This document shows positions 1 to 64,000 of a stretch of DNA of 64,000 bases, in pieces (positions within the stretch are counted from its first letter, which is position 1; every line of letters starts with the position of its first letter). The position numbers and the translations under genes were made by a program. Origin of the DNA: a virus. The notes below the pieces were generated by a model, which was given only the letters and a program-made list of their open reading frames with translations, was not told the origin of the DNA and ran no database searches. Where the stretch lies: the IMG/VR virus record IMGVR_UViG_3300025112_006940, positions 12,547 through 76,546 of that record; one strand, 5' to 3'.

Positions 1-385
1 AAATGCATTTGTTGTAATGGGGATAGTTGGCAAAATATTAAGGCAAATTGATTCAAAGATGGATGCAAAATATAAGGCTGACGCTATGTCTGGAGATTAT
101 GAAAATCTTTTAAAAGTAACAAATGAATATGTTGATCTAATTGATACATCAAATTCTTATCCAGAAATTCTTGGAAATGTAAAAGTTGAAACAACAATTA
201 TTCGTGACTAAAAATAATAAGAAGCTTGTGAAGCTTTAAAGAAGGCCATGGAAATTTTTTTAAAGCGAAAAACAACATCAGACAGCTGGCGACCGGATCG
301 TTAAGGCTAATGATGAAAAAATTTAATCAACAGATTAGCACATTCCGGTGGAAATGTTAATTGAGATTAATGCTTCTTAAAAAAT

Positions 386-462
386 ACGGGTGTAGCCCAA
401 AGGCAGGAGGCATCAGGTTTAAGCCCTGAGTAGTGTGGGTTCGAATCCCACCACCCGTACCA
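386..462 (+). tRNA. tRNA-Leu(TAA), short variable loop
   Basis: Acceptor ACGGGTG/CACCCGT, anticodon stem TCAGG/CCTGA with loop TT-TAA-GC, T-arm GTGGG-TTCGAAT-CCCAC, encoded ACCA. Confidence 0.85.
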
Positions 463-484
463 TATTTTTTTAAGTGAGGTTATA

Positions 485-751
485 ATGCCACTGATTGTAA
501 AAGTACATTGGGCAGAACATGAGAGAGGTTGGGGTTCCAGACCTGATGGTTGTACATTACACCTTAGTAAAATTGATGCAGATGAATTTATAAAAGAATA
601 TTGGGATAGGCAGCCAGATGAAACTCCATATGAATATTCAGCGCCTGGTTCATAAGAAATTTTTAATGTTTCAAATAAGCTATACAAAAAAATCAAAGAA
701 TCCAAAAACGGAATAAGGTTTTGGCGTCATCAAGAGGATCAAATAAAATGA
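485..751 (+). pseudogene. Small phage protein gene (WAEHERGWGSRPDG motif) with in-frame TAA
   Basis: Frame continues after TAA at 653-655 to a TGA overlapping the next ATG (ATGA at 748-751). Confidence 0.6.
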
Positions 752-1005
752 CAACAAAAATTCTGAATATAGTTTTAGGTATAACATTAATCCTGTTTTT
801 CAGTTTTATGTCTTATAGAAGTGGTTATTATTCTGGTTACGATAAAGGTAAATTGGTTGGATTTAATGAAGCTGTAGATGCGGAAATTGCTGAAAAAGTT
901 AATCAACGTTATGAATATATAAAGGCTAAGGCCGACAGTTTAGTTCAAGCTAAATTGAGTGAAAAAGCTTTGGAAATGCTAACAGATTTTAAGTGGAGTA
1001 AATAA
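748..1005 (+). CDS. Hypothetical protein with N-terminal TM helix
   Basis: ATG at 748; hydrophobic ILNIVLGITLILFFSF segment. Confidence 0.65.
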   Translation: MTTKILNIVLGITLILFFSFMSYRSGYYSGYDKGKLVGFNEAVDAEIAEKVNQRYEYIKAKADSLVQAKLSEKALEMLTDFKWSK

Positions 1006-1313
1006 TGTTCAAATTCGTTTGTAAGTGGTTTGGTCATAAAAAAATAGGTATAGATGAATATAACATCGTCATTAAAAACCTTAGAGAAAATGTTAAGCAA
1101 ATTCAAAAACTTGAAGATAATCAAAATTTGATTCTTAAACATTTGGACAAATGGTATGATTACAAATACAGCCCAACTTCATCTTATTCTATTCCAAAAT
1201 GTAAACGATGCGGTAAAGAGGATGTTGATAATACAAAGATGGATGTAGATTTTAAAGTTAGAATAGAAACACAGAGAACAACACCATGGCAACCAAAGTT
1301 TGGAATAAATTAA
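1005..1313 (+). CDS. Hypothetical protein (CKWFGHK...CKRCG zinc-binding-like)
   Basis: Translationally coupled ORF with paired Cys/His motifs. Confidence 0.6.
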   Translation: MFKFVCKWFGHKKIGIDEYNIVIKNLRENVKQIQKLEDNQNLILKHLDKWYDYKYSPTSSYSIPKCKRCGKEDVDNTKMDVDFKVRIETQRTTPWQPKFGIN

Positions 1314-1364
1314 CGGATGAAGAGAAAAAAGAAATAATAGACTCTAAACGATAATGAAATTATA

Positions 1365-1619
1365 ATGGATTATGAATATGCTGTTTGTTTCGGATCAGGT
1401 TCTAGTGTTGCATGGAGTGGTGAATCTAAACAACGTATTTTAGATGTTCGTTTTAATCATAAAAGTAAATGGCGATTAAGAGAAGAATTTGAAGAGTTTG
1501 ATAAGCATGCTAATTATGGTGACTTTTAAACAATTGGTGATTATCTATTTATTTGTCAAAGACCATTAAAAGAACAAAGCCCAATGTCAAAGGGTGGTTT
1601 ATATCATTTTGGTCCATAA
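1365..1619 (+). pseudogene. Decayed small ORF
   Basis: In-frame TAA at 1527-1529 with coding-like continuation; apparent upstream frameshift. Confidence 0.45.
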
Positions 1620-1629
1620 ATAAAAATTT

Positions 1630-1705
1630 GCCCCGTTAGCTCAACTGGAAGGGCATGTGGCTTCTAACCACAAGATTACAGGTTCGAACCCTGTACGGGG
1701 TACCA
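1630..1705 (+). tRNA. tRNA-Arg(TCT)
   Basis: Cloverleaf; TGTGG-CT-TCT-AA-CCACA; ACCA end. Confidence 0.92.
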
Positions 1706-1712
1706 AATATGA

Positions 1713-1798
1713 GCTGAAGTCCCATAGAGGTTGATTGGACTGGTTTTGTAATCCAGTGACTTTTGTCCACGTCGGTTCGAATCCGACCTTCAGCTCCA
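1713..1798 (+). tRNA. tRNA-Thr(TGT) with long variable arm
   Basis: GCTGAAG/CTTCAGC acceptor, loop TT-TGT-AA, variable hairpin GAC-TTTT-GTC, TTCGAAT T-loop, CCA. Confidence 0.75.
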
Positions 1799-2012
1799 CA
1801 AAAAATTATGCAAAAAAAGAAAAATACATAAGATTGCATTGATGCATAGAATGATGTTTTACAATGGATTTTCATTACAGCCTGATGGTACAAGACATCC
1901 ATTCAGATGTTATCAATGCAGAAGAGAGTTCAATTATTATATTAGGCCTAAAAGAAAAATGCAGCACCCATTAGATATAATATTTGGATATATCGATTTA
2001 AAAAATAAATAT

Positions 2013-2106
2013 GGAGGGAATCCGGCTGGATGAGGAGACAGTCTTGAAAACTGTTAGGTCATTCGAATAGAGTGGCTTTAGGGTTCGAGTCCCTATCCCT
2101 CTCCCA
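2013..2106 (+). tRNA. tRNA-Ser(TGA)
   Basis: ACAGT-CT-TGA-AA-ACTGT, long variable arm, TAGGG-TTCGAGT-CCCTA, CCA. Confidence 0.85.
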
Positions 2107-2298
2107 TTTTTTTGAATTGATGAAGCTTATGAGGTTGAAAAAGGAAAACGTGAAATGCTAGAAGAAGAAGCAAAGAAACGTAAAGAAGAAGAAGAAAGAT
2201 TACAGAGAATAGAAGATAAAAAACAAATAAAAAAAGCTGAATTTGAAACATATAAAAAATTGCGTGCTAAATATGATAAATTTTAATAAGGCGGTAAA

Positions 2299-2742
2299 AT
2301 GAAAATTGATATAGTCAATAAGTCGCCACATGAATTACCAAAATATGAAACAACTGGATCAGCTGGAATGGATATTAGGGCATGGATAGATACATTTAAT
2401 GCATCTGTAACAATACAAAAACATTGTACTGAAGTTATATCAACAGGCTTATATTTAAACATTCCAGAAGGTTATGAAATTCAAATTAGGTCAAGAAGTG
2501 GTTTAGCTGCTAAAAATCATATTATTGTTGCTAATTCTCCAGGAACTATTGATAGTGATTATCATGGTGAAATAAAGGTAATTTTACATAATCTTTCGGC
2601 ACCAGCATTTTACTTATACGATGGTGATAGAATTGCGCAAATGGTTTTAAAAAAAGTTAATACAATTAAGTGGCATGAAATTGATACTATTTCACAATCA
2701 GACAGAGGTGAAGGTGGTTTTGGTTCTACAGGAATAAAGTAA
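2299..2742 (+). CDS. dut: Trimeric dUTPase
   Basis: SAGMD, RSRSGLA, GTIDSDYHGEI, RIAQ, RGEGGFGSTG motifs. Confidence 0.97.
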   Translation: MKIDIVNKSPHELPKYETTGSAGMDIRAWIDTFNASVTIQKHCTEVISTGLYLNIPEGYEIQIRSRSGLAAKNHIIVANSPGTIDSDYHGEIKVILHNLSAPAFYLYDGDRIAQMVLKKVNTIKWHEIDTISQSDRGEGGFGSTGIK

Positions 2743-2863
2743 AGGATACTTTATGATTGAATATATAAAATGTGATATATTTAATAGTAAATGCAAAGTG
2801 ATTTAGTTGAGAAGAAATTAAAAGTTGAAAAAGCTTTGAAAGGTTGGTAACATTAAATAAAAT

Positions 2864-2938
2864 GCGGCATTAGTTCAATTGGCAGAATATTAGGCTTCCA
2901 CCCTGAAGATACCGGATCGTAGCCGGTATGCCGCTCCA
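2864..2938 (+). tRNA. tRNA-Gly(TCC)
   Basis: GCGGCAT/ATGCCGC, U73, CT-TCC-AC loop; atypical T-loop ATCGTAG. Confidence 0.88.
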
Positions 2939-3455
2939 AAAAAACATAAGCAATTTTAGATTTGTGGGGTAGTTTAATGAGTTATCAATAATATACTTAG
3001 TCATGAATGATATATTATACAACGTGCAAATGCATATGTTGTGCACAAATATATGCAAATGTTAAAATATTACTGTTCGGCAGTAAAGATTCTAATTGGA
3101 ACGTAGACCCCTATTATATTTTGAATGTAGTAAATTATAGGTATTGAATTCTTTTGTATAAGGAGTATTTATTATGTATGATAGGTATAAAATGCGATTA
3201 AGTGATGTTAGGCACATAAAAAAAATGAAACCTAAAAAACAAAGCATTTTTAAAAGAATTAAGGCAAAAATTGAAAAATTATTATATTGAGTTTTACGAT
3301 GATACTCATGGAAAGCATTCACATAAGATGCTCTTAAGGCAATTGAAGAAATAAAAGAATGGTGTGCATTATTTCTATAACAATAGAAGATGATGAAAGA
3401 AACAAAAAAGTGGTAGAAGAAATTGATAAAATAAATAATAAATCAGAGAATTCAA

Positions 3456-3749
3456 ATGAAACTAAGTAAAGTATTGTTAGAAACAAATTATCAATTATAT
3501 CATCCTACATTTATTTCTGCTTCTCAGGCAGCACATGATTATGCTGAAAAAAAAGGATATGAAATTAATGATAATGAATGGTTTAGTTCTGTTTCAACAG
3601 GCAAAAAAAGAGGAAGACCTGCTGTTGGCAAATCAAATTCATTTCATGTCAAATTAAATAAAAATGGTAAAGAGCAAAGAAAACAATTGCACTTTCAAGT
3701 TTATGGAATGGAATCTGGTAAATATGAATTAAATATGTATATTCAATAA
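3456..3749 (+). CDS. Small protein with MKLSKVLLE leader (putative capsid-internal protein)
   Basis: Leader and upstream AGAGAA shared with late-region genes. Confidence 0.6.
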   Translation: MKLSKVLLETNYQLYHPTFISASQAAHDYAEKKGYEINDNEWFSSVSTGKKRGRPAVGKSNSFHVKLNKNGKEQRKQLHFQVYGMESGKYELNMYIQ

Positions 3750-3875
3750 TTTAGCATAGAGAAAATCAATGAAAATAAAAAAATCAGTATTACAACAAAT
3801 AATAAAAATAAGAAGTAAAATCTTTTTTTTTGTAAAAGAACTAAAGAGAATTTTACTAAATTAGAGACCTTAAGA

Positions 3876-3910
3876 TTGACTTTTCGTGGAAAATACTTCT
3901 GGATCTAAAT
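3876..3910 (+). repeat. 35-bp dispersed repeat, copy 1 (copy 2 at 39421-39455)
   Basis: TTGACTTTTCGTGGAAAATACTTC(T/C)GGATCTAAAT, one mismatch. Confidence 0.9.
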
Positions 3911-3923
3911 ATCAAAATAAATT

Positions 3924-4009
3924 GCCTGAGTGGTGAAATGGTAAACACGCATGGCTAAGAACCATGTGGCTGCAAGGCCTTGAGGGTTCGACTCCCTCCT
4001 TAGGCACCA
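3924..4009 (+). tRNA. tRNA-Leu(AAG)
   Basis: CATGG-CT-AAG-AA-CCATG, long variable arm, A73, CCA. Confidence 0.88.
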
Positions 4010-4144
4010 AAAAATAGGAAATGAAAATTGTTAGATAGAAAGCTAAAATGGTTTTTCTATACTTTAGCCGTAAGTATATTATTTTTGTTTTATTGTTTAT
4101 AAATGAATGCAATTTTAATATAAAAATTTGTAAGTTAATTAATT

Positions 4145-4221
4145 CGGTGTATGGCTCAGTCCGGTAGAGCACTTGCTTTGGGAGCAAGGGGCCGCAGGTT
4201 CGATTCCTGCTACACCGACCA
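4145..4221 (+). tRNA. tRNA-Pro(TGG)
   Basis: CGGTGTA/TACACCG, TT-TGG-GA loop, ACCA. Confidence 0.95.
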
Positions 4222-4228
4222 AATATTT

Positions 4229-4304
4229 ACTCCCGTCGTCTACTGGTTTAAGGCCTCAGTCTTATATGCTGATGAAGAGGGTTCAATTCCCTCCGGGAGC
4301 ACCA
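4229..4304 (+). tRNA. tRNA with TAT anticodon (Ile by anticodon)
   Basis: TCAGT-CT-TAT-AT-GCTGA; GAGGG-TTCAATT-CCCTC; A1-C72 mismatch; ACCA. Confidence 0.75.
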
Positions 4305-4398
4305 TATAGCCTAAGTGTGGATCAGGGTAAGAGGGGCATTTTTCAAACATGAGGAAGTTATATAAAGATTGGCCCCTCTAAAAAAATGAGGTTTTAAA

Positions 4399-4614
4399 AT
4401 GGCAGATCTTAAGATTAGTAGTTTATGTTTAGTGAATGGTAGTGGTGATTTACGTATGACTTCATAAGGAAAACGATACGCTGGTACAGTAGTTACAATT
4501 CTTAAGAAATGCAAAAGTGGTTTATATCTTGTTGAAGGAAAAGATGGAAAAACAGCAACATTTGCAAAAAGAAATTTAGATGAAATTATATCTTTAGGAA
4601 TTAATTCGGTATGA
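4399..4614 (+). pseudogene. Small ORF with in-frame TAA
   Basis: GAGG SD; TAA at 4465-4467, frame open to 4614. Confidence 0.5.
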
Positions 4615-4754
4615 CTAAATGACATTTATAATAATTGTTATAATATACAGTGCTATTATGATTGAATATGCAGATTGGCTAGAACATGTAAATTATTGGA
4701 AACGTTGGAATCGTGAAAAAGGTTTTATTCAATTTATCTTAGAAGGGAATAATA

Positions 4755-4946
4755 ATGGCTGATTCAAGTAGTTCTTTTAGTGGCATTGATTTTTTTGGAT
4801 TGTTAACAATTATATTTATAGTTCTTAAGTTGACAAATTATATTGCTTGGTCTTGGTTATGGATATTAGCACCGCTTTGGATTCCTGTTACGCTTTTGTT
4901 ATTATTTGTTATATTCGCAGCAATTATAGCGGCAGCATTAAAATGA
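4755..4946 (+). CDS. Small two-TM membrane protein
   Basis: LKLTNYIAWSWLWILAPLW motif common in phage membrane proteins. Confidence 0.75.
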   Translation: MADSSSSFSGIDFFGLLTIIFIVLKLTNYIAWSWLWILAPLWIPVTLLLLFVIFAAIIAAALK

Positions 4947-5081
4947 AAAACATGACAACAGATGAAAAATTCAAAGCTATTGGTAAAAAAAATAGCTGAG
5001 ATACAAAACACAAAATATGAAACTGATTTAGTTAAAATGGGACCAAGTCACTATAGATTAATTCAAAAAAAATGGAAAATT

Positions 5082-5157
5082 ACTCGGGTTGATTAGCGGC
5101 CAAATCGTCTGGCTTACATCCAGTTCATCGTGGGTTCGAGTCCCACCCCGAGTACCA
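5082..5157 (+). tRNA. tRNA-Val(TAC)
   Basis: ACTCGGG/CCCGAGT, CT-TAC-AT loop, TTCGAGT, ACCA. Confidence 0.85.
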
Positions 5158-5165
5158 AAAATTAA

Positions 5166-5242
5166 GGGCTGGTGGTGTCAATTGGCAAACATAGGAGATT
5201 CCAAACCTCTTGCTCCGGGTTCAAATCCTGGCCAGCCTGCCA
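5166..5242 (+). tRNA. tRNA-Trp(CCA)
   Basis: TT-CCA-AA loop, G73, CCGGG-TTCAAAT-CCTGG, CCA. Confidence 0.85.
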
Positions 5243-5290
5243 TAAAAAAATGAGAGTAACATAAATAGGTAAATGCATTCGTCTATACGT

Positions 5291-5367
5291 TGTCCGGATG
5301 TCAATTTGGTATCGGCGCCATCCTGATAAGGTGGAAATAGTGAGTTCAAATCTCACCCGGGCTACCA
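5291..5367 (+). tRNA. tRNA-Ile(GAT)
   Basis: CCATC-CT-GAT-AA-GGTGG, GTGAG-TTCAAAT-CTCAC, ACCA. Confidence 0.85.
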
Positions 5368-5373
5368 TATTAT

Positions 5374-5404
5374 ATAGTGAGTTCAATCCTCACCTGTCCT
5401 ACCA
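5374..5404 (+). pseudogene. tRNA 3' fragment (T-arm, acceptor strand, CCA)
   Basis: ATAGTGAGTTCAATCCTCACCTGTCCTACCA with no 5' half. Confidence 0.6.
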
Positions 5405-5410
5405 AAATAT

Positions 5411-5490
5411 ATGAACATACGCAATAATGGAAGCGCGGCCAATCTAAACATATTGGTGAAGTGTGGGTTCGAACCCCATTGTTCATACCA
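5411..5490 (+). tRNA. Atypical tRNA with 8-nt anticodon loop (CT-AAAC-AT)
   Basis: ATGAACA/TGTTCAT acceptor, CCAAT/ATTGG stem, GTGGG-TTCGAAC-CCCAT, ACCA. Confidence 0.7.
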
Positions 5491-5548
5491 ATTTTTTCAA
5501 AGGCTAATAATGACATAATTACTTAAATATTAAACAGGAGAAATAATT

Positions 5549-6094
5549 ATGTCAAAATGTATACTTTTCGGCCCAGAAGAAAAAACTCCATGGTATGAAA
5601 GAGCTTATTATTGGTTCTTAAGAACTGTATGGGATAACATCAAAATAACAGATCGACATATCAAATGGTTTTATCAAAGAAGAACAAGGGGATTTGATGA
5701 TACAGAATTATGGTCATTAGATCAACCATTAGCAAAGTACATACTTCCAAGATTAAAAGCTTTTAGAAATTATCCACTTCATGGATATCCAGGTCAATTA
5801 GATGAACCTGGATTGATTGAAGATAATCAAGATGGTGATCATCATGATCATAATTTCCAGATCTGGTTGGCAGTAATTGATAAGATGATTATTGCTTTTG
5901 AATACATTTTAAAAGGTGATGATGATGTTGAAACCGGATTTATTAGGGGTTGGGTTGATGATGATGGAAGATTTCATTCAGAAAAAGATGAAGAAAAGTG
6001 GCAAGCATATTTAAAAGAAGGCGAAAGACGCCAAAAAATAATAACTGAAGGCTTACAGTTATTTGCTAAGTATTTTCAAAATCTTTGGGATTAA
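5549..6094 (+). CDS. Conserved phage hypothetical protein
   Basis: AGGAG SD; RGFDDTELWSLD...GLQLFAKYFQNLWD pattern. Confidence 0.8.
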   Translation: MSKCILFGPEEKTPWYERAYYWFLRTVWDNIKITDRHIKWFYQRRTRGFDDTELWSLDQPLAKYILPRLKAFRNYPLHGYPGQLDEPGLIEDNQDGDHHDHNFQIWLAVIDKMIIAFEYILKGDDDVETGFIRGWVDDDGRFHSEKDEEKWQAYLKEGERRQKIITEGLQLFAKYFQNLWD

Positions 6095-6244
6095 GAGGTT
6101 TTTATGTCTAATTGGGCATTTACTAATGAGGATTTTCAGGGGCAGGCAAATATATTAAAAGATAGTATTTTAAATTGCTTATTTAATGAATGATCACTTA
6201 ACAATAAGTGCTGTTAAATTAGTAGAAGATAAAGAAGAAAATAA

Positions 6245-6320
6245 TGCGGAGTAGAGAAACGGCCATCTCACGATCCTCATAAGGTCGGGATAGCAGGTTC
6301 AACTCCTGCCTCCGCTTCCA
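6245..6320 (+). tRNA. tRNA-Met(CAT), initiator-like
   Basis: 1-72 mismatch, A11-U24 D stem, CT-CAT-AA loop; lacks the three G-C anticodon-stem pairs. Confidence 0.8.
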
Positions 6321-6423
6321 AATTGTAAAATAAAGCCGATTAAAGCGCAAAAATCTGGCGAGACCACATGGCAGTGGAGGCCAACTCGAAAGGTTCGAAT
6401 CCTTCTTATTTTACATTAATTAA

Positions 6424-6492
6424 TGCGGTGCACGGCTGGCTAGTTCCCTCATATGGAACAAAGCGAGAGTTCAATTCTCTCCACCGCAACCA
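6424..6492 (+). tRNA. D-arm-less tRNA with CAT anticodon
   Basis: TGCGGTG/CACCGCA, GTTCC-CT-CAT-AT-GGAAC, GAGAG-TTCAATT-CTCTC, ACCA; only 12 nt between acceptor and anticodon stems. Confidence 0.7.
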
Positions 6493-6618
6493 AATATTCT
6501 TAGGTGTAGGCCTAAACCTGCTTTAAGGCTGAGGGGAGTGTATCGGTTACAGCAATGACTGGCAGGAACCGATTGTGGCGCACTCGAAGGGAATATTTTA
6601 TAATACACAGAGGTTAAA

Positions 6619-7590
6619 ATGAAATCACATATTGATAATTTTTGTGGTGGTAATTTCAGCAACTGGTTAGAAGTTAATCTTATTGAGCATTGTAATGGCT
6701 CTTGTTCATGGTGTATAGAAAAAAATGGTTTTCACCCAAAGCAAAAAGTTGAGTGGCATATTTTAGTTGACAAAATATTAGAAACAAATGCAACTAATAT
6801 AATCCTTCTCGGCGGCGAACCAACCCTCCATCCACGACTACAAGAAATTATAGAACGTCTATCAAATGCAGGAAGAAAAGTTTATGTTACCACGAATGGT
6901 GTAATGTTAACATCAAAATGGGTAAGAAAAAATCTTGTAGGGTTAGCCGGTATTAATATTTCAATTCATCATTATGACCTTCCAAATAATAAGATAATTA
7001 CAGGTGTCCATTTAGGCTATATAGATTTATATGATTCCATAAAGCAATTGCAAATAATGGGTAGTTCTATTAGATTAAATTGTAATTGTATTGTGGGGTA
7101 TATTGATAGTAAAGCTCAGTGCATGAAATATATTCAATTTGCAAAAGCTCTCGGAATAAACTCTGTAAGATTTGCAGAACTTAAATTAGATAACGAAAAT
7201 TTTGTTGATTTAGCTATTGAGTTTAATTATGAATATGGTTTAAATGATGATCCTTTTTTATTAGGATGTAATAAGAATTGTAGAATAGATGATGTTGATA
7301 TAAACTTTAGACAAATGTGTGGTTTACAAACAAGTAAAAGAGTTTTGCCAATCAATCCAGAACAAAGTCAAGAAAAATCAGTTTTATATTATGATGGTAA
7401 AATCTATGATGGATGGCAAACAGTAAAAAAGGAGGAGATTGTGGATGATAAAGAATTGTTACAGCTTATGGAAGATGTTAAAAGTGGTAGAGTTTCAGCT
7501 AAAATTGCTGCAATGAAAATAGCTAGAACAATGGGCAATACAAAAATTGTTGAAGTATCCAATAATGATAGTATGGGCTGTCGATATTAA
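6619..7590 (+). CDS. Radical SAM protein
   Basis: CNGSCSWC (CxxxCxxC), LGGEPTL, TTNG motifs. Confidence 0.92.
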   Translation: MKSHIDNFCGGNFSNWLEVNLIEHCNGSCSWCIEKNGFHPKQKVEWHILVDKILETNATNIILLGGEPTLHPRLQEIIERLSNAGRKVYVTTNGVMLTSKWVRKNLVGLAGINISIHHYDLPNNKIITGVHLGYIDLYDSIKQLQIMGSSIRLNCNCIVGYIDSKAQCMKYIQFAKALGINSVRFAELKLDNENFVDLAIEFNYEYGLNDDPFLLGCNKNCRIDDVDINFRQMCGLQTSKRVLPINPEQSQEKSVLYYDGKIYDGWQTVKKEEIVDDKELLQLMEDVKSGRVSAKIAAMKIARTMGNTKIVEVSNNDSMGCRY

Positions 7591-7869
7591 TTTATTGAAA
7601 AGCTGCAAAGGACAAAAAAATAAAATTATATTCAGGTGAAAAAATTGAAGAACTTTTAATTCGTTAGTAGAATAATTCAAATCTTGTAACAGGAGAAAAA
7701 ACATGCCTAAATTCGAAATTCACTCTCAAGTAAACAGGCATACGAAACAAATGGAACATTCTGCAACTGTTTCATCATTCGATTTGGTTAAAGTATTAGA
7801 AGGATATTTTAGGGAAACGCTTGGCTTAAAATTTAAATACGAAGAATTAAAAGAAGTGACGGAGTAAAT

Positions 7870-8100
7870 ATGATCTTAAGCGAGATTCAAAAAAGACAAA
7901 AAGAAACAAATTTTAGATGCCAAGAAAAAGCTTGTTCAAATTGTGAAAATATGAAAGTTGAAAAAAATACTACTTTTTATGAATCTCGCTGTATATCTTT
8001 AGGCAGCATATTAAATTTGTCTATAGATATTCATAGATGTTATGAATTTTCTTGGAAAACAAAATGTGATGATTGGATAGAAAGGAAAAATGAAGAATGA
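7870..8100 (+). CDS. Small Cys-rich hypothetical protein
   Basis: GGAG SD; CSNC..C..CDDW. Confidence 0.55.
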   Translation: MILSEIQKRQKETNFRCQEKACSNCENMKVEKNTTFYESRCISLGSILNLSIDIHRCYEFSWKTKCDDWIERKNEE

Positions 8101-8193
8101 TAGCCCAGTTAGTTTTTTACATTTTAGTCATAGGGATTTTCGGGTAAAGTACACAAGTTAAAAAGTAAATCAATCAAATCCACAGCTAAAATT

Positions 8194-8232
8194 TATAGCT
8201 CCTATAGGAAAATCTATGGGGGCTATATTTTT
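8194..8232 (+). terminator. Rho-independent terminator
   Basis: TATAGCTCCTATAG-GAAAAT-CTATGGGGGCTATA followed by a T run. Confidence 0.7.
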
Positions 8233-8253
8233 GTCAAAAACACCTGATTTTTG

Positions 8254-8282
8254 TTTATTTCTGGTGACCTTTTTGTTATATT
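8254..8282 (+). promoter_or_regulatory. Putative sigma70-like early/middle promoter
   Basis: TTTATT-17 nt-TATATT with TGn extension; same architecture at 62247-62275. Confidence 0.55.
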
Positions 8283-8339
8283 ATTGAAGATAGTTCTTCG
8301 TATAGGATTTTATATACAAATAAAAAAGGTGGCAAAAAA

Positions 8340-8873
8340 ATGAAAATAAATGTAGCTTTTACTGGCTCTAGAAAATACGATATAATGGATAATGAAAATA
8401 ATGATGTAATGCAAAATGTAGCAGATTTATTAGTTGGATGCCAATATATTGATAATCTATATTTTGGATGTGCAGTTGGAGTTAATACAGAAATGCTTAT
8501 TAGAATTGGCTCAACAAAACCTGCATTAACTAATTTTAAAAAATCACTCATAGCATGTATTCCAGATACGCTAGATCATTTACATCCAGGTGCGTTAGAC
8601 GCAGTAAATAAATATGCTGATGAAGTTATAGAATTAAAAAATGAAATAACACATAAAGATTGGTTTAAATCATTTCATATTAGAGATAAGTTTATGGTTA
8701 ATCATTGTACTAAGCTTTTTGCATTTCCAAATAAATTTGCCTTAGAAAATAAGAAAGGTGGAACTTGGGCAACTATGAAATATTCATTTAAAAATAAGCA
8801 TGAAAGAGTGGAAAATATGGATTGGAATGAAGAAAAACAAACAATAGTTTATCCATTGAATGGAGGTAGTTAA
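8340..8873 (+). CDS. SLOG-superfamily (YspA/DprA-like) protein
   Basis: VAFTGSR, GCAVGV, RDKFMV, GGTWAT motifs. Confidence 0.7.
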   Translation: MKINVAFTGSRKYDIMDNENNDVMQNVADLLVGCQYIDNLYFGCAVGVNTEMLIRIGSTKPALTNFKKSLIACIPDTLDHLHPGALDAVNKYADEVIELKNEITHKDWFKSFHIRDKFMVNHCTKLFAFPNKFALENKKGGTWATMKYSFKNKHERVENMDWNEEKQTIVYPLNGGS

Positions 8874-8874
8874 A

Positions 8875-9246
8875 ATGATTAAAGGTGCATTTGATCAGGA
8901 ATTAAGTATAGGTGATGTTATTTCATATCCTGGTAGAAGTGGTTCTTCATTATAGATGAATGTAGGATTAATTCATGATGCTATAAATGAAGAAAGAGAT
9001 AAAGAAGGAAATATTAAAGAATTTGAAAGAATAAAGGTTTTAAGCATACATGAAAGCTGGGGTGTAATTTATTGCGATGATGGAATATATTAGGATGAAG
9101 TTAAGGAAAAAAGGTATAATTATGGAACTAAACACTATCCAGCATTATCAACAGTCTATAGAGTTGATAGAGTTGTTAAAATTAGCGCTGCATTAAAAGA
9201 TTTAGATTTACTTGAATTAGAAAACTTTTATAATGCAAAGGCTTAA
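8875..9246 (+). pseudogene. ORF with two in-frame TAG codons
   Basis: GGAGGT SD; TAG at 8953 and 9091 in an otherwise open 124-codon frame. Confidence 0.65.
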
Positions 9247-9249
9247 TAA

Positions 9250-10260
9250 ATGAAAAAAACAAGAATAATGTATATAGATGGAATGAATATGTTTATAAGA
9301 AATTTTGCATCGTTACCATTAACAAATGATCAAGGCGCCCATATAGGTGCTTTGTATGGTTGTTTACAAAGTTTTAGAATGCTTATAAATGAGTTCAAAC
9401 CTGATATGTTCATTTTTGTTTGGGAAGGAAAGGGGTCATCTGAGAAAAGGAGAGCAATATTAAATGAATACAAAGAAGGAAGAAAATTTTCTGGTTTCAA
9501 TAGAATTTTTGAAGGTTCACCAGAAGAAGAAAAAAAAGCATTTAGCAATCAACTTAAATTGCTTAGAGAATATATAAAGTTATTGCCTTTTTATCAAGCA
9601 TCAATTGATTATTTAGAAGCTGATGATGTAATTGCATATATGACTGAGCAAATGTTTGATGATAAAGATCAATTTGAAAATCTCATAATATCTACTGATA
9701 GAGATTACTATCAATTAGTAGATGATAATACATTTATTTTTAGACCTGTAAAAACAAAGAAGAATAAAAAGGGGCAGTTTATAACTACTCAAAAGGTTAT
9801 TGAAGAAACAGGAGTTCATCCTAAAAATTACATTATTTCAAAATGTGTTGCTGGAGATTCAGATAATATAGATGGGATTCCAAGAGTAGGCGCCAAAACT
9901 GTTGCAAAAGATTTTGCTTTTCTAGAATCTTTAAAAAGCAATGGGGATATTTATAACATCAATGACATTATTGATTTTTGTAAAAAAGAACTGGAAACTA
10001 ATAAGTCTAAAAAATACGAAAAATATCTCGGGCATAGGGAACTTCTCGAAAGAAACTATCAATTAATCCAGCTCTTAGACCCTGATATAAGCCTTCAATC
10101 TATCAGATCTATTGAGAGAATCTTTACTAATTACACTCCAGCTTATGAAAAAACATCTTTTAGGTTGGCATTAATTAGAGATTCAATATCTCCAAAAAAT
10201 GTTTTAAGTTGGGTAGATGCATTTACAAATATACATCCAAAAAAAATATCTTTCGAGTAA
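9250..10260 (+). CDS. 5'-3' exonuclease / flap endonuclease (PolA-N, T4 RNase H-like)
   Basis: IDGMN, YKEGR, EADDVIA, STDRDYYQL, GDSDNIDGIPRVG. Confidence 0.93.
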   Translation: MKKTRIMYIDGMNMFIRNFASLPLTNDQGAHIGALYGCLQSFRMLINEFKPDMFIFVWEGKGSSEKRRAILNEYKEGRKFSGFNRIFEGSPEEEKKAFSNQLKLLREYIKLLPFYQASIDYLEADDVIAYMTEQMFDDKDQFENLIISTDRDYYQLVDDNTFIFRPVKTKKNKKGQFITTQKVIEETGVHPKNYIISKCVAGDSDNIDGIPRVGAKTVAKDFAFLESLKSNGDIYNINDIIDFCKKELETNKSKKYEKYLGHRELLERNYQLIQLLDPDISLQSIRSIERIFTNYTPAYEKTSFRLALIRDSISPKNVLSWVDAFTNIHPKKISFE

Positions 10261-10275
10261 GGGAAAATAGACAAA

Positions 10276-11646
10276 ATGCAAAGAGATGAATCTTTTGAAA
10301 AATTTGGTAGAAGCTTTCAAAATAGAGTTATTCAAGCATGCCTTATTGATAATAAATTTTTTCAACAAATTGTAGCTATTTGTAAACCAAGCTATTTTAA
10401 CGGTGCGCATGAAACTATTTGGAAAGTAATTTTTAGTTATTTCGAACAATATAATACCCCTCCAACATATGATTCCATAAAAATAGAATTAGAAAAAATC
10501 GGTCAAGATACGACTAGAGAACATTGCAAAGTTATCATAAAAGAGATTGAAGCAAATATTAATCAATCTGAAATTGAGCATGTTAAGGATGTCGCGCATG
10601 ATTTTTGTACAGATAAAGAAATGGAACAAGCTATTCTTGATTCTGTTGAATTGTTAAAAGATGATAAAAGAGATGCAATTAAACCAAGAATAGAAGCTGC
10701 ATTAAAGCATGTTCATATTATCGACACAGGCCATGAATATTTTGATAGATTAGAGGAAAGATCAAAAACTAATTCAAGAAAAACTGTTCCTACTGGGCTA
10801 CCTATGCTTGATAGTCTTGATTTTCTTGAAGGCGGATTAGGCAATGGTGAAATTGGAATGATAATGGCACCTACTGGTGGGGGTAAAAGTTATTGGTTAG
10901 TTCAACTTGGTTATGGTGGATTACAAGCAGGTGTTGATGTTGTGCATTATACATTTGAATTATCAGAAGTAAATATAGGCAGAAGATATGATTCCTGTAT
11001 TACAGGTATTCCTATCAAAATGTTAAGTGATAATTATGATGAAGTTGATAAAAGATTAAAAGATTTTAAAGGTGGCAAACTCATAATAAAAGAATTTCCT
11101 ACAAGATCTGCAAATATTAATAAAATCAAATTTCATATTGATAGATTGAAAGCATCTGGTTTTAATCCTAGCCTTATCATTTTAGATTATGCAGATTTAA
11201 TGAGAAGTACCAGAGAATATGACCAAAGAACTTGGGAATTGGAATCTATTTACGAAGAACTTCGTGGTTATTCAATGGAAATTCAAGTTCCGATTTGGAC
11301 AGCATCTCAAACAAATAGGTCTGGTCTTGATGAAGATATTATTGGATTAGATAAAATTGCTGATGCTTATGCAAAGGCTATGGTCGTAGATTTTATGGGA
11401 ACATTTTCAAGGAATATGTTTGAAAAGGAAAATAGCCTCGGTAAATTTTTTATTGCTAAAAATAGAATAGGAAGAGACGGAAAAGTTTTTGGTGTAGATT
11501 TTCATCCAGAAATTGCATCAATTAAATTATTTGAGCTAAATGATAGAGATGAACAAGAAACATTAAAGGAAGATATACAATCATTATTTAAGGAATATAA
11601 GGATACAAAAGGATTATCAAATTTAGAAGCTGCGCAGAAAGGATAA
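10276..11646 (+). CDS. Replicative DnaB-family helicase (T4 gp41-like)
   Basis: APTGGGKS Walker A, IILDYADL, WTASQTNR, KNRIG. Confidence 0.93.
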   Translation: MQRDESFEKFGRSFQNRVIQACLIDNKFFQQIVAICKPSYFNGAHETIWKVIFSYFEQYNTPPTYDSIKIELEKIGQDTTREHCKVIIKEIEANINQSEIEHVKDVAHDFCTDKEMEQAILDSVELLKDDKRDAIKPRIEAALKHVHIIDTGHEYFDRLEERSKTNSRKTVPTGLPMLDSLDFLEGGLGNGEIGMIMAPTGGGKSYWLVQLGYGGLQAGVDVVHYTFELSEVNIGRRYDSCITGIPIKMLSDNYDEVDKRLKDFKGGKLIIKEFPTRSANINKIKFHIDRLKASGFNPSLIILDYADLMRSTREYDQRTWELESIYEELRGYSMEIQVPIWTASQTNRSGLDEDIIGLDKIADAYAKAMVVDFMGTFSRNMFEKENSLGKFFIAKNRIGRDGKVFGVDFHPEIASIKLFELNDRDEQETLKEDIQSLFKEYKDTKGLSNLEAAQKG

Positions 11647-11649
11647 AAT

Positions 11650-11862
11650 ATGCCATTTCATTTATTTGAATGTACAAAATGTGAAAAAGAATTTGAAGTT
11701 ATGATAACATTTACAGAATATGAAAATTATAAAAAAAGAAAACTTAAACTTGATTGTTTAAACTGCGGGTTTTCTAGCGATAAACATCAAAAATTACATG
11801 TCGGTAAAACTGCATTAATTTTTAAAAGCGGAAAATGGTTTAAGACTCATGGAGAATATTGA
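11650..11862 (+). CDS. FmdB-like zinc-ribbon protein
   Basis: MP..FECTKC...CLNCG...FKSGKWF. Confidence 0.75.
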   Translation: MPFHLFECTKCEKEFEVMITFTEYENYKKRKLKLDCLNCGFSSDKHQKLHVGKTALIFKSGKWFKTHGEY

Positions 11863-12000
11863 TGGCTATTGGTTTACTTAGCGTTTGTTCAAAATGTAGT
11901 AGAGCTTATAAAGTTATGTTACAAAATAGTTCATTTACAGAAATAGGTAAGCATCGCTATAATAGATGTCCAGATTGTATAACAAAGGAAGAGGAAAAAT

Positions 12001-12228
12001 ATGAAAGACAAATATTCAGTTTCATTAATAATTAGCAGCGCTGATGAATCATCTGTAAGTAATGTAGGTAGTTTTAACAAAGACGATAAAACTGAAGAAG
12101 ATATTAGAAGGCATGCTAATGGTATTTTATCAAGTGTAAAATTAGAATATAATCAGCATGCAAGAATTGAAGTATGGTTAATAAGGGCAAATGGAATTCA
12201 ACAAATGATTTACGATAACGAAAGATAG
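12001..12228 (+). CDS. Hypothetical protein
   Basis: ORF with GAGG SD within operon. Confidence 0.55.
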   Translation: MKDKYSVSLIISSADESSVSNVGSFNKDDKTEEDIRRHANGILSSVKLEYNQHARIEVWLIRANGIQQMIYDNER

Positions 12229-12239
12229 GGAGAGATTAG

Positions 12240-14102
12240 TTGGATATTTCACAACAAATTTTATCTGATATTACAGTACATATGAAATATGCTAAATATT
12301 TATTAGAACTTAACAGAAGGGAAACATGGGAAGAAATAGTATATCGTAATAAAGAGATGCACAAAAAAAAGTTTAAGCATTTAGGTTTAGATTTTTTAAA
12401 AATGATTGATAACGCTTATGAATTTGTTTATCAAAAAAAGATTTGCCCATCCATGAGAAGTATGCAATTTGCTGGAAAACCAATTGAAATTTCTCCAAAT
12501 AGAGTTTACAATTGTGCCTATCTTCCTATAGATGATTATAGGGCGTTTGGTGAAATAATGTTTCTATTATTAGGTGGGACAGGAATTGGCTATTCTGTAC
12601 AAAAGCATCATGTTGAAAAATTACCAGAAATTAGAAGACCTACAAAAAAACGTAGATTTTTAATTAGCGATTCAATTGAAGGATGGGCCGATGCAATTAA
12701 GGCATTAATGAAAGCTTATTTTTCTGGCAAATCTTTGCCAGTATTTGATTTTTCTGATATTAGAGTAAAAGGCGCAGCATTGATAACAAGTGGTGGTAAA
12801 GCACCTGGGCCAGAACCATTAAAGGATTGTTTGCATAATCTTAAAAAAGTTTTTGATAGAAAGCATGATGGCAATCAATTATCTACACTTGAAGCTCATG
12901 ATATGGTATGTTATATTGCCGATGCTGTTCTAGCAGGCGGGATTAGAAGGGCTGCATTAATATCTTTATTTTCTATGGATGATGAAGAAATGGCAGCATG
13001 TAAATTTGGAAATTGGTGGGAAGAAAATCCACAAAGAGGTAGGTCAAATAATTCTGCATGCATTGCAAGACATAGAATTAAAAAATATGAATTCAAAAAT
13101 TTATGGAAAAAAATTGAAAAATCTAATGCAGGCGAGCCAGGAATATATTTTACAAATGATATAGAATGGGGGACAAATCCATGTTGTGAAATTGCGTTAA
13201 GGGCATTTCAATTTTGTAATCTTACAGAAATTAATGTATCTAATGTAGAATCACAAGAAGACTTAAATGAAAGGGCAGCAGCGGCAGCATTTTTAGGTAC
13301 ATTACAAGCATCATATACAGATTTTCATTACCTTAGAGATATATGGAAAAGAACAACTGAAAAAGATGCATTAATTGGCGTTGGAATGACTGGCATAGCA
13401 AGTAAGAAAATATTTGATTTTTCTTTAGAGAAAGCTGCCGATATAGTCAAATCTACTAATAAAGAAATTTCAAAATTAATAGGTATTAATGAAGCTGCAA
13501 GAATGACTTGTATAAAACCATCTGGAACATCATCATTAGTATTGGGTTGTTCTTCTGGGATACATGCATGGCATAATGATTATTACATAAGAAGAATAAG
13601 AGTAGGAAAAAATGAAGCAATTTATTCGTATCTTTCTATTTATCATCCAGAGTTATTAGAGGATTGTTTTTTTAAGCCTAAAATAGATGCTGTTATTTCT
13701 ATCCCGCAAAAGGCACCAGATTATTCAATATATAGAACGGAAAATGCAATTGATTTATTAGAAAGAATAAAATATTTTCATGAAAATTGGATTGATTCAG
13801 GGCATTCACAAGGAAATAACAGTCATAATGTTTCTGCAACAGTATCTATAAAAAATGAAGAATGGGATAACGTTGGTGAATGGATGTGGAAAAATAGAAA
13901 GCACTATAATGGTTTAGCATGCTTGCCATTTGATGGAGGTTCATATGTTCAAGCCCCATTTGAAGATTGCGATAGCATGACTTTTGATAAATTATTTTCA
14001 AAATTACATGAAATAGATTTGACAAAAGTAATTGAAATGAATGATAATACAAATTTAAAAGGTGAATTAGCTTGTTCTAGCGGTGTTTGCGAAATAGTTT
14101 AA
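12240..14102 (+). CDS. nrdJ: Class II (AdoCbl-dependent) ribonucleotide reductase
   Basis: PSMR, YNCAY, RRAALISL, TNPCCEI, CNLTE, KPSGT, C-terminal CSSGVCEI; no beta subunit adjacent. Confidence 0.88.
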   Translation: MDISQQILSDITVHMKYAKYLLELNRRETWEEIVYRNKEMHKKKFKHLGLDFLKMIDNAYEFVYQKKICPSMRSMQFAGKPIEISPNRVYNCAYLPIDDYRAFGEIMFLLLGGTGIGYSVQKHHVEKLPEIRRPTKKRRFLISDSIEGWADAIKALMKAYFSGKSLPVFDFSDIRVKGAALITSGGKAPGPEPLKDCLHNLKKVFDRKHDGNQLSTLEAHDMVCYIADAVLAGGIRRAALISLFSMDDEEMAACKFGNWWEENPQRGRSNNSACIARHRIKKYEFKNLWKKIEKSNAGEPGIYFTNDIEWGTNPCCEIALRAFQFCNLTEINVSNVESQEDLNERAAAAAFLGTLQASYTDFHYLRDIWKRTTEKDALIGVGMTGIASKKIFDFSLEKAADIVKSTNKEISKLIGINEAARMTCIKPSGTSSLVLGCSSGIHAWHNDYYIRRIRVGKNEAIYSYLSIYHPELLEDCFFKPKIDAVISIPQKAPDYSIYRTENAIDLLERIKYFHENWIDSGHSQGNNSHNVSATVSIKNEEWDNVGEWMWKNRKHYNGLACLPFDGGSYVQAPFEDCDSMTFDKLFSKLHEIDLTKVIEMNDNTNLKGELACSSGVCEIV

Positions 14103-14143
14103 TAATATCAATATTTTTATTAATAATTGAGGGATAACAAAAT

Positions 14144-14398
14144 ATGAATGAAACAACAATTCGTCGTAGCTACTTAACTCCTAAATTTGATGTTAGGCCA
14201 GCTAAAAAAGAAGTAAAAAAACCAGGCTTATTTTTTGAAGATAGGGTAGAAAATCTTGCTAAAAAATATAAGACAATTGATGAAATATGGAAACATATGA
14301 CATTAGGGCAAGTATCACGATATAGTACAATAGGTCCAAAGATTTTTTTAGGAACAAAGTTAATTTACGATGAATCAACAGGAGAAACTTTTGTATGA
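14144..14398 (+). CDS. Hypothetical protein
   Basis: ORF coupled to the dCMP deaminase gene. Confidence 0.55.
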   Translation: MNETTIRRSYLTPKFDVRPAKKEVKKPGLFFEDRVENLAKKYKTIDEIWKHMTLGQVSRYSTIGPKIFLGTKLIYDESTGETFV

Positions 14399-14877
14399 TG
14401 ACTATCTTAGAGGATTTAGAACAAATTCTAGATTGCTATTGTGATAATAGTAGATTAGAATTTGAAGAAGTTTTTATTTTATTTACTAAGATACTTTCAT
14501 ATAGAAGCAGTTGTGCAAAAACAAAACAAGCAGCATTACTTGTTAATAATAACAGAGTAATTTCAATTGGTGTAAATGGGCCGCCATCTGGTGGAATAAA
14601 TTGTATAGCAGATGGCGGCGAAGAAGTATGCGGAAAAGATCTTTCAGGTAGTTGCTTAGAAGGGATTCATGCCGAACAAAATTGTCTTGGATATGCATCA
14701 AGATATGGAATAAGAACTGACAATTGTAAATTGTATGTAACAATGACGCCTTGTATAAATTGCGCCAAACTTATTATAGCTGCTGGAATTGAAGAATATA
14801 TTTACATTGATGATTATAGAATAACTGAAGGCATAGATTTTTTAAATAATCATGGTATTAAAACAAGAAAAATTTAA
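14395..14877 (+). CDS. dCMP deaminase
   Basis: RSSC, GVNG, HAEQN, PCINC zinc motifs. Confidence 0.92.
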   Translation: MMTILEDLEQILDCYCDNSRLEFEEVFILFTKILSYRSSCAKTKQAALLVNNNRVISIGVNGPPSGGINCIADGGEEVCGKDLSGSCLEGIHAEQNCLGYASRYGIRTDNCKLYVTMTPCINCAKLIIAAGIEEYIYIDDYRITEGIDFLNNHGIKTRKI

Positions 14878-14885
14878 GGAGAGGC

Positions 14886-15917
14886 ATGCCAAGAGAACTT
14901 GAGACAATAGAAGATATGTATATAAATTGTATATATAGAGTATTTGGGGGCAATAAAATAGATGCTGTTACAGATCCTTCATCAATTACATATGGTAAAG
15001 CAAGTAGGGAACGAATAGGATTAAGCTATAAAATAGAAAATCCATTAAGCAGGATAATTTTAAACCCAGCTAGAAAATTTAATATATTGCAAGTTATGGG
15101 TCATTTTTTATGGATTATGAAAGGTGATAATATTCTAAAAAATGTTAGTTATTATAATCCTAAGGCCTCTGCACTTTCAGATGATGGTATAACACATAGA
15201 GCTGCATATGGTGAAAGATTGATGTTTTGTAGTAATGGCAATGGTGGAATAAAAATTGATCAACTGAAAAATGTTATAACTAGACTGAAAATGGATTTAC
15301 AATCAAGGAGAGCATTTGCTACTATATATAATCCAGTAATTGATAGCTGTTGTATGCAAACAAATGATTTTCCATGTACGATTGGTTATCAATTTTTAAT
15401 TAGAAATAATAAGCTTGATATGATATGTTTTATGAGATCTCAAAGTGTTTTATTTGTAATGCCATATGATGTTTTTATAAATACAATGCTTCAAGAATAC
15501 ATGGCAAAAAGATTAGGGGTGGAAATTGGAAATTATTATCATACGGGCGGAAGTTTTCACTTTTTTGAAAATGAAACTAAGTTTGCAGAAAAAATTATAG
15601 AAGCTGATTATATTATTCCTGAAAATTTTTCAATGCCAAAAATGTATGATAATGTATTAGATGGTTTAAATCATGTATTAGAACATGAAACATTAATCAG
15701 GGAATCTGCAGTAGCAGGCTCTTATATTCATCTTCCAGATGATCATGCAGATGAATATGGGAAATATTGGGGCGATATTATACGACTCTTAGAAATATAT
15801 GCTATAGATAAAATAGAAAAAGATATATCTGAACATATAAGAAAAACATATGAAAGAAAGGTATTGATAAAAAAATTACATCCAACATATCAAGCTGCAT
15901 TGGAGATTTTAGAATGA
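14886..15917 (+). CDS. Thymidylate-synthase-fold pyrimidine-modifying enzyme (probably dCMP-specific)
   Basis: AYGER, SRRA, PCT, MRSQS....PYD, GSFH; Asp at the E. coli ThyA N177 position. Confidence 0.85.
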   Translation: MPRELETIEDMYINCIYRVFGGNKIDAVTDPSSITYGKASRERIGLSYKIENPLSRIILNPARKFNILQVMGHFLWIMKGDNILKNVSYYNPKASALSDDGITHRAAYGERLMFCSNGNGGIKIDQLKNVITRLKMDLQSRRAFATIYNPVIDSCCMQTNDFPCTIGYQFLIRNNKLDMICFMRSQSVLFVMPYDVFINTMLQEYMAKRLGVEIGNYYHTGGSFHFFENETKFAEKIIEADYIIPENFSMPKMYDNVLDGLNHVLEHETLIRESAVAGSYIHLPDDHADEYGKYWGDIIRLLEIYAIDKIEKDISEHIRKTYERKVLIKKLHPTYQAALEILE

Positions 15918-17029
15918 CTCATGAATTAATGGCAGGAAATTTATGGACTTTTGACTATCTTGTTGCTTGCAAAAAATTAAATGATGATAATCCAAAAGCT
16001 AAAATAGTGGAAATGTATGGATCAATTAAAGGATTAGATCCAATTGGTTCTGCTAGACCAGATTCAAGATTACCCTTAGTTGCTAAAAAAGATTTTGAAG
16101 CATACGTTAGCAAGGCAATTACATATGGAATTGAAATTAATTACACTCTTAATATTTCATGTATTGGTGAATTGAGTGAATTAGAAAAAAATGAATTAAA
16201 AATTGCAGATTTTTTACGTTATATAGAATTTTATGGTGTAAAAAGAGTTACAGTAGCACATCCATTGATAGCTCAATTAGTAGCAAAATATACAGATATT
16301 GCCGTTGAAATTTCTACAATTATGCATGTTGAAACTATTGGACAATTACAAAAATATAAAGAAATGTGCCCTAATGTAGATAAAGTATGCATGAATTTGT
16401 ATCGCAACAGAGATTTTAAATTTTTAAATCAATTCAAAAAAGAAGCCGATAAACTTGGTATCATAACAGAACTTATGGCAAATGAATTTTGTTCAATAGG
16501 AGGAATTCCTTGTTATGGACTTTACAGAAACTCATGTTATATGGTCCATTCCCATGGCGGAAACGATGAACTCAATTTTGAAGGCTATCCAATTAAAGGC
16601 CCTGGTGGATGTATCACTTCAAGAATACAAAGCCCAGCATCTTACCTTAAAGCACGTTTTATTCTTCCACAATGGTACGACAAATATTTCAACGAAACGG
16701 GGATATCGCATTTTAAGATTACTGGAAGAACTCATTCTATCGAAGATGTATTACCCATCGTTAAGTCCTATTCTAAGGGTACTTTTAATGGCAACTTAAT
16801 GGATTTATGGTTGCTAGATAAAGATCATGCTGATTTAAATATTGATTCAAGTTTATTAAAAGATTTTATAGATCATTGGATTGAAAATGCAGATTTTCCA
16901 TGTGATAAAATGTGTGGAATAAATTGTCAAATATGTGATGATGCATTTAAAGAAATCTGCCCAGATATTCCATTGTATCGCCCAAAACTTATTCATAGCA
17001 TTGATGAAAAAATAGGAATTGAAAAATGA
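15914..17029 (+). CDS. Peptidase-U32-family Fe-S hydroxylase-like protein
   Basis: INYTLN, EISTI, NEFC...C...C...C, FKITGR, C-terminal CxxxCxxxCxxC. Confidence 0.82.
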   Translation: MTHELMAGNLWTFDYLVACKKLNDDNPKAKIVEMYGSIKGLDPIGSARPDSRLPLVAKKDFEAYVSKAITYGIEINYTLNISCIGELSELEKNELKIADFLRYIEFYGVKRVTVAHPLIAQLVAKYTDIAVEISTIMHVETIGQLQKYKEMCPNVDKVCMNLYRNRDFKFLNQFKKEADKLGIITELMANEFCSIGGIPCYGLYRNSCYMVHSHGGNDELNFEGYPIKGPGGCITSRIQSPASYLKARFILPQWYDKYFNETGISHFKITGRTHSIEDVLPIVKSYSKGTFNGNLMDLWLLDKDHADLNIDSSLLKDFIDHWIENADFPCDKMCGINCQICDDAFKEICPDIPLYRPKLIHSIDEKIGIEK

Positions 17030-18078
17030 ATGTTTTGATAATTCAACAATACAGTATGAGGTCTTATGAAAACAATGAATATCTATTTGATAAAGATGGA
17101 CATTCAGATACAATGCTTTCATTGATCAAAGGTGTTGATAAAGAAGATTACAATTTCACAATTGTTGTTCCTGATAATGTAAGAGGTGGATTAAAGGCCG
17201 TAAAAAAATATATAGATTTTTGGAAAATAAAAAGTAATGTAATGATTCTATGTAAAAAATTTGGTATTAACATTGATGAAGAAAGATCAGATTTTGATAG
17301 ACAATATTGGAAAAATGTTATTGAAGAAAACAATGTAGATTTAGTAATTAATATGAATGATGTTATTGCCCCAAATCTTGCAACGTTAAGAAGGTATTGC
17401 AGTAAAACATTTAAGATTTATACAATACTTGATCATATGCCATTTTATAAACATTCATGGCAACATCCTAATCATGGAAAAATTCACAGAATACTGGAAT
17501 CAATTGATGTATCAGATAGGGTATTTACATACTTCGAACATACGCAATCAATATTAAGTTATCTATCAAAAAGAGAAATAAGCCTAATTCCAGCATTTTC
17601 AACTGAATTTTTAAATAAATTTGCAATGAGAGATTTAACAAATTATTCAGAATTGCATGAACTTATAGATGAAAAACATGAAAAAACATTATTGGCATCA
17701 AGATTAACTGATAAAACAAAATATACACCTGAAGCAATTAAGCAACATTGTAACGCACGTAGCACTGATTTATTGATTTGTAATCCAAATGAATTAAACG
17801 AAAAATTTATAGATGATGCATTTAAAGATGCTGAATTCCCAAAATTAAAAACAAAAAATGATTTTTTAAAACTGCTTTCAAAATCTATGTATATGATTAA
17901 TACAATAGATCCAGAAGTAATTTTATCTTCATCATCATTGCAGGCAATTTATTATGCATGCGAATTAGAACCGTTTAGAAGATATGATAGAGATTATTTG
18001 ATGATTAAACAGTTTAAATTTATTAACAACTATTCAATAGAATATACACCAACAAAATTAAGGAGGTTATATTCATGA
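17026..18078 (+). CDS. Putative glycosyltransferase (GT-B-like)
   Basis: Size, Rossmann-like start MNVLII, VDLVINMN, SLQAIYYAC end; context in modification cluster. Confidence 0.45.
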   Translation: MNVLIIQQYSMRSYENNEYLFDKDGHSDTMLSLIKGVDKEDYNFTIVVPDNVRGGLKAVKKYIDFWKIKSNVMILCKKFGINIDEERSDFDRQYWKNVIEENNVDLVINMNDVIAPNLATLRRYCSKTFKIYTILDHMPFYKHSWQHPNHGKIHRILESIDVSDRVFTYFEHTQSILSYLSKREISLIPAFSTEFLNKFAMRDLTNYSELHELIDEKHEKTLLASRLTDKTKYTPEAIKQHCNARSTDLLICNPNELNEKFIDDAFKDAEFPKLKTKNDFLKLLSKSMYMINTIDPEVILSSSSLQAIYYACELEPFRRYDRDYLMIKQFKFINNYSIEYTPTKLRRLYS

Positions 18079-18614
18079 TGCCAATGATAGTACTTGAAGG
18101 TCCTGATTTTGCAGGAAAAAGTTTTTATGCAAAAAAATTAATGAAGTATTTGAGAAAACACTATAGACTTTTAGAAAGTAATATAACAAAAGAACTTGAA
18201 ATACCTAAAAAAGAATTCAATAAAACAATTCAGCTTATAGGACATCATAGCTATATCATATTAAGAGAATTACAAGATTCCCCCATAATTGCAATAAGGT
18301 TAGCGGTTTCTGATATAGTTTATTCAAACGTATTTAAAAGAAATCAAGATTTAAGTTGGATAAATTTAAAAAGAGATTTTCCAGATGCAAAATTTATTCA
18401 TTTGACTACTTCATGTTTTGATGTAATTAAAAAACGTCGTAAAAATAGAGAGGATTATACAAACGAAGAAGAAAATTTTGAAATATATAAAGAATATTAT
18501 CTTGCTTTTCCAAAACTTGGCATTGATTATTTAGAGCTAAATAATGATAGCTTTAAAAATACTGAAAGAAATATAGGGCAAATAATTAATTTTGTATTTT
18601 CGGAGGGATTATGA
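18075..18614 (+). CDS. dNMP (thymidylate-like) kinase
   Basis: IVLEGPDFAGKS P-loop, R..SDIVY. Confidence 0.85.
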   Translation: MMPMIVLEGPDFAGKSFYAKKLMKYLRKHYRLLESNITKELEIPKKEFNKTIQLIGHHSYIILRELQDSPIIAIRLAVSDIVYSNVFKRNQDLSWINLKRDFPDAKFIHLTTSCFDVIKKRRKNREDYTNEEENFEIYKEYYLAFPKLGIDYLELNNDSFKNTERNIGQIINFVFSEGL

Positions 18615-21600
18615 GTCAAATTGAAACATATACCCATCTTCATTGCCATTCATCTGGTTCATTAATGGATGGTGTTGCAAAACCTGCTGATAATGCTAAA
18701 CGTGCTGCAGAATTAGGAATGCAAGCAATTGCATTAACAGATCATGGAACTCTTGCAGGATTATTTGAATTTCAAAAAACATGCGAAGAAGTTGGGGTTA
18801 AGCCTATACTTGGCAATGAAATGTATATTGTAGATGATATGAATTCAGGCCCTATTTCAGATGAAGAAAGAGAAACATTATCAAGAGAACAAAGAAAAGA
18901 ATTACAAAGAACTAGAATGAGAACTTCTCATGTAATTTTATTAGCAGAAAATCAAAAAGGGCTTGAAAATCTTTATACATTGAATTATTATGCTAATAAA
19001 AATGGTTATTATTATCGTCCAAGAATTGATCTAAATTTACTTAGGGATCATCATGAAGGATTAATTGCAACAACTACTTGTGTTGCATCTAAAATAGCAA
19101 GATATTTTTTTAATGGAGATGAAAATTTAGCAATTAGGCATTTTGAAGATATGTTAGATTTATTTGGCGAAGATAAGTATTTCATAGAAATGCATCCTCA
19201 TGAAATTGATATGCAGCTTAATTATAACAGATTTTTAATTGATAAAATTAAATCAAAATACAAAGATGTTAAATGTATATTGGCAAATGATTCTCATTAT
19301 GCAAGACCTAACGATAATGAAGCACATAAATTTTTGTTAAGCATTACAACAGATGATATGGTTCCTGGCTGTAAAAATTTGTATGTAGCATCCGAAGAAG
19401 ACATGAGAAAATTTTGGCATGAAAATAATCATGGTAAATACATAGATGAAAAATATTTGAATGAAGCTATTGAAACAACAAAAGAAATTGCTACAAGATG
19501 TAATGCACGTATTGATATGGAATCATTAAAAGAGCCTGAATTTACATTGCCAGAAGGATGGGAGGGACATGACAATAAACATTACATGGGCCATATTTTG
19601 CAAAATGCCCTTAGGGATAAAAGAGATAAGGGGTTAATACCAGAAGATAGAGTTGACGAATATCTTGAACGTCTTAAATATGAATTTAATATAATTGCAG
19701 ATAAAGGCTATATAGATTACTTTCTTATAGTAATGGATTTTATAAAATGGGCTAAAGATAATGACATTCTAGTTGGGCCTGGACGAGGTTCTGCTGCTGG
19801 ATCATTATTATCATGGCTATTGGAAATAATTGAAGTAGATCCAATAAAATATGAATTATCATTTGATAGATTTTTAAATCCGTTGAGAAATAAGGCACCG
19901 GATATTGATACAGATATTGAAAAATACAGAAGAGAAGAAGTAAGGGATTATATTGCTAATAAATGGGGTGAAGCAAATATAGCACCAATTGGGGCATATG
20001 CAAGATATTCAGCAAATAGTTTATTTAGGGAGGTATGCAAAAATCTTGAATACGATTTTTCAGATGTAAATAAAGTTGCTAAAAATATAGATTCTTCAGG
20101 TGATGAATATAGGTCATTAAAAACATTTAAAGAAAATGTAAATGAAAAGTCAGTAATAAAGGCATTCATGGACAAAATTCCAAAAGAAGAAGCTGAACAA
20201 ATATATAGCTTAGTTGGTGCTATTGAAGGTAATTATAGAAATTTAAGTGTTGCTGCAGCTGGAACTATTATTTCGTCTAGACCGCTTTATGAAATTGTGC
20301 CTTTAAGGAAAACAAAAGATGATACAATCATAACTGAATGGGACGGCAGGGATCTTACAGATGCTAAGTATCTTAAAATTGATATGCTTGGAATTGCTAC
20401 ATTATCAATTGTTAAAAATGTAATGGATAGAGTTGGTATGACTATCAGAGAATTATATGATATGCCTTTATACATTGAAGATGTTAAAGATCCAGAAGAA
20501 AAGAAGATCTATGAAAAATGTTATGAAGAATTTAGAAAAGGTCATACAGAGGCAATATTTCAATTTGAATCAGGTGGAATTACTGAGTTAATGAAAAACA
20601 TTTCTCCAGATTCTATAAATGATATATCTGCTACAAATGCATTATACAGACCTGGTCCGTTAGCTACAGGCGCAGCAAGTAACTTCTATAAAAGAAAGAA
20701 CAAAAAGACTGATGTTTTTAAGAATGAATTTCATCCTACATTGTTTGATAACGTATTAAAGGAAACATATGGTCTTATAGTTTATGAAGAACAAATTACT
20801 GAAATGTTTAATTTATTAGGGCTTGATTATGGCGATGCAGATATATTGAGAAGAGGTATGGAAGAACATGACCAAGAAAAAACACAGCATTATCTTGACA
20901 AATTATTAGCAAAGCCAGAATCAGAATTACCATTTAGCAAGGCTGAAGTTAAACAAACATTTGAAAATATTCAAAGACATGAAGGCTATGCATTTAATAA
21001 ATCTCATTCATTATCATATGCGATTGTTGCTTTTTGGACAATGTACATGAAAGTGAAATACAAAAAAGAATTTTGCGAAGAGGTTTTAAATGACCATATT
21101 AATGATGATGGAAAATTACCAATGTATATTAACATGACATTAAATTGTTTTCCAGATTTGAAGTTAAGCATGGGTGATATTAACATGTTTTCAGATAAGT
21201 TTGTTATTGAAGATGGTCAACTTAAATTTGCATTAAATACTACAAAAGGTATTGGAAAAGCCTTAATTAAGAAATTGCTTAAGATGAAAAATGATGGTAA
21301 GGTTTGGGAAAATTTTCAAGATTTCTTTATGAATAGCAAAATTTCTGTTAACAACATCATTAATTTGGTAAAAATAGGAATATTTGATAATACTGATTTT
21401 GGTAATGGTAGAAATTATAATAGAAAAACATTAGTTGATATTATTGAGTTTTTAGAAATAATAAGAAGCGCAAAAGTAAAGGAAAAAAAGCCATTTTTTG
21501 AAAAACTTGGCATAGATAACATTGAAGGTATGTTTAATCATGATATCATAAAAAAATATATGTCTAATATTGGTGGAAATATAGATCAAAAAGATTACAG

Positions 21601-21985
21601 TGCAAGGGATCTTGCAATAATTGAAAATGATCTCATTGGCTTTAGATTAACTGGCGATAGTGATGAATTTATACAGGCTATAACTTCTGCAGGAGTTATG
21701 GCATGTGGTAACTGGAAATCTAAATTGGAACCTGTATGGGGCAAAATAACAAATGTGGATATGAAAAAGACAAAAAGAGGGCAACCATATGCAGTGGCAA
21801 AAATAACAGATAATGAAACATCTATAAGCTTAAAATTATGGTCTAATCAACTTAAAAAATATGGTGGGATGCTTATCAATGGAAATGTAATTGTAGTAAA
21901 TCTTTCAAAAGATAGGTTTGGTTATGCATTAGTAAATGCAAAGCATGAAGATACAATGTTTGATGAATTTTCTATGACAACATAA
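18611..21985 (+). CDS. dnaE: DNA polymerase III alpha subunit (family C)
   Basis: PHP HLHCHS/LTDHG, GPGRGSAAGSL, PDIDTD, KIDMLG, YAFNKSHS, C-terminal OB fold. Confidence 0.96.
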   Translation: MSQIETYTHLHCHSSGSLMDGVAKPADNAKRAAELGMQAIALTDHGTLAGLFEFQKTCEEVGVKPILGNEMYIVDDMNSGPISDEERETLSREQRKELQRTRMRTSHVILLAENQKGLENLYTLNYYANKNGYYYRPRIDLNLLRDHHEGLIATTTCVASKIARYFFNGDENLAIRHFEDMLDLFGEDKYFIEMHPHEIDMQLNYNRFLIDKIKSKYKDVKCILANDSHYARPNDNEAHKFLLSITTDDMVPGCKNLYVASEEDMRKFWHENNHGKYIDEKYLNEAIETTKEIATRCNARIDMESLKEPEFTLPEGWEGHDNKHYMGHILQNALRDKRDKGLIPEDRVDEYLERLKYEFNIIADKGYIDYFLIVMDFIKWAKDNDILVGPGRGSAAGSLLSWLLEIIEVDPIKYELSFDRFLNPLRNKAPDIDTDIEKYRREEVRDYIANKWGEANIAPIGAYARYSANSLFREVCKNLEYDFSDVNKVAKNIDSSGDEYRSLKTFKENVNEKSVIKAFMDKIPKEEAEQIYSLVGAIEGNYRNLSVAAAGTIISSRPLYEIVPLRKTKDDTIITEWDGRDLTDAKYLKIDMLGIATLSIVKNVMDRVGMTIRELYDMPLYIEDVKDPEEKKIYEKCYEEFRKGHTEAIFQFESGGITELMKNISPDSINDISATNALYRPGPLATGAASNFYKRKNKKTDVFKNEFHPTLFDNVLKETYGLIVYEEQITEMFNLLGLDYGDADILRRGMEEHDQEKTQHYLDKLLAKPESELPFSKAEVKQTFENIQRHEGYAFNKSHSLSYAIVAFWTMYMKVKYKKEFCEEVLNDHINDDGKLPMYINMTLNCFPDLKLSMGDINMFSDKFVIEDGQLKFALNTTKGIGKALIKKLLKMKNDGKVWENFQDFFMNSKISVNNIINLVKIGIFDNTDFGNGRNYNRKTLVDIIEFLEIIRSAKVKEKKPFFEKLGIDNIEGMFNHDIIKKYMSNIGGNIDQKDYSARDLAIIENDLIGFRLTGDSDEFIQAITSAGVMACGNWKSKLEPVWGKITNVDMKKTKRGQPYAVAKITDNETSISLKLWSNQLKKYGGMLINGNVIVVNLSKDRFGYALVNAKHEDTMFDEFSMTT

Positions 21986-22001
21986 GGGGAAGAATAACAA
22001 A

Positions 22002-22388
22002 ATGGATAGACTTGAGCAAATGTTTGAACAACAAAAATATCTACAAGAATATCTTGCAAGATATAAACCAGACGCAGCTTGTATTCCTGGTGCAGATGAA
22101 GAGGAAAAGTTTAAAAATATGATTTTATTGCTTATAAAAGAATGTACAGAAGTTTTAGATGAGATTAATTTTAAACCGCATAAATTATCTAAGATTAAGG
22201 TAAATAAAGATAAAATAGCAGAAGAGTTAGTAGATGTATTAAAATATTGGATGAATCTTGCATTATTAACAGGGTTAGATACTGATGATATATATGCCAT
22301 GTTTATAAAAAAATCATCGATAGTTTTAGAAAGATTCAAAGAGGAATTAAAAAATGCTAAAAAAGGACACGGCCAAGTTAACAATTAA
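22002..22388 (+). CDS. All-alpha NTP pyrophosphatase (MazG/dimeric dUTPase/T4 gp56 dCTPase-like)
   Basis: ECTEVLDE and EELVDVLKY motifs. Confidence 0.8.
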   Translation: MDRLEQMFEQQKYLQEYLARYKPDAACIPGADEEEKFKNMILLLIKECTEVLDEINFKPHKLSKIKVNKDKIAEELVDVLKYWMNLALLTGLDTDDIYAMFIKKSSIVLERFKEELKNAKKGHGQVNN

Positions 22389-22896
22389 TGAAATTGAAGG
22401 AAGTAAGAAAGGAATGCTTGCAACAAAGATCGTTTATAATACAATTATAGAAAATCATTTTAAAATATGGTTCATATGCAATTCTCCAGGAAATAGATTA
22501 TTTTACATAACTATTAACGATGGCGTTGGAGGCACAGTAGCATTTACAGATTACAATATAGCATTTTCGGCGTTAAATAATAATCTATTTAAACCAGCGC
22601 TTTTAAAAGCATTTGGATCAGAAATAATATTATCAAGATTATCGCTTTTCTATGTTAAAGAAATGCTTAACGAAAATAATGTTGCATTTTTAGGAACAAT
22701 TTTGGTTAACCCTACTAGAGAATTTTTTACGCCAATATCATTACATTTTTTTAGTAAATTAGATTCTCTTAAGGTAAATGAATATGAAATTGATTTAGAT
22801 TTAGAAGGCGGCGACTATGTAGCATTAAAATATGATAAAGAAACTATGAGTTATTTATCACAGGAAAATGATGATTATCTAGATTTATTAGTATGA
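22354..22896 (+). CDS. Hypothetical protein
   Basis: Long ORF in operon. Confidence 0.6.
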   Translation: MLKKDTAKLTINEIEGSKKGMLATKIVYNTIIENHFKIWFICNSPGNRLFYITINDGVGGTVAFTDYNIAFSALNNNLFKPALLKAFGSEIILSRLSLFYVKEMLNENNVAFLGTILVNPTREFFTPISLHFFSKLDSLKVNEYEIDLDLEGGDYVALKYDKETMSYLSQENDDYLDLLV

Positions 22897-22902
22897 TAGA
22901 AT

Positions 22903-22910
22903 ATATTTAT
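22903..22910 (+). promoter_or_regulatory. Putative late-promoter motif ATATTTAT
   Basis: Intergenic; same octamer precedes structural genes. Confidence 0.45.
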
Positions 22911-23029
22911 ATAAATTGTAAGAGCTAACTATTTGCATAATCAACGCTGATACTGTCTCCCATAATACAAATTCAGCAGAATTTGAATGTGTATTTGGTT
23001 AGCTCGCTTGTTATTAATTTGGAGGTAAA

Positions 23030-23395
23030 ATGGAAGAAGAAAGTGCATTAGATATTGATGAAGCAACATTATCAACTAGAATTATTCTTATAAAAGATCA
23101 ATTAATAAATATATCAAAATCTTTAAGAGGGGCAATTCCAACAACTTTAGGTGATGATGCATTAATAGAAGACGATAATTTTAAGCATTGGATGCTAAGC
23201 AATTTGATTATAGAAGGAATGGAAAATGATTCTAACAATGAAGATTTTAATAGATTTTTATATTTTATGTTTGAGCAAGTAGGTGGAAATGTTGCAAGAT
23301 TAATAGATCAATATGAATTGGAAATTAATAATATTCCAGGTGGCACATATAGTTTCAATCTTATCATTAAGGAACCGGAGCAAAAGGATGAATAA
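23030..23395 (+). CDS. Hypothetical protein
   Basis: GGAGG SD. Confidence 0.65.
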   Translation: MEEESALDIDEATLSTRIILIKDQLINISKSLRGAIPTTLGDDALIEDDNFKHWMLSNLIIEGMENDSNNEDFNRFLYFMFEQVGGNVARLIDQYELEINNIPGGTYSFNLIIKEPEQKDE

Positions 23396-23834
23396 TGGAA
23401 TAGATCATGAACTTATAAAAATAACTGAAGTAATGGCAATTATTAATAAGGATATTGAAATAAGTAGGCAAACTATTAATACTACTCAGGCAAAATTAGA
23501 GTTGCTTACTGGAGAAAAAAAGTTTTATGATACAATTACATCTAACGATTATATGATGATGCTTAAGACGCTTAACATAGTGCTGCTTAATTTAACAATC
23601 GCTAAAAATCAATCATTAGATACATTAGATATATTAATGAAAGAAGGCGAAAAAATTATGAAAGGTACTGATGAAAAAATACATGCTCAATCACAAAATG
23701 TAAAACCTACAAATATTTCTAAGGAAGAAAATGAACATATAATAGGTGCATTTAATTACGCGAATAATCTTATGAAAACACTTGAAAAAACAAGTTTATC
23801 AGGAGATGATAATGAGCAAAAGGAAAAGAATTAA
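23388..23834 (+). CDS. Hypothetical coiled-coil protein
   Basis: Likely start MNNG overlapping the upstream stop. Confidence 0.55.
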   Translation: MNNGIDHELIKITEVMAIINKDIEISRQTINTTQAKLELLTGEKKFYDTITSNDYMMMLKTLNIVLLNLTIAKNQSLDTLDILMKEGEKIMKGTDEKIHAQSQNVKPTNISKEENEHIIGAFNYANNLMKTLEKTSLSGDDNEQKEKN

Positions 23835-24378
23835 AAAGGTTCGCCAAAAGAAAATAAAGCTTAAGGAAATAGAGATTGACAATAACATAATAAATTATTT
23901 TGTGTATTCTTCAGTTCCAGAAAAACTTCAACCTAATAATGAACTTGTAGGTAAAATATTTCAAGTAGCAGGTAAAAAATTAAATGATCTATTCAAATTG
24001 CAAAATGTATATGAAAATCATGTAATGATGATGGATGAATCAGGGGCAGCTAGGGCATTTAAAAAAGAATCTGTTGCATTACATACTGATGAAAATAAAA
24101 GAGATGCAGATTTAAGTTTGGCATTTTTAATAGCAAAAGCTGCTTCCAAGAAAAGAGGAAAAAGAAGGAAATGAGCGGAAATAAAATAATCACTCCTGGA
24201 GATTTAAATACGCAAGGTTTAAAACCAAGTGAAGTTGATCCATTAGATTTTATGGTTTCAATAGCTGGAAGAATGAAATTAGCTGAACAAGAAATTGCTA
24301 CATTAAGGATTAGGTTACATAATGCCGAAGTTAATTATGAAATGGCCTTAGAAAGAATAAGTAAGATAGAGAATAAGG

Positions 24379-24840
24379 ATGTCAAGTGAATATGATAAAT
24401 ATCATACAAGAATAATTGATGTTAAGGCAAGATTATATAAGACAGCTTTAAAAAGCTCAAAAAAAAGAATGTCAGATCCTGGCAGAGCTAGAAAAAAGAA
24501 AAAAAGAACTGCACCAGAAAAAATGATGATGAGAATATTGGATATGATGGGCCTTCCTTATGAAGAAGAATATTCAATTCCATTTGCGAATTCTTATAGG
24601 GTATTTGATTTTAGAATAGGCGATGATCTACTTATAGAAGTTGATGGTGATTTTTTTCATGGCAATTCAGAAGTTGTAAAGAAATATACAACAATGCATA
24701 TAAAAAATAAACAAAATGATATTATAAAAAATTGGATTGCAAGAAAAAAAGGTTTTAAGCTTTTAAGATTTTGGCAATCTGATATTCAACACGATGAAGA
24801 TTATGTTATTACAGAAATAAACAAGCATTTTACAGATTAA
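24379..24840 (+). CDS. DUF559/Vsr-like endonuclease
   Basis: FDF..LLIEVDGDFFHG, ND..KN..A..KGFKLLRFWQ. Confidence 0.85.
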   Translation: MSSEYDKYHTRIIDVKARLYKTALKSSKKRMSDPGRARKKKKRTAPEKMMMRILDMMGLPYEEEYSIPFANSYRVFDFRIGDDLLIEVDGDFFHGNSEVVKKYTTMHIKNKQNDIIKNWIARKKGFKLLRFWQSDIQHDEDYVITEINKHFTD

Positions 24841-24888
24841 ATGTTTAAAAAATAATGTAAATGCTTTATTAAAATTTGGAGAAGAAAG

Positions 24889-25368
24889 TTGGCCGATCAA
24901 TGGAGAAAGAAATTTAAGGTACAAAAGTTTAAGCATGTAACAGTAGGAGGATTTTATGAACATAAATTAAAACCATGGATGATTACATTTTTAGTTGGTT
25001 TCAAAATCAAAACAACTCCTCTTGCAAAAGATTATTTTCCTAATCAAAATGATATGCTTAGAAATCTTGCAAATAATCACATTAGCTTAAGAAAATTAGA
25101 TAGGGCAGTTGAAGCATTTGTATTACCTGGGTGGCAATGGAATGGTGTAAGATATTCATATAATCATAATCCAAAACAAATAGATTTTGATAGACAATCT
25201 CCATTCCAGTTTGATGCATTTATGATTGCTGATCCAGCATATGAACAAAATAGAGATTATAAAACTATGCAATGGGCATTTAAATTTTATGCAACACATA
25301 TTGCAGCAATGGACGAATTACAAACAAATGAATTTTTTGAATTTACTCCAACCAAAAGCGTAAAATAG
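24889..25368 (+). CDS. Hypothetical protein
   Basis: GGAGA SD, TTG start. Confidence 0.6.
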   Translation: MADQWRKKFKVQKFKHVTVGGFYEHKLKPWMITFLVGFKIKTTPLAKDYFPNQNDMLRNLANNHISLRKLDRAVEAFVLPGWQWNGVRYSYNHNPKQIDFDRQSPFQFDAFMIADPAYEQNRDYKTMQWAFKFYATHIAAMDELQTNEFFEFTPTKSVK

Positions 25369-25376
25369 GGGGCAGC

Positions 25377-26075
25377 ATGAGCAATGTTTTTTTGAAAATT
25401 CATCCGCTTGATAGAAATAACAAACCTATTAAAACACACTGTTTTGATATGGAAAATAACATGTTTGTAAAGGTAAACCAAAGGGCTACAAAAAATATTC
25501 CAAATAAAAAGTACTTTACAAGAGATGAAAAAATTGGAAAATTTAAAGTCCTAAGGGCAAGAAATGAATTTAAAGAAACATTGATGGAAGAATTTCAAAG
25601 GGATCATAGGAATCTTAAAAGACGAAAAATCGAAACGCATTTATTATTTTCAGATAAGACAGTACTTGTCCTATCTCAACCGCATAAATACATATATAAA
25701 AGTCAAAGACCAATTAAGCATAAATTTGCATTTGATGTATTAAATAATGAATTTATTTTAATTTCAAATGAAACTTGGAAAAATGAAGGATTACATAAGT
25801 TTGGCAGAGGTTTTTTAGTTAGAAAAGAAAATGGTAAGTGGAAAAAAATTATGCCTATTTCTGAAGGCAAATTTACTAAAGAATTAGATGAAATACAACT
25901 TCAGGGTATTCATGATATTGTAGGAGAAAATTTACTTTTATGGATATCTAAATCTAAGTATGATAATATGTGCAATAGGTGCAAGAAAACATGCAAACAA
26001 CCTAAGCTTACTGAATTAATGTTTTGTAAAACATTTGACGCTATTAAATCAAGAAAGAAAAGGGCTGTTAAATGA
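25377..26075 (+). CDS. Basic hypothetical protein with C-terminal Cys cluster
   Basis: CNRCKKTCKQ...C. Confidence 0.65.
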   Translation: MSNVFLKIHPLDRNNKPIKTHCFDMENNMFVKVNQRATKNIPNKKYFTRDEKIGKFKVLRARNEFKETLMEEFQRDHRNLKRRKIETHLLFSDKTVLVLSQPHKYIYKSQRPIKHKFAFDVLNNEFILISNETWKNEGLHKFGRGFLVRKENGKWKKIMPISEGKFTKELDEIQLQGIHDIVGENLLLWISKSKYDNMCNRCKKTCKQPKLTELMFCKTFDAIKSRKKRAVK

Positions 26076-26695
26076 TTGATAAAAAAGCAGCTAAGGCTGT
26101 TGATCAAGCAATAAAGGTTTTAAATAAATACATACTTGAGTCTGATAAAATTTCAAATGAAAGAAAAGATCAGGTTAACAATGTATTAGAAGTTTTAGGT
26201 GAGAGGTTATTTACTGCACCGGCTTCAACAAAAACTGCAATGCATTCAGCATATCCTGGCGGATTGATTGTTCATTCATTAGCAGTAACAAGGAGAATAT
26301 TTGATTTATGCGGCGCATTTGAGGTTTCAGAAGAAGATGTGCCGCATGACTCAAAAGTAATTGTTGGTTTATTCCATGATATTGGAAAAATAGGAACATA
26401 TGATGGAATACCTCAATATATGCCAGAAGAATCAGAATGGCATAGAACCAAACTTGGCCAAATATATAATTACAATAAAAATCTTGATGATGCACTTACA
26501 CATGCTCAAAGATCAGCAAGATTATTAGGGCAATGCGGATTGATTTTAACTGATCAAGAATATGCATCAATATTGATTCATGATGGAATTTATATTGAAA
26601 CAAATAAATCAAGAGAAGCTATGTATACTAAAATTAAATTAGCGAGAATTGCACATTTTGCTGATTCATGGGTTGCTTTACAGGAGGATATTTAA
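26072..26695 (+). CDS. HD-domain phosphohydrolase
   Basis: APAS...H.AYPGGL..HS, LFHDIGKIG, HDG, HFAD. Confidence 0.9.
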   Translation: MIDKKAAKAVDQAIKVLNKYILESDKISNERKDQVNNVLEVLGERLFTAPASTKTAMHSAYPGGLIVHSLAVTRRIFDLCGAFEVSEEDVPHDSKVIVGLFHDIGKIGTYDGIPQYMPEESEWHRTKLGQIYNYNKNLDDALTHAQRSARLLGQCGLILTDQEYASILIHDGIYIETNKSREAMYTKIKLARIAHFADSWVALQEDI

Positions 26696-26696
26696 T

Positions 26697-27497
26697 ATGA
26701 AACTTACATTCGTAGGTTGTGGTTCTGCATTTAATAAGTTAAGTCTTCAAAGCAATATGCTTTTAGAAGCTGAGTCTGGTAAAAAAATGCTTATTGATTG
26801 TGGTTCTTATGCGCATATAGGATTATTATCTGCATTAGGGATTAATGAAACAAATTATGCAGATGAAATTGATTCTATTTATATTTCACATCAACATGGA
26901 GATCATATTGATGGGTTAGAAGAAATTGCATTTTGCACATATTTTAATCCTAATGCTCCAAAAATTGCACTTTATTGCGAGCAATATCTAATGCATAGAA
27001 TTTGGGATGAAAGTCTTAAAGGTGGATTAGGATCTGTTCAAGGCAAAGTAATGCATCTTACAGATTATTTTGATTGTAGGCCATTGAATGTTAATGTTAT
27101 AAATCAATGGGAGGGAATTAATTTTGAATTAGTTCAAACACTTCATGTGATGAATGGATTTGAATTTGTTCCAAGCTATGGTTTAATGATAAAAGAAGAA
27201 AAGGTAAATGCTAAAAATATATTTTTAACAACAGATACACAACATTGCCCAAATCAAATTCAAGATTTTTATGATATGGCAGATGTTATATTTCATGATT
27301 GTGAAACAGCACCTTATTTTTCTGGTGTTCATGCCCGCTATGATGAATTAAAAACGCTGAATAAAGAAACAAAAAAGAAAATGTGGTTATATCATTATCA
27401 ACCGGAACCACCACAAATGAAAACTGCAAGAGAAGATGGTTTTAGAGGACTAGTTACAAGAGGCCAAAGTTTTAAGTACGAGGTGAAAAATGAGTGA
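26697..27497 (+). CDS. MBL-fold hydrolase, Apyc1-like (anti-Pycsar cyclic-NMP phosphodiesterase)
   Basis: GCGSAF, LIDCG, SHQHGDHIDGLEE, WDESLKGGL, LTDYF, FHDC, GVHA..DEL, LYHY. Confidence 0.8.
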   Translation: MKLTFVGCGSAFNKLSLQSNMLLEAESGKKMLIDCGSYAHIGLLSALGINETNYADEIDSIYISHQHGDHIDGLEEIAFCTYFNPNAPKIALYCEQYLMHRIWDESLKGGLGSVQGKVMHLTDYFDCRPLNVNVINQWEGINFELVQTLHVMNGFEFVPSYGLMIKEEKVNAKNIFLTTDTQHCPNQIQDFYDMADVIFHDCETAPYFSGVHARYDELKTLNKETKKKMWLYHYQPEPPQMKTAREDGFRGLVTRGQSFKYEVKNE

Positions 27498-28509
27498 ATT
27501 AATTGTTGAAGTTTGTAAAATAGATGAAATAAGATCACATAGTAATGCAGATAAATTAGAAATTGCTATAGTGAAGGGGTGGTCTGTTATTACACAAAAA
27601 GGAAAATATAAGGCTGGAGATCTAGTTGTCCATGTTCCCCCAGATACGATTCTTACTGAAGAACTTTCAGAACAGCTCGAAGTTACAAAATACCTTTCTA
27701 AGCAAAGAGTAAAGGCTGTAAGATTACGTGGTGAAATGAGTTTTGGTTTAATATTTGAGCCACCACTTGGGCATCATCAAGAAGGTACGTCAGTTGTAGA
27801 TTTTTATAAAATGAGAAAATGGGAGCCACCTGAAGAATCTATTCAAGGTGATTCAGAAGTAGATGCTACATTTTTTGTTAAATACACAAGCATTGAAAAC
27901 TATAGAAATTTTCCTTTGATGATTGCTGAAGGTGAAGATGTAATTATAACTGAAAAAATTCATGGAACAAATTCAAGAGTAGGATATTGTTTTGATACTA
28001 AGGCGCAAGAACCTATTTTCATGATTGGCTCTCATAACAGACGAAGAAAAATTGATGTTGAGAGCTTATATCATAAACCATTAACTGATAATGTAAAATC
28101 ATTGCTTAAACAATTATATGATAGCTGGGACAATTGTGCAGCAGTAATTTTATATGGCGAAATTTATGGACGTGGTATTCAAGATTTAGGTTATGATATA
28201 GAACATTCTTTTGCTGCATTTGATATAAAGAGAGATGATCATTATTTTGATTATTCAGCAATGAAAGATTTATGTGATTCATTTGAAATTCCAACAGTTC
28301 CAGTATTATATCGTGGCCCATTTAGCAAAGAAATTTTAGAAAAATATTACATGGGCACTACAATAGTTGGAAATAATTCAAATCAAATTAGGGAAGGCGT
28401 TGTTGTTAAACCAACTTTTGAACATAGAAATGCTCGTGGTCGTAGAGTAATATTGAAAATGATAAGCGATGATTATCTCGTTAGAAAAGATGGTACAGAA
28501 AGACATTAG
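27490..28509 (+). CDS. RNA ligase, DRB0094 family
   Basis: N-terminal HSNADKLE OB-like module; TEKIHGTN, YGEIYG, FDI, REGVVVKP, LKMIS. Confidence 0.9.
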   Translation: MSELIVEVCKIDEIRSHSNADKLEIAIVKGWSVITQKGKYKAGDLVVHVPPDTILTEELSEQLEVTKYLSKQRVKAVRLRGEMSFGLIFEPPLGHHQEGTSVVDFYKMRKWEPPEESIQGDSEVDATFFVKYTSIENYRNFPLMIAEGEDVIITEKIHGTNSRVGYCFDTKAQEPIFMIGSHNRRRKIDVESLYHKPLTDNVKSLLKQLYDSWDNCAAVILYGEIYGRGIQDLGYDIEHSFAAFDIKRDDHYFDYSAMKDLCDSFEIPTVPVLYRGPFSKEILEKYYMGTTIVGNNSNQIREGVVVKPTFEHRNARGRRVILKMISDDYLVRKDGTERH

Positions 28510-28586
28510 CACGTGTATCCAAATTGGACAAAGGAAACGGACTGCAAATCCGTTCTGTGAGAGTTCGAGTCCCTCCGCGTGCTCCA
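28509..28586 (+). tRNA. tRNA-Cys(GCA)
   Basis: ACGGA-CT-GCA-AA-TCCGT, U73, CCA. Confidence 0.9.
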
Positions 28587-28603
28587 AAAATTAAGGAAAA
28601 AAG

Positions 28604-28933
28604 ATGGTAGAAATTGTAATAATCATTTTAACAATTTATGGAATTTGCACATCATTTGCAATTTATAAAACCTTAGATAGAATCAATTATCTAGAGCTTA
28701 TATTTAGAAATATGCATGCTCAATTAGGAACATTTACAGTTTACTGCGAACAAGTTCTTAACACAAAAAGATATGCAAATGAACCAATGATCATTGGTTT
28801 TGTTGGGCAAATGAAAGAGCTCTATACGTATTTAAAATCTGTAGAAGATTTTTATACATTTGATATTGAGCTAAGTAATGATAACATTTCAATAGAGAAT
28901 TTAGATGAGCAAGAAGAAAGAAAACAAGCTTAA
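28604..28933 (+). CDS. Membrane-anchored hypothetical protein
   Basis: N-terminal hydrophobic helix. Confidence 0.65.
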   Translation: MVEIVIIILTIYGICTSFAIYKTLDRINYLELIFRNMHAQLGTFTVYCEQVLNTKRYANEPMIIGFVGQMKELYTYLKSVEDFYTFDIELSNDNISIENLDEQEERKQA

Positions 28934-29414
28934 GGAAATAGAATTATTTGATGGAAAAACACTGTCAGATTTATTTAAAGATGTTTTCGATAGATCGACA
29001 GAAGAAAGAGAAAAAGCATTAGAAATATACGACAATATTGCTGCAAGATTTCAAACTGATGATGATGTATTTATGATTGGCGATAAAGCTAATCCATACC
29101 TTAATGTTGCGCAAAAAGCTACAGATAACATTACAAAAATGTTATTAACTGCACAAAAAATGATTGAGATGACAAAGGTTGAAGAGGTTGAAGAGGGATT
29201 AAATAGCGAAGATATACTCACGCAACTCGATAAATTAAATGCAAACCCAGAAGAATTAGAAATGCGTAATAATGCCGATAGTTCAGAAAAAAATGAATCT
29301 TTTTTTGATATTGATATTGAGGAAAATATTCCAAAAAGAACGACTAGTGGTAATGCAGCCAAAAAATTTGAATTTGATTTAGGAAAGGATAAAGACTTAG
29401 AGCGCTTTAAATAA
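28905..29414 (+). CDS. Hypothetical protein
   Basis: ORF in operon (ELFDGKTLSDLFKD). Confidence 0.65.
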   Translation: MSKKKENKLKEIELFDGKTLSDLFKDVFDRSTEEREKALEIYDNIAARFQTDDDVFMIGDKANPYLNVAQKATDNITKMLLTAQKMIEMTKVEEVEEGLNSEDILTQLDKLNANPEELEMRNNADSSEKNESFFDIDIEENIPKRTTSGNAAKKFEFDLGKDKDLERFK

Positions 29415-29418
29415 ATTT

Positions 29419-29937
29419 ATGATATTAGGTTTGGATGTCTCAACAAATTCAACCGGTTATGCTGTTATCGATAAAGAAGGAAAATTGTTAAAATATGGCT
29501 TTATAGATACCTCTAAAGAAAAAGATTTTTTTGATAAAGCTAATATATTTGCTCTTCAGATGAAAAATTTGTCTGAAGAGTTTTGCTTTGAAAAAATAGC
29601 TATAGAAGAAATACTTGGAAAATTTTCTGGTGGTAGATCTAGTGCAAAGGTAATAATTGCGCTAGCTAGATTCAATGCATTGGTAAGCTATAAATGTTTT
29701 GAATATACTGAAATTAAACCTGTTCATATAAATGTATTAAGGGCAAGGAGTTTAGCATTAGGTCATAGTGTGCCAAGAGGTTTATCTAGTAAAGAATATG
29801 TATTAAAAAAAGTTATAGAATGGTATCCGGATATTATATTGCCAAAAATGAAAAGAAAAGATGCAATCGCGAAAAATGCTTATGATATCGCGGATGCTGT
29901 AGTTATCGGGAAGGCAATGATGAGATATGACGAATGA
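29419..29937 (+). CDS. RuvC-like Holliday junction resolvase
   Basis: ILGLDVST..TGYAV, IAIEE, DIADAVVIG. Confidence 0.88.
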   Translation: MILGLDVSTNSTGYAVIDKEGKLLKYGFIDTSKEKDFFDKANIFALQMKNLSEEFCFEKIAIEEILGKFSGGRSSAKVIIALARFNALVSYKCFEYTEIKPVHINVLRARSLALGHSVPRGLSSKEYVLKKVIEWYPDIILPKMKRKDAIAKNAYDIADAVVIGKAMMRYDE

Positions 29938-30889
29938 TGAAACTTTTGAATTATTACAAGATATATTAGGAAATGCAGAAACAGAGCCAGATAAAAATGG
30001 TGACTCTACATTTCAATGTCCAAATTGCGACCATCCAAAGCCACATTTAGTTGTGAACATAGATAAGGAATTATATCATTGTTGGATATGTGAATTCAGT
30101 GGAATAGGTCATAAATATTGCTTATCAAAGCTCGGCTTCTTTAAAGAGGCTAAACAATATTTTTCAAACCATAGAAAAACCTTAGCTGAGTTTAATCGTT
30201 CAACTATTTATCAATTAATGCATCCAGAGTATGCTAATTCTCCGCAAAATGAATGGAAATTAGCCATACCAAATGATTACATGCAATTGTATTTTAAGAA
30301 AAAAAAATCAAGTTATCATAATGCAAATGATTACTTAGCAACACGTGGATTAAATAGTGATGATATAATAAAATACAATATTCATTACAACCCAGAGCAA
30401 AGAAGAATATTAATACCATCTTATGATGCTAATTTCAAATTGAATTATTACATAACAAGAGCAATAGATGATTCATTTGTAAAATACACCAATCCAGACA
30501 TTCCAAAAACTGAATTTATATTTAATGAACATTTAATAAACTGGAATGAAAAGCTTCATATTTTTGAAGGAGTTTTTGATTCAATATTAAGTAGGAAAAA
30601 TTCAGTAGCATTATTAGGATCATCCTTAAAAGCAAACAATAAATTATTCCAAAAAATATTACAACATCAAACAAAAGTAATAATTGCATTAGATCCTGAT
30701 GCATTTCAAAAACAATCTAGAGTAGCAAAATTATTTTTTAAAAATGATATTCAAGTTGATATAGTAGATAGTAGAGAAAATGATAATGATATAGCAGATA
30801 TTGGAGAAGAAGGTTATAACAAATTGTTATCAAAAAAATTGATTAATTTTGGCTTAAGGGAAATTATTGCATCTAGATTAAATGAATAG
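29927..30889 (+). CDS. DNA primase (zinc finger + TOPRIM)
   Basis: CPNC...HCWIC, YLATRG, FEGVFD, ALDPDA, DIAD. Confidence 0.9.
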   Translation: MTNDETFELLQDILGNAETEPDKNGDSTFQCPNCDHPKPHLVVNIDKELYHCWICEFSGIGHKYCLSKLGFFKEAKQYFSNHRKTLAEFNRSTIYQLMHPEYANSPQNEWKLAIPNDYMQLYFKKKKSSYHNANDYLATRGLNSDDIIKYNIHYNPEQRRILIPSYDANFKLNYYITRAIDDSFVKYTNPDIPKTEFIFNEHLINWNEKLHIFEGVFDSILSRKNSVALLGSSLKANNKLFQKILQHQTKVIIALDPDAFQKQSRVAKLFFKNDIQVDIVDSRENDNDIADIGEEGYNKLLSKKLINFGLREIIASRLNE

Positions 30890-30898
30890 GAGAACATA

Positions 30899-33800
30899 TT
30901 GAAAATTGCCCATTGCGCAGATATTCATATACGTTTATTAAAAAGACATAGCGAATATAGCAAAGTATTTGATAATTTTCAGAGATCATTATTTGAAAAT
31001 GAAATTGATAGAATTGTTGTTGCAGGAGATTTATTTCATAATAAGGTAAGTTTATCACCAGAGGCAGTAAGATTAGGCAGGGATTTTTTACAAAAAATTG
31101 CTCAAGCTGCTCCTGTTGATATAATAGTAGGAAATCATGATTGTATAGTAAACCAGCCTAATAGACTAGATGCAATCACTCCAGTTTTAGATCATATAGA
31201 TGAATTAACACATTCTATAAATTTGTGGGAAAATAGTGGAATATTTAACATTGAAGATAACATAAATTATGGAATTTTTGCAATAAACGATGAAGATAAT
31301 TTTCCATACATAATTGATGATAAAAAAGATGATCAAATTTACATAGCATTATTTCATGGAGCTATAAACAAAGCAAAAACTGATGTTGAATATGCTTTAA
31401 AATCTAGATATAATGTTAATATGTTTGATAATTATGATTTTGCATTTTTAGGTGATATTCATAAAATGCAAGTTTTATCATACGATCGTGCAATGAATCC
31501 AAAAATAGCATATTCAGGTAGTCTTATACAACAAAATCATGGTGAAGTAATAGATAAAGGATATTTAATTTGGGATACAGAAGAATTATCAACTAAATTT
31601 GTAAAAGTAGAAAATGACTATGGTTTTTATACAATAAAGCTTAATGATATTGATGCTAATAATTTAACAAATTTAGCATTTGAAGGTGTTCCAAAAAAAC
31701 CATACATAAGAGTTCTTGTTGGCGGCTCTTCATATAATCAAGTTACATTAAATAACATAGCTTCGACTGTTAGAGAAATGTATAATCCATTATCACTTTC
31801 TGTTGAAGTAGATATGACTAGCGATAATGAAAATATTGATATAGAAGACTTAGAAATTGAAAATGTTACTCAATTATCAGTTCAACAAAAACTACTTAGA
31901 AATTGGTTTGATAATTCATCTTTAACAAAAACAGAAATTGATAATATACTTAGCATACATTCAGAAATATTTAATACTTCAATTGAAGTAGAAACAAAAA
32001 ATAGAGGAATAAATTGGAATGTTCATAGAATGAATTTTTCAAATACATTTTCTTATGGAGAGGATAATTCAATTGATTTTGATTCATTGGATGGGCTTGT
32101 AGGAATATTTGCACCGAACAGGGCTGGAAAATCTGCGCTCTTGGCTACATTGTTAAATGGTCTATTTAATATGTCAGATAGAGTATCTAGAAGCAATATC
32201 TCAGATCTTATAAATTCAAATGAAAGTAATGCTTCAATTGAAATATATTTTTCAGTTGATAATAGAAAATTTGTTATAATGAGAATTATTGAAAGAAGAC
32301 CAGATAATCCAAATAAGGGAAAAACTAAAATTGCATTATGGGAAATAATTGCTGGGCAAAGAATACCATTATCTGGAGATGCAAGAGTAAACGAAACTGA
32401 GCAAATGTTAAAAAATATGTTAGGTAGTTATTTAGACCATAGATTAACAACATTTGGAATGCAAAATGACCTATCCAGTTTTTTAGATCAAAATCAAGCT
32501 AGCAGAAAAGAGTCATTATCAAAATTTTTAGGACTTGATGTTATAGATCAATTATATTGGGCAATTAAGGCTGAAAATGATGGACTTAAAAAGTTGATAA
32601 AACAATACAAGGAGCATGATTTTAATGCAATACTTGATGGCTATATAAAGGAAAGAGATTCTATAGAAATAGAATTGGCAGATGCTAATAAGCTGAAAAA
32701 TAAGATATCAAAACAAATATCAAAAATAAATGAAAAAATAAATGAAAAAACTAAGCAAATTGAAAATGTAGATTATTCTAATGATGTAGATATTAAGGGC
32801 AAAATTCGTTCTTTAGAGATGCTTATAAAAAATGAGAAACAGCATATTATTGATAGCGAAAATGAAAAGAAGCAAATACAAAAATCTATAGACGATATTG
32901 AAAATGAATTAAATGATTTTGATGAATTATTACGCAGCAAAATTAAATCAAAATTAGTTGAAAATAAGGAAAAACATTTATTCATAATGAATAGCATAAT
33001 GTTGTTGAAAAAAGATTTAAAAAATGCTAAATCATTATCAGAAATTCTTGAAAAACATGATTGGTTTGAAAAAAATGATTATTGCAAAAAATGTTCATTT
33101 TTATCTGAGGCCTTTATTGCTAAAAATTCATTAGACAATTTTTTATTGCAAATTGAAGAAAAGAATAAGGAAGCAATTGAAGTAAATGAAAAAATAGAAA
33201 AGGCACAAATTATTGAATCTGAATTTGAAATATTGGAAACAAAACTTCATGATCAAAAAAGATTAGCATCCACTTTAGATTTATTAGAATTAAGATTGAA
33301 AAATGATAAACAAAATGCAGAGTATACTATAAAAGAACTGGACGATGCCAAACAATTATTAAAACTATACGAAAAAAATGAAGCAACAATTGAAAAAAAT
33401 GAAAGATTAGAAAATGAAATCGCGAAGCAAAGAAAAGATCTAAATACATTTTCAGACCAAAGCAATGGAATTGACAATTTCATAAATAAGCGAAATGTTG
33501 AATTAGGTGGAATAAAACAAAAAATTGACGATCTTGGAAATTCCATGCAGCATTTAACTGAAATTGAAGAAACATTTAGATTGTCATCAATGTTACAAAA
33601 TGCATTATCAAAAGACGGTATTCAATTACAGATCATAAAAAAAGTTATCCCAAGAATTAATATGGAGCTTAGGAAAATACTTTCAAATGTTACTGACTTT
33701 GATATTATACTTGAAATTGATGATGAATCAAGAGATATAGGAATTTATATAGACGATGGAAATAGTAAGAGGTCATTAGATCTTGGTTCCGGAATGGAAA

Positions 33801-34066
33801 AATCAACAGGGTCAATAGCAATAAGGGCTGCTATAGCAAATATATCATTAATCCCCAGATGTAATTTATTTATTATAGATGAAGGATTCGGTACATTAGA
33901 TTCTGATAATTTAAATAACATGAATATGCTGCTTGGCTACCTTAAATCAATTTTTAAAACAGTTATTATAATATCTCATATTTCTGAGATGCAAGATATA
34001 GTTGATCATATCATAACAATGGAAAGGGATGAAAATGGGTATTCGAAAATTAAGTTCGGCAATTGA
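30899..34066 (+). CDS. Fused SbcD/Mre11 nuclease and SbcC/Rad50 ATPase
   Basis: ADIH, AGDLFH, GNHD, LGDIH; Walker A APNRAGKS, CKKC hook, GSGME signature, IIDEGFG, IISH. Confidence 0.92.
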   Translation: MKIAHCADIHIRLLKRHSEYSKVFDNFQRSLFENEIDRIVVAGDLFHNKVSLSPEAVRLGRDFLQKIAQAAPVDIIVGNHDCIVNQPNRLDAITPVLDHIDELTHSINLWENSGIFNIEDNINYGIFAINDEDNFPYIIDDKKDDQIYIALFHGAINKAKTDVEYALKSRYNVNMFDNYDFAFLGDIHKMQVLSYDRAMNPKIAYSGSLIQQNHGEVIDKGYLIWDTEELSTKFVKVENDYGFYTIKLNDIDANNLTNLAFEGVPKKPYIRVLVGGSSYNQVTLNNIASTVREMYNPLSLSVEVDMTSDNENIDIEDLEIENVTQLSVQQKLLRNWFDNSSLTKTEIDNILSIHSEIFNTSIEVETKNRGINWNVHRMNFSNTFSYGEDNSIDFDSLDGLVGIFAPNRAGKSALLATLLNGLFNMSDRVSRSNISDLINSNESNASIEIYFSVDNRKFVIMRIIERRPDNPNKGKTKIALWEIIAGQRIPLSGDARVNETEQMLKNMLGSYLDHRLTTFGMQNDLSSFLDQNQASRKESLSKFLGLDVIDQLYWAIKAENDGLKKLIKQYKEHDFNAILDGYIKERDSIEIELADANKLKNKISKQISKINEKINEKTKQIENVDYSNDVDIKGKIRSLEMLIKNEKQHIIDSENEKKQIQKSIDDIENELNDFDELLRSKIKSKLVENKEKHLFIMNSIMLLKKDLKNAKSLSEILEKHDWFEKNDYCKKCSFLSEAFIAKNSLDNFLLQIEEKNKEAIEVNEKIEKAQIIESEFEILETKLHDQKRLASTLDLLELRLKNDKQNAEYTIKELDDAKQLLKLYEKNEATIEKNERLENEIAKQRKDLNTFSDQSNGIDNFINKRNVELGGIKQKIDDLGNSMQHLTEIEETFRLSSMLQNALSKDGIQLQIIKKVIPRINMELRKILSNVTDFDIILEIDDESRDIGIYIDDGNSKRSLDLGSGMEKSTGSIAIRAAIANISLIPRCNLFIIDEGFGTLDSDNLNNMNMLLGYLKSIFKTVIIISHISEMQDIVDHIITMERDENGYSKIKFGN

Positions 34067-34334
34067 AGTAAAGGTAAAACAACTATCACTTAAAGATGGT
34101 GATATTTTGCATATAGATAATACAGATCAAAAATTGTCATCTTCAGAATTACAAAGCATAACAAATGGTGTTAATGCGTTACTCAAAGATATTTATAAAG
34201 ATAAAGTTAAAATAGGCCTTATTGTAACAAGCAATGGTGAATACAAAGTTGACAGAGCAGATAAGATGCTCAGAGATAAAGGTTGGCGAAAAGTAGGAAG
34301 TCCAAATAAAATGGATTTAATATAGAGAAAAATA

Positions 34335-34871
34335 ATGGGTTTGATGGATATAGTCAAAGGAGCTGGAAATGTTTTATCAGGTGGCCTTGGTGGATTAGCA
34401 GAATCAGTTGTTGATGTTGTAGCTGGCCAATTTCCTGATAAAATGAGTGAAGCTGAAAAGGCGCAACTTACAGCAAAAATTAAAGAAATTGAGCATAAGA
34501 AAGAAATTGAATTAATGCAAGCTTGGAATGAACAAGAAAAAGGCTTTCAACAATTCATAAATGAACATGAAGGATCTGCTAGCGATTTAAAAGCTTTGCC
34601 AGTGCTTGGTCCTATCATGATCTTTTTAAGGGGTGCATTCAGACCTCTCATGGCATTTGGTGTGATGATAACTGACTTGTGTGTATTTTCAGGTCAATGG
34701 AATATTGCAGTGTTAGCTGGATCTGCTTTGGCGCCACAAGTTATGTCGTTGTTATGGATCATAAATATTTGTGTTTTGACATTTTATTTTGGGGAAAGAG
34801 CTATGAAGAATGTTGGCCCATTAGTTGAAAGAATAATTGAAAAATCAATCTTGTCTAAAGATGCTAAATAG
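34335..34871 (+). CDS. Putative holin (3TM/GTA-type)
   Basis: LRGAFRP, TM helices, FYFGER. Confidence 0.75.
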   Translation: MGLMDIVKGAGNVLSGGLGGLAESVVDVVAGQFPDKMSEAEKAQLTAKIKEIEHKKEIELMQAWNEQEKGFQQFINEHEGSASDLKALPVLGPIMIFLRGAFRPLMAFGVMITDLCVFSGQWNIAVLAGSALAPQVMSLLWIINICVLTFYFGERAMKNVGPLVERIIEKSILSKDAK

Positions 34872-35012
34872 AAGTTTAACACTACTATATAAAGGTGAGA
34901 GTATGAAATTATTTTATGCGTTTAAAGAATGTGTTAACATTCCAGTTCATCTTATAGATAATGTTAAAAACTTAGCACCATTTATTGAAAAGATGTTTAT
35001 GGGGAAATAGTA

Positions 35013-35369
35013 ATGAAGTTATCAGAAGCAACAGAACCAAAACCAACGTTTAAAAGTCTTATAAGCAGAATGCAAATTTTTAAACAAAACTATAGCAATG
35101 CTTTTAATGCATATAACTACAATAAAAGTACTGCTTATACTGAACTTGTAGTATTAAAAAAAGAATTAACTAAATTTGCAAAAGATAATAAAAAGAATCC
35201 AGAAGTATCACAAAAACTTCATTCACAAATAAAAGAAGTTATTAAATATTTTACTGGAAGAATAAAAGAACTTGATGTTCGTTATAAAGAGCAAAAAGAA
35301 AGAGAAAAAAATTTGAAACAACATGGTCGCTCATCTAGTTACTTAGATAATAAACTGAGGGCAAGATAA
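35013..35369 (+). CDS. Small protein with MKLSEA leader
   Basis: Leader family. Confidence 0.6.
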   Translation: MKLSEATEPKPTFKSLISRMQIFKQNYSNAFNAYNYNKSTAYTELVVLKKELTKFAKDNKKNPEVSQKLHSQIKEVIKYFTGRIKELDVRYKEQKEREKNLKQHGRSSSYLDNKLRAR

Positions 35370-35740
35370 TGAATCAAGAACTGAAAAGAACAATCATATT
35401 ATCATACAATAAGAGTGACAAAAATAAGGCTAAATTCTTAAAATTGCTGGCAAGAGAAACAGGCCTTACGAAAAGGGGAATGTCAAGAGGTCCTGTTGCT
35501 GATATGATATCTACATTTGTGTTTAATGAGGGTAAAGGAATGGAATTAAAAGAAGCACAAGGTAAAGATTCTATGAAATTAGCATATTCAGGATTGAAAC
35601 AAATAAATCAAGCAATTCAAATAATTAGGTATCAATCTAAAGGTGGTGGTGATAGAGCTCTTGGCGAATACGCTTCTGAATTAGCTGAACATGCAGAAGC
35701 GCTTGACATGTTATTTCAAAATGCTGAAGATATAATGTAA
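35369..35740 (+). CDS. Hypothetical protein
   Basis: Coupled ORF. Confidence 0.55.
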   Translation: MNQELKRTIILSYNKSDKNKAKFLKLLARETGLTKRGMSRGPVADMISTFVFNEGKGMELKEAQGKDSMKLAYSGLKQINQAIQIIRYQSKGGGDRALGEYASELAEHAEALDMLFQNAEDIM

Positions 35741-35749
35741 GGAAAATAT

Positions 35750-36238
35750 ATGAATTTACTTGTTGAAAGATTTTCCGATAATGGCGATAGCACGCTTGGA
35801 ATATTATATGAAAAAGTTCCAGGATATAAAAGATTTGAAAAAAAGCTATTAGCATTTACAATTGAAGATGAAAAAAGAACACAAAAAGTTTTTGGAGAAA
35901 CAAGAATACCTGAAGGTATTTATGACATAAAATTAAGAACTGAAGGTGGTTTTCATAAAAGGTATGCAGCAAAATATGGAGATATGCATGTAGGAATGTT
36001 ATGGTTACAAGATGTTCCTAATTTTGAATATGTATTAATTCATACTGGAAATGATGATGATGATACAGCAGGTTGTTTATTGGTAGGGGATAAGAGTGCG
36101 CAAAATGTTACAAAACCCGGTGCAGTAGAAATTTCAGTAGGCGCATATAAGAGAATCTATCCACCAATTGCTGAAGCAATTTATAATGGCGAAAATGTTA
36201 CGATTGAATACGTAGATTCAACTATTCATTTTTTCTAA
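35750..36238 (+). CDS. DUF5675 family, putative endolysin/L,D-peptidase
   Basis: STLG.L, TIED, RIPEGIY, LIHTGN..DDTAGCLLVG. Confidence 0.8.
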   Translation: MNLLVERFSDNGDSTLGILYEKVPGYKRFEKKLLAFTIEDEKRTQKVFGETRIPEGIYDIKLRTEGGFHKRYAAKYGDMHVGMLWLQDVPNFEYVLIHTGNDDDDTAGCLLVGDKSAQNVTKPGAVEISVGAYKRIYPPIAEAIYNGENVTIEYVDSTIHFF

Positions 36239-36279
36239 TTTACCAGCAAAGCAAATCTGTTAAAACAATATTATAGAGA

Positions 36280-36287
36280 ATATTTAT
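36280..36287 (+). promoter_or_regulatory. Putative late promoter ATATTTAT
   Basis: Intergenic, upstream of a structural-like gene. Confidence 0.55.
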
Positions 36288-36324
36288 TTAAAATAAAAGT
36301 CTTTAATAGATTTGGAGGAAATGA

Positions 36325-37260
36325 ATGGCTTTAAAGAGTAGTGAATTAGTATTATTAGGGCCACCAACAATTTTTGGTGGTGATGTTGCCGATAGAGCGA
36401 CTAGCGGTGATTTTGAAGGAACATTTGCTTCTGAACAAGTTTTTACTGGTTGGACGGCTGGCACTTCAATTTCTGGTTTATCAACAACTGACTTTCAAGC
36501 GGGAGCAAGTGCTCAAATTGTTGCATTTCCAAAATCTGGTGCAGCAGTAACCGCCGCTGAAGGTCATTCATTCGCGCAACAATTAGCAGGTTTAGATACA
36601 GATAATGATTATGGATTAACTGCCTATGTAAAAGTGACAGCGCCAACACATCCTGCTGGACCTGTATACGTAAGAGTAGGACCTAATTCTGGTGGTGATT
36701 CTTTTCAAGCTTCTGCAACTGCGGCTGGTGGAGCAACAGCAGATTATCAATTAATAGAATTAACATGGTCAAATACTGCAGCAAGTCCTTGGGTATTTTT
36801 TGCAAGTGATGAAGATGGAACAACAGCGCAAATAGACAGCATCGTTATAAGATCAGCTTCAGCATCAACAATGGATGCAAATACAGCATCTCCAGGCTAT
36901 TTGCTTTCAACTCCAAGTTGGACAATTACTGTGCCTAATGGAATTGATACTCCAGCTTCTGGTGTACCTTATAGAGTAGAAGTTAATAATGCAAATCCAC
37001 ATGATCCAAATAAAAAGGATCATTATGTTAATCCGCAAATGTATGCATTAAAATCATTTAATAAGCAACAAGTTCAAGCTGCTGCATCTGCTTCTAATTT
37101 TGAATCAAGGTGGATTAATTTAGGCGATATGACTACATCTGCATATGTTGGTGTAGGAACTTATAGATATGTTAGAATTGTAAATGCTGGTGGATTTACT
37201 GGGGCATCATCTGCATTTGAAGGACATTTATGGACGCAACATAAAGCACCAATGATATAA
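36325..37260 (+). CDS. Putative virion protein with carbohydrate-binding-like beta domain
   Basis: Ala/Ser/Thr/Gly-rich; GDFEG...W...IDSIVI pattern; GGAGG SD. Confidence 0.6.
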   Translation: MALKSSELVLLGPPTIFGGDVADRATSGDFEGTFASEQVFTGWTAGTSISGLSTTDFQAGASAQIVAFPKSGAAVTAAEGHSFAQQLAGLDTDNDYGLTAYVKVTAPTHPAGPVYVRVGPNSGGDSFQASATAAGGATADYQLIELTWSNTAASPWVFFASDEDGTTAQIDSIVIRSASASTMDANTASPGYLLSTPSWTITVPNGIDTPASGVPYRVEVNNANPHDPNKKDHYVNPQMYALKSFNKQQVQAAASASNFESRWINLGDMTTSAYVGVGTYRYVRIVNAGGFTGASSAFEGHLWTQHKAPMI

Positions 37261-37270
37261 GGGGGGAATA

Positions 37271-37516
37271 ATGAAAATTAAAAAATCAGAAATTAAAGAG
37301 CTTGTAAAAGAAGTATTGGAAGAAGAAGGCGGCGGCAATACTGATGAACTTCGTAAAAAATATAAAAATAAATTAAGATTAGCCTTACGTTCTACAGATC
37401 AATTGTTTAGACTATGGGCATATGCAGAAGACGAAGATAAAATTGGTAAATGGTCTCATTTACTAACTAATCTTGATAGAGGTTGGTATAAAATATTTGG
37501 TGATAACTTAAGATAG
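37271..37516 (+). CDS. Small protein with MKIKKSEIKELVKEVLEE leader
   Basis: Leader family. Confidence 0.65.
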   Translation: MKIKKSEIKELVKEVLEEEGGGNTDELRKKYKNKLRLALRSTDQLFRLWAYAEDEDKIGKWSHLLTNLDRGWYKIFGDNLR

Positions 37517-37524
37517 GAGGCTTA

Positions 37525-37869
37525 ATGCCTGAAGAAGAATCAGAATTATATAATCCATCTAAACATGTTGGAAGGCATCCTGAAACAGGAATACCTTTAG
37601 TAAGGGCAAGACATAAATACAAAAAACCAAAAAGTGCTAGAGGAAAAGATTTAAAAAATGAAGGTTATAAACCTTTGAATCCTTGGTTTTGCCCAATGAA
37701 AGATCCTGATACAAAGGAAGTTTGTGGTAAAATGATGTCTAATTGGGATGATATGTTTTACAATTCATATGGAATGTGTCAAGATTGTGCCCAAAAGTAT
37801 AATCCACATTTATTTGGAAATTTAAAGGATGTTCCAAAGGTTGAAGTTGTGGGGCCTAAGGAAGTTTAA
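37525..37869 (+). CDS. Zinc-finger hypothetical protein
   Basis: CP...C...CQDC; AGGAGG SD. Confidence 0.65.
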   Translation: MPEEESELYNPSKHVGRHPETGIPLVRARHKYKKPKSARGKDLKNEGYKPLNPWFCPMKDPDTKEVCGKMMSNWDDMFYNSYGMCQDCAQKYNPHLFGNLKDVPKVEVVGPKEV

Positions 37870-37884
37870 AATAGAGAAAAGATA

Positions 37885-38119
37885 ATGAAAATAAAAAATT
37901 TAGCTGAAGCAGAAAGTAGAGTATATAATGCTGTTGTTCATGCAACAGGCCAAAGCTCAAGCCCAGAAACAAGGGAAATAACAAGCTATTAAGGAACGTG
38001 TTTCTAAAAGCAAAAATGTTCTTTCTGCACTTACTTATATAATTAAAAAATATTCTCGAAATGAAAGAATGTTTTCAAGTTTAGCTTATGCAGTATTAAC
38101 TGCATTTTCAGAAAAATAA
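37885..38119 (+). pseudogene. Frameshifted leader-family gene (MKIKNLAEAE)
   Basis: Extra base near 37980; downstream frame open to 38119. Confidence 0.45.
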
Positions 38120-38183
38120 TTTCATGTATTAAAAATGCAATAATTTTTATTATAATATTTTGTAAGTAGCAAAGGGGAATAAA

Positions 38184-38435
38184 ATGAAATTAAAAGAGGC
38201 CGCATATACAGAAAAAGAAATGTTGGCGATAGCTAGAAGTGAAAGTAAAGGCGGAAAAACTCTCAAAATAAAAAATACTTTTGCTACTGAAGATGATGAT
38301 GAAGGAATGCCATCAGTAGTAGATTCAAATACTGGAGAAATTGTTTTTATAGAAGATGATCCGTTTTTTCGTAGGCAATTTCCATCAATAAAAACTGCCA
38401 AACAATTCATAAGTAATGTTAGAAAGAAAAGATAA
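38184..38435 (+). CDS. Small protein with MKLKEA leader
   Basis: Leader family. Confidence 0.6.
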   Translation: MKLKEAAYTEKEMLAIARSESKGGKTLKIKNTFATEDDDEGMPSVVDSNTGEIVFIEDDPFFRRQFPSIKTAKQFISNVRKKR

Positions 38436-38457
38436 GAGGATTAATTGGAGATAACAA

Positions 38458-38844
38458 ATGAGTGAAGTTTATCAAACTTCTCCTAATAGAGTTGAGGATC
38501 ATAGAGTTCATAATGCTATTGAATGTTTAGCTAATTTTGTTGAAATGATTCCAGAAGTTCATATTGGGTTTGAAGATGGAATATTCTTTTTAGATACACA
38601 AAGATATGGCGCTGTTAATGATTTAAGTATTCATGCTGATTTACAAAATGAATTAGATTTAACTGCTAAAAATGCAGAAAAATATCTTAAGGATGATGGA
38701 TTTTCAGGTGTTAAGGTTACACCTGTTAGTTTTGAAGTAACACCAATGGGTTGGGGCTCAGGAGTTCATAATTCTACTGGCACGGCTGGAAGACAACTTC
38801 TTTATACTGCTCGTGGAACATATGAATTTACGGCCAATCCATAA
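38458..38844 (+). CDS. Hypothetical protein
   Basis: GGAG SD. Confidence 0.65.
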   Translation: MSEVYQTSPNRVEDHRVHNAIECLANFVEMIPEVHIGFEDGIFFLDTQRYGAVNDLSIHADLQNELDLTAKNAEKYLKDDGFSGVKVTPVSFEVTPMGWGSGVHNSTGTAGRQLLYTARGTYEFTANP

Positions 38845-38856
38845 CAGAGATAAGAA

Positions 38857-39159
38857 ATGGATAAGCTATTATTAAATGCTATAGCAATGATGTTTAAAAT
38901 ATTAAGAATTCCAGGAAAAGAATATTTGATCAATCAGATCTATCAAAAAATTCATCCTATTATTAGTCCATTATTAGAGAACAAAGGAATGAAGTTAAAA
39001 GAAGCTATAACAATTGATGTTAAGATTGGTGATACAATTCTTACAGGAAAATTCAAAAATAAAAAAACAGTAATAAAGTCAATAACAAAAGATGAGCATG
39101 GAATGCCAGTTATCAATGACAGGAAAGCTACTACATTTAGAATTTTTAAAGAGAAATAG
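38857..39159 (+). CDS. Hypothetical protein (internal MKLKEA start at 38989)
   Basis: ORF with internal leader motif. Confidence 0.5.
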   Translation: MDKLLLNAIAMMFKILRIPGKEYLINQIYQKIHPIISPLLENKGMKLKEAITIDVKIGDTILTGKFKNKKTVIKSITKDEHGMPVINDRKATTFRIFKEK

Positions 39160-39160
39160 C

Positions 39161-39400
39161 ATGAAGATTAAAAAATCAGATATCAAAAATATCATAAGAG
39201 AGGTATTGGAAGAAGAAGAAGCTGAAGAATGGGGTGTATATAGTAGAGGTGGCTCTGTTGGCAGCAAAAATGATGGTTCACCAATAGCAACAGGCACAAA
39301 AGAAGATATGAAAGCAAAAGCAAGAAGAATGACAAAATCATTAAGTCCAGGTGAACGCAAATATTATAAAATGGGTTATTCTGCTAGAATAGTTAAATAG
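39161..39400 (+). CDS. Small protein with MKIKKSDIKNIIREVLEE leader
   Basis: Leader family. Confidence 0.65.
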   Translation: MKIKKSDIKNIIREVLEEEEAEEWGVYSRGGSVGSKNDGSPIATGTKEDMKAKARRMTKSLSPGERKYYKMGYSARIVK

Positions 39401-39420
39401 GAAAATTTTGCTCTTTAATT

Positions 39421-39455
39421 TTGACTTTTCGTGGAAAATACTTCCGGATCTAAAT
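39421..39455 (+). repeat. 35-bp dispersed repeat, copy 2
   Basis: Matches 3876-3910. Confidence 0.9.
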
Positions 39456-39539
39456 TGAGAAATGAATATGAAATTAAATGAAGCTGTAAATGTTAAATAG
39501 TAGTTAAAAAATTGTCTTGAAAATTGAATGGAGGCGTAG

Positions 39540-40892
39540 TTGGATTTATCAGTAGAAAACGTAGAAAGAAATTTGCAATATAATAATGCTTCAGAACGAG
39601 ATATTATAAAGCAATTTTTTACAAACCCACAAGAAATAGATAGAAAAAAGAAAACATTTGTATTTAGCACACCATCAGAAACTGGCACAAGTTTTTTTAG
39701 ATTATTTGAGCCAATGAGAGTGATGTGGAAGCATTTCAGAGATGAAGCTAATTTTGTGTATACAGAAGGTATTCAGCCAAATCATTTAAAATTAGCAGAT
39801 GGTATTATAATGCATAGGGCTGGTAATTTACATTCACACTTTTTATCAGCTGTTGAAATGTGGCCAAAGACAGAAGTTAAACCTTTCATTATTCATGATG
39901 TTGATGATAATGAGTTCAATCTCCCTAGGGCTCATCCAATGAGGGATATTTGGTATATTTCTGGCAAAGATAAAATGTCAATACAATCGTTAAAACAATC
40001 TGATCTTATAATGACAACAACAGAAAAGCTTAAAAAAACATTTAAGCCAATGAATAAAAAGGGTAATGTTCATATATTCAGAAATGCATTTGATTGGGAA
40101 TTACCACAATGGAATCTTGATAAAAATGAAGTAAGAAAGGAAATGATTCCAGAGTGGGGAGAAGATAAAATTGTAATTGGGTGGGCTGGTTTAACATCTC
40201 ATTATGAAGATATAAAAAGAATGCATGCCGTACTTAAAAAAATACATGATAAATATCCTGAGACTGTTTTTATATTAGCTGGAATGGCCTTGAAAGATTC
40301 ATCAATTGAAATTAGATATGATGATGATGGTAAGCCATTATTTAAAGAGCAAGAAATTGAAGATGAAAGCATGCTCTATAAAAATAGAGTAAAATCATTA
40401 TACGCAGATTTTGATGAAAGCAGATTGAAAATTTTTGATGCTAAACCATTAGAAGAATATGGAAAGTTTTATGCATTATTCGATATATCATTAGCATATA
40501 TTGAACGTAATGCATTCAATTCATGTAAGTCAGAAATTAAAGTAATTGAAAGTTTACATTATGATGCCCCAACAGTTTTTAGTAATTATGGTGGATATAA
40601 GGATTTTTGGGATTCAGTGCCTGGAAATATAAAGAAAAGTGAGTCTGGGAACAGGCTGCCATTTGCGATAGATTCAATGATGCCAAAAAAATGGATTGAG
40701 GCCTTATCCTTTTGGGTAGATGCAATAAAAACAAATAGCCCAGACTTAAAAAAAGTAAAAGAGCTTGCTGAATTTTCAGATAACAAATATGATCTTAATC
40801 AAACTGCAGAAGAAAGGTTATTTTTCTTAATAGAAGAGTCAGAAAAACATGAAGAAAATGAAATTAATAAAATAGCTAGAAATTATAAATAG
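39540..40892 (+). CDS. Glycosyltransferase (GT-B/GT4-like)
   Basis: FRLFEP, HDVDD, RNAFD, IGWAG..SH.ED, FN.CKSEIKVIE. Confidence 0.82.
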   Translation: MDLSVENVERNLQYNNASERDIIKQFFTNPQEIDRKKKTFVFSTPSETGTSFFRLFEPMRVMWKHFRDEANFVYTEGIQPNHLKLADGIIMHRAGNLHSHFLSAVEMWPKTEVKPFIIHDVDDNEFNLPRAHPMRDIWYISGKDKMSIQSLKQSDLIMTTTEKLKKTFKPMNKKGNVHIFRNAFDWELPQWNLDKNEVRKEMIPEWGEDKIVIGWAGLTSHYEDIKRMHAVLKKIHDKYPETVFILAGMALKDSSIEIRYDDDGKPLFKEQEIEDESMLYKNRVKSLYADFDESRLKIFDAKPLEEYGKFYALFDISLAYIERNAFNSCKSEIKVIESLHYDAPTVFSNYGGYKDFWDSVPGNIKKSESGNRLPFAIDSMMPKKWIEALSFWVDAIKTNSPDLKKVKELAEFSDNKYDLNQTAEERLFFLIEESEKHEENEINKIARNYK

Positions 40893-40904
40893 GAGAATTT
40901 CATA

Positions 40905-41195
40905 ATGGCTTCATTGAGAGTTTGGGGAGATGATTATAACATAAGAGAAGAAGGTATTTTTGCTAAGTTTCCAGCAAATCAAAAATATCAACTTTTAGAT
41001 CTTGGTGTTAATGAAACTATTGTTGTTTTACCATTTAACATAGGCTTTCAAAATGAAAATTATTTATTTGAAGTTTTTGGTGATGTAGTTAGCAACTCAT
41101 TTTTAAAAAATGTATATTACATAGCAGTTGGTCATAGAAATGATAGTGAAATAATTGGTATAATTGAACAATTATCGGAGAAGTCGTTTGAATAA
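40905..41195 (+). CDS. Hypothetical protein
   Basis: AGGAG SD. Confidence 0.55.
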   Translation: MASLRVWGDDYNIREEGIFAKFPANQKYQLLDLGVNETIVVLPFNIGFQNENYLFEVFGDVVSNSFLKNVYYIAVGHRNDSEIIGIIEQLSEKSFE

Positions 41196-41499
41196 AAATG
41201 CATTAAAGGAAGTAATAAAAGATATTGTTAATTCCTATTTAAATGAAATAGATGTTATTGAAGAAGCTAAGCGAAGAAAAGTAGTTGTAAGAGGGGGTAA
41301 AAGAAAAAGAAAATTAACTTCTGATCCTGGACAAAAAATTGTTGGCGGCAAAGCAGTTAGAATGGGATCTGCTGAAAGAGTTAAACGTAAAAGAGGTGCT
41401 AGAAAAGCTGCATTCAAAAGAAAGCCAAAGGCTGCAAGAATTCAAAAGAAAAGAAAAAAATCAATGAAAAAAAGACATACATTTGGTTTAGATAGGTAA
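41188..41499 (+). CDS. Basic prohead-core protein, T4 gp68-like
   Basis: Lys/Arg-rich; C-terminus KRKKSMKKRHTFGL resembles the recalled T4 gp68 C-terminus; acidic leader ending LNE. Confidence 0.6.
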   Translation: MNKNALKEVIKDIVNSYLNEIDVIEEAKRRKVVVRGGKRKRKLTSDPGQKIVGGKAVRMGSAERVKRKRGARKAAFKRKPKAARIQKKRKKSMKKRHTFGLDR

Positions 41500-41505
41500 A
41501 TAAAA

Positions 41506-41661
41506 ATGATACTTTGTAAAGTTTGTAAGGGTGAAAAAATATTAAGAGATGGCATGAATAACTTTAGATCTTGTCCTGTTTGTAAAGGCAAGGGTTCAAT
41601 CAGTGAAGTTGATAATGAAAATATTCAATCTTACGCAAAAAAACAATTGCTTAAAGGTTAA
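41506..41661 (+). CDS. Small DnaJ-type zinc-finger protein
   Basis: CKVCKGEK...CPVCKGKG (not in ORF track, 51 aa). Confidence 0.6.
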   Translation: MILCKVCKGEKILRDGMNNFRSCPVCKGKGSISEVDNENIQSYAKKQLLKG

Positions 41662-41698
41662 TTAAGTTATAACATTTATTAATAAACAAAGTAAATGC

Positions 41699-41790
41699 GG
41701 AGGGGCTGGCCATTGGTGAGGTCGGGCAGATTGCTAATCTGTTAGTCATAGAAATATGGCTTGTGAGTTCGAATCTCACCCCCTCCGCCA
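41699..41790 (+). tRNA. tRNA-Ser(GCT)
   Basis: GGAGGGG/CCCCTCC, GCAGA-TT-GCT-AA-TCTGT, long variable arm, G73, CCA. Confidence 0.92.
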
Positions 41791-41845
41791 TTTTTTTTAT
41801 ATAGTCAAGTCAAGTTTTAATTACACAAAAAGAAAGGAGACATAC

Positions 41846-43828
41846 ATGAATTTAAATAAGCTTTCTAATCTTGAGAAGGAAAGATATGATCAAGAACATT
41901 GGGAAGGTTCATTTGAACAATATTCAAATAAGTTAAAAAAAAATCCTGGCATTTGTAGAAATGCTTTTGCAAGATTACATGATGCTATTTTGTATCATGG
42001 ATCAAAAGAATATGTTCATCTTAAAGAAAAAATTGTTCATTATAATTTCTTTGATGATCCATTTGATAATGGCCTTGATGCTATTGAAGGTTTAGATGAA
42101 TCATTAATGACATTAGTAAGATTGTTAGAATCTGCAGCTAAAGGTTATGGCCCAGATAAAAGAATCATTTTGCTACATGGCCCAGTTGGTTCTTCAAAAT
42201 CTACTATTGCAAGATTGCTTAAAAAAGGTTTAGAGTTTTATACAAAACTTCCTGAAGGTGAAATTTATACTCATGAATGGCATATTAATGATGAAGTTAT
42301 TGAATGCCCAATGCATGAAGAACCATTTAAAATTATTCCTATTAAGTACAGAAAAGAACTTGGTATTTCAAATGTTGAAGGTAATTTATGTCCATTATGT
42401 AGACTTCATTATAAAGACTTAATGAATAAATATGACGGTGATCTTAATAAAGTTCTAGAACATGTTAAAGTAAAAAGATTTACATTTTCAGAAGATGATC
42501 GTCTTGGAGTTACAACATTTCAACCTAAGGATGAAAAGAATCAAGATTCAACAGAATTGACTGGTGATATTGATTATAGAAAAATTGCTGAATACGGAAA
42601 AGATTCAGATCCAAGAGCATTCAATTTTGATGGTGAACTTAATTGTGCTAATCGTGGCCTTATTGAAATGATTGAAATTTTGAAGCTTGATACAGCTTTC
42701 TTATATGATTTATTGACAGCATCTCAAGAACATAAAATTAAACCTAAAAAATTCGCACATGTAGATATTGATGAGGTTATTATTGGTCATACAAATGAAC
42801 CTGAATTTCTTAAGCTTCAAAAAGATCCTATGCAAGAAGCATTACGAGATAGGATTGTACGAGTAAATATTCCATACGTTCTTTCATTAGACGAAGAAAT
42901 TAAAATTTATGAAAAAAGTTTTAGCAAAGATAAGGTTGATAAAGATATAGCCCCACATACAATTGAAATTGCAGCTATTTGGGCAATTTTAACAAGGCTT
43001 GAAGCACCTGATGGTGGTCAACTTACATTGATGCAAAAAATGAAACTATATAATGGAAAGAGATTACCTGGATTTAATGATGATAATATTAGAGAGCTTA
43101 AAGAAAAGGCTGAACGTGAAGGAATGGAAGGAATTTCTCCAAGATATGTTCAAGATAGGCTTTCAAGCGCAATAGTAAATACTGAAAAATCTAATGTTAA
43201 TCCATTCATGATTTTAAATGAACTTGATGATGGATTAGATTCATATTCTCTAGTAAGTTCTAAAGATGTAATAAAAGGATACAGAGATTTGTTAGAAGAA
43301 GTTAAGACAGAATATGAAGATATCATTAAAAACGAGGTTCAACGAGCAATTGCTGCTGATGATTCAACACTGGCTAGATTATGTGGAAACTATATTGATA
43401 ATGTTAAAGCATATACAAGTGCTGAAAAGGTAAGAAACCCTATAACTGGAAAGGATGATCCACCTGATGAAAGATTGATGAGATCTATCGAAGAAAAGAT
43501 TGATATTCCAGAAGATAGAAAAGATGATTTTAGGCAGCAAATGATGAATTATATTGGTGGTTTGGCAGTTGAAGGAAAAACCTTCGACTTTAAATCTAAT
43601 GACCGTTTGCTCAAAGCTCTTGAGTTAAAATTATTTGATGATCAAAAAGATACAATTAAACTTCATACAATTTCACATGGCGTTATGGATGATGATACTC
43701 AAGAAAAAATTGAAGTTGTAAAAAGCAGATTAATGAATGATTTTGGTTATGATGAACAATCTGCACAAGATATTTTAGAATATGTTGCTTCAATTTATGC
43801 AAGATCAGACGCCAAAGACGAGAATTAA
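41846..43828 (+). CDS. prkA: PrkA/YeaG AAA+ serine kinase
   Basis: [59 protein letters not shown]; AGGAG SD before ATG at 41846. Confidence 0.93.
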
Positions 43829-43832
43829 AAAT

Positions 43833-44924
43833 ATGGCAACTGTTAAAAGCGATAGGGCTAGATTTCAAGAGAAGCTTAAGTACAATGTTAAAAAAAATCT
43901 AAAAAATGTTATCAATGGTGAATTTCAATCTATCAAGGGGGGCAAGCTTATTAAGGTCCCCGTTGATTCAATTCATATGCCACGAATTAGATATGATACA
44001 GCTAACGAGGGTGGCGTTGGACGAGGAGATGGAGAAGCTGGTGATATAATAGGTACTGAAAAAGGCGATGGATCTGACCAAGGTACTGAAGGTGGTAATC
44101 AAGCAGGAAGGCATTCTCATTATGCTGAATTAGATTTAGATGAATTAGCAGAAATTTTAGGCGAAGAATTAGAATTACCTAAAATTTTACCAAAGGGGCA
44201 TAGAACATTATTTGGTGAAAAAGACAAATATAATTCTATAGCTCAAAATGGTCCTGATTCACTGAAGCATAAAAAAAGGACATTGAAAAAGGCTATTCTT
44301 AGAGGTAGACCAAAACATATACCTTATAATAATGATTTTGAATATAAATCATTTACAAGAAAACCTTCACCAATGAATAATGCTGTAATATTTTATATGC
44401 AAGATGTATCTTCTTCAATGAGTAGAGATCAACTAGAAATAGTTAGAATAGTGTGTTTTTGGATAGAAACTTGGCTTAAAAAACAATATGATAATGTAGA
44501 TCAAAGATATATTTTGCATGATACAATTGCTGGAGAAGTAACAAGAGATGATTTTTATAGATATGATCCAAGTGGTGGCACATCTATTTCAACTGCATTT
44601 AACAAAATGAATGAAATAATAAAGAAGTCTTATCCAGTTGATGATTGGAATATTTATCCATTTTATTTTGGCGATGGAATGAATTGGACGCAAGATACAA
44701 AAACAGCTATAGATATTATAAAAAACGATTTGCTGCCTATTTCTAATCAATTAAGCATAGGTATGATAGAACCTGATTGGATGGGAATGGGTTCATTTGG
44801 TAAAGATTTGCTAGATTCATTAAATGGAACTGATGATTTGATAGATAAGGTTGTAATTGATACAATTAAAAATAGAGATGATTGTTTTAACGCTATTAAG
44901 ACTTTCTTATCTAAAGGAAATTAA
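43833..44924 (+). CDS. yeaH: YeaH/YhbH (DUF444) vWA protein
   Basis: GVGRGDGEAGD, LELP...KG, MQDVSSSM (MIDAS), SGGT, WNIYPFYFGDG. Confidence 0.9.
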   Translation: MATVKSDRARFQEKLKYNVKKNLKNVINGEFQSIKGGKLIKVPVDSIHMPRIRYDTANEGGVGRGDGEAGDIIGTEKGDGSDQGTEGGNQAGRHSHYAELDLDELAEILGEELELPKILPKGHRTLFGEKDKYNSIAQNGPDSLKHKKRTLKKAILRGRPKHIPYNNDFEYKSFTRKPSPMNNAVIFYMQDVSSSMSRDQLEIVRIVCFWIETWLKKQYDNVDQRYILHDTIAGEVTRDDFYRYDPSGGTSISTAFNKMNEIIKKSYPVDDWNIYPFYFGDGMNWTQDTKTAIDIIKNDLLPISNQLSIGMIEPDWMGMGSFGKDLLDSLNGTDDLIDKVVIDTIKNRDDCFNAIKTFLSKGN

Positions 44925-44927
44925 CAA

Positions 44928-46511
44928 ATGAAAGATAAATTCAATTTAGTTAAAAGTTTTCCTGCTGAGCTAAAAGAATGGAAATACAAAATTGAAAAAA
45001 TTGCAGAAGAAGAGGGATTAACATATTTTGATATAATTTTTGAAATGGTAGATTGGGATGCATTATATCAAATTGCTGCAAGAGGAGGTTTTCCCGAAAG
45101 ATTTCCACATTGGACATTTGGGCAAGAATATGACCATATGTATAAGCAACATAAATTTGGTGTAATGAGAATCTCAGAAATGGTTATTAATACAGATCCA
45201 GTTTATGCATATTTAATGACCAGCAATGATTTGATAGATCAGAAAATGGTTATTGCACATGTATATGGTCATGCTGATTTTTTCAAAAATAATATGTGGT
45301 TTAATAAGACAGATAGAAAAATGCTAAGTACTATGGGAAATCATTCAAAAATTATCAAAAGGTATATTGATAAATATGGCGCACAAGAAGTTGAAGATTT
45401 TATTGATATATGCTTTAGTATTGATACATTAATTGATAGGCATTCTATATTCATAAATAGGGATTTGAATGAAAAAGATGGAAAAATAATTGATAATAAA
45501 AAAGAAGATGGCGATGATGATGGTGCCTTAATTTTTGATGTAGATCCTGAAAGATTTTATATGAATGATTTTCTTAATCCTACAAAAAAATTAGATAAGG
45601 AAAGGGAAGATCATAAAAAGAAAATTAAAGAAGAAGAGGAATCAGATAAGGATTTACCTGAAAAAGATTTGCTTAAATTTCTTATAAAAAGGGCTCCATT
45701 AAAACCATGGCAAAAACATATCTTATCATTGATTAGAGAGGAAGCTTATTATTTTGCACCTCAAGGCATGACTAAAATAATGAATGAAGGATGGGCATCT
45801 TATTGGCATTCACATATTTTATCTAAAAGACAAATTTGTGATGATTCTGAAATAGTTCAATTTGCTACTCATCATGCTGGAACAATGGGTAGTTCTGGAA
45901 ATCTTAATCCGTATAAACTTGGCTTGGAAATATTTTTAGATATTGAAGAGCGTTGGAATAAAGGTAGATTTGGAAAAGAATGGGAAGAATGTGATGATTT
46001 AGATACAAAGGAAAATTGGGATAAAGAACTTGGTTTAGGCAGAGAAAAAATATTTGAAGTAAGAAAATTGTATAGTGATATTGGTTTTATAGATGAATTT
46101 TTTACAAAAGAATTATGCGAAAAATTGAAGCTATTTAATTATGATAAAAGAGAAGTTTCAGAATATGGTAATAGCAAGTCAGATAAAATTTTAGTTTTAA
46201 CTGATAGGGAATTTGATAAAATAAAGCAGCGATTATTATTTAGTTTATCAAATCATGGTTTGCCAGCATTATCTATTACGAATGCAGATGCAGAAGGAAG
46301 AGGAATGTTATTACTTGAACATTCAACTGATACTGACTATATTTTTAATGTAGATGATGCTAAATTAGTTTGTAAGAATATTAGAAGGCTTTGGAAAAAG
46401 CCGGTTAAAATAGAATTGGTTAATTCAAAAGAAAAGTATATTTATAATAATTCTGGCGGTGATACAGCTATGACTACTGGATCATTGAGTAATAGTTCTA
46501 TTGTTCCATAG
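44928..46511 (+). CDS. spoVR: SpoVR/YcgB family protein
   Basis: GFP.RFPHWTFG, EMVINTDP, AHVYGHADFFKNN, TKIMNEGWASYWH, LNPYKLG. Confidence 0.93.
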   Translation: MKDKFNLVKSFPAELKEWKYKIEKIAEEEGLTYFDIIFEMVDWDALYQIAARGGFPERFPHWTFGQEYDHMYKQHKFGVMRISEMVINTDPVYAYLMTSNDLIDQKMVIAHVYGHADFFKNNMWFNKTDRKMLSTMGNHSKIIKRYIDKYGAQEVEDFIDICFSIDTLIDRHSIFINRDLNEKDGKIIDNKKEDGDDDGALIFDVDPERFYMNDFLNPTKKLDKEREDHKKKIKEEEESDKDLPEKDLLKFLIKRAPLKPWQKHILSLIREEAYYFAPQGMTKIMNEGWASYWHSHILSKRQICDDSEIVQFATHHAGTMGSSGNLNPYKLGLEIFLDIEERWNKGRFGKEWEECDDLDTKENWDKELGLGREKIFEVRKLYSDIGFIDEFFTKELCEKLKLFNYDKREVSEYGNSKSDKILVLTDREFDKIKQRLLFSLSNHGLPALSITNADAEGRGMLLLEHSTDTDYIFNVDDAKLVCKNIRRLWKKPVKIELVNSKEKYIYNNSGGDTAMTTGSLSNSSIVP

Positions 46512-46524
46512 GATAATTTTAAAT

Positions 46525-46837
46525 GGGCCTGAAATGGATTCGACTACTGATGGTGTATAAAGAAGTGCATTCGAACAAAAAAGTAACTGACGAAACATAC
46601 GCACTCGCTGCATAGACAGCGCGGGATATTAATCATACTCCGATAAGATTAAAAATTATCTCGATAACGTATCGGAATATAGTAGATTCAAACATTGATT
46701 TGTAACATGTTAAATCAAATATGTTCTGTGGTTTGTCTATTGACTAAGAACATAAAATCTAAATAGGCCATGAATGTGGAAGACTTTTTTATATAGCTCG
46801 AGTAGGACGTGACTTTCGATGGTCACCAGGTCCACCA
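46525..46837 (+). ncRNA. ssrA: tmRNA
   Basis: GGGCCTGAAATGGATTCGAC 5' end; G3-U70 acceptor with CAGGTCCACCA; tag ORF DETYALAA* at 46589-46615. Confidence 0.92.
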
Positions 46838-47012
46838 TTTTTTAGAGATACAGGAAAGGTAATAAAGTTGTATATGTTGGAGATGAAAACCCAAGTGAAA
46901 AATTGCAAGGAAAAGAAGGTATAGTTTCTGGTAAAGCTGATCATCATCATGCATATGTTCAATGGGATGATGGTAAAATGATGATTCATAAAAATGATCT
47001 AGAGAAAATAAT

Positions 47013-47399
47013 ATGAAATTGAAACAAGCTTTAAATGAAGCTGGCGAAATACGTACAGATAAGTATAGAGCATATGTTATGACAGATGGAATGGGTGGAT
47101 CTCTTTCAATTGAACCAAATATAGAAAGAATTACAATTCCCAGTGAAGGATCTTCATTTGCAGATGCTAGAAAATTCATAGATCAATTTGGCGCTGAAAA
47201 TGCAGAAAAAATGATGGATGCTTATTACAAGAATATCGTTGACTTCAACGATAAGCAGCTAGAAGAAGTTAAGGTTCAAGTAGGAAAGGTTTTAGATGCA
47301 GCATCTATATTATTAGAAGGTATTGTTGCTAATGCAGCGGAAGATTATGGATCATTTATAAAAAATGATTTATTCAAAGCATTAGAGAAATTGCAATGA
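47013..47399 (+). CDS. Protein with MKLKQALNE leader
   Basis: Leader family; upstream AGAGAA. Confidence 0.65.
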   Translation: MKLKQALNEAGEIRTDKYRAYVMTDGMGGSLSIEPNIERITIPSEGSSFADARKFIDQFGAENAEKMMDAYYKNIVDFNDKQLEEVKVQVGKVLDAASILLEGIVANAAEDYGSFIKNDLFKALEKLQ

Positions 47400-48526
47400 T
47401 ATTTTTGACAGAAGCTGATTCATTTAAAGTTGTAAATGTAAGGCAATTAAAAAATAATGAGCTTAAAATAATAAAGGATTTTAAAGAATTTTTGAGTATT
47501 GTGTACAGCTATTATAGTGAAGAACAAACAGTAAAGACATATAAAAACTTTAAAAAAAATGTATCAAAATTTTATAAGTATGGTTTTTCAGGCCGCTTGC
47601 AGAAAATGATTGCAGAAATGGATAAGGAATTTGATAAAATAAACAAAGCTATGTTAGGTAAAAAACAAGCAAAATCTGGTTTCAGCAAAAAATTAGATTC
47701 TGCAATAAAGGCTTTTACATCTGGTTCAATTGATGCAGGTCATAAAGCTGCAAAATCATTACAATCGCAAATAAACATTATTATTAAGGCTAATAACAAG
47801 GATGATATAGTTTTCAGTAAGCAAAAAAATCCATTTAAAATAGATGACCCATTGTTTTTTCAATCTACAAACATGATTAGATCATTTAATAAGGATGATT
47901 TAGAAACATTATCATTAATAAATTTTTCTAAATTCAAATATACATATTTAGAGTTTCCAAAAGAAAAGTTAGATGATTTTCAATTTATCATTTATTTCAT
48001 TCAAAATTTAAAATCATCTAACGAACAAATTGCAATTTCACATGAACAATACAATAGGTGGACAGATTTTCTATATCAAGATCAAGATTATGATGAATTC
48101 AAAAAAATAGTTGAAACATATTTATATGATAATAACAAATCACTTGTTCCAAAAATATTAAAGCAATTAGAAAAATATCCAGAATTAAAAAAGACAAATG
48201 AGCAATTAAAGAAAAAAATTAAAAAGGCATTTAGGGGTATTGGATTTAGAGAAAGAACCGATCTTGATAAGGAAATGATTTTTAAAGATGAAAAGAAAAG
48301 AAAATTTGTTGCTACAAGTTTAACAAAAAGAGTTGCAATAAGATTTGCTGAAGAAAAGGGACACTTAGATAGAGATAGAAAAAGCAAAATAGGTATTATA
48401 ATTGAGTATGGCACAAATCCAAGATCTATAGTTTTAGATACAAGAATATTTGGTTCTGTATATGGTGAATCAGAAATATTAATAGATGTTGCAAAATCTA
48501 AAATTAATAATTGGGAAATAATATGA
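47396..48526 (+). CDS. Putative ADP-ribosyltransferase (R-S-E type)
   Basis: C-terminal AFRG...FVATSL...A.RFA...YGESEILI. Confidence 0.6.
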   Translation: MIFLTEADSFKVVNVRQLKNNELKIIKDFKEFLSIVYSYYSEEQTVKTYKNFKKNVSKFYKYGFSGRLQKMIAEMDKEFDKINKAMLGKKQAKSGFSKKLDSAIKAFTSGSIDAGHKAAKSLQSQINIIIKANNKDDIVFSKQKNPFKIDDPLFFQSTNMIRSFNKDDLETLSLINFSKFKYTYLEFPKEKLDDFQFIIYFIQNLKSSNEQIAISHEQYNRWTDFLYQDQDYDEFKKIVETYLYDNNKSLVPKILKQLEKYPELKKTNEQLKKKIKKAFRGIGFRERTDLDKEMIFKDEKKRKFVATSLTKRVAIRFAEEKGHLDRDRKSKIGIIIEYGTNPRSIVLDTRIFGSVYGESEILIDVAKSKINNWEII

Positions 48527-49104
48527 AATTAAAAGAAGTAGTTAATACTGGAAATATAAGAGATCTTGCGATTCAATATATTAAAGCTGTTAAACAGCAA
48601 GATAATGCTGAAGTTGATGAAGTCAAAGGTTTAATAACTTCAATGCTATTAGGGGTTGGATGGGAAAAACATATGACCATTCAATTTTTAGATCAGCTTG
48701 ATAATACAAATAATGAAAGAGATCTTATGTCGCTTTTTGCCCATTATCAAGTTTTTGATGATCCAAATATAAATGAAGAATCTCCAGCAGATCCAGTTAA
48801 TACATTTTCAGCTATAATTTCTATTCCTATTGTAGATAAAAAAAATGTTAAAGCTGATGTTGCTTCTTTACAAAATATGCTCAAAAGAAAAGGTATTAAA
48901 ATTCTTAATGCAAAGGCTAAACCGGTTGGTTCATTTAAAATAGATGCTGGTGGAGATGCCCCTGGTATGGAAGACAATCAAGCTGGTTCAGAAGTTTTTG
49001 ATATAGAGGTGCATATAAAATTTCAAACTAGAATGCAAAGAGATGATTTATATGATGTTATTGAGCCTGCATATGAATTAACTATTTTATCAGAAAAAGG
49101 ATAA
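48523..49104 (+). CDS. Protein with MKLKEVV leader
   Basis: Leader family. Confidence 0.6.
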   Translation: MKLKEVVNTGNIRDLAIQYIKAVKQQDNAEVDEVKGLITSMLLGVGWEKHMTIQFLDQLDNTNNERDLMSLFAHYQVFDDPNINEESPADPVNTFSAIISIPIVDKKNVKADVASLQNMLKRKGIKILNAKAKPVGSFKIDAGGDAPGMEDNQAGSEVFDIEVHIKFQTRMQRDDLYDVIEPAYELTILSEKG

Positions 49105-49107
49105 GTT

Positions 49108-49401
49108 ATGGTAAACAATAAAAAGGTTCATCAGCTATTTAAAAAAGCACGTGCCAATATGAATCTTCTTCAAATTACTTATAGGAAGAAAAACAAAAGA
49201 ATGGTAAGGAGATTAATTGAACCATATGAAATTAAGAAAATTTTAGCAATTGATGATTACGGCGGCCCAAGAAAGATTGAATATTTATTTGGGCATGATG
49301 TTTCGCCTAATTCAAGAAGAAGACATATAAGAAAATGGATAACAAGCAGTTTTATAAACATTGCAATTGTTCCTGAAAAAACATTTAAGCAGAGATATTA
49401 A
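49108..49401 (+). CDS. WYL-like small protein
   Basis: ITY......RLIEPY...YLFGHD....IRKW pattern. Confidence 0.55.
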   Translation: MVNNKKVHQLFKKARANMNLLQITYRKKNKRMVRRLIEPYEIKKILAIDDYGGPRKIEYLFGHDVSPNSRRRHIRKWITSSFINIAIVPEKTFKQRY

Positions 49402-49634
49402 TATGAAATTAAGAAGTATTGTTAAAGAGGCAAAAGAATTTACATATGAAGAAGAGGATGGTGGTAGATATTTTTAGGCGAAATATCTGATGATGAAAAA
49501 AAATAATAGATGGACGCATGATTATTCTAAAAAATCATTCAGAAGTAAAGACGATGCAGCAAAAGATCTTAATAAGCATGCAAGCGGTGGATAAATAGGG
49601 CAATATAAAAATACAAAATAAGCTGAAAATTAAG

Positions 49635-49663
49635 AAGAGTCCTTAAACGGACTCTTTTTTTTT
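49635..49663 (+). terminator. Rho-independent terminator
   Basis: AAGAGTCC-TTAAAC-GGACTCTT followed by a long T run. Confidence 0.85.
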
Positions 49664-49670
49664 GTGTGAT

Positions 49671-49678
49671 ATATTTAT
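49671..49678 (+). promoter_or_regulatory. Putative late promoter ATATTTAT
   Basis: Between terminator and terminase gene. Confidence 0.6.
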
Positions 49679-49720
49679 TATTGTATTATATACTACAAAA
49701 ATTTAGGAACTTATGCATAT

Positions 49721-51352
49721 ATGAAACTTACGTCCAAGCAAGTTAAAGAAATCATAAAATGCAGAAAAAACCCAATATATTTTTTAAGAACTTATGGAAA
49801 AGTAAGACATCCAACTAAAGGCTTATTAAAATTTGATTTATGGGATTTTCAAGATGATTGCATAAAAGAATTTCTTAAAAATTCATACAACATCATATTA
49901 AAGGCAAGGCAATTAGGCTTATCTACCTTATGCGCTGGGTATGTTGCTTGGATGATAACATTCTTCAAAGATAAGGAAGTTTATATTCTTGCTACAAAAG
50001 CTAAGACAGCTACAAACTTAGTGGCAAAAGTAAAAGTGTTCCTTGCTAATTTGCCTGTTTGGATGCAACCAGAACAAAGTGTTGATAATAGACAAAGCGT
50101 TGAATTAAAAAACGGCTCAAAAGTACAAGCATCTGGAACCACGAAAGATGCTGCACGTTCTGAGGCGTTGAGCCTTTTGATAGTTGATGAAGCTGCAATT
50201 ATTCGTGGTATGGATGATATATGGATTGCTGCTCAACCAACACTTTCTACAGGCGGAGATTGTATAGCGCTATCCACTCCAGAAGGTATGGGTAATTGGT
50301 TTCATAAACAATATTCAGATGCGATTGCTGGTCAAAAAATAGAAGTTGGCGGAAAAATGATAGGATTCAATCCAATCAAATTACACTGGTCATTACATCC
50401 AGATCGTGATGATGCATGGGCTGCCAATGAAAGAAGAAAATTAGGTACAAGAGCTTTTGCCCAAGAACATGATTGTGACTTTTTACAATCAGGTAATAAT
50501 GTTATTGATCCAATGGATATGAAATGGTATGAAGAAAACCCATCACAAAATCCATATATATGCGAACCAATAATGAAAGAAGCTTTTGATAAAAATTTTT
50601 GGATATGGAGATATCCACAAAATGGTAGAGAATATATTATATCTGCTGATGTTGCTAGAGGCGATGGCAACGATTATTCTGCCGCTCAAGTCATTGATAC
50701 TGAAAATTATGAACAAGTTGCTGAATACAAGGGCAAGTTACCGACTGACTTATTTGGTAAAATGTTGGTTCAAATGGCTATGCAATATAACAACGCTCTT
50801 TTGGTCGTGGAAAACAACAACAACGGATGGGCATCGATACAAAAAATAATTGATTTAGAGTATAGCAATATATATTGGTCAGATAAAACAAGAAAATTTG
50901 TTGACTCAGAAAGATCACAAGATTTTCCAGATCCTTGGGATAGGTCAAAGAAAAATATGATACCTGGATTTACAACATCTTCAACAACTCGTCCTTTGAT
51001 GATACAAAGAATTGAAGAAGATATAAGAAACCATGATATCATAATTCATTCTTCTAGATTAACTTCAGAGTTTGAAACATTTGTTTTTCAAAATGGAAAA
51101 CCAGAAGCTATGGATAGCTATAATGACGATTTAATAATGGCGTTAGCTATTGGCGTATTTATTAGAGGTACATCAATAAGAATGAATTCTGTTGGCGGTG
51201 AAATTCAAAAAGTGCTTTTAGAAAGTATCGGACATACTAATAGCCCATACGATAGTGGTGTTATTAAGCCTGAAAATGCAAGAACTCAACTGCCAGATTA
51301 TTTTAAAATGAACTTAAATTCAGGACAAGAAGATTTAAGGTGGCTTCTTTAA
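49721..51352 (+). CDS. terL: Terminase large subunit (T4 gp17-like)
   Basis: KARQLGLST, LIVDEAA, LSTPEG.GNWF, ADVARG.G.DYS, VENN, DDLIMALA. Confidence 0.95.
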   Translation: MKLTSKQVKEIIKCRKNPIYFLRTYGKVRHPTKGLLKFDLWDFQDDCIKEFLKNSYNIILKARQLGLSTLCAGYVAWMITFFKDKEVYILATKAKTATNLVAKVKVFLANLPVWMQPEQSVDNRQSVELKNGSKVQASGTTKDAARSEALSLLIVDEAAIIRGMDDIWIAAQPTLSTGGDCIALSTPEGMGNWFHKQYSDAIAGQKIEVGGKMIGFNPIKLHWSLHPDRDDAWAANERRKLGTRAFAQEHDCDFLQSGNNVIDPMDMKWYEENPSQNPYICEPIMKEAFDKNFWIWRYPQNGREYIISADVARGDGNDYSAAQVIDTENYEQVAEYKGKLPTDLFGKMLVQMAMQYNNALLVVENNNNGWASIQKIIDLEYSNIYWSDKTRKFVDSERSQDFPDPWDRSKKNMIPGFTTSSTTRPLMIQRIEEDIRNHDIIIHSSRLTSEFETFVFQNGKPEAMDSYNDDLIMALAIGVFIRGTSIRMNSVGGEIQKVLLESIGHTNSPYDSGVIKPENARTQLPDYFKMNLNSGQEDLRWLL

Positions 51353-51492
51353 AAAGGAAAGATAAATGAAATTTATAGAGAAATTTATAGAAGAAAGTTT
51401 AGAAAAACCTTATGCAGACAAAAAATACAGATCAAATGGTAATTTAGAAAAAATGAAAAGCTTATTACAAAAGAAAGGCGAAAAAATATCTA

Positions 51493-51795
51493 ATGAACCA
51501 GAATCAAAAAAATAATGATGAATGGTCTCAATATCAAAATCTTGTCCTAAATAGTTTAGAAAAAATAGATGATTGGCAAGAAACTGTAAATGATAACTTA
51601 ACAAAAATAAAAATAGAAATTGCAACGTTAAAAGTAAAAGCTGCAATGTGGGGAAGTATAGCAGCAATAGTATTAACTGCATTATTAAATTTTGGATTAG
51701 CTACAATGAAACCAAGCATTGATCAAGAACAATTACTAAGAATAGAAAAAATATTGAAAAATCATAACAATGGAAATGATATAAATGGCGGATAA
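51493..51795 (+). CDS. Small membrane protein (coiled coil + TM)
   Basis: IATLKVKAAMWGSIAAIVL. Confidence 0.6.
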   Translation: MNQNQKNNDEWSQYQNLVLNSLEKIDDWQETVNDNLTKIKIEIATLKVKAAMWGSIAAIVLTALLNFGLATMKPSIDQEQLLRIEKILKNHNNGNDINGG

Positions 51796-53518
51796 ATTTA
51801 ACTCGCTAAAAAAAATTATTATTGGTAGAAGAGCTTCATATAAAGTTCCTACTGAACGTCCTGGGCAACGTGCGCAAAAAAGAGCATTTGATACATTTGT
51901 AAGGGCGGCAACATCACTTTATAATCAGGCGATGATTGGTTCGGCTGAAAGAGCTGAACGTGTAAAGGATTATGAAGAAATGGATCAAACGCCTGAAATA
52001 GCAAAAACACTTGATATTTATGCAGACGACTCTGTAACTTATAGCGAAAGTGGAGTAGTTTTAGAAATTGAAACAGAAGATGATAGAATAAGAAGAGAAT
52101 TAGAAGAACTTTATTATACAAGGCTTGATATTGAATTTCATTTATGGAACTGGATTAGAAATATGTGTAAATTTGGTGATCATTTTAATCTTCTAGATGT
52201 TGTTGAAAAAGATGGTGTACTTGGAACAATTTCATTGCCAGTTATGGAAATTGAAAGAGAGGAAGGATATAACGGAGACCCTAATTCATTAAGGTTTAAA
52301 TGGCTTGCTCAAGGAAATACAGTATTCGAAAATTATCAAATATCACATATGAGAATATTAGGTGATGATAGATTTTTACCATACGGTAGATCAGCTTTAG
52401 ATTCAGGCAGAAAAATATGGAAGCAACTTCAATTAGCTGAAGATGCTATGTTAATTTATAGAATGACTAGAGCCCCTGAAAGAAGAGTATTTAAAATTGA
52501 TGTTGCAAATATTCCGCCAAATCAAGTTGAAAATTATATTTTACAGGTTAGAGATAAACTTAAAAGGACGCCACTTATAACTGAAGGTACAGGACAAATT
52601 GACTTAAGATACAATCCAATGTCAATTGATGAAGATTTCTTTCTTCCAGTTCGTGGTGATAGAGGTTCTGAAATCGAAACCCTTCCAGGTGGAACAAATC
52701 AAGGTGATATAGAAGATATTGAATACATACAAAATAAATTATTTATCGCAATGGGCGTACCAAAATCTTATCTTACTGCTGAAGAAGATTTATCTGGAAA
52801 AGGAACTTTAGCCCAAGAAGATATAAAGTTTGCAAGAACTATTCAAAGAATTCAAAAAATTGTTGTATCAGAACTTGCTAAAATTGGTTTGATTCATTTG
52901 CATCTTAGAGGATTCGATGAAGAAGACATTTATAATTTCAATCTTAAGTTAACAAATCCATCTATTGTAATGGAAATGATGCAATTAGATTTGATGGATA
53001 AAAGATTTAGTGTTGCTGAAAGCATGGCTCAATCACATCTTGTTTCTGATTTGCATGTTCAAAAGGAAATTTTAAGATTAACCGACAATGAAATAACTGA
53101 AATTGATGGAAGATTGCTAGATGAAGCAAGAAAGAAATTTATTTTAGATCAATTAGAAAATTCAGGTGAACAAACGCCAGCATCTGAAGGCGGTCAACCT
53201 GAAGTTGAAGGAGGTGAGGAAGATGACGACGTAGATTCATTTGGCCCTAATCCATCCCATGTACCAGATGCAGCAGGTACCAAAGACATTCCAGGTGCTA
53301 GAGGCGCGCCTGAAGAGGCTGCAATTGATGATGATGATTTAGATAAAAGCTTAATTAAAAATAAGAAAAAGAAGGCTGATCCATTTTCAAGAAATATATC
53401 TGATATCATGAAATTCGATAGTGAAGTTGAACAAATATTTGAAAGCTTGAAAAACAATGTTCCAACTAAAAGAATTAGAATAACTAAAAATAAAATTTCT
53501 GAAACATATCAACAGTAG
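51785..53518 (+). CDS. Portal protein (T4 gp20-like)
   Basis: PYGRS.L, EDAMLIYR..RAPERRVFKIDV, EDFFLP, IETLPGG, QEDIKFA. Confidence 0.95.
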   Translation: MADKFNSLKKIIIGRRASYKVPTERPGQRAQKRAFDTFVRAATSLYNQAMIGSAERAERVKDYEEMDQTPEIAKTLDIYADDSVTYSESGVVLEIETEDDRIRRELEELYYTRLDIEFHLWNWIRNMCKFGDHFNLLDVVEKDGVLGTISLPVMEIEREEGYNGDPNSLRFKWLAQGNTVFENYQISHMRILGDDRFLPYGRSALDSGRKIWKQLQLAEDAMLIYRMTRAPERRVFKIDVANIPPNQVENYILQVRDKLKRTPLITEGTGQIDLRYNPMSIDEDFFLPVRGDRGSEIETLPGGTNQGDIEDIEYIQNKLFIAMGVPKSYLTAEEDLSGKGTLAQEDIKFARTIQRIQKIVVSELAKIGLIHLHLRGFDEEDIYNFNLKLTNPSIVMEMMQLDLMDKRFSVAESMAQSHLVSDLHVQKEILRLTDNEITEIDGRLLDEARKKFILDQLENSGEQTPASEGGQPEVEGGEEDDDVDSFGPNPSHVPDAAGTKDIPGARGAPEEAAIDDDDLDKSLIKNKKKKADPFSRNISDIMKFDSEVEQIFESLKNNVPTKRIRITKNKISETYQQ

Positions 53519-53522
53519 AAAT

Positions 53523-53530
53523 ATATTTAT
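53523..53530 (+). promoter_or_regulatory. Putative late promoter ATATTTAT
   Basis: Intergenic after portal gene. Confidence 0.6.
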
Positions 53531-53572
53531 TTAAAGAATAACGTAGGCAATAAAACTAAAAGAGACTAACAC

Positions 53573-54427
53573 ATGAAACACAACAAAACAAGGAATGTTG
53601 GTATCATATTAGAACTGTTAAATAATAAGGTTTCTAAGCACATTACTAATGATAACGTTCAAGAGGCAGGAAATATATTTTCTGTTATAAGACAATATTT
53701 CCTTGAGGATACTTATATTAAGGAAGTTTATAACAAAGTGTATTCTCCAATATTGTATGGAGAAACAAACAATTATTTTTATGCCGACAGATTCTTAAAA
53801 TACATTTTAGAAGAAGCAGCTGAAATAGATGAAAATAAATTAGGCAGAGAAATAGATAAACTATTACATGAAATAAGTTCTATAGAAAATAAAAAACAAT
53901 TATTCGCAAGCAAAGCTCAAAATTATAAATTGTATGCAAGTCTTAAATGCTTATATGATGGGCAAAAATTAACAGCTGAAGAAAAATTAAATTGTGAGCA
54001 TACTGTTCTTGAGCATTTAATTGATAATAAGGAAGTTGAAAGAATAAATGAAAGTGCTGATAATTTTAAAACAATGAAGTCTAAAGAGCAAATTGAAGAA
54101 GAAGGAATGGCTATGTTGTTTGCATTTAATAAATTCAAGGAAAGATACAATGGTGTTCTTACAAAAGAACAAAATGATTGTTTAATTAAATATCTTACAA
54201 CTCCATCTGAAAAATCATTTAAAAGATGGGTTGAAAAAAGAGCATTAGCGGTAGTAAATGAAATTGAAAAAACAAAAATTACAATTGAAGATGAACAAAT
54301 TTTAGAAAAACTAGAACTTGCTAGCGATAAATTTTTGCACATTGTTGAAGCAGAATCATTGACCTCTGAAGGCATGATTAATTTATTATTAGCATTCGAA
54401 TTAAAAGATTGTTTAAACTTATTTTAA
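53573..54427 (+). CDS. Conserved head-module hypothetical protein
   Basis: KHNKTRNVGIILELL, NYKLYAS; follows portal. Confidence 0.7.
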   Translation: MKHNKTRNVGIILELLNNKVSKHITNDNVQEAGNIFSVIRQYFLEDTYIKEVYNKVYSPILYGETNNYFYADRFLKYILEEAAEIDENKLGREIDKLLHEISSIENKKQLFASKAQNYKLYASLKCLYDGQKLTAEEKLNCEHTVLEHLIDNKEVERINESADNFKTMKSKEQIEEEGMAMLFAFNKFKERYNGVLTKEQNDCLIKYLTTPSEKSFKRWVEKRALAVVNEIEKTKITIEDEQILEKLELASDKFLHIVEAESLTSEGMINLLLAFELKDCLNLF

Positions 54428-54439
54428 CGGAGAATCATA

Positions 54440-54805
54440 ATGGCAATCATAGATAGTCAAAATATCTTTGAAAACAGCAAATTAGATGGTGATAGAAAAA
54501 AAGCTCATGGAAAAGCATTTCCTTCAAATCCAGATCACGACCCAAACCCAACAACAAGTTTTATTAATAATTTTAGTTCTGGCAAGCAATATGGTGTAAC
54601 GGAAGATGAAGCAAAATCGCTTAAGGCTAATGATAATGCTACCAAAGAGATGAAAAAATTAAAGAGTACTGATTTATATTCATTAAAAGATTTTATAGAT
54701 GAAAAACAATATCCTGAAAATTTAAGAGAAGTGAATGAATCATTTTTTGAAAAGGTTGCAGCAATGGAAAAAAATTGGGTGGATGTCGCCCCCCCATCTT
54801 CATAA
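54440..54805 (+). CDS. Hypothetical protein
   Basis: GGAG SD. Confidence 0.6.
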   Translation: MAIIDSQNIFENSKLDGDRKKAHGKAFPSNPDHDPNPTTSFINNFSSGKQYGVTEDEAKSLKANDNATKEMKKLKSTDLYSLKDFIDEKQYPENLREVNESFFEKVAAMEKNWVDVAPPSS

Positions 54806-54809
54806 TCGC

Positions 54810-55484
54810 ATGAAAAAAGAAACTTCTGCAGTAGGTGCTGTAGCAATGTATTCAGGAGGTGCCTTAGGTGTCTCTGATGACCTTGATCCCAAGCAAACAA
54901 AAAAAAGGAACAATGTGAGAAAAAAGATGAATAAAAAAGGCACTCAAAAAGATCAACCAAAAGAATTCATTCAACTTGAAAATGCTAAAAAGGTAAAGAA
55001 ACATGTTGTTGAACAAGCTGTTAAGGAACAATTGTTTAGCTATATAGTTGAACAAGGAAATCCTAATCAAGTTATGGAATTGTATGATAATATTACAAAA
55101 ATGTTAGCATTATCATTACAATATACAAGAATGTTTATGGTTGATGGTATGAAATTAGGAACTGAAAAAGCTGTTAATTTTAATTATAGAAGAGCTAAAG
55201 CAGAACTTTCACATGTTTCTAAAATGATAAAAGACATTGATCAAATTCTTGTTAAGGTTTGCCACCAATACAAGCAAGAACAAGCACAATCAGATACTCC
55301 AGAAGAAACATTACAAGCTACTCCAGAATCTCCAACAGCTGAAGATCCAAAAAAAGAACAATATGCTGAAGTTAAGGTTATTAAAGAAATAACTACAGGC
55401 TCTAGAGTGGGTATTAGATATGGAAAAAATAAAGGGACAAAAGGAAAAGTTGTTGATATTGAAGCTAGAAAAGATGATCATTGA
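54810..55484 (+). CDS. Hypothetical head-module protein
   Basis: Likely start MKKETSA. Confidence 0.55.
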   Translation: MKKETSAVGAVAMYSGGALGVSDDLDPKQTKKRNNVRKKMNKKGTQKDQPKEFIQLENAKKVKKHVVEQAVKEQLFSYIVEQGNPNQVMELYDNITKMLALSLQYTRMFMVDGMKLGTEKAVNFNYRRAKAELSHVSKMIKDIDQILVKVCHQYKQEQAQSDTPEETLQATPESPTAEDPKKEQYAEVKVIKEITTGSRVGIRYGKNKGTKGKVVDIEARKDDH

Positions 55485-55661
55485 AACATATTTTGAAGCA
55501 ATCGCACGAGCAGCTAGCAGTAAAGTTACATTTAAAAAATGGAATAGCGAAAGAATATCAGGTGCATTAAGCCAAGATATGAAAGGATGGGGAGTAAAGG
55601 GTTTCCATCATCCAGGATCTGAATCATATAAGAAACCATTTATTCCATTGGAGAAATTATA

Positions 55662-56264
55662 ATGGAAAAACAATTATTAAGAGAATTCATGATCTTTGAA
55701 CATGAAGCTGTAGAACCTGTTACTGATCCAAGAAGTGATGGTATTCTTAGAATGAAAGGCATCATACAAAAAGCTGGTGCCCCAAATGCTAATAATAGGA
55801 TTTATCCAAAACCTATTCTTGAACGTGAAGATCAAAAGATGCAAGAAGCAATTACTGAACGTAGGGCTTTAGGTGAATGTGATCATCCTGATTCTCCAAT
55901 TGTCCAGTTAGAAAATACATCACATCTTCTTACTAAGTCATGGTGGGAAGGTGATAGTTTAATGGGTGAAATAGAAATTCTTGATACGCCAAAAGGACAA
56001 ATTCTTGAATCGCTAATTAAAAGAAATGTTAAGCTTGGTATTTCATCAAGAGGTTTAGGGTCAACATCTAGAACAAATGAAGGTTATGATATGGTTGAAG
56101 ATGATTTTTCAATGATATGTTATGATCTTGTTTCTAATCCATCAACTGGCGGAGCGTATATGCATTTAAAAGAATCAGTAGAATTTCAAACATTAATTTC
56201 ATCTAACAAAGAAATTTTAATTAATAATATTCTTGATGAAATTTTAGAATTAGATAGTTTATAA
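55662..56264 (+). CDS. Prohead protease (T4 gp21-like)
   Basis: NANNRIYP, ALGECDHP, SH, TPKG, GISSRGLGS, DLVSNPS. Confidence 0.95.
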   Translation: MEKQLLREFMIFEHEAVEPVTDPRSDGILRMKGIIQKAGAPNANNRIYPKPILEREDQKMQEAITERRALGECDHPDSPIVQLENTSHLLTKSWWEGDSLMGEIEILDTPKGQILESLIKRNVKLGISSRGLGSTSRTNEGYDMVEDDFSMICYDLVSNPSTGGAYMHLKESVEFQTLISSNKEILINNILDEILELDSL

Positions 56265-56629
56265 TGAAACTAAGAGACGTGCTCTTAGAAATTGATCCAC
56301 AAACTGGATATACAGCAAATTCAGGAAGAATTGGAACTTGGACTAGCGGTAATAAATTTGGTTCATATAGAACTAATGGGAGTAATGCTTCCCAAATATA
56401 TCCAGATGATGAGCCAGAAAAATTGGATCCACATATAGAAGATCAATTGATACAGCAAGGAATTGATCTTCTGCTTGCACGTCATCCCGAATTAGTAAAA
56501 AATAAAACAATAAGAAGACATCATATTCAAATGCTTATAGGTAACATTACATCAGGTGAAGTAAACGATCTTATAACACTTAAACGAATGATCAAAGGCT
56601 TAAAAAAACGAAACATAAAGGTAGAATAA
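56264..56629 (+). CDS. Protein with MKLRDVLLE leader
   Basis: Leader family. Confidence 0.6.
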   Translation: MKLRDVLLEIDPQTGYTANSGRIGTWTSGNKFGSYRTNGSNASQIYPDDEPEKLDPHIEDQLIQQGIDLLLARHPELVKNKTIRRHHIQMLIGNITSGEVNDLITLKRMIKGLKKRNIKVE

Positions 56630-56799
56630 GGTGACATTACAATCTAGAATATTAAGTGATCTTAACGAAGCATACAGAAAGATAAAAAGATTAGATGTAG
56701 TTGATTTAGGCGGTAAAAGAGTTATTGAAACACATATGAAATCGTTAATTCATAATACTAAAATGATGATAGCACAACATAATAGAGAGGTTCAATCGT

Positions 56800-57333
56800 A
56801 TGAACAAGCAGATAAAAAAACAAGATCTAACAAAAGAAATAGCTAAAGAGGTTGCTAAGCTTGTATTGCCAAGATTGAAACAATTTATAGTTGAACAAAA
56901 TAAAAAAGTTCTTGGCAGAACAAAAAGGATTATTAAAGAAGAATTAGAAAAACAAAAACCTATCGCTGAAGATATTTTTGATGAAGATGATTTATTTAAT
57001 GAAGATGAAAATTCCGATCTTAGGACTCATATACAGCCTAAACAAATCATAAAACAAAAACCAGTTAGTCAACAAAATGGAAAACTTAGAGCTAAAGAAA
57101 TATTAGATGCGCAATATTCTAATGGCAATGGATTTGATCCAACTTCAATAGATGGTTTAATAGAGTCTGCAGTAGTTCCTTCAAAACAAGATATGATCGA
57201 AGGTGGTGATAGGACATTTAAAGCTACTGAATTAGTTGAAGCAAAAGATGTTAATACTGCAGTAGATCCTGGAAATATGGATTTTTCTGATATAGTAGAT
57301 GAAATGGATAGCATGTCACCAGGAGCTGTATAA
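56800..57333 (+). CDS. Hypothetical acidic head-module protein
   Basis: ORF in operon. Confidence 0.6.
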   Translation: MNKQIKKQDLTKEIAKEVAKLVLPRLKQFIVEQNKKVLGRTKRIIKEELEKQKPIAEDIFDEDDLFNEDENSDLRTHIQPKQIIKQKPVSQQNGKLRAKEILDAQYSNGNGFDPTSIDGLIESAVVPSKQDMIEGGDRTFKATELVEAKDVNTAVDPGNMDFSDIVDEMDSMSPGAV

Positions 57334-57959
57334 TGAAAAAAACTAGAAAAAAAAGAAGAAATTATTTTGAACCAGGATTAATTCCACAAGGTTATGAACA
57401 AGAATCTAATGATGATGATATTGTTGAATTTATAGAAGAAGGAATAGCAACAAGAAGGGATTATGATGTACAAAGATCTGCTGCAAAAAAGGTTTATGTA
57501 ACTGATTTAGCACCATATGATATAAAAGAAAAGGCGATAGATAGAAATGCTTGGTTGACAAGTGAACAGCCATTAAGAATTAATTTTGAAGGTTCAGATG
57601 AAGAATATGAAGTCGAAGCAGATTGGATTGTTTTAGAATCTATTGGTAAAATTACTGATTCAGTGATAAATAAATATCTTGGTAAATCTATAGTAGAATA
57701 TGGTGGTGGCGGTTCATATGCAGTTAAGGCTTATGATGAAAACCATTATAATGATCCAAAAGATGCGTATAGAGAATTCAGCAAACTAAACAAAAATGTT
57801 GGAAAACATAAACAAACAAATCTTCAGACTGTAAAACAATTTCTAAAAAATGTTTATAGAGGTGGAGATCATACAATTAATATGAAAGAGTTTTTAGCAA
57901 CATTAAAACAAAAAGGTATAATAATCAATAACAGAAGAGAAGCTGTTCTTACAAAATAG
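57333..57959 (+). CDS. Hypothetical protein
   Basis: Coupled ORF. Confidence 0.6.
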   Translation: MKKTRKKRRNYFEPGLIPQGYEQESNDDDIVEFIEEGIATRRDYDVQRSAAKKVYVTDLAPYDIKEKAIDRNAWLTSEQPLRINFEGSDEEYEVEADWIVLESIGKITDSVINKYLGKSIVEYGGGGSYAVKAYDENHYNDPKDAYREFSKLNKNVGKHKQTNLQTVKQFLKNVYRGGDHTINMKEFLATLKQKGIIINNRREAVLTK

Positions 57960-57972
57960 AAATGAGGATTAA

Positions 57973-58167
57973 ATGAGTTTAGAGGTACATTCTAGACCTA
58001 ACGAAAGCATTGAAAATTTATTGAGGAGATTTAAAAGAAATCTTAAAAGAGAAAATCGATTTGTTGAAATAAGAAAACATGATTTTTTTGTTAAACCTTC
58101 GGAAAAAAGAAGATTGAAAAAAAGAAGAAAAAAATTAACTGATGGAACTGATATAGAGGATAGATAG
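57973..58167 (+). CDS. rpsU: Ribosomal protein bS21
   Basis: V..RPNESIENLLRRFKR......EIRKHDFFVKPSEKRR. Confidence 0.9.
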   Translation: MSLEVHSRPNESIENLLRRFKRNLKRENRFVEIRKHDFFVKPSEKRRLKKRRKKLTDGTDIEDR

Positions 58168-58403
58168 TGAAAGTAAGCAAATCTGAAATTAAATCAATCA
58201 TTCGTGAAGTTCTAAATGAGATGGATGACTTCTATGATGACATAAGAAAGCAACAAAGGAAATGGAAAAAAGATGAAGATCCTAATTCATTACTTCCAGA
58301 TGAAGAAGCTAAAGATAAAGAAACATATGACGCTTTATCAACTGAACTGGAAAATGATGAGGAACGTAGGCTTAGGGAAAACATTATAAAGGCTAATAGA
58401 TGA
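58167..58403 (+). CDS. Small protein with MKVSKSEIKSIIREVLNE leader
   Basis: Leader family. Confidence 0.65.
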   Translation: MKVSKSEIKSIIREVLNEMDDFYDDIRKQQRKWKKDEDPNSLLPDEEAKDKETYDALSTELENDEERRLRENIIKANR

Positions 58404-58422
58404 ATCTAAGCAAATCAAAACA

Positions 58423-58430
58423 ATATTTAT
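58423..58430 (+). promoter_or_regulatory. Putative late promoter ATATTTAT
   Basis: Upstream of scaffold and MCP genes. Confidence 0.6.
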
Positions 58431-58478
58431 TTTAGATAATAAGTTTATAAAGTCTGAAATTTTATGGAGAAATAAACA

Positions 58479-59429
58479 ATGGCTAAGCAACAAAAGAAAG
58501 ACATTGTAACTGAAGCCGTAGAAGAAGTAAAAAGAATGAAAGCTTCAGCAATGGAAGCGGCTAAGCAAACTTTAGCTGAATCTTTATCTCCGTCAATTCA
58601 TAAAGCTGTTTCACAACAAATGGATGAAGCGCTTGGAACAGGTGGTGATCAACCTTCTGGCTATGATGAAGATGGTGAACAAAAGAAAGTTAATGATAAT
58701 CTACCAGCTGTTGGTGATGGTGGTGATCCTTTAGAAGATGAAGGTGATGGACCAGCTATTATTGAAACCGGCCTTGAAGAAGATGATGTTCTTGAAATGG
58801 GCGATGAAGATATGGATTATGATGAAGATGATAGTATGGATGAAGATGATAGTATGGATGAAGATGATGATGAAATGGACTTCGATGATGGTGATGATGA
58901 TGACGTTATTGAAATCGTAGAAGATGATGATGAAATGGACCTCGATGATGGTTGCGATGACTTAGATCTTGATGGTGGTAGTGAAGAAGAAGATCTTGAT
59001 GGTGGTGGTGAAGAAGAAGATCTTGAAGATATGGCATCTGAAGCATCATTAAAGAAAGAAAATAAATCATTGAAAAGAAGAGTTGTTGCACTTAAGAAAG
59101 AAGCTGCAAGATACGCATCAGCACTTACTACAATGAAGAAAACAGTAAATGAAGTAAATCTTTTCAATGCTAGACTTCGTGGCGCTACTAGGCTCATGAA
59201 TGAAGTAACAATGACAAGAAAAGAAAAGAATTCAGTTATGGACAGATTTGATGACTGTGAATCAGTAAGAGAAGTTAAGAGAACATTTAAGGCTCTTAAG
59301 GAAGCTTATCGTGCATCTTCAAGAGTTCGTAATCAAAGAACAAACAGAAATGTTCAATCGGTAAAGAATACATTAACTGAATCAAATGAACAATTTACAA
59401 GACTTCAAGAACTTGCAAACGTATTATAA
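58479..59429 (+). CDS. Prohead scaffold/core protein
   Basis: Highly acidic centre with short tandem repeats, C-terminal coiled coil NEVNLFNA; immediately before MCP. Confidence 0.8.
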   Translation: MAKQQKKDIVTEAVEEVKRMKASAMEAAKQTLAESLSPSIHKAVSQQMDEALGTGGDQPSGYDEDGEQKKVNDNLPAVGDGGDPLEDEGDGPAIIETGLEEDDVLEMGDEDMDYDEDDSMDEDDSMDEDDDEMDFDDGDDDDVIEIVEDDDEMDLDDGCDDLDLDGGSEEEDLDGGGEEEDLEDMASEASLKKENKSLKRRVVALKKEAARYASALTTMKKTVNEVNLFNARLRGATRLMNEVTMTRKEKNSVMDRFDDCESVREVKRTFKALKEAYRASSRVRNQRTNRNVQSVKNTLTESNEQFTRLQELANVL

Positions 59430-59450
59430 TAACAATGGGAGACAATAAGA

Positions 59451-61190
59451 ATGAATAATCTTATTCAAGAAATGACTCAAGAATATCAAGCTCCTAATAA
59501 GATGGGTGAACTTAAAGCACTTGTTGAAAAGTGGGAAAGAACTGGACTTCTTAAGAAGCTTAATGAAGAAAAGAAATATGGCGGAATAGGCAAAAAAGGT
59601 GTTATCGCTAGACTTCTTGAAAACCAGGCTGTTGAACTTAAGCAAAGCATGTATGAGGCAACTCAAACAGGCGCAGTTGCTAACTTCAATAAAATCGCAT
59701 TCCCATTAGTACGTAGAGTGTTTGGTCAACTTTTGGCAAATGAAATTGTTTCAGTACAGCCAATGAGTTTACCAGCAGGCTTACTTTTCTTCTTAGACTT
59801 TAAATTTGATAGAGTCAAGAACGGATTTACAAATGGTGGCTCAGTATATGGCAACCTTGATAATGCACCACCAAATAACAATGAGCAATTAGACGCTGTT
59901 GGTGAACAAGCTGCTACAGGCGGTTTTTATAACCTTCAATCAGGATATTCAAAAAGAGCATTCCAAATTACTGGTTCAACAGCTCCTGCATATTCTGGTG
60001 TAACAGCAACATCTTACTTGCTTGGTGGGGCAACAGTATCAGGCTTTAACTTTACACTTTCAAGTTCTGCAGCAACTGACCTTGCTTCATTACACGAAAT
60101 TAGACCACAAAGATACGGTGAATTCAACTTTGATGCTTCTAACACGTTTAGATCATTAAACGCACTTCATTCAGTTTCAGGTGGACACTATTATGGAACA
60201 GTTGATCATACAATGACTTATGTCACTGGTGGTCTTGTTCAAGTATTTATTAGTGAAGCTTCAACAGTGGATGTAACATGGAGTAATACAAATGCTACAG
60301 CTGCTCACTTAGCAGGACCAGCAAAAACTAACGTAGCCGTTGATAGCGGTACAAATAATCTTGGTGACTTTGAATCTACATCAGCTATTCCAGAAATTAA
60401 CTTATCAGTAAGTTCAGTTCCTGTAACAGCCGAAACACGTAAATTGAAAGCTACTTGGACTCCAGAACTTGCACAAGATCTTAATGCATATCATGCATTG
60501 GACGCTGAAGTAGAATTGACAACAATTCTTTCAGAAATCATCTCAACAGAAATTGACAGAGATATTCTTGGTCAACTTCTTTCAGGTGCAGCAGTTCATG
60601 CAGCATGGTCAAGAATGATTGGACGTTATGTATCTTGGGCATCAAATGATGTTATTTCTACAATTTCATTGAACTCTTCAGATGGAGCACAAGATTTCCA
60701 TGGAACACAACAAGAATGGTATCAAACACTTGGTGAAACTATCGTTACAGTATCTAACGAAATTCACAAGAGAAATATGAGATCAGGTGCTAATTGGTTG
60801 ATTACATCTCCAGAAGTTGGATCAGTAATTGAATCAATTGCAACCTTTAAGCCAAACGCAGTATTTGATCCTACTGAGATTCAATATTCATTAGGTATTG
60901 AAAAGATTGGTTCACTTACAAACAGATTCACTGTTTATAAAGATCCTTACTTCCCAGCACATAAATTACTTATGGGTTACAAGGGAGCAGGCTTCTTGGA
61001 TTCAGGATTTGTTTATGCACCATACGTACCATTGGTAGTAACTCCTACTATCTTTGAGCCAAATGACTTTACTCCTCGTAAGGGTGTAATGCACAGAGCG
61101 GCTACACAAATGGTGAGACCAGAATATTACGGAACGGTAACAATCGTTGATCTTAATATTATTGGACAACCAGCATCTGCATCAGCTTAA
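59451..61190 (+). CDS. Major capsid protein (T4 gp23-like)
   Basis: KWERTGLL, LLENQA, PLVRRVF, VSVQPM, TRKLKA.WTPELAQDLNAYH, EID, GFVYAPYVPL. Confidence 0.96.
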   Translation: MNNLIQEMTQEYQAPNKMGELKALVEKWERTGLLKKLNEEKKYGGIGKKGVIARLLENQAVELKQSMYEATQTGAVANFNKIAFPLVRRVFGQLLANEIVSVQPMSLPAGLLFFLDFKFDRVKNGFTNGGSVYGNLDNAPPNNNEQLDAVGEQAATGGFYNLQSGYSKRAFQITGSTAPAYSGVTATSYLLGGATVSGFNFTLSSSAATDLASLHEIRPQRYGEFNFDASNTFRSLNALHSVSGGHYYGTVDHTMTYVTGGLVQVFISEASTVDVTWSNTNATAAHLAGPAKTNVAVDSGTNNLGDFESTSAIPEINLSVSSVPVTAETRKLKATWTPELAQDLNAYHALDAEVELTTILSEIISTEIDRDILGQLLSGAAVHAAWSRMIGRYVSWASNDVISTISLNSSDGAQDFHGTQQEWYQTLGETIVTVSNEIHKRNMRSGANWLITSPEVGSVIESIATFKPNAVFDPTEIQYSLGIEKIGSLTNRFTVYKDPYFPAHKLLMGYKGAGFLDSGFVYAPYVPLVVTPTIFEPNDFTPRKGVMHRAATQMVRPEYYGTVTIVDLNIIGQPASASA

Positions 61191-61218
61191 TAACTGATTA
61201 GATAATATAGCTTAAAAG

Positions 61219-61250
61219 AATGAAACCAGTTTAAATACTGGTTTCATTTT
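61219..61250 (+). terminator. Terminator hairpin after MCP
   Basis: AATGAAACCAGT-TTAAAT-ACTGGTTTCATT-TT. Confidence 0.75.
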
Positions 61251-61379
61251 GTTATTATATATTGTTAGTTAAAAACTGAGTTTAAAAATGGTGAAATTGT
61301 TAAAGAATATACATTTGAAGATGTCAGAGATAGAATTTCAGATTTTCCAAGATTGATTAACAAATAGAAAGGAATTAAC

Positions 61380-61898
61380 ATGAAGAAATTTTTGGTAGCA
61401 TTCGCAGTAATTGTAGGGCTTTCATTAGGTCATGTATGCACTGGAGGAGATTGTAGTGGTCATGCATATGCTCAAGGTGTTGAACTTGAAACTGGTGGAG
61501 GAATTGCAGCAGTAGTTGATGATGATCTTAATCTTTCAGTAAATGGTGAAAAGCTTTTTGTTTCATCAATCAGATATGGTGATGCAAATTCAATTGGCCT
61601 AAGAGTTGCAGCAACAAATAACACAACTCCACTATTTGATATTACAGCTAATGTAAGACATACATTTAGACCAGTTATTAGTGTTCTTCCATATGCTGAA
61701 TTAGGTGCTGGTGTACAAAATTCAGGATTTACTCAAGCTGGTCTTAAACGAGTTGCATCAGGTACTGTAGGAGTAAGATCATGGTATAAAGGTTTAGGAG
61801 TATATGCAGAAAGCAGACTTAACACAGTTTATGAAAATGGTTGGTCAGATAGAGTAAATGTACTTCAATTTACTGCTGGCGTTTCATTATCTCGCTAA
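61380..61898 (+). CDS. Outer-membrane beta-barrel protein (Ail/Lom/OmpA-TM-like)
   Basis: Signal peptide ending AYA; amphipathic strands PYAELGAGV, GVYAESR, QFTAGVSL. Confidence 0.7.
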   Translation: MKKFLVAFAVIVGLSLGHVCTGGDCSGHAYAQGVELETGGGIAAVVDDDLNLSVNGEKLFVSSIRYGDANSIGLRVAATNNTTPLFDITANVRHTFRPVISVLPYAELGAGVQNSGFTQAGLKRVASGTVGVRSWYKGLGVYAESRLNTVYENGWSDRVNVLQFTAGVSLSR

Positions 61899-61923
61899 TT
61901 ATTTAGTTTAAAACCCACCGTTT

Positions 61924-61957
61924 AAAGAGCTTCTAGAAATTAGGAGCTCTTTTTTTT
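61924..61957 (+). terminator. Rho-independent terminator
   Basis: AAAGAGCTTCTA-GAAAT-TAGGAGCTCTTT followed by a T run. Confidence 0.85.
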
Positions 61958-62019
61958 GTATGTAATATATGATAAGATTAAAAACATTGCAAAATATATT
62001 GATTAAAGTGGTTTACATA

Positions 62020-62209
62020 TAAGTTGTTTATTATCAATAAATTAGCCATATTATCTATAGATCATAAGTTGTTTATTATTAATACGTTATGTATAATAAG
62101 CTTTATTTAATCAAAAAAGCATGTATTTCTGACATTTCTATGAGTATCTTAGAGTTATTTTACGTTTATTATGAGTAATAGCCATAAGTATATATAAAAT
62201 AATAACTTA
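62020..62209. repeat. Three 25-bp imperfect palindromes TAAGT-N15-(A/C)nTTA
   Basis: 62020-62044, 62065-62089 and 62185-62209 in AT-rich non-coding DNA. Confidence 0.6.
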
Positions 62210-62246
62210 GAAAAACTAAAAAGCTATGTAATTCTTTTGAATTATG

Positions 62247-62275
62247 TTTAATACTGGCCCCCGTTTGGTTATATT
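62247..62275 (+). promoter_or_regulatory. Putative sigma70-like early promoter
   Basis: TTTAAT-17 nt-TATATT with TGn extension; spacer shares CTGG..CC with the 8254 promoter. Confidence 0.55.
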
Positions 62276-62322
62276 ATATTGTAAGTAAAAATCATCATAA
62301 TCTACCATTTGGAGGTTTTACC

Positions 62323-63261
62323 ATGGCAACCGCTCAAATCAAATTCAATTCCGCTTCCGACAAATTCGAATTGGTTCATAATGGTATTCGGATCATGTTC
62401 TCCAAACACAAACAAGCTCTTTACGATTTTGGTCTTTCCAAACCCAAGGCGATTCAATTTAACATTACGGATATTGAGGATGAAACAGAAGGTCATGGTG
62501 AAGATCTGGTAGTTAATCATAAAATGGAAGTTCAGAAAGAAAAGGTTCATCAGAAATTTGATGTCAACAAGCGGTCAATGTTCATGCGCCAACTTACTGA
62601 AATGGTGGTTGATGGAGTAATGGATTCCTTAATTATTACGGGTGAAGCAGGAACCGGTAAAACACATACGGTTACTGAAGTTCTTAAGGATCGTGGAAAA
62701 CGAGAAGCTTATGACTTTGAAGTAATCAAGGGATATGCAACTGCAAAAGCTATGTATCGGCAATTATATTATGCCCAAGATAAACTGGTTATTTTTGATG
62801 ATTGTGATTCAATTCTTAGTGATAAAACGGCAGTGAATATTTTAAAGGCTGCTTTGGATTCCAATGAAAAACGTATCGTATCTTGGCGGACAGAACGAAT
62901 TGATGAAGATCTTCCTGATTCCTTCGAATTCAAAGGTCAAATCATTTTCATTACAAATGTTCCGGTAGAAAAAATTGATGGACCAATCATTTCACGGTCT
63001 TTCTTGGTGGACGTTTCAATGACCTTACAGGAAAAAGTTGATCGAATCAAAACTATCCTTCATGACTTGGACCCTAAAGGAATGATGTTAACAAATGAAG
63101 AAAAGGAAGAAGCATTCGAAATCTTGGCAGCTTATAAAGATGAGGCTTCCGATCTTAACATTCGATCAATGCTCAAGACAATGGTAATTCGAAAAGGAAT
63201 GGCAGAAACACATGGTGAAGAAGCCTGGAAAGAATTGGCCGAATACACAATGATGCAGTAA
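62323..63261 (+). CDS. AAA+ ATPase
   Basis: GEAGTGKT, VIFDDCD, ILKAALDS, FITN, SR finger; GGAGG SD. Confidence 0.88.
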   Translation: MATAQIKFNSASDKFELVHNGIRIMFSKHKQALYDFGLSKPKAIQFNITDIEDETEGHGEDLVVNHKMEVQKEKVHQKFDVNKRSMFMRQLTEMVVDGVMDSLIITGEAGTGKTHTVTEVLKDRGKREAYDFEVIKGYATAKAMYRQLYYAQDKLVIFDDCDSILSDKTAVNILKAALDSNEKRIVSWRTERIDEDLPDSFEFKGQIIFITNVPVEKIDGPIISRSFLVDVSMTLQEKVDRIKTILHDLDPKGMMLTNEEKEEAFEILAAYKDEASDLNIRSMLKTMVIRKGMAETHGEEAWKELAEYTMMQ

Positions 63262-63277
63262 TCAATTATTATTCATC

Positions 63278-63315
63278 AGGTAAATGGCCAGGAAACTGGC
63301 CATTACCTTTTTTTT
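63278..63315 (+). terminator. Rho-independent terminator
   Basis: AGGTAAATGGCCAG-GAAA-CTGGCCATTACCT followed by a T run. Confidence 0.85.
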
Positions 63316-63333
63316 ATTTTTAGGAGAACAAAA

Positions 63334-63540
63334 ATGAAACGTTCAGAACAAACTCAAGAATTGATGGATAATAATGTTACATTCGAAAAACTCGGATTAA
63401 GTTTTTTACAATTTACCACAGATAGAATATTCGAAAAAATTTATGAAAATTGGACTAAGTTAGGAAAACCTTCTAATGTTACATTGAAAATTGAAATTAA
63501 TTTTGGCGCGCAAACAGTAAGCAACTTAGAGATTGCTTAA
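63334..63540 (+). CDS. Hypothetical protein
   Basis: AGGAG SD. Confidence 0.55.
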   Translation: MKRSEQTQELMDNNVTFEKLGLSFLQFTTDRIFEKIYENWTKLGKPSNVTLKIEINFGAQTVSNLEIA

Positions 63541-63560
63541 TAACAAACGAGGTAACAAAA

Positions 63561-64000
63561 ATGAAATTATTAATAACGACAATCTTGATTATTTCTTCGC
63601 TAAATTCTTGCGCATCACTTAGAAATATCAATTTAGTTTCTGCATCAGACGAAATTAAAATGGGAGAAGAGTATTCAAGTTATATGGAGAAAACACTAGA
63701 GATGTGCCGTAATGAAATTGTCAATTCATATATCGACAGTTTAGGCCAATCGCTAACCAGTAATTCTAAAAGAAGCAACGTGACTTATAAATTTAAAGTA
63801 ATTTTGGATAAAAATATCAATGCGTTCGCTGTCCTGGGAGGCTGGATATATGTAACCTCAAGCTTAATATTAGCTTCTGATTCTGAAGATGAACTTGCCG
63901 GTGTAATTAGCCACGAAATAGGTCACATAGAAAAAAAGCACTCGGCTAAAGCTATAACTTCACACATTGGCTTACAAATCGCAGGTGAAGCAATACTTCA
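63561..64000 (+). CDS. M48 family zinc metallopeptidase lipoprotein (BepA/YfgC-like), runs off window end
   Basis: Lipobox LNSC, INAFAVLGG.IYV, ELAGVISHEIGH (HExxH); not in ORF track. Confidence 0.88.
   Translation, partial: MKLLITTILIISSLNSCASLRNINLVSASDEIKMGEEYSSYMEKTLEMCRNEIVNSYIDSLGQSLTSNSKRSNVTYKFKVILDKNINAFAVLGGWIYVTSSLILASDSEDELAGVISHEIGHIEKKHSAKAITSHIGLQIAGEAIL

Follow-up and report, generated by a model that had tools for sequence, protein, structure and literature searches.

A candidate operon for glycosylated 5-hydroxycytosine, linked to a DnaE-type polymerase, in an uncultured large phage

Introduction

Glycosylated 5-hydroxycytosine belongs to the anti-restriction DNA modifications and has been described only recently, with reports from several phage families in 2025-2026. 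The arabinosyl-5-hydroxycytosine clusters of Straboviridae are reportedly also treated by He et al. (Nat Chem Biol 2026) and Mahler et al. (Cell Host Microbe 2025). In RB69-type phages, which have arabosyl-5-hydroxycytosine, the gene cluster includes U32 (Lee et al., NAR 2026, PMC13326640), and the Straboviridae clusters comprise RB69 gp45-gp55 with gp3, the Afh genes of HY126, and those of Serratia LC53/92A1, Bas46/47 and Acinetobacter DLP3. In JS09/RB69, genes for U32 (gp50), a thymidylate synthase (TS) homologue (gp48), a glycosyltransferase (gp46:47) and a Tmk-like kinase (gp45) lie side by side, and the functions of gp45, gp46:47 and gp48 have been described (PMC13326640). The TS homologue of the published systems makes 5-hydroxy-dCMP by itself, in a flavin- and O2-dependent reaction: RB69 gp48 alone gives 5-hydroxy-dC in E. 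coli, and Acinetobacter phage DLP3 makes tri-arabinosyl-5hoC without U32 (PMC13326640).

Phage-encoded NDP-sugar synthesis is not universal in such systems, since Rhizobium phage RL38JI (Pootjesviridae, hexosyl-5-hydroxycytosine) takes its sugar largely from host UDP-hexoses. Among cellular U32 proteins, RlhA, TrhP and UbiU/UbiV are O2-independent, prephenate-using hydroxylases, responsible for ho5C2501 of 23S rRNA, for ho5U34 of tRNA and for a step in ubiquinone synthesis, respectively.

Here, we analyze a module of related genes in an uncultured large phage, represented by a 76.5-kb record (IMGVR_UViG_3300025112_006940, ~41% complete) of which a stretch of 64,000 nt, hereafter the window, was examined. 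The evidence consists of family membership, active-site residues, gene order, and module conservation across phages. This phage differs from the described systems in its DnaE-type uncultured lineage, a long MilA-like TS homologue with Ser169, and the lack of sugar-nucleotide genes in the 76.5 kb.

Results

The module spans positions 14395-22388 of the window, and runs from a dCMP deaminase through a TS homologue, a U32 protein, a GT-B glycosyltransferase, a Tmk-like kinase, and DnaE to a MazG-type pyrophosphatase (Table 1). The five consecutive overlapping genes from the TS fold to DnaE that a preliminary description had listed were recovered as ORFs at exactly the same positions, with ATGA start/stop overlaps at all four junctions; DnaE, in which Pfam identifies PHP, NTPase, finger, and HHH domains, is translationally coupled to the modification genes. 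The all-alpha pyrophosphatase after DnaE and the separate trimeric dUTPase named in that description were likewise confirmed by their Pfam families, and the presence of the latter makes a second dUTPase unnecessary. The dCMP deaminase directly 5' of the TS homologue, which the description had missed, overlaps orf84 upstream by 4 bp. The ORF following the pyrophosphatase gave no match in Pfam, PHROG or NCBIfam.

Table 1 Features of the module and associated genes in the window.
Feature	Coordinates	Strand	Evidence
Trimeric dUTPase	2299..2742	+	PF00692 E 4e-29
Small conserved ORF (84 aa), 5' of operon	14144..14398	+	46% identity to ORF upstream of L006 cluster
dCMP deaminase	14395..14877	+	PF00383 E 4e-16; phrog_174 E 1e-36
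TS-fold enzyme, putative 5-hydroxy-dCMP synthase	14886..15917	+	PF00303 E 1e-19
Divergent U32-family Fe-S protein	15914..17029	+	PF01136 25.6 bits (cut-off 22.4); phrog_5757 E 3e-64
GT-B glycosyltransferase, putative DNA 5-hydroxycytosine glycosyltransferase	17026..18078	+	phrog_3891 E 7.5e-8; no Pfam match
Tmk-like dNMP kinase	18075..18614	+	phrog_761 E 3e-12; PF02223 E 3e-5, below its cut-off
DnaE-type (family C) DNA polymerase	18611..21985	+	PF07733 E 1e-74, PF02811, PF17657, PF14579
All-alpha MazG/dUTPase_2-type NTP pyrophosphatase, candidate dCTPase	22002..22388	+	PF08761 E 1e-8; PF03819 E 3e-6; phrog_173
Conserved ORF after MazG	22354..22896	+	35% identity to ORF at equivalent position in L006

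The Straboviridae clusters share with this module a cytosine-specific TS fold without Asp169, a GT-B enzyme of the gp46:47 family, a Tmk-like kinase, an all-alpha pyrophosphatase, and a dCMP deaminase, as well as, outside the Acinetobacter phages, a U32 protein from the same family (phrog_5757; the window protein is 36% identical to the RB69ORF050c type found in 222 phages). They differ in replicase (T4 gp43, as opposed to DnaE here), in the TS homologue, which in the window is a 343-aa MilA-like protein on another branch with Ser instead of Asn at position 169, in the very divergent glycosyltransferase, and in gene order, here TS-U32-GT-kinase. RL38JI, with its TS-fold 5-hydroxy-dCMP synthase, Tmk-like kinase, glycosyltransferases, and reliance on host sugar, resembles what is predicted for the window, whereas U32 is not listed in its cluster, its glycosyltransferases belong to other families, and its TS homologue carries D169N. 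T4 (gp42, gp1, gp56, alpha/beta-gt, cd) provides the same logic of a dCTPase, a TS fold acting on dCMP, a kinase, incorporation, DNA glycosylation, and a dCMP deaminase for dTTP, but the folate-binding Asp is retained in gp42, which transfers a hydroxymethyl group, U32 is absent from T4, and the T4 glycosyltransferases are of other families. A search for the neighborhood in other phages, proposed in the preliminary description, showed that the same gene families recur together in unrelated phages, indicating that this gene set is not a chance neighborhood.

Next, we considered the active site of the TS homologue, whose top-scoring relative of solved structure is MilA (5b6d, E 8e-36). Cys164, within NDFPCT, is the catalytic residue by alignment to MilA, S. 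aureus TS, and JS09 gp48 (C146 in E. coli). Both L143D and N177D are present (D161 aligned to L143, and PYD195 to PFN177), along with a Ser167/Arg126-type pair, which is the mark of deoxy-specific enzymes (PMC5175136). N177D, expected in 5-hydroxy-dCMP synthases together with L143D/E, marks the change from uracil to cytosine, and according to Lee et al. D169N is the diagnostic residue of these enzymes (PMC13326640). At position 169 the window protein has Ser (Ser187, in MRSQS) and not the diagnostic Asn, the folate-binding Asp being lost (D169S), while MRSQ and Y209F are common to this protein and the validated RB69-type enzyme. Asn occurs at 169 in its closest relatives, P0003 and P0004 (54% and 45% identity), and Ser in L006, P0006, and P0007. 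The window protein forms a clade with P0003/P0004 (RSQN) and L021 (RSQS) with 100% support; the validated Straboviridae enzymes are not its sister group, and D, N, and S alternate at residue 169 across the wider clade, so that the functional assignment rests on recurrent substitution. By analogy with RB69 gp48, we infer that this protein is a putative 5-hydroxy-dCMP synthase.

An alternative would be a T4-like hydroxymethylcytosine pathway, with a folate-dependent dCMP hydroxymethylase (gp42/MilA-like), a glycosyltransferase acting on 5hmC, and an unrelated U32. MilA is itself a CMP hydroxymethylase, L143D and N177D are common to hydroxymethylases, and D169 persists in the majority of viral relatives across the wider clade. 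However, Ser here replaces the folate-contacting Asp169, found as RAND in MilA and as RSND, RSSD or RSQD in the viral homologues that keep it, position 169 in the nearest relatives is the Asn typical of 5-hydroxy-dCMP synthases, the RB69 type also has Y209F, and the glycosyltransferase is of a family used on 5-hydroxycytosine. Moreover, across 80 viral loci with TS homologues, none of the D169-keeping homologues had U32 within 7 kb and the single cluster with an adjacent U32 was of the RSQS type, some further RSQS/RSQN homologues being without a nearby U32. We thus regard the hydroxymethylcytosine pathway as unlikely, and a 5-hydroxy rather than 5-hydroxymethyl base as the moderately favored prediction.

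The glycosyltransferase, originally called by eye, is now backed by a full-length match to an alignment of 7 gp46:47-type proteins (hhalign probability 86%, E 5e-6) and by an ESM Atlas model with a GT-B fold (TM 0.69-0.81 to GT4 glycosyltransferases; the AF2 model is poor). An N-terminal SMRSYE..Y..DG motif is common to this protein and the gp46:47 type, and the phrog_3891 match is also N-terminal. It belongs to the family of RB69 gp46:47 (arabinosyltransferase 1, phrog_3891), though distantly, with an identity of only ~22%. The phrog_761 kinase, which presumably phosphorylates the modified dNMP, adjoins the glycosyltransferase and U32 genes both in the complete phage G001 (L009) and in L006. 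The MazG protein is 52% identical to a homologue behind DnaE in L006, and a homologue also occurs in the G001 module.

As first described, the window holds no sugar-nucleotide synthesis genes: none was detected by Pfam in 30 ORFs, nor by tblastn with RB69-type arabinose genes, including those for arabinose-5-P isomerase, AfhE, and AfhF, in the ~41% complete 76.5-kb record. Probably, then, either the sugar is other than arabinose or the host supplies it.

U32 in the window is a divergent member of its family. Family members score up to 50 bits on PF01136, covering almost the whole profile, and the AF2 model of the window protein is a TIM barrel (pTM 0.77) with the U32 peptidase Mk0906 (5d88, E 1.5e-6) as top Foldseek match in the PDB. 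Its best-matching E. coli paralogue is RlhA (hhalign E 4.5e-5, 69%), while UbiU and TrhP show weak similarity. The invariant Cys of the phage proteins are residues 159, 193, 208, and 233, and a C-terminal C330-x3-C334-x3-C338-x2-C341; C200 of the window protein is two residues off the Cys of most other members (alignment position 202). The phage proteins share with RlhA, TrhP, and UbiU/UbiV the U32 TIM barrel, conserved Cys as candidate Fe-S ligands, and a partly kept signature (EF..G..C..SCY..H, FK.GR), in which the residues matched to RlhA are E-F, G, C, and SCY..H. Unlike these enzymes, to which the similarity is very distant, they depart from the canonical CX6CX15CX3-4C (4Fe-4S) spacing, in a loop poorly modeled by AF2, have an extra C-terminal Cx3-4Cx3Cx2C, and presumably act on a deoxynucleotide or DNA instead of RNA or a quinone.

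Genomic context provides an indirect link to prephenate. Two Straboviridae, Erwinia phage Virsaitis27 and Shewanella phage Thanatos-2, have a chorismate mutase gene immediately after U32 that overlaps its stop codon; chorismate mutase makes prephenate, in line with the prephenate dependence of the cellular enzymes. No chorismate mutase was found in the 76.5-kb record, where the 84-aa ORF upstream of the operon was considered as a candidate and rejected (no CM_2 match; BLASTP against the Virsaitis27 chorismate mutase, E 0.1).

U32 was also found beside or near DnaE in L006, L009, L010, L014, and L017, and four complete or near-complete phages of 41-49 kb (G001-G004) have MazG, kinase, glycosyltransferase, U32, and DnaE genes, yet no PF00303 match to a TS fold (best E 0.13 in a six-frame profile search of G001). 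Conversely, the gp46:47 family was detected in 349 phage records, 57 of them from Acinetobacter phages, and U32 in 222, with no Acinetobacter phage among them; the relation of U32 to host oxygen lifestyle is a correlation only, across phylogenetically non-independent phages. Because U32 occurs without a TS homologue in complete phages, we interpret it as a potential separate, O2-independent route. From its distribution, gene context, and match to RlhA, we consider the chances about evenly balanced that it is an O2-independent hydroxylase, with pyrimidine C5 as candidate position.

This distribution also bears on the possibility that U32 is an obligate partner of the TS homologue in a two-component hydroxylase, in which the TS Cys would activate C5 and U32 would give oxygen or electrons, e.g., by flavin reduction. 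The absence of a TS fold from complete phages with U32 argues against such a partnership, as do the activity of TS homologues in E. coli without U32 and the lack of U32 in DLP3-type Acinetobacter phages (PMC13326640). In its favor, the two genes are adjacent in L006 and both present in all RB69-type clusters, and the eight invariant Cys of U32 would be enough for two clusters; their 4-bp overlap in the window says little, since all five operon genes overlap. Overall, an obligate partnership seems improbable.

Still less probable is a role of U32 in tailoring the sugar or heterocycle after hydroxylation. This reading would agree with the label "sugar or heterocycle reductase" in Table 1 of Lee et al. 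(PMC13326640), with a "UDP-arabinose biosynthesis" annotation in the GenBank record of phage AlbertHofmann, and with the constant presence of glycosyltransferases beside U32, but the window, L006, and G001 all have U32 without any arabinose-synthesis gene (arabinose-5-P isomerase, AfhE-like or AfhF-like), DLP3 makes its tri-arabinosyl-5hoC without U32, and chorismate mutases next to U32 speak for prephenate chemistry. Finally, ordinary nucleotide metabolism with no DNA modification (TS for dTMP, a dTMP kinase, a house-cleaning MazG, and U32 acting on tRNA or rRNA) is very unlikely: the operon does lie among RNR, dCMP deaminase, and dUTPase genes in a phage with 15 tRNA genes, and RNAs are known U32 substrates, but by established TS enzymology an enzyme with N177D, L143D, and D169S could not make dTMP (PMC13326640; PMC5175136), the operon has a DNA-type glycosyltransferase in its middle, and the module recurs beside the replicase in unrelated phages.

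Discussion

Taken together, these comparisons make hypermodification of cytosine in the DNA of this phage likely, and somewhat favor reading the operon as a pathway that acts before replication to replace cytosine, akin to the glycosyl-5-hydroxycytosine systems already published but here in an uncultured DnaE-type phage. In such a pathway, the MazG-type pyrophosphatase would convert dCTP to dCMP, which the TS-fold protein would convert to 5-hydroxy-dCMP in a flavin- and O2-dependent manner, as RB69 gp48 does; U32 may be an alternative enzyme for this C5 hydroxylation, O2-independent and using prephenate, as in RlhA, TrhP, and UbiU/V. Phosphorylation by the Tmk-like kinase would then give the diphosphate, which host NDP kinase would convert to the triphosphate, the co-translated DnaE would incorporate the modified nucleotide, and the gp46:47-like GT-B enzyme would transfer sugar from a host-supplied NDP-sugar onto the 5-OH in DNA. 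While dCMP is so diverted, the dCMP deaminase, like T4 cd, and the trimeric dUTPase may keep dTTP synthesis going.

The mechanism put forward in the preliminary description (a cytosine-type TS, kinase, dCTP removal, DnaE, and glycosylation) fits all tests run, with the exception of the joint need for TS and U32 implied by its proposed assay: published TS homologues alone suffice to make 5-hydroxy-dCMP and U32 occurs without TS, so that U32 would not be needed together with TS, and the formation of 5-hydroxy-dC by RB69 gp48 alone in E. coli means that it is dispensable in air. The RB69-group precedent that the description named, arabinosylated 5-hydroxycytosine with a U32 gene, is real (PMC13326640). 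Its ranking of the locus as the strongest candidate for a new system does not hold, however: with glycosylated 5-hydroxycytosine pathways already published for several phage families, this operon is a variant and not new in kind.

What may be new is U32, which we tentatively propose, at slightly less than an even chance, to be the first DNA-directed, O2-independent, prephenate-using Fe-S hydroxylase, forming 5-hydroxy-deoxypyrimidine nucleotides or hydroxylating DNA directly, and paired here with an O2-dependent TS-fold hydroxylase. If so, the TS-fold enzyme and U32 together would allow phage DNA to be fully modified with or without oxygen, and U32 would be the sole hydroxylation route in small DnaE phages without a TS enzyme.

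Gene content of the operon

The window covers the last 64 kb, at the 3' end, of an IMG/VR record of 76.5 kb. CheckV puts the completeness of this record at 41% and the full genome at about 185 kb; because the record is a fragment, absences from it are weak evidence. The six ORFs listed in the preliminary description were recovered as placed, with ATGA overlaps at all four junctions joining the TS, U32, ORF3, kinase, and DnaE genes, and with a separate trimeric dUTPase elsewhere in the window; the list had however overlooked a dCMP deaminase gene. A scan for promoters and terminators gave the same result as for shuffled sequence. Shortly 5' of the operon lies a class II (B12-dependent, O2-independent) ribonucleotide reductase gene, which, as weak context, fits a phage replicating with or without oxygen. 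Other genes in the window include an Apyc1-type anti-Pycsar metallo-beta-lactamase-fold protein, near which an HD-domain protein and an RNA ligase are encoded, and 15 tRNA genes, one of which was given a four-base anticodon (aaac) by ARAGORN.

Positions of the operon genes and of other features discussed in the text
Feature	Locus	Position	Match or remark
Trimeric dUTPase	Window	2299-2742
tRNA genes	Window	386-6320, 28509-28586, 41699-41790	ARAGORN
tRNA with four-base anticodon	Window	5411-5490	ARAGORN
Radical SAM protein	Window	6619-7590	PF04055
Class II ribonucleotide reductase	Window	12240-14102
orf84 (84-aa ORF)	Window	14144-14398
dCMP deaminase	Window	14395-14877	Directly 5' of TS gene
TS-fold protein	Window	14886-15917	PF00303, E 1e-19
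U32 protein	Window	15914-17029	Peptidase_U32 slightly over Pfam cut-off; phrog_5757, E 3e-64
ORF3	Window	17026-18078	No Pfam match
Tmk-like kinase	Window	18075-18614	phrog_761
DnaE, complete	Window	18611-21985
All-alpha dUTPase_2/MazG pyrophosphatase	Window	22002-22388
Apyc1-type protein	Window	26649-27497	PF23023, E 4.5e-26
ThyA remnant	L005 (= G000, whole record)	2967-3104	PF00303 positions 221-266, E 6e-10
Methyltransferase beside RSQS-type TS	L006	6157-6957
Methyltransferase beside RSQS-type TS	L113	1-1104
Methyltransferase beside RSQS-type TS	L122	5469-6941
Type II chorismate mutase	Virsaitis27 (L130)	6158-6502	PF01817, E 1.7e-11
Type II chorismate mutase	Thanatos-2 (L131)	7134-7391	PF01817, E 8e-8

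Published precedent in T4-like phages

A tblastn search with the window U32 protein detected a 36%-identical gene in 222 T4-like phages. In JS09 and RB69, this gene (RB69ORF050c) is placed between DNA polymerase and uvsX, and its neighbors encode an arabinose-5-P isomerase, a nucleotidyltransferase/kinase, a phosphatase, a 238-aa TS homologue, a 299-aa protein, and a Tmk-like kinase. Arabinosylated 5-hydroxycytosine substitutes for cytosine in RB69 and Acinetobacter phage DLP3, where 5-hydroxy-dCMP is made by the TS homologue gp48/gp80 with flavin and O2, gp46:47 is the first arabinosyltransferase, and such hydroxylases are marked by D169N added to N177D and L143D/E (Lee et al., NAR 2026, PMC13326640). 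This report, together with the presence of RB69ORF050c in the cluster, substantiates the RB69 precedent named in the preliminary description. The same study tabulates the U32 protein, RB69 gp50, only as “sugar or heterocycle reductase”, and the term U32 is absent from its text (PMC13326640); an incomplete literature search found no link between U32 and 5-hydroxycytosine in DNA. A small HAD-like ORF located 5' of the window shows no detectable relation to RB69 gp51. The operon had been put forward as the strongest candidate for a new system, yet this kind of system is already published, and what is new is the lineage and its replicase, the D169S long-form enzyme, a transferase that has diverged very strongly, and the lack of sugar genes in the 41%-complete record.

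A TS homologue with cytosine-type active-site residues

Active-site residues (E. coli TS numbering) were read from HMMER alignments to MilA and S. aureus TS, from BLASTP against JS09 gp48, and from a 12-sequence alignment. The catalytic Cys (Cys164 of the window protein) is kept, and both L143 and N177 are replaced by Asp, the latter substitution being predicted to give the enzyme cytosine specificity. The protein also carries a Ser167/Arg126 pair (Ala/Lys in MilA), which marks deoxy-specific enzymes (Zhao et al., PMC5175136). Y209 is replaced by Phe, as in JS09, and D169 by Ser, so that the motif reads MRSQS in the window, MRSQN in JS09, RAND in MilA, and RS(N/S/Q)D in other viral homologues. 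Among the nearest relatives, residue 169 is Asn in P0003 (54% identity) and P0004, and Ser in L006, P0006, and P0007. In a quick maximum-likelihood tree, the TS proteins of the window, P0003, P0004, and L021 form one clade with 100% support, enclosed by a wider RSQx clade, with several D/N/S switches at residue 169, and the validated Straboviridae enzymes form a separate long branch.

One rival explanation is a T4-like hydroxymethyl pathway. Judged by its residues, the window enzyme lacks the folate-contacting Asp, like known hydroxylases; the published signature residue (D169N) is absent, and the tree points to no close kinship to these hydroxylases. Overall, we consider it probably a 5-hydroxy-dCMP synthase.

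About 9.4 kb 5' of the window start, the record contains a 46-residue ThyA remnant matching the canonical ThyA C-terminus only; its open frame is 52 aa long and the upstream part is absent. This appears to be what remains of a thyA gene that was lost or split, the present phage having a cytosine-type TS homologue. Separately, three mutually unrelated contigs have a SAM-dependent methyltransferase gene directly 5' of an RSQS-type TS homologue, and the methyltransferase in L122 is fused to a guanylate-kinase-like domain. Speculatively, these enzymes might O-methylate the 5-hydroxyl, yielding 5-methoxycytosine.

A divergent glycosyltransferase

No relatives of ORF3 were found by a word search of 5.8 billion proteins or by tblastn in isolated phages. 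Nevertheless, its first 26 residues match JS09 gp46:47, and hhalign aligned its full length to a profile of seven gp46:47-type proteins (86%, E 5e-6). An ESM Atlas model of the exact protein matches GT4-type GT-B glycosyltransferases with TM 0.69–0.81; our AF2 model, built from a 7-row alignment, was poor (pLDDT 44) and confident only in the N-terminal Rossmann-like part. These matches agree with the glycosyltransferase-like identity proposed for ORF3 in the preliminary description, and suggest a very divergent transferase.

Family and fold of the U32 protein

Across the window U32 protein and 10 relatives, two groups of invariant Cys were identified: a central group comprising C193 (NEFC), C208 (SCY..H), C233, and one at position 200 (window) or 202 (most others), and a C-terminal Cx3-4Cx3Cx2C motif. 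The AF2 model is a TIM barrel (pTM 0.77) that, along with the PF01136 and phrog_5757 matches, bears out the earlier U32 assignment. In the PDB, the model is closest to the U32 peptidase Mk0906 (5d88), the hit that Lee et al. obtain for RB69 gp50 too (PMC13326640). With hhalign, the protein aligned to E. coli RlhA (69%, E 4.5e-5, 202 columns) across the EF..G..C..CY..H signature and FK.GR, and not significantly to E. coli TrhP (18%) or UbiU (4%). Sequence searches of solved structures, with the single protein and with a profile, returned no match, and NCBIfam assigned it to no U32 subfamily. The phage U32 family includes 511 clusters at E ≤ 1e-30 among 1.84 billion representatives, and some members cover a near-complete PF01136 profile. 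None of 10 long members is a fusion to chorismate mutase; one intein and several DUF2621 tails were seen instead. In P0075 (699 aa), the U32 protein is split by an intein (Hint/intein splicing domains).

U32 genes with and without a TS homologue

The nearest relatives are three viral contigs and one 145-kb metagenome contig (identity to the window 66% for U32 and 42% for DnaE), with the gene order methyltransferase, TS (RSQS), U32, kinase, GT4 glycosyltransferase, UDG, DnaE, MazG. The search for like neighborhoods in other phages, as earlier proposed, returned similar sets in four related contigs, along with a TS-less form in the small DnaE phage G001.

These data bear on a second rival explanation, in which U32 is an obligate partner of TS. 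Across 80 viral loci with TS homologues, U32 was found within 7 kb only for the RSQS type (L021-L023) and near none of the D169-keeping homologues; it was also absent near several RSQS/RSQN genes located in viral locus L038 and on several metagenome contigs, most of them short. G001 to G004 are small phages of 41–49 kb, 91–100% complete, with terminal repeats in G001. G001 (IMGVR_UViG_3300011977_000018, loci L009 and L018-L020) encodes a primase, SSB, MazG, kinase (phrog_761), gp46:47-type glycosyltransferase (phrog_3891), U32, and DnaE. None of the four has a PF00303 match, and a six-frame TS-profile search of G001 with filters off gave a best E of 0.13, compared to 1e-75 or better for positive controls, which are, however, themselves members of the profile alignment. 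A route through U32 alone would be most cleanly tested in G001 and further such loci (L010, L014, L017). Separately, L011 (IMGVR_UViG_3300028591_000080, 230 kb) combines U32 with a gp46:47-type glycosyltransferase and an AfhE-like nucleotidyltransferase/kinase, and the sole TS homologue in this locus is a canonical ThyA (RSGD...N, ThyA C-terminus).

Chorismate mutase, host range, and sugar genes

The U32 hydroxylases TrhP and UbiU/V take prephenate, the product of chorismate mutase, as co-substrate. In Erwinia phage Virsaitis27 and Shewanella phage Thanatos-2, the U32 stop codon is overlapped by a gene for a type II chorismate mutase, with PF01817 matches over cut-off in both cases. In JS09/RB69, a 53-aa ORF (gp49) occupies this slot, and no chorismate mutase domain could be detected in it; no CM_2 match was found in the window's record. 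The possibility that orf84, upstream of the operon, is a hidden chorismate mutase was unsupported when tested.

The gp46:47 family was detected in 349 phage records, 57 of them from Acinetobacter phages. All 222 records with U32 are ≥80% identical to JS09 and come from phages of Enterobacterales and Shewanella, with none from Acinetobacter phages. Acinetobacter is a strict aerobe, and the Enterobacterales and Shewanella hosts are facultative anaerobes. This pattern fits an enzyme required only without O2, although independent lineages are few.

A third rival explanation casts U32 as a sugar-tailoring enzyme. Arabinose-pathway genes were found neither in the window's record (41% complete) nor in G001, which means that U32 is not bound to the synthesis of arabinose. 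The window also encodes a radical SAM protein with no homologues in related loci. Among solved structures its closest relative is BlsE (7vob, E 4.5e-8), which decarboxylates cytosylglucuronate in the blasticidin S pathway, and the match is confined to the N-terminal core. The protein could tailor a sugar that is linked to cytosine, or radical SAM cores could be matching by chance.

Proposed pathway and implications

The best reading of the operon is pre-replicative cytosine replacement, each chemical step of which we infer. The MazG-type pyrophosphatase would act as a dCTPase releasing dCMP, to be hydroxylated at C5 by the TS-fold enzyme and, without need for O2, by U32; the product would be phosphorylated by the Tmk-like kinase, incorporated by DnaE, and glycosylated on the DNA by the GT-B enzyme using a host NDP-sugar. 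Plain nucleotide metabolism is the remaining rival; under cytosine replacement, the deaminase and dUTPase would serve dTTP supply.

Glycosylated 5-hydroxycytosine was described only in 2025–2026, and is already known to influence how sensitive phages are to restriction, CRISPR, and type IV defence. The putative pathway is seen here in a lineage unrelated to the studied T4-like and Rhizobium phages. It is coupled with a replicase of family C, and its key enzyme is of a new active-site type, with Ser at 169. Since the published hydroxylase is O2-dependent, the question arises how the base is formed in phages whose hosts live without oxygen, in the gut or elsewhere. Complete phages lacking TS, adjoining chorismate mutases, and absence from phages of a strict aerobe lead to a testable hypothesis, not met in our incomplete literature search, that phage U32 is an O2-independent DNA-precursor hydroxylase. 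If true, this would represent a new enzymatic route to 5-hydroxy-dC nucleotides.

Follow-up and report, generated by a model that had tools for sequence, protein, structure and literature searches.

The window, by which we mean the whole stretch of DNA that was analysed, comprises 64,000 nucleotides, positions 12,547 to 76,546 of IMG/VR record IMGVR_UViG_3300025112_006940, a virus record 76,546 bp in length with a CheckV completeness of 41%. It is AT-rich, with a GC content of about 30%, and nearly all of its genes are carried on the plus strand, including all those described here. The gene under study (14886–15917) encodes a protein of 343 amino acids with the thymidylate synthase (TS) fold, a candidate flavin-dependent 5-hydroxy-dCMP (5hodCMP) synthase of a variant type with serine at position 169. 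It is preceded by a zinc deaminase of the dCMP deaminase type (14395–14877; Pfam PF00383, 4e-16; phrog_174, 1e-36), which provides dUMP and is probably tied to dTTP supply in this phage of 30% GC. Downstream follow a U32-family Fe-S protein (15914–17029), which is an orthologue of RB69 gp50 and JS09_0134 (phrog_5757, 3e-64), a GT-B fold glycosyltransferase (17026–18078), a Tmk-like P-loop nucleotide kinase (18075–18614; phrog_761, 3e-12) in the position of RB69 gp45, and a predicted DnaE-type DNA polymerase III alpha subunit of 1124 amino acids (18611–21985). The genes are tightly packed from an 84-amino-acid open reading frame (ORF) through the DnaE gene, with ATGA stop/start overlaps at the junctions of that ORF with the deaminase gene, TS with U32, U32 with glycosyltransferase, glycosyltransferase with kinase, and kinase with DnaE. 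The TS gene itself begins with an ATG codon 8 nt past the deaminase stop and has its own AGGAG site. After the DnaE gene comes a gene for a MazG-like all-alpha dNTP pyrophosphatase (22002–22388; PF08761, 1e-8; PF03819, 3e-6; phrog_173, 1e-11). No sugar-nucleotide genes, arabinose genes included, were seen in the available 76.5 kb of this 41%-complete record. A 105-amino-acid HAD-like ORF lies upstream of the window, and it has no similarity to the RB69 gp51-type phosphatase.

The assignment of the protein to the TS family, already made in a sequence-only reading of the same DNA, is confirmed by a match to Pfam PF00303 (Thymidylat_synt; 1e-19, 71 bits with a cut-off of 24.3), as well as by matches to the PHROG thymidylate synthase families (best 3.5e-46) and by structural comparison. 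The best solved relative is the CMP hydroxymethylase MilA, with 8e-36 over residues 35–305. An AlphaFold2 model built from 30 homologues reached a mean pLDDT of 93.9, and Foldseek superposed it on MilA over the full length, including the C-terminal domain (TM 0.82/0.88). The superposition on ThyA enzymes covers the core, with a TM of about 0.58. The PDB matches of this model did not include the crystal structure of the HY126 enzyme, which is discussed below. When scored against the NCBIfam equivalogs for TS, the protein obtained at best 76.6 bits for a cut-off of 174.55, and the remaining scores were far lower; judged by these scores, it is not a canonical TS. The best matches in isolated phages are gp319 of Bacillus phage G and the homologue of SP-10, both of which are RSND-type enzymes, and a search of IMG/VR for related loci with the TS homologue as sole query returned nothing.

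The residues were placed by MAFFT alignment with E. coli ThyA, T4 gp42 and JS09 gp48, whose identity with RB69 gp48 is 99.2%; positions in the family are given below in ThyA numbering. The catalytic Cys146 corresponds to Cys164 of the window protein, in the motif DFPC, and R166-S167 to R184-S185. These are followed by Q186 at C168, S187 at D169, D195 at N177, H225 at H207 and F227 at Y209; read directly from the sequence, the motif RSQS....PYD spans residues 184–195 and GSFHFF residues 222–227. The retention of the catalytic cysteine and of the Arg-Ser pair, together with the replacements D169S, N177D and Y209F, had been noticed by eye in the sequence-only reading, and all of them hold in the alignment. 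Phe209 is also present in RB69-type enzymes, so that Y209F does not set this protein apart. That reading had not listed several further changes, namely L143D (D161), C168Q, E58H (H73), W80A, G173V (V191) and L174M (M192). Besides Cys146, R166 and S167, the residues R126/R127, H207 and Y94 are kept. D169, E58, W80 and G173, all of them lost here, are residues of the folate/C5 pocket or its vicinity. The combination of Glu58, Asp169 and Gly173 that characterizes the folate class is absent, with His73, Ser187 and Val191 in its place. Asp177 and an acidic residue at 143 are both present, as D195 and D161, with roles as described in PMC13326640, and the former supports the earlier proposal of dCMP specificity through N177D.

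Enzymes that hydroxylate dCMP within this family have been described recently. RB69 gp48 and DLP3 gp80 convert dCMP to 5-hydroxy-dCMP (Lee et al., NAR 2026, PMC13326640); the oxygen is incorporated from 18O2, FMN co-purifies with the enzymes, and they yield 5hodC when expressed in E. coli with no U32 protein present (PMC13326640). The replacement D169N was proposed as diagnostic, in addition to N177D and an acidic residue at 143, and nine further D169N enzymes, all with Asn169, all made 5hodC (PMC13326640). According to the account given in PMC13326640, a flavin-bound crystal structure and in vitro reconstitution of the HY126 enzyme are reported by He et al. (Nat Chem Biol 2026). RL38JI gp216 is a further member of this group of synthases. 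The window protein has in common with the RB69 gp48 type the catalytic Cys, N177D, the acidic residue at 143 and the loss of D169, and it shares Q168, V173, M174, D177 and F209 with JS09 gp48. However, the published diagnostic Asn169 of these synthases is Ser (Ser187) in the window protein, and Glu58 of the RB69 type is His; because E58 is kept in the RB69 type and lost in the window protein, the two active sites are not identical. Moreover, at 343 residues the window protein is a long form, having a C-terminal helical domain like that of MilA, against the 238 residues of RB69 gp48, and its identity with JS09 gp48 is 34% over 118 residues only. The phages also differ, as the window phage is a DnaE-replicating one of 30% GC and the phages that carry the RB69 gp48-type genes are Straboviridae or Pootjesviridae.

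The genes around the TS homologue resemble those of the known pathway as well. The RB69 cluster comprises a Tmk-like kinase (gp45), arabinosyltransferase 1 (Aat1, gp46:47), the synthase gp48 and a 5d88-like U32 protein, gp50, which was named 'sugar or heterocycle reductase'; the UDP-arabinose genes come next (PMC13326640). The set of TS, U32, Aat1-family glycosyltransferase and Tmk-like kinase in the window is that of RB69 gp45–gp50, and also that of TH2_065–068 of Shewanella phage Thanatos-2, in which the order is TS, glycosyltransferase, kinase, U32. Both a predicted DNA glycosyltransferase and a nucleotide kinase accompany the TS homologue in the window, downstream of it and with overlapping stops and starts. 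The glycosyltransferase assignment comes from iterated profiles and structure prediction, since the 350-residue protein has no Pfam match and a word-indexed search gave no relatives. First-round phmmer found an ORF of another viral contig (L064, 1e-6) and the Aat1 orthologue of Proteus phage Pm5461 (6e-5), and the iterated profile, run over the ORFs of the fetched loci, converged on 35 Aat1-family ORFs. The N-terminus matches JS09 gp46:47. The AlphaFold2 model (pLDDT 77.9) has a GT-B fold, for which Foldseek returned UDP-glycosyltransferases and UDP-GlcNAc 2-epimerases (E 2e-8, prob 1.0, TM about 0.5), and we consider the protein a distant member of the RB69 gp46:47 family. The kinase matches Pfam PF02223 at 2.8e-5, under the cut-off of that profile, and its P-loop region matches JS09 gp45, which makes it a candidate 5hodCMP kinase. 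The polymerase was recognized from a PHP-type N-terminus read by eye and from the ORFs in the same position of two other loci (L013 and L062), which match Pfam DnaE; it would be a replicase that has to accept the modified dNTP. The MazG-like protein is a candidate dCTPase, removing dCTP and supplying dCMP, and a MazG gene is found within the same module in five further loci (L010, L013, L016, L026 and L033).

TS genes of the Ser169 type are not confined to this phage. In three other kinds of viral contig (L007–9, L062 and L064) they stand beside Aat1-family glycosyltransferase genes, and homologues with Ser169 occur in genomes or metagenome-assembled genomes of Acidobacteriota, cyanobacteria, Planctomycetales, Jannaschia and Nitrosopumilus. 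Some of these cellular homologues lie directly downstream of an FAD-dependent oxidoreductase of about 700 amino acids, and others adjoin a guanylate kinase–SAM methyltransferase fusion, a radical SAM enzyme and Ham1. As far as gene neighbourhoods can tell, these contexts fit a flavin-made hydroxyl group that is processed further.

To study the distribution of residues at position 169, the 150 representatives that scored best in a search of 1.84 billion proteins were aligned together with reference sequences. In this set, 81 sequences have Asp, 59 have Ser and 20 have Asn, and within the 150 representatives Ser169 outnumbers Asn169 about threefold. The hydroxymethylase-like class with Asp169 and Gly173, which includes the ThyA, T4 gp42 and MilA types, keeps E58 in 72 of 73 sequences, and D169 and G173 in 73 of 73. 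Ser169 or Asn169, on the other hand, is accompanied by Gln168, by Val, Leu or Ile at 173, by Asp177 and by the replacement of W80 with Gly or Ala. None of 57 Ser169 sequences keeps E58, and only three of 13 Asn169 sequences do so, all of them of the RB69 type (JS09 gp48 and two close relatives). A FastTree phylogeny was built from the 150 best matches to the window protein, being biased towards the query for that reason, and was rooted on a single ThyA. In it, all 90 of the 90 sequences without G173 form one clade with a support of 0.92, in which both the window protein and JS09 gp48 are included, and the 72 sequences with G173 other than the ThyA outgroup all fall outside. The window protein belongs to a subclade (support 1.0) of four Ser169 and two Asn169 proteins, and its two closest relatives (P0002, its sister with 54% identity, and P0003 with 45%) have Asn169. 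Because Asn and Ser alternate among such close relatives, we regard Ser169 as equivalent to Asn169 and not as a sign of a different activity. The tree placement and the residue signature together make it a variant inside the hydroxylase lineage, and not an isolated oddity. The published Asn169 diagnostic looks too narrow, given that Ser169 outnumbers Asn169 and is present in bacterial and archaeal genomes, and we propose as a candidate for a wider signature Q168, Asn or Ser at 169, a residue other than Gly at 173, D177 and the loss of E58.

In view of these data, we think that the TS homologue is probably a dCMP-specific, flavin-dependent and O2-consuming 5hodCMP synthase like RB69 gp48 and DLP3 gp80. 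C5-hydroxylated dCMP is the most likely product, since the protein falls in the clade with the demonstrated synthases and has lost the residues of the folate pocket. The departure from folate-dependent one-carbon transfer that had been suspected from the loss of D169 is reinforced in the same way, now also by the loss of E58, W80 and G173. The enzyme would most likely catalyze the first step towards a sugar-coated cytosine in the phage DNA. The pathway may start with the conversion of dCTP into dCMP by the MazG-like pyrophosphatase. The addition of the catalytic cysteine to C6 of the pyrimidine is established chemistry of the TS family, and by analogy Cys164 would attack C6 of the dCMP that has been selected by Asp195. 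The activated C5 could then be hydroxylated by means of reduced flavin and O2, as has been shown for the RB69 and HY126 homologues. The Tmk-like kinase, with the NDP kinase of the host, would produce 5hodCTP, which the DnaE polymerase of the phage would incorporate in place of C. Finally, as homology and gene order suggest, the 5-hydroxyl group in the DNA would be glycosylated by the Aat1-family GT-B enzyme.

The abundance of Ser169 also invites another explanation, in which this class performs a third C5 chemistry on dCMP, with a different cofactor or substituent, and owes its likeness to the Asn169 hydroxylases to common ancestry only. It would account for the Ser169 proteins being most of a large clade and occurring also in cellular operons unlike phage DNA modification, and for E58 being lost in 57 of 57 of them and kept in the RB69 type. 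Against it speak the interchange of Asn and Ser among the six proteins most closely related to that of the window, and the presence of the same Aat1-family glycosyltransferase beside both types, and in our opinion it is unlikely.

We give a slim chance to the possibility that the protein is a folate-dependent hydroxymethylase of dCMP (or CMP), comparable to T4 gp42 or MilA, whose 5hmdCMP product would be glycosylated in DNA by the neighbouring glycosyltransferase. MilA, from mildiomycin biosynthesis (PDB 5jnh, 5b6d, 5b6e), is the best solved relative by both sequence and full-length fold and shares Asp143, Asp177 and the C-terminal extension with the window protein; L143D and N177D are, in fact, common to the latter and to the hydroxymethylases, and the best isolated-phage matches, phage G gp319 and SP-10, are of the RSND type. 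The likeness to T4 gp42 concerns the pathway, as this is also a dCMP-specific TS homologue that feeds glycosylated cytosine, together with a dCTPase and a kinase. Nevertheless, MilA is a folate-dependent enzyme with the motif RAND...G, in which D169 and G173 are kept, and the MilA-like sequences in the alignment retain E58, whereas the window protein has S169, V173 and H58. T4 gp42, in turn, uses CH2-THF, makes a hydroxymethyl group and not a hydroxyl, and keeps E60, G173, Y209 and the equivalent of D169. The trio E58, D169 and G173, nearly invariant in the hydroxymethylase class, is thus replaced by His, Ser and Val; the protein sits within the G173-less clade, apart from the 72 G173 sequences, and its nearest relatives bear the hydroxylase signature Asn169.

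Besides the putative dCMP hydroxylase of the TS family, the window encodes a second protein that could be related to the hydroxylation of pyrimidines. The U32 protein scores 25.6 bits against Pfam PF01136 (cut-off 22.4), is 36% identical to JS09 gp50 (2e-66), and its family profile finds the solved relative 5d88 at 3e-5. Residues E162, C170 and C177 of TrhP and their counterparts in RlhA are essential (PMC6599085). The corresponding positions in the U32 protein of the window are the Glu of the motif 'TELMA', C193 and C208. Of 34 sequences aligned with MAFFT, four of them being E. coli TrhP, RlhA, UbiU and UbiV, 29 have this Glu/Cys/Cys set, as does the window U32 protein; one of the four E. 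coli references is without it. In addition, C233 matches C193 of UbiU, and hence the essential Glu and two Cys of TrhP/RlhA and the position of the third Fe-S ligand of UbiU are kept in the phage proteins. RlhA and TrhP are needed for the formation of ho5C and ho5U without O2, and prephenate is the demonstrated oxygen donor for UbiU/V (PMC10990095). The products ho5C and ho5U imply the same C5 chemistry on pyrimidines that is posited here for the phage protein. In contrast to TrhP, RlhA and UbiU/V, the phage proteins form a family of their own (phrog_5757), with a weak Pfam match confined to residues 97–158; they lack the U32 C-terminal domain and have an extra, invariant C-terminal CX3CX3CX2C motif (C330–C341 in the window U32 protein). 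Their presumed substrate would be a deoxynucleotide or DNA, and not RNA or a quinone.

How the two genes are distributed is informative about their relation. Among 45 viral U32 loci, a TS homologue is found within 6 kb in 15 and an Aat1-family glycosyltransferase in 28. A whole-record search of 10 U32-bearing records, five of them at least 98% complete, found a TS homologue in none; of five records in which a TS gene was known, the same search recovered it in four. In the five complete genomes, no TS homologue appears with PF00303 even at E ≤ 1. An ORF of 283 amino acids upstream of MazG in these TS-less phages was considered as a hidden TS and rejected, since it encodes a gp32-like single-stranded DNA-binding protein (SSB) that has a zinc motif and ends in an acidic tail. 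The gene order in the U32 phages of 49 kb is SSB, MazG, kinase, glycosyltransferase, U32, DnaE, and a complete genome of 164 kb (G003) has an arabinose-5-phosphate isomerase, a UDP-arabinose enzyme, an Aat1-family glycosyltransferase and U32, with no TS homologue. Arabinose synthesis was also rejected as the main role of U32, as the UDP-arabinose enzyme is missing from four of the five complete U32 genomes. Conversely, the RB69-type synthase is found in 374 phage records, including 57 of Acinetobacter and 20 of Rhizobium phages, and U32 in 222 records, with neither Acinetobacter nor Rhizobium among the genera listed. In a direct search, U32 was absent from Acinetobacter phage fHyAci03 and from Rhizobium phage RL38J1, whose genomes are both complete, and present in JS09 and Thanatos-2.

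The sequence-only reading had proposed that the TS homologue merely activates C6 of dCMP for hydroxylation by the coupled U32 enzyme. This model, taken as an obligate pair in which the TS homologue forms the Cys–C6 adduct and hands the dCMP over to U32, is very improbable in spite of the ATGA overlap of the two genes, their distance of at most 6 kb in 15 of 45 viral U32 loci and the link of U32 proteins to pyrimidine C5 hydroxylation in RNA (PMC6599085, PMC5727448), because each enzyme occurs without the other, U32 in five genomes at least 98% complete and the synthase in fHyAci03 and RL38J1, and because the TS type, in the form of RB69 gp48 and DLP3 gp80, also works in E. coli with no phage U32 (PMC13326640). 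The TS homologue, for which we keep the reading of a 5hodCMP synthase, and U32 are probably separable, parallel modules.

Then, which could be the role of U32? It was found in phages of Enterobacterales and Shewanella. These hosts are facultative anaerobes, whereas Acinetobacter and Rhizobium are aerobes. This suggests that the distribution of U32 follows the oxygen lifestyle of the host, although few independent lineages stand behind the correlation. On these grounds, the U32 neighbour may be a parallel, O2-independent hydroxylase. We propose tentatively, as a joint reading that we regard as plausible but somewhat short of probable, that phage U32 is an O2-independent C5 hydroxylase of pyrimidines in deoxynucleotides or DNA, that phages possess two interchangeable routes to 5-hydroxycytosine according to the oxygen available in the host, and that Ser169 proteins are the major, hitherto overlooked branch of 5-hydroxy-(d)CMP synthases, extending into bacteria and archaea. 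By analogy with TrhP, RlhA and UbiU/V, phage U32 would then probably be prephenate-dependent. Both routes would be present in the window phage, in Shewanella phage Thanatos and in the RB69 group, whereas the Acinetobacter and Rhizobium phages would have only the TS homologue, and the five complete metagenomic phages, one of them with UDP-arabinose genes and an Aat1-family glycosyltransferase as well, only U32. A flavin- and O2-dependent TS homologue next to an Fe-S U32 protein would mirror the pairs TrhO/TrhP and UbiIHF/UbiUV. In the literature that we searched there is no proposal of U32 as a parallel O2-independent hydroxylase; the works of He et al. (2026) and Mahler et al. (2025) may address it.

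The recognition of 5hodCMP synthases relies at present on one residue, D169N (PMC13326640). Should the Ser169 enzymes prove to be hydroxylases, a search that relies on D169N would overlook the majority of them, among these the homologues in cyanobacteria, Acidobacteriota, Planctomycetes and Nitrosopumilus. To our knowledge, 5-hydroxycytosine as the anchor of glycosylated phage DNA has been described only in 2025–2026. A U32 protein acting as an O2-independent hydroxylase of DNA precursors would, if confirmed, explain how gut phages obtain 5hoC without O2. In that case, the phage U32 proteins would also offer a soluble system with a small substrate for the study of U32 hydroxylation chemistry, which is still unreconstituted.

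Besides the candidate 5-hydroxy-dCMP synthase, there is a small group of thymidylate synthase (TS) homologues in which Asn177 (E. coli ThyA numbering), the dUMP-type residue, occurs together with Asn169 or Ser169 and position 173 is not Gly. We consider its members, the protein representatives P0144, P0175, P0195, P0198, P0213, P0228, P0091 and P0111, as candidate 5-hydroxy-dUMP synthases, and no description of TS homologues with Asn177 and Asn/Ser169 was found in the literature searched. The TS homologue of Maribacter phage Molly_1 (locus L002, 71249-75983) has Asn177 together with RSND, a dUMP hydroxymethylase-like signature. It adjoins genes for a 'beta glucosyl transferase', a UDP-glucose dehydrogenase and an epimerase, and the locus may give this Flavobacteriia phage a system for glycosylated 5hmU.

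In two other viral loci, a Tmk-like kinase is fused to a dCMP deaminase (L010:5027-5971 and L062:4195-5172), one of the fusions adjoining U32 and the other a Ser169 TS gene, whereas the window carries kinase and deaminase as two separate genes. The window also encodes a radical SAM protein (6619-7590, +), and L010 a radical SAM/SPASM protein (L010:2648-3589) immediately 5' of its GT-MazG-kinase-U32 module. Participation in the modification pathway is possible.

A further match to thymidylate synthase is found in the virus record of the window, some 9.5 kb before the window begins. It is an open frame of about 50 amino acids (G000:C1:2967-3104 in record coordinates; L006:1483-1641), whose C-terminus reads ...DFELRDYQCHKGLKMDVSV up to the stop, and it matches Pfam thymidylate synthase at 6e-10 over the last 46 model positions only. 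The remainder of the gene is absent from the 76.5 kb record; the frame is either what is left of a canonical thyA or the final exon of a split thyA. Also upstream of the window lies the gene of a 555-aa TROVE-domain (Ro-like) protein (G000:C1:3690-5357; L076:3690-5357), which may form a phage RNA repair set with the RNA ligase at window 27490-28509. The 1055-aa single ORF at window 30899-34066 (+) appears to be a fused SbcCD, with a match to the SbcD-like nuclease in residues 1-368 and to the SbcC-like ATPase in residues 260-1052.

Ser169-type TS homologues are present in conserved operons of cellular genomes as well, in loci from Acidobacteriota, Pyrinomonadaceae and Planctomycetales (L065, L067, L071), from an uncultured-bacterium MAG, cyanobacteria and Jannaschia (L066, L068-L070, L072), and from Nitrosopumilus (L073, L075), where a UDG-family protein adjoins the homologue. 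One kind of operon has a FAD-dependent oxidoreductase of about 700 aa immediately 5' of the TS homologue, and a second kind comprises a guanylate kinase-SAM methyltransferase fusion, a radical SAM enzyme, the Ser169 TS homologue, a 263-aa protein and Ham1. We think that these cellular operons may produce modified cytidine nucleotides.
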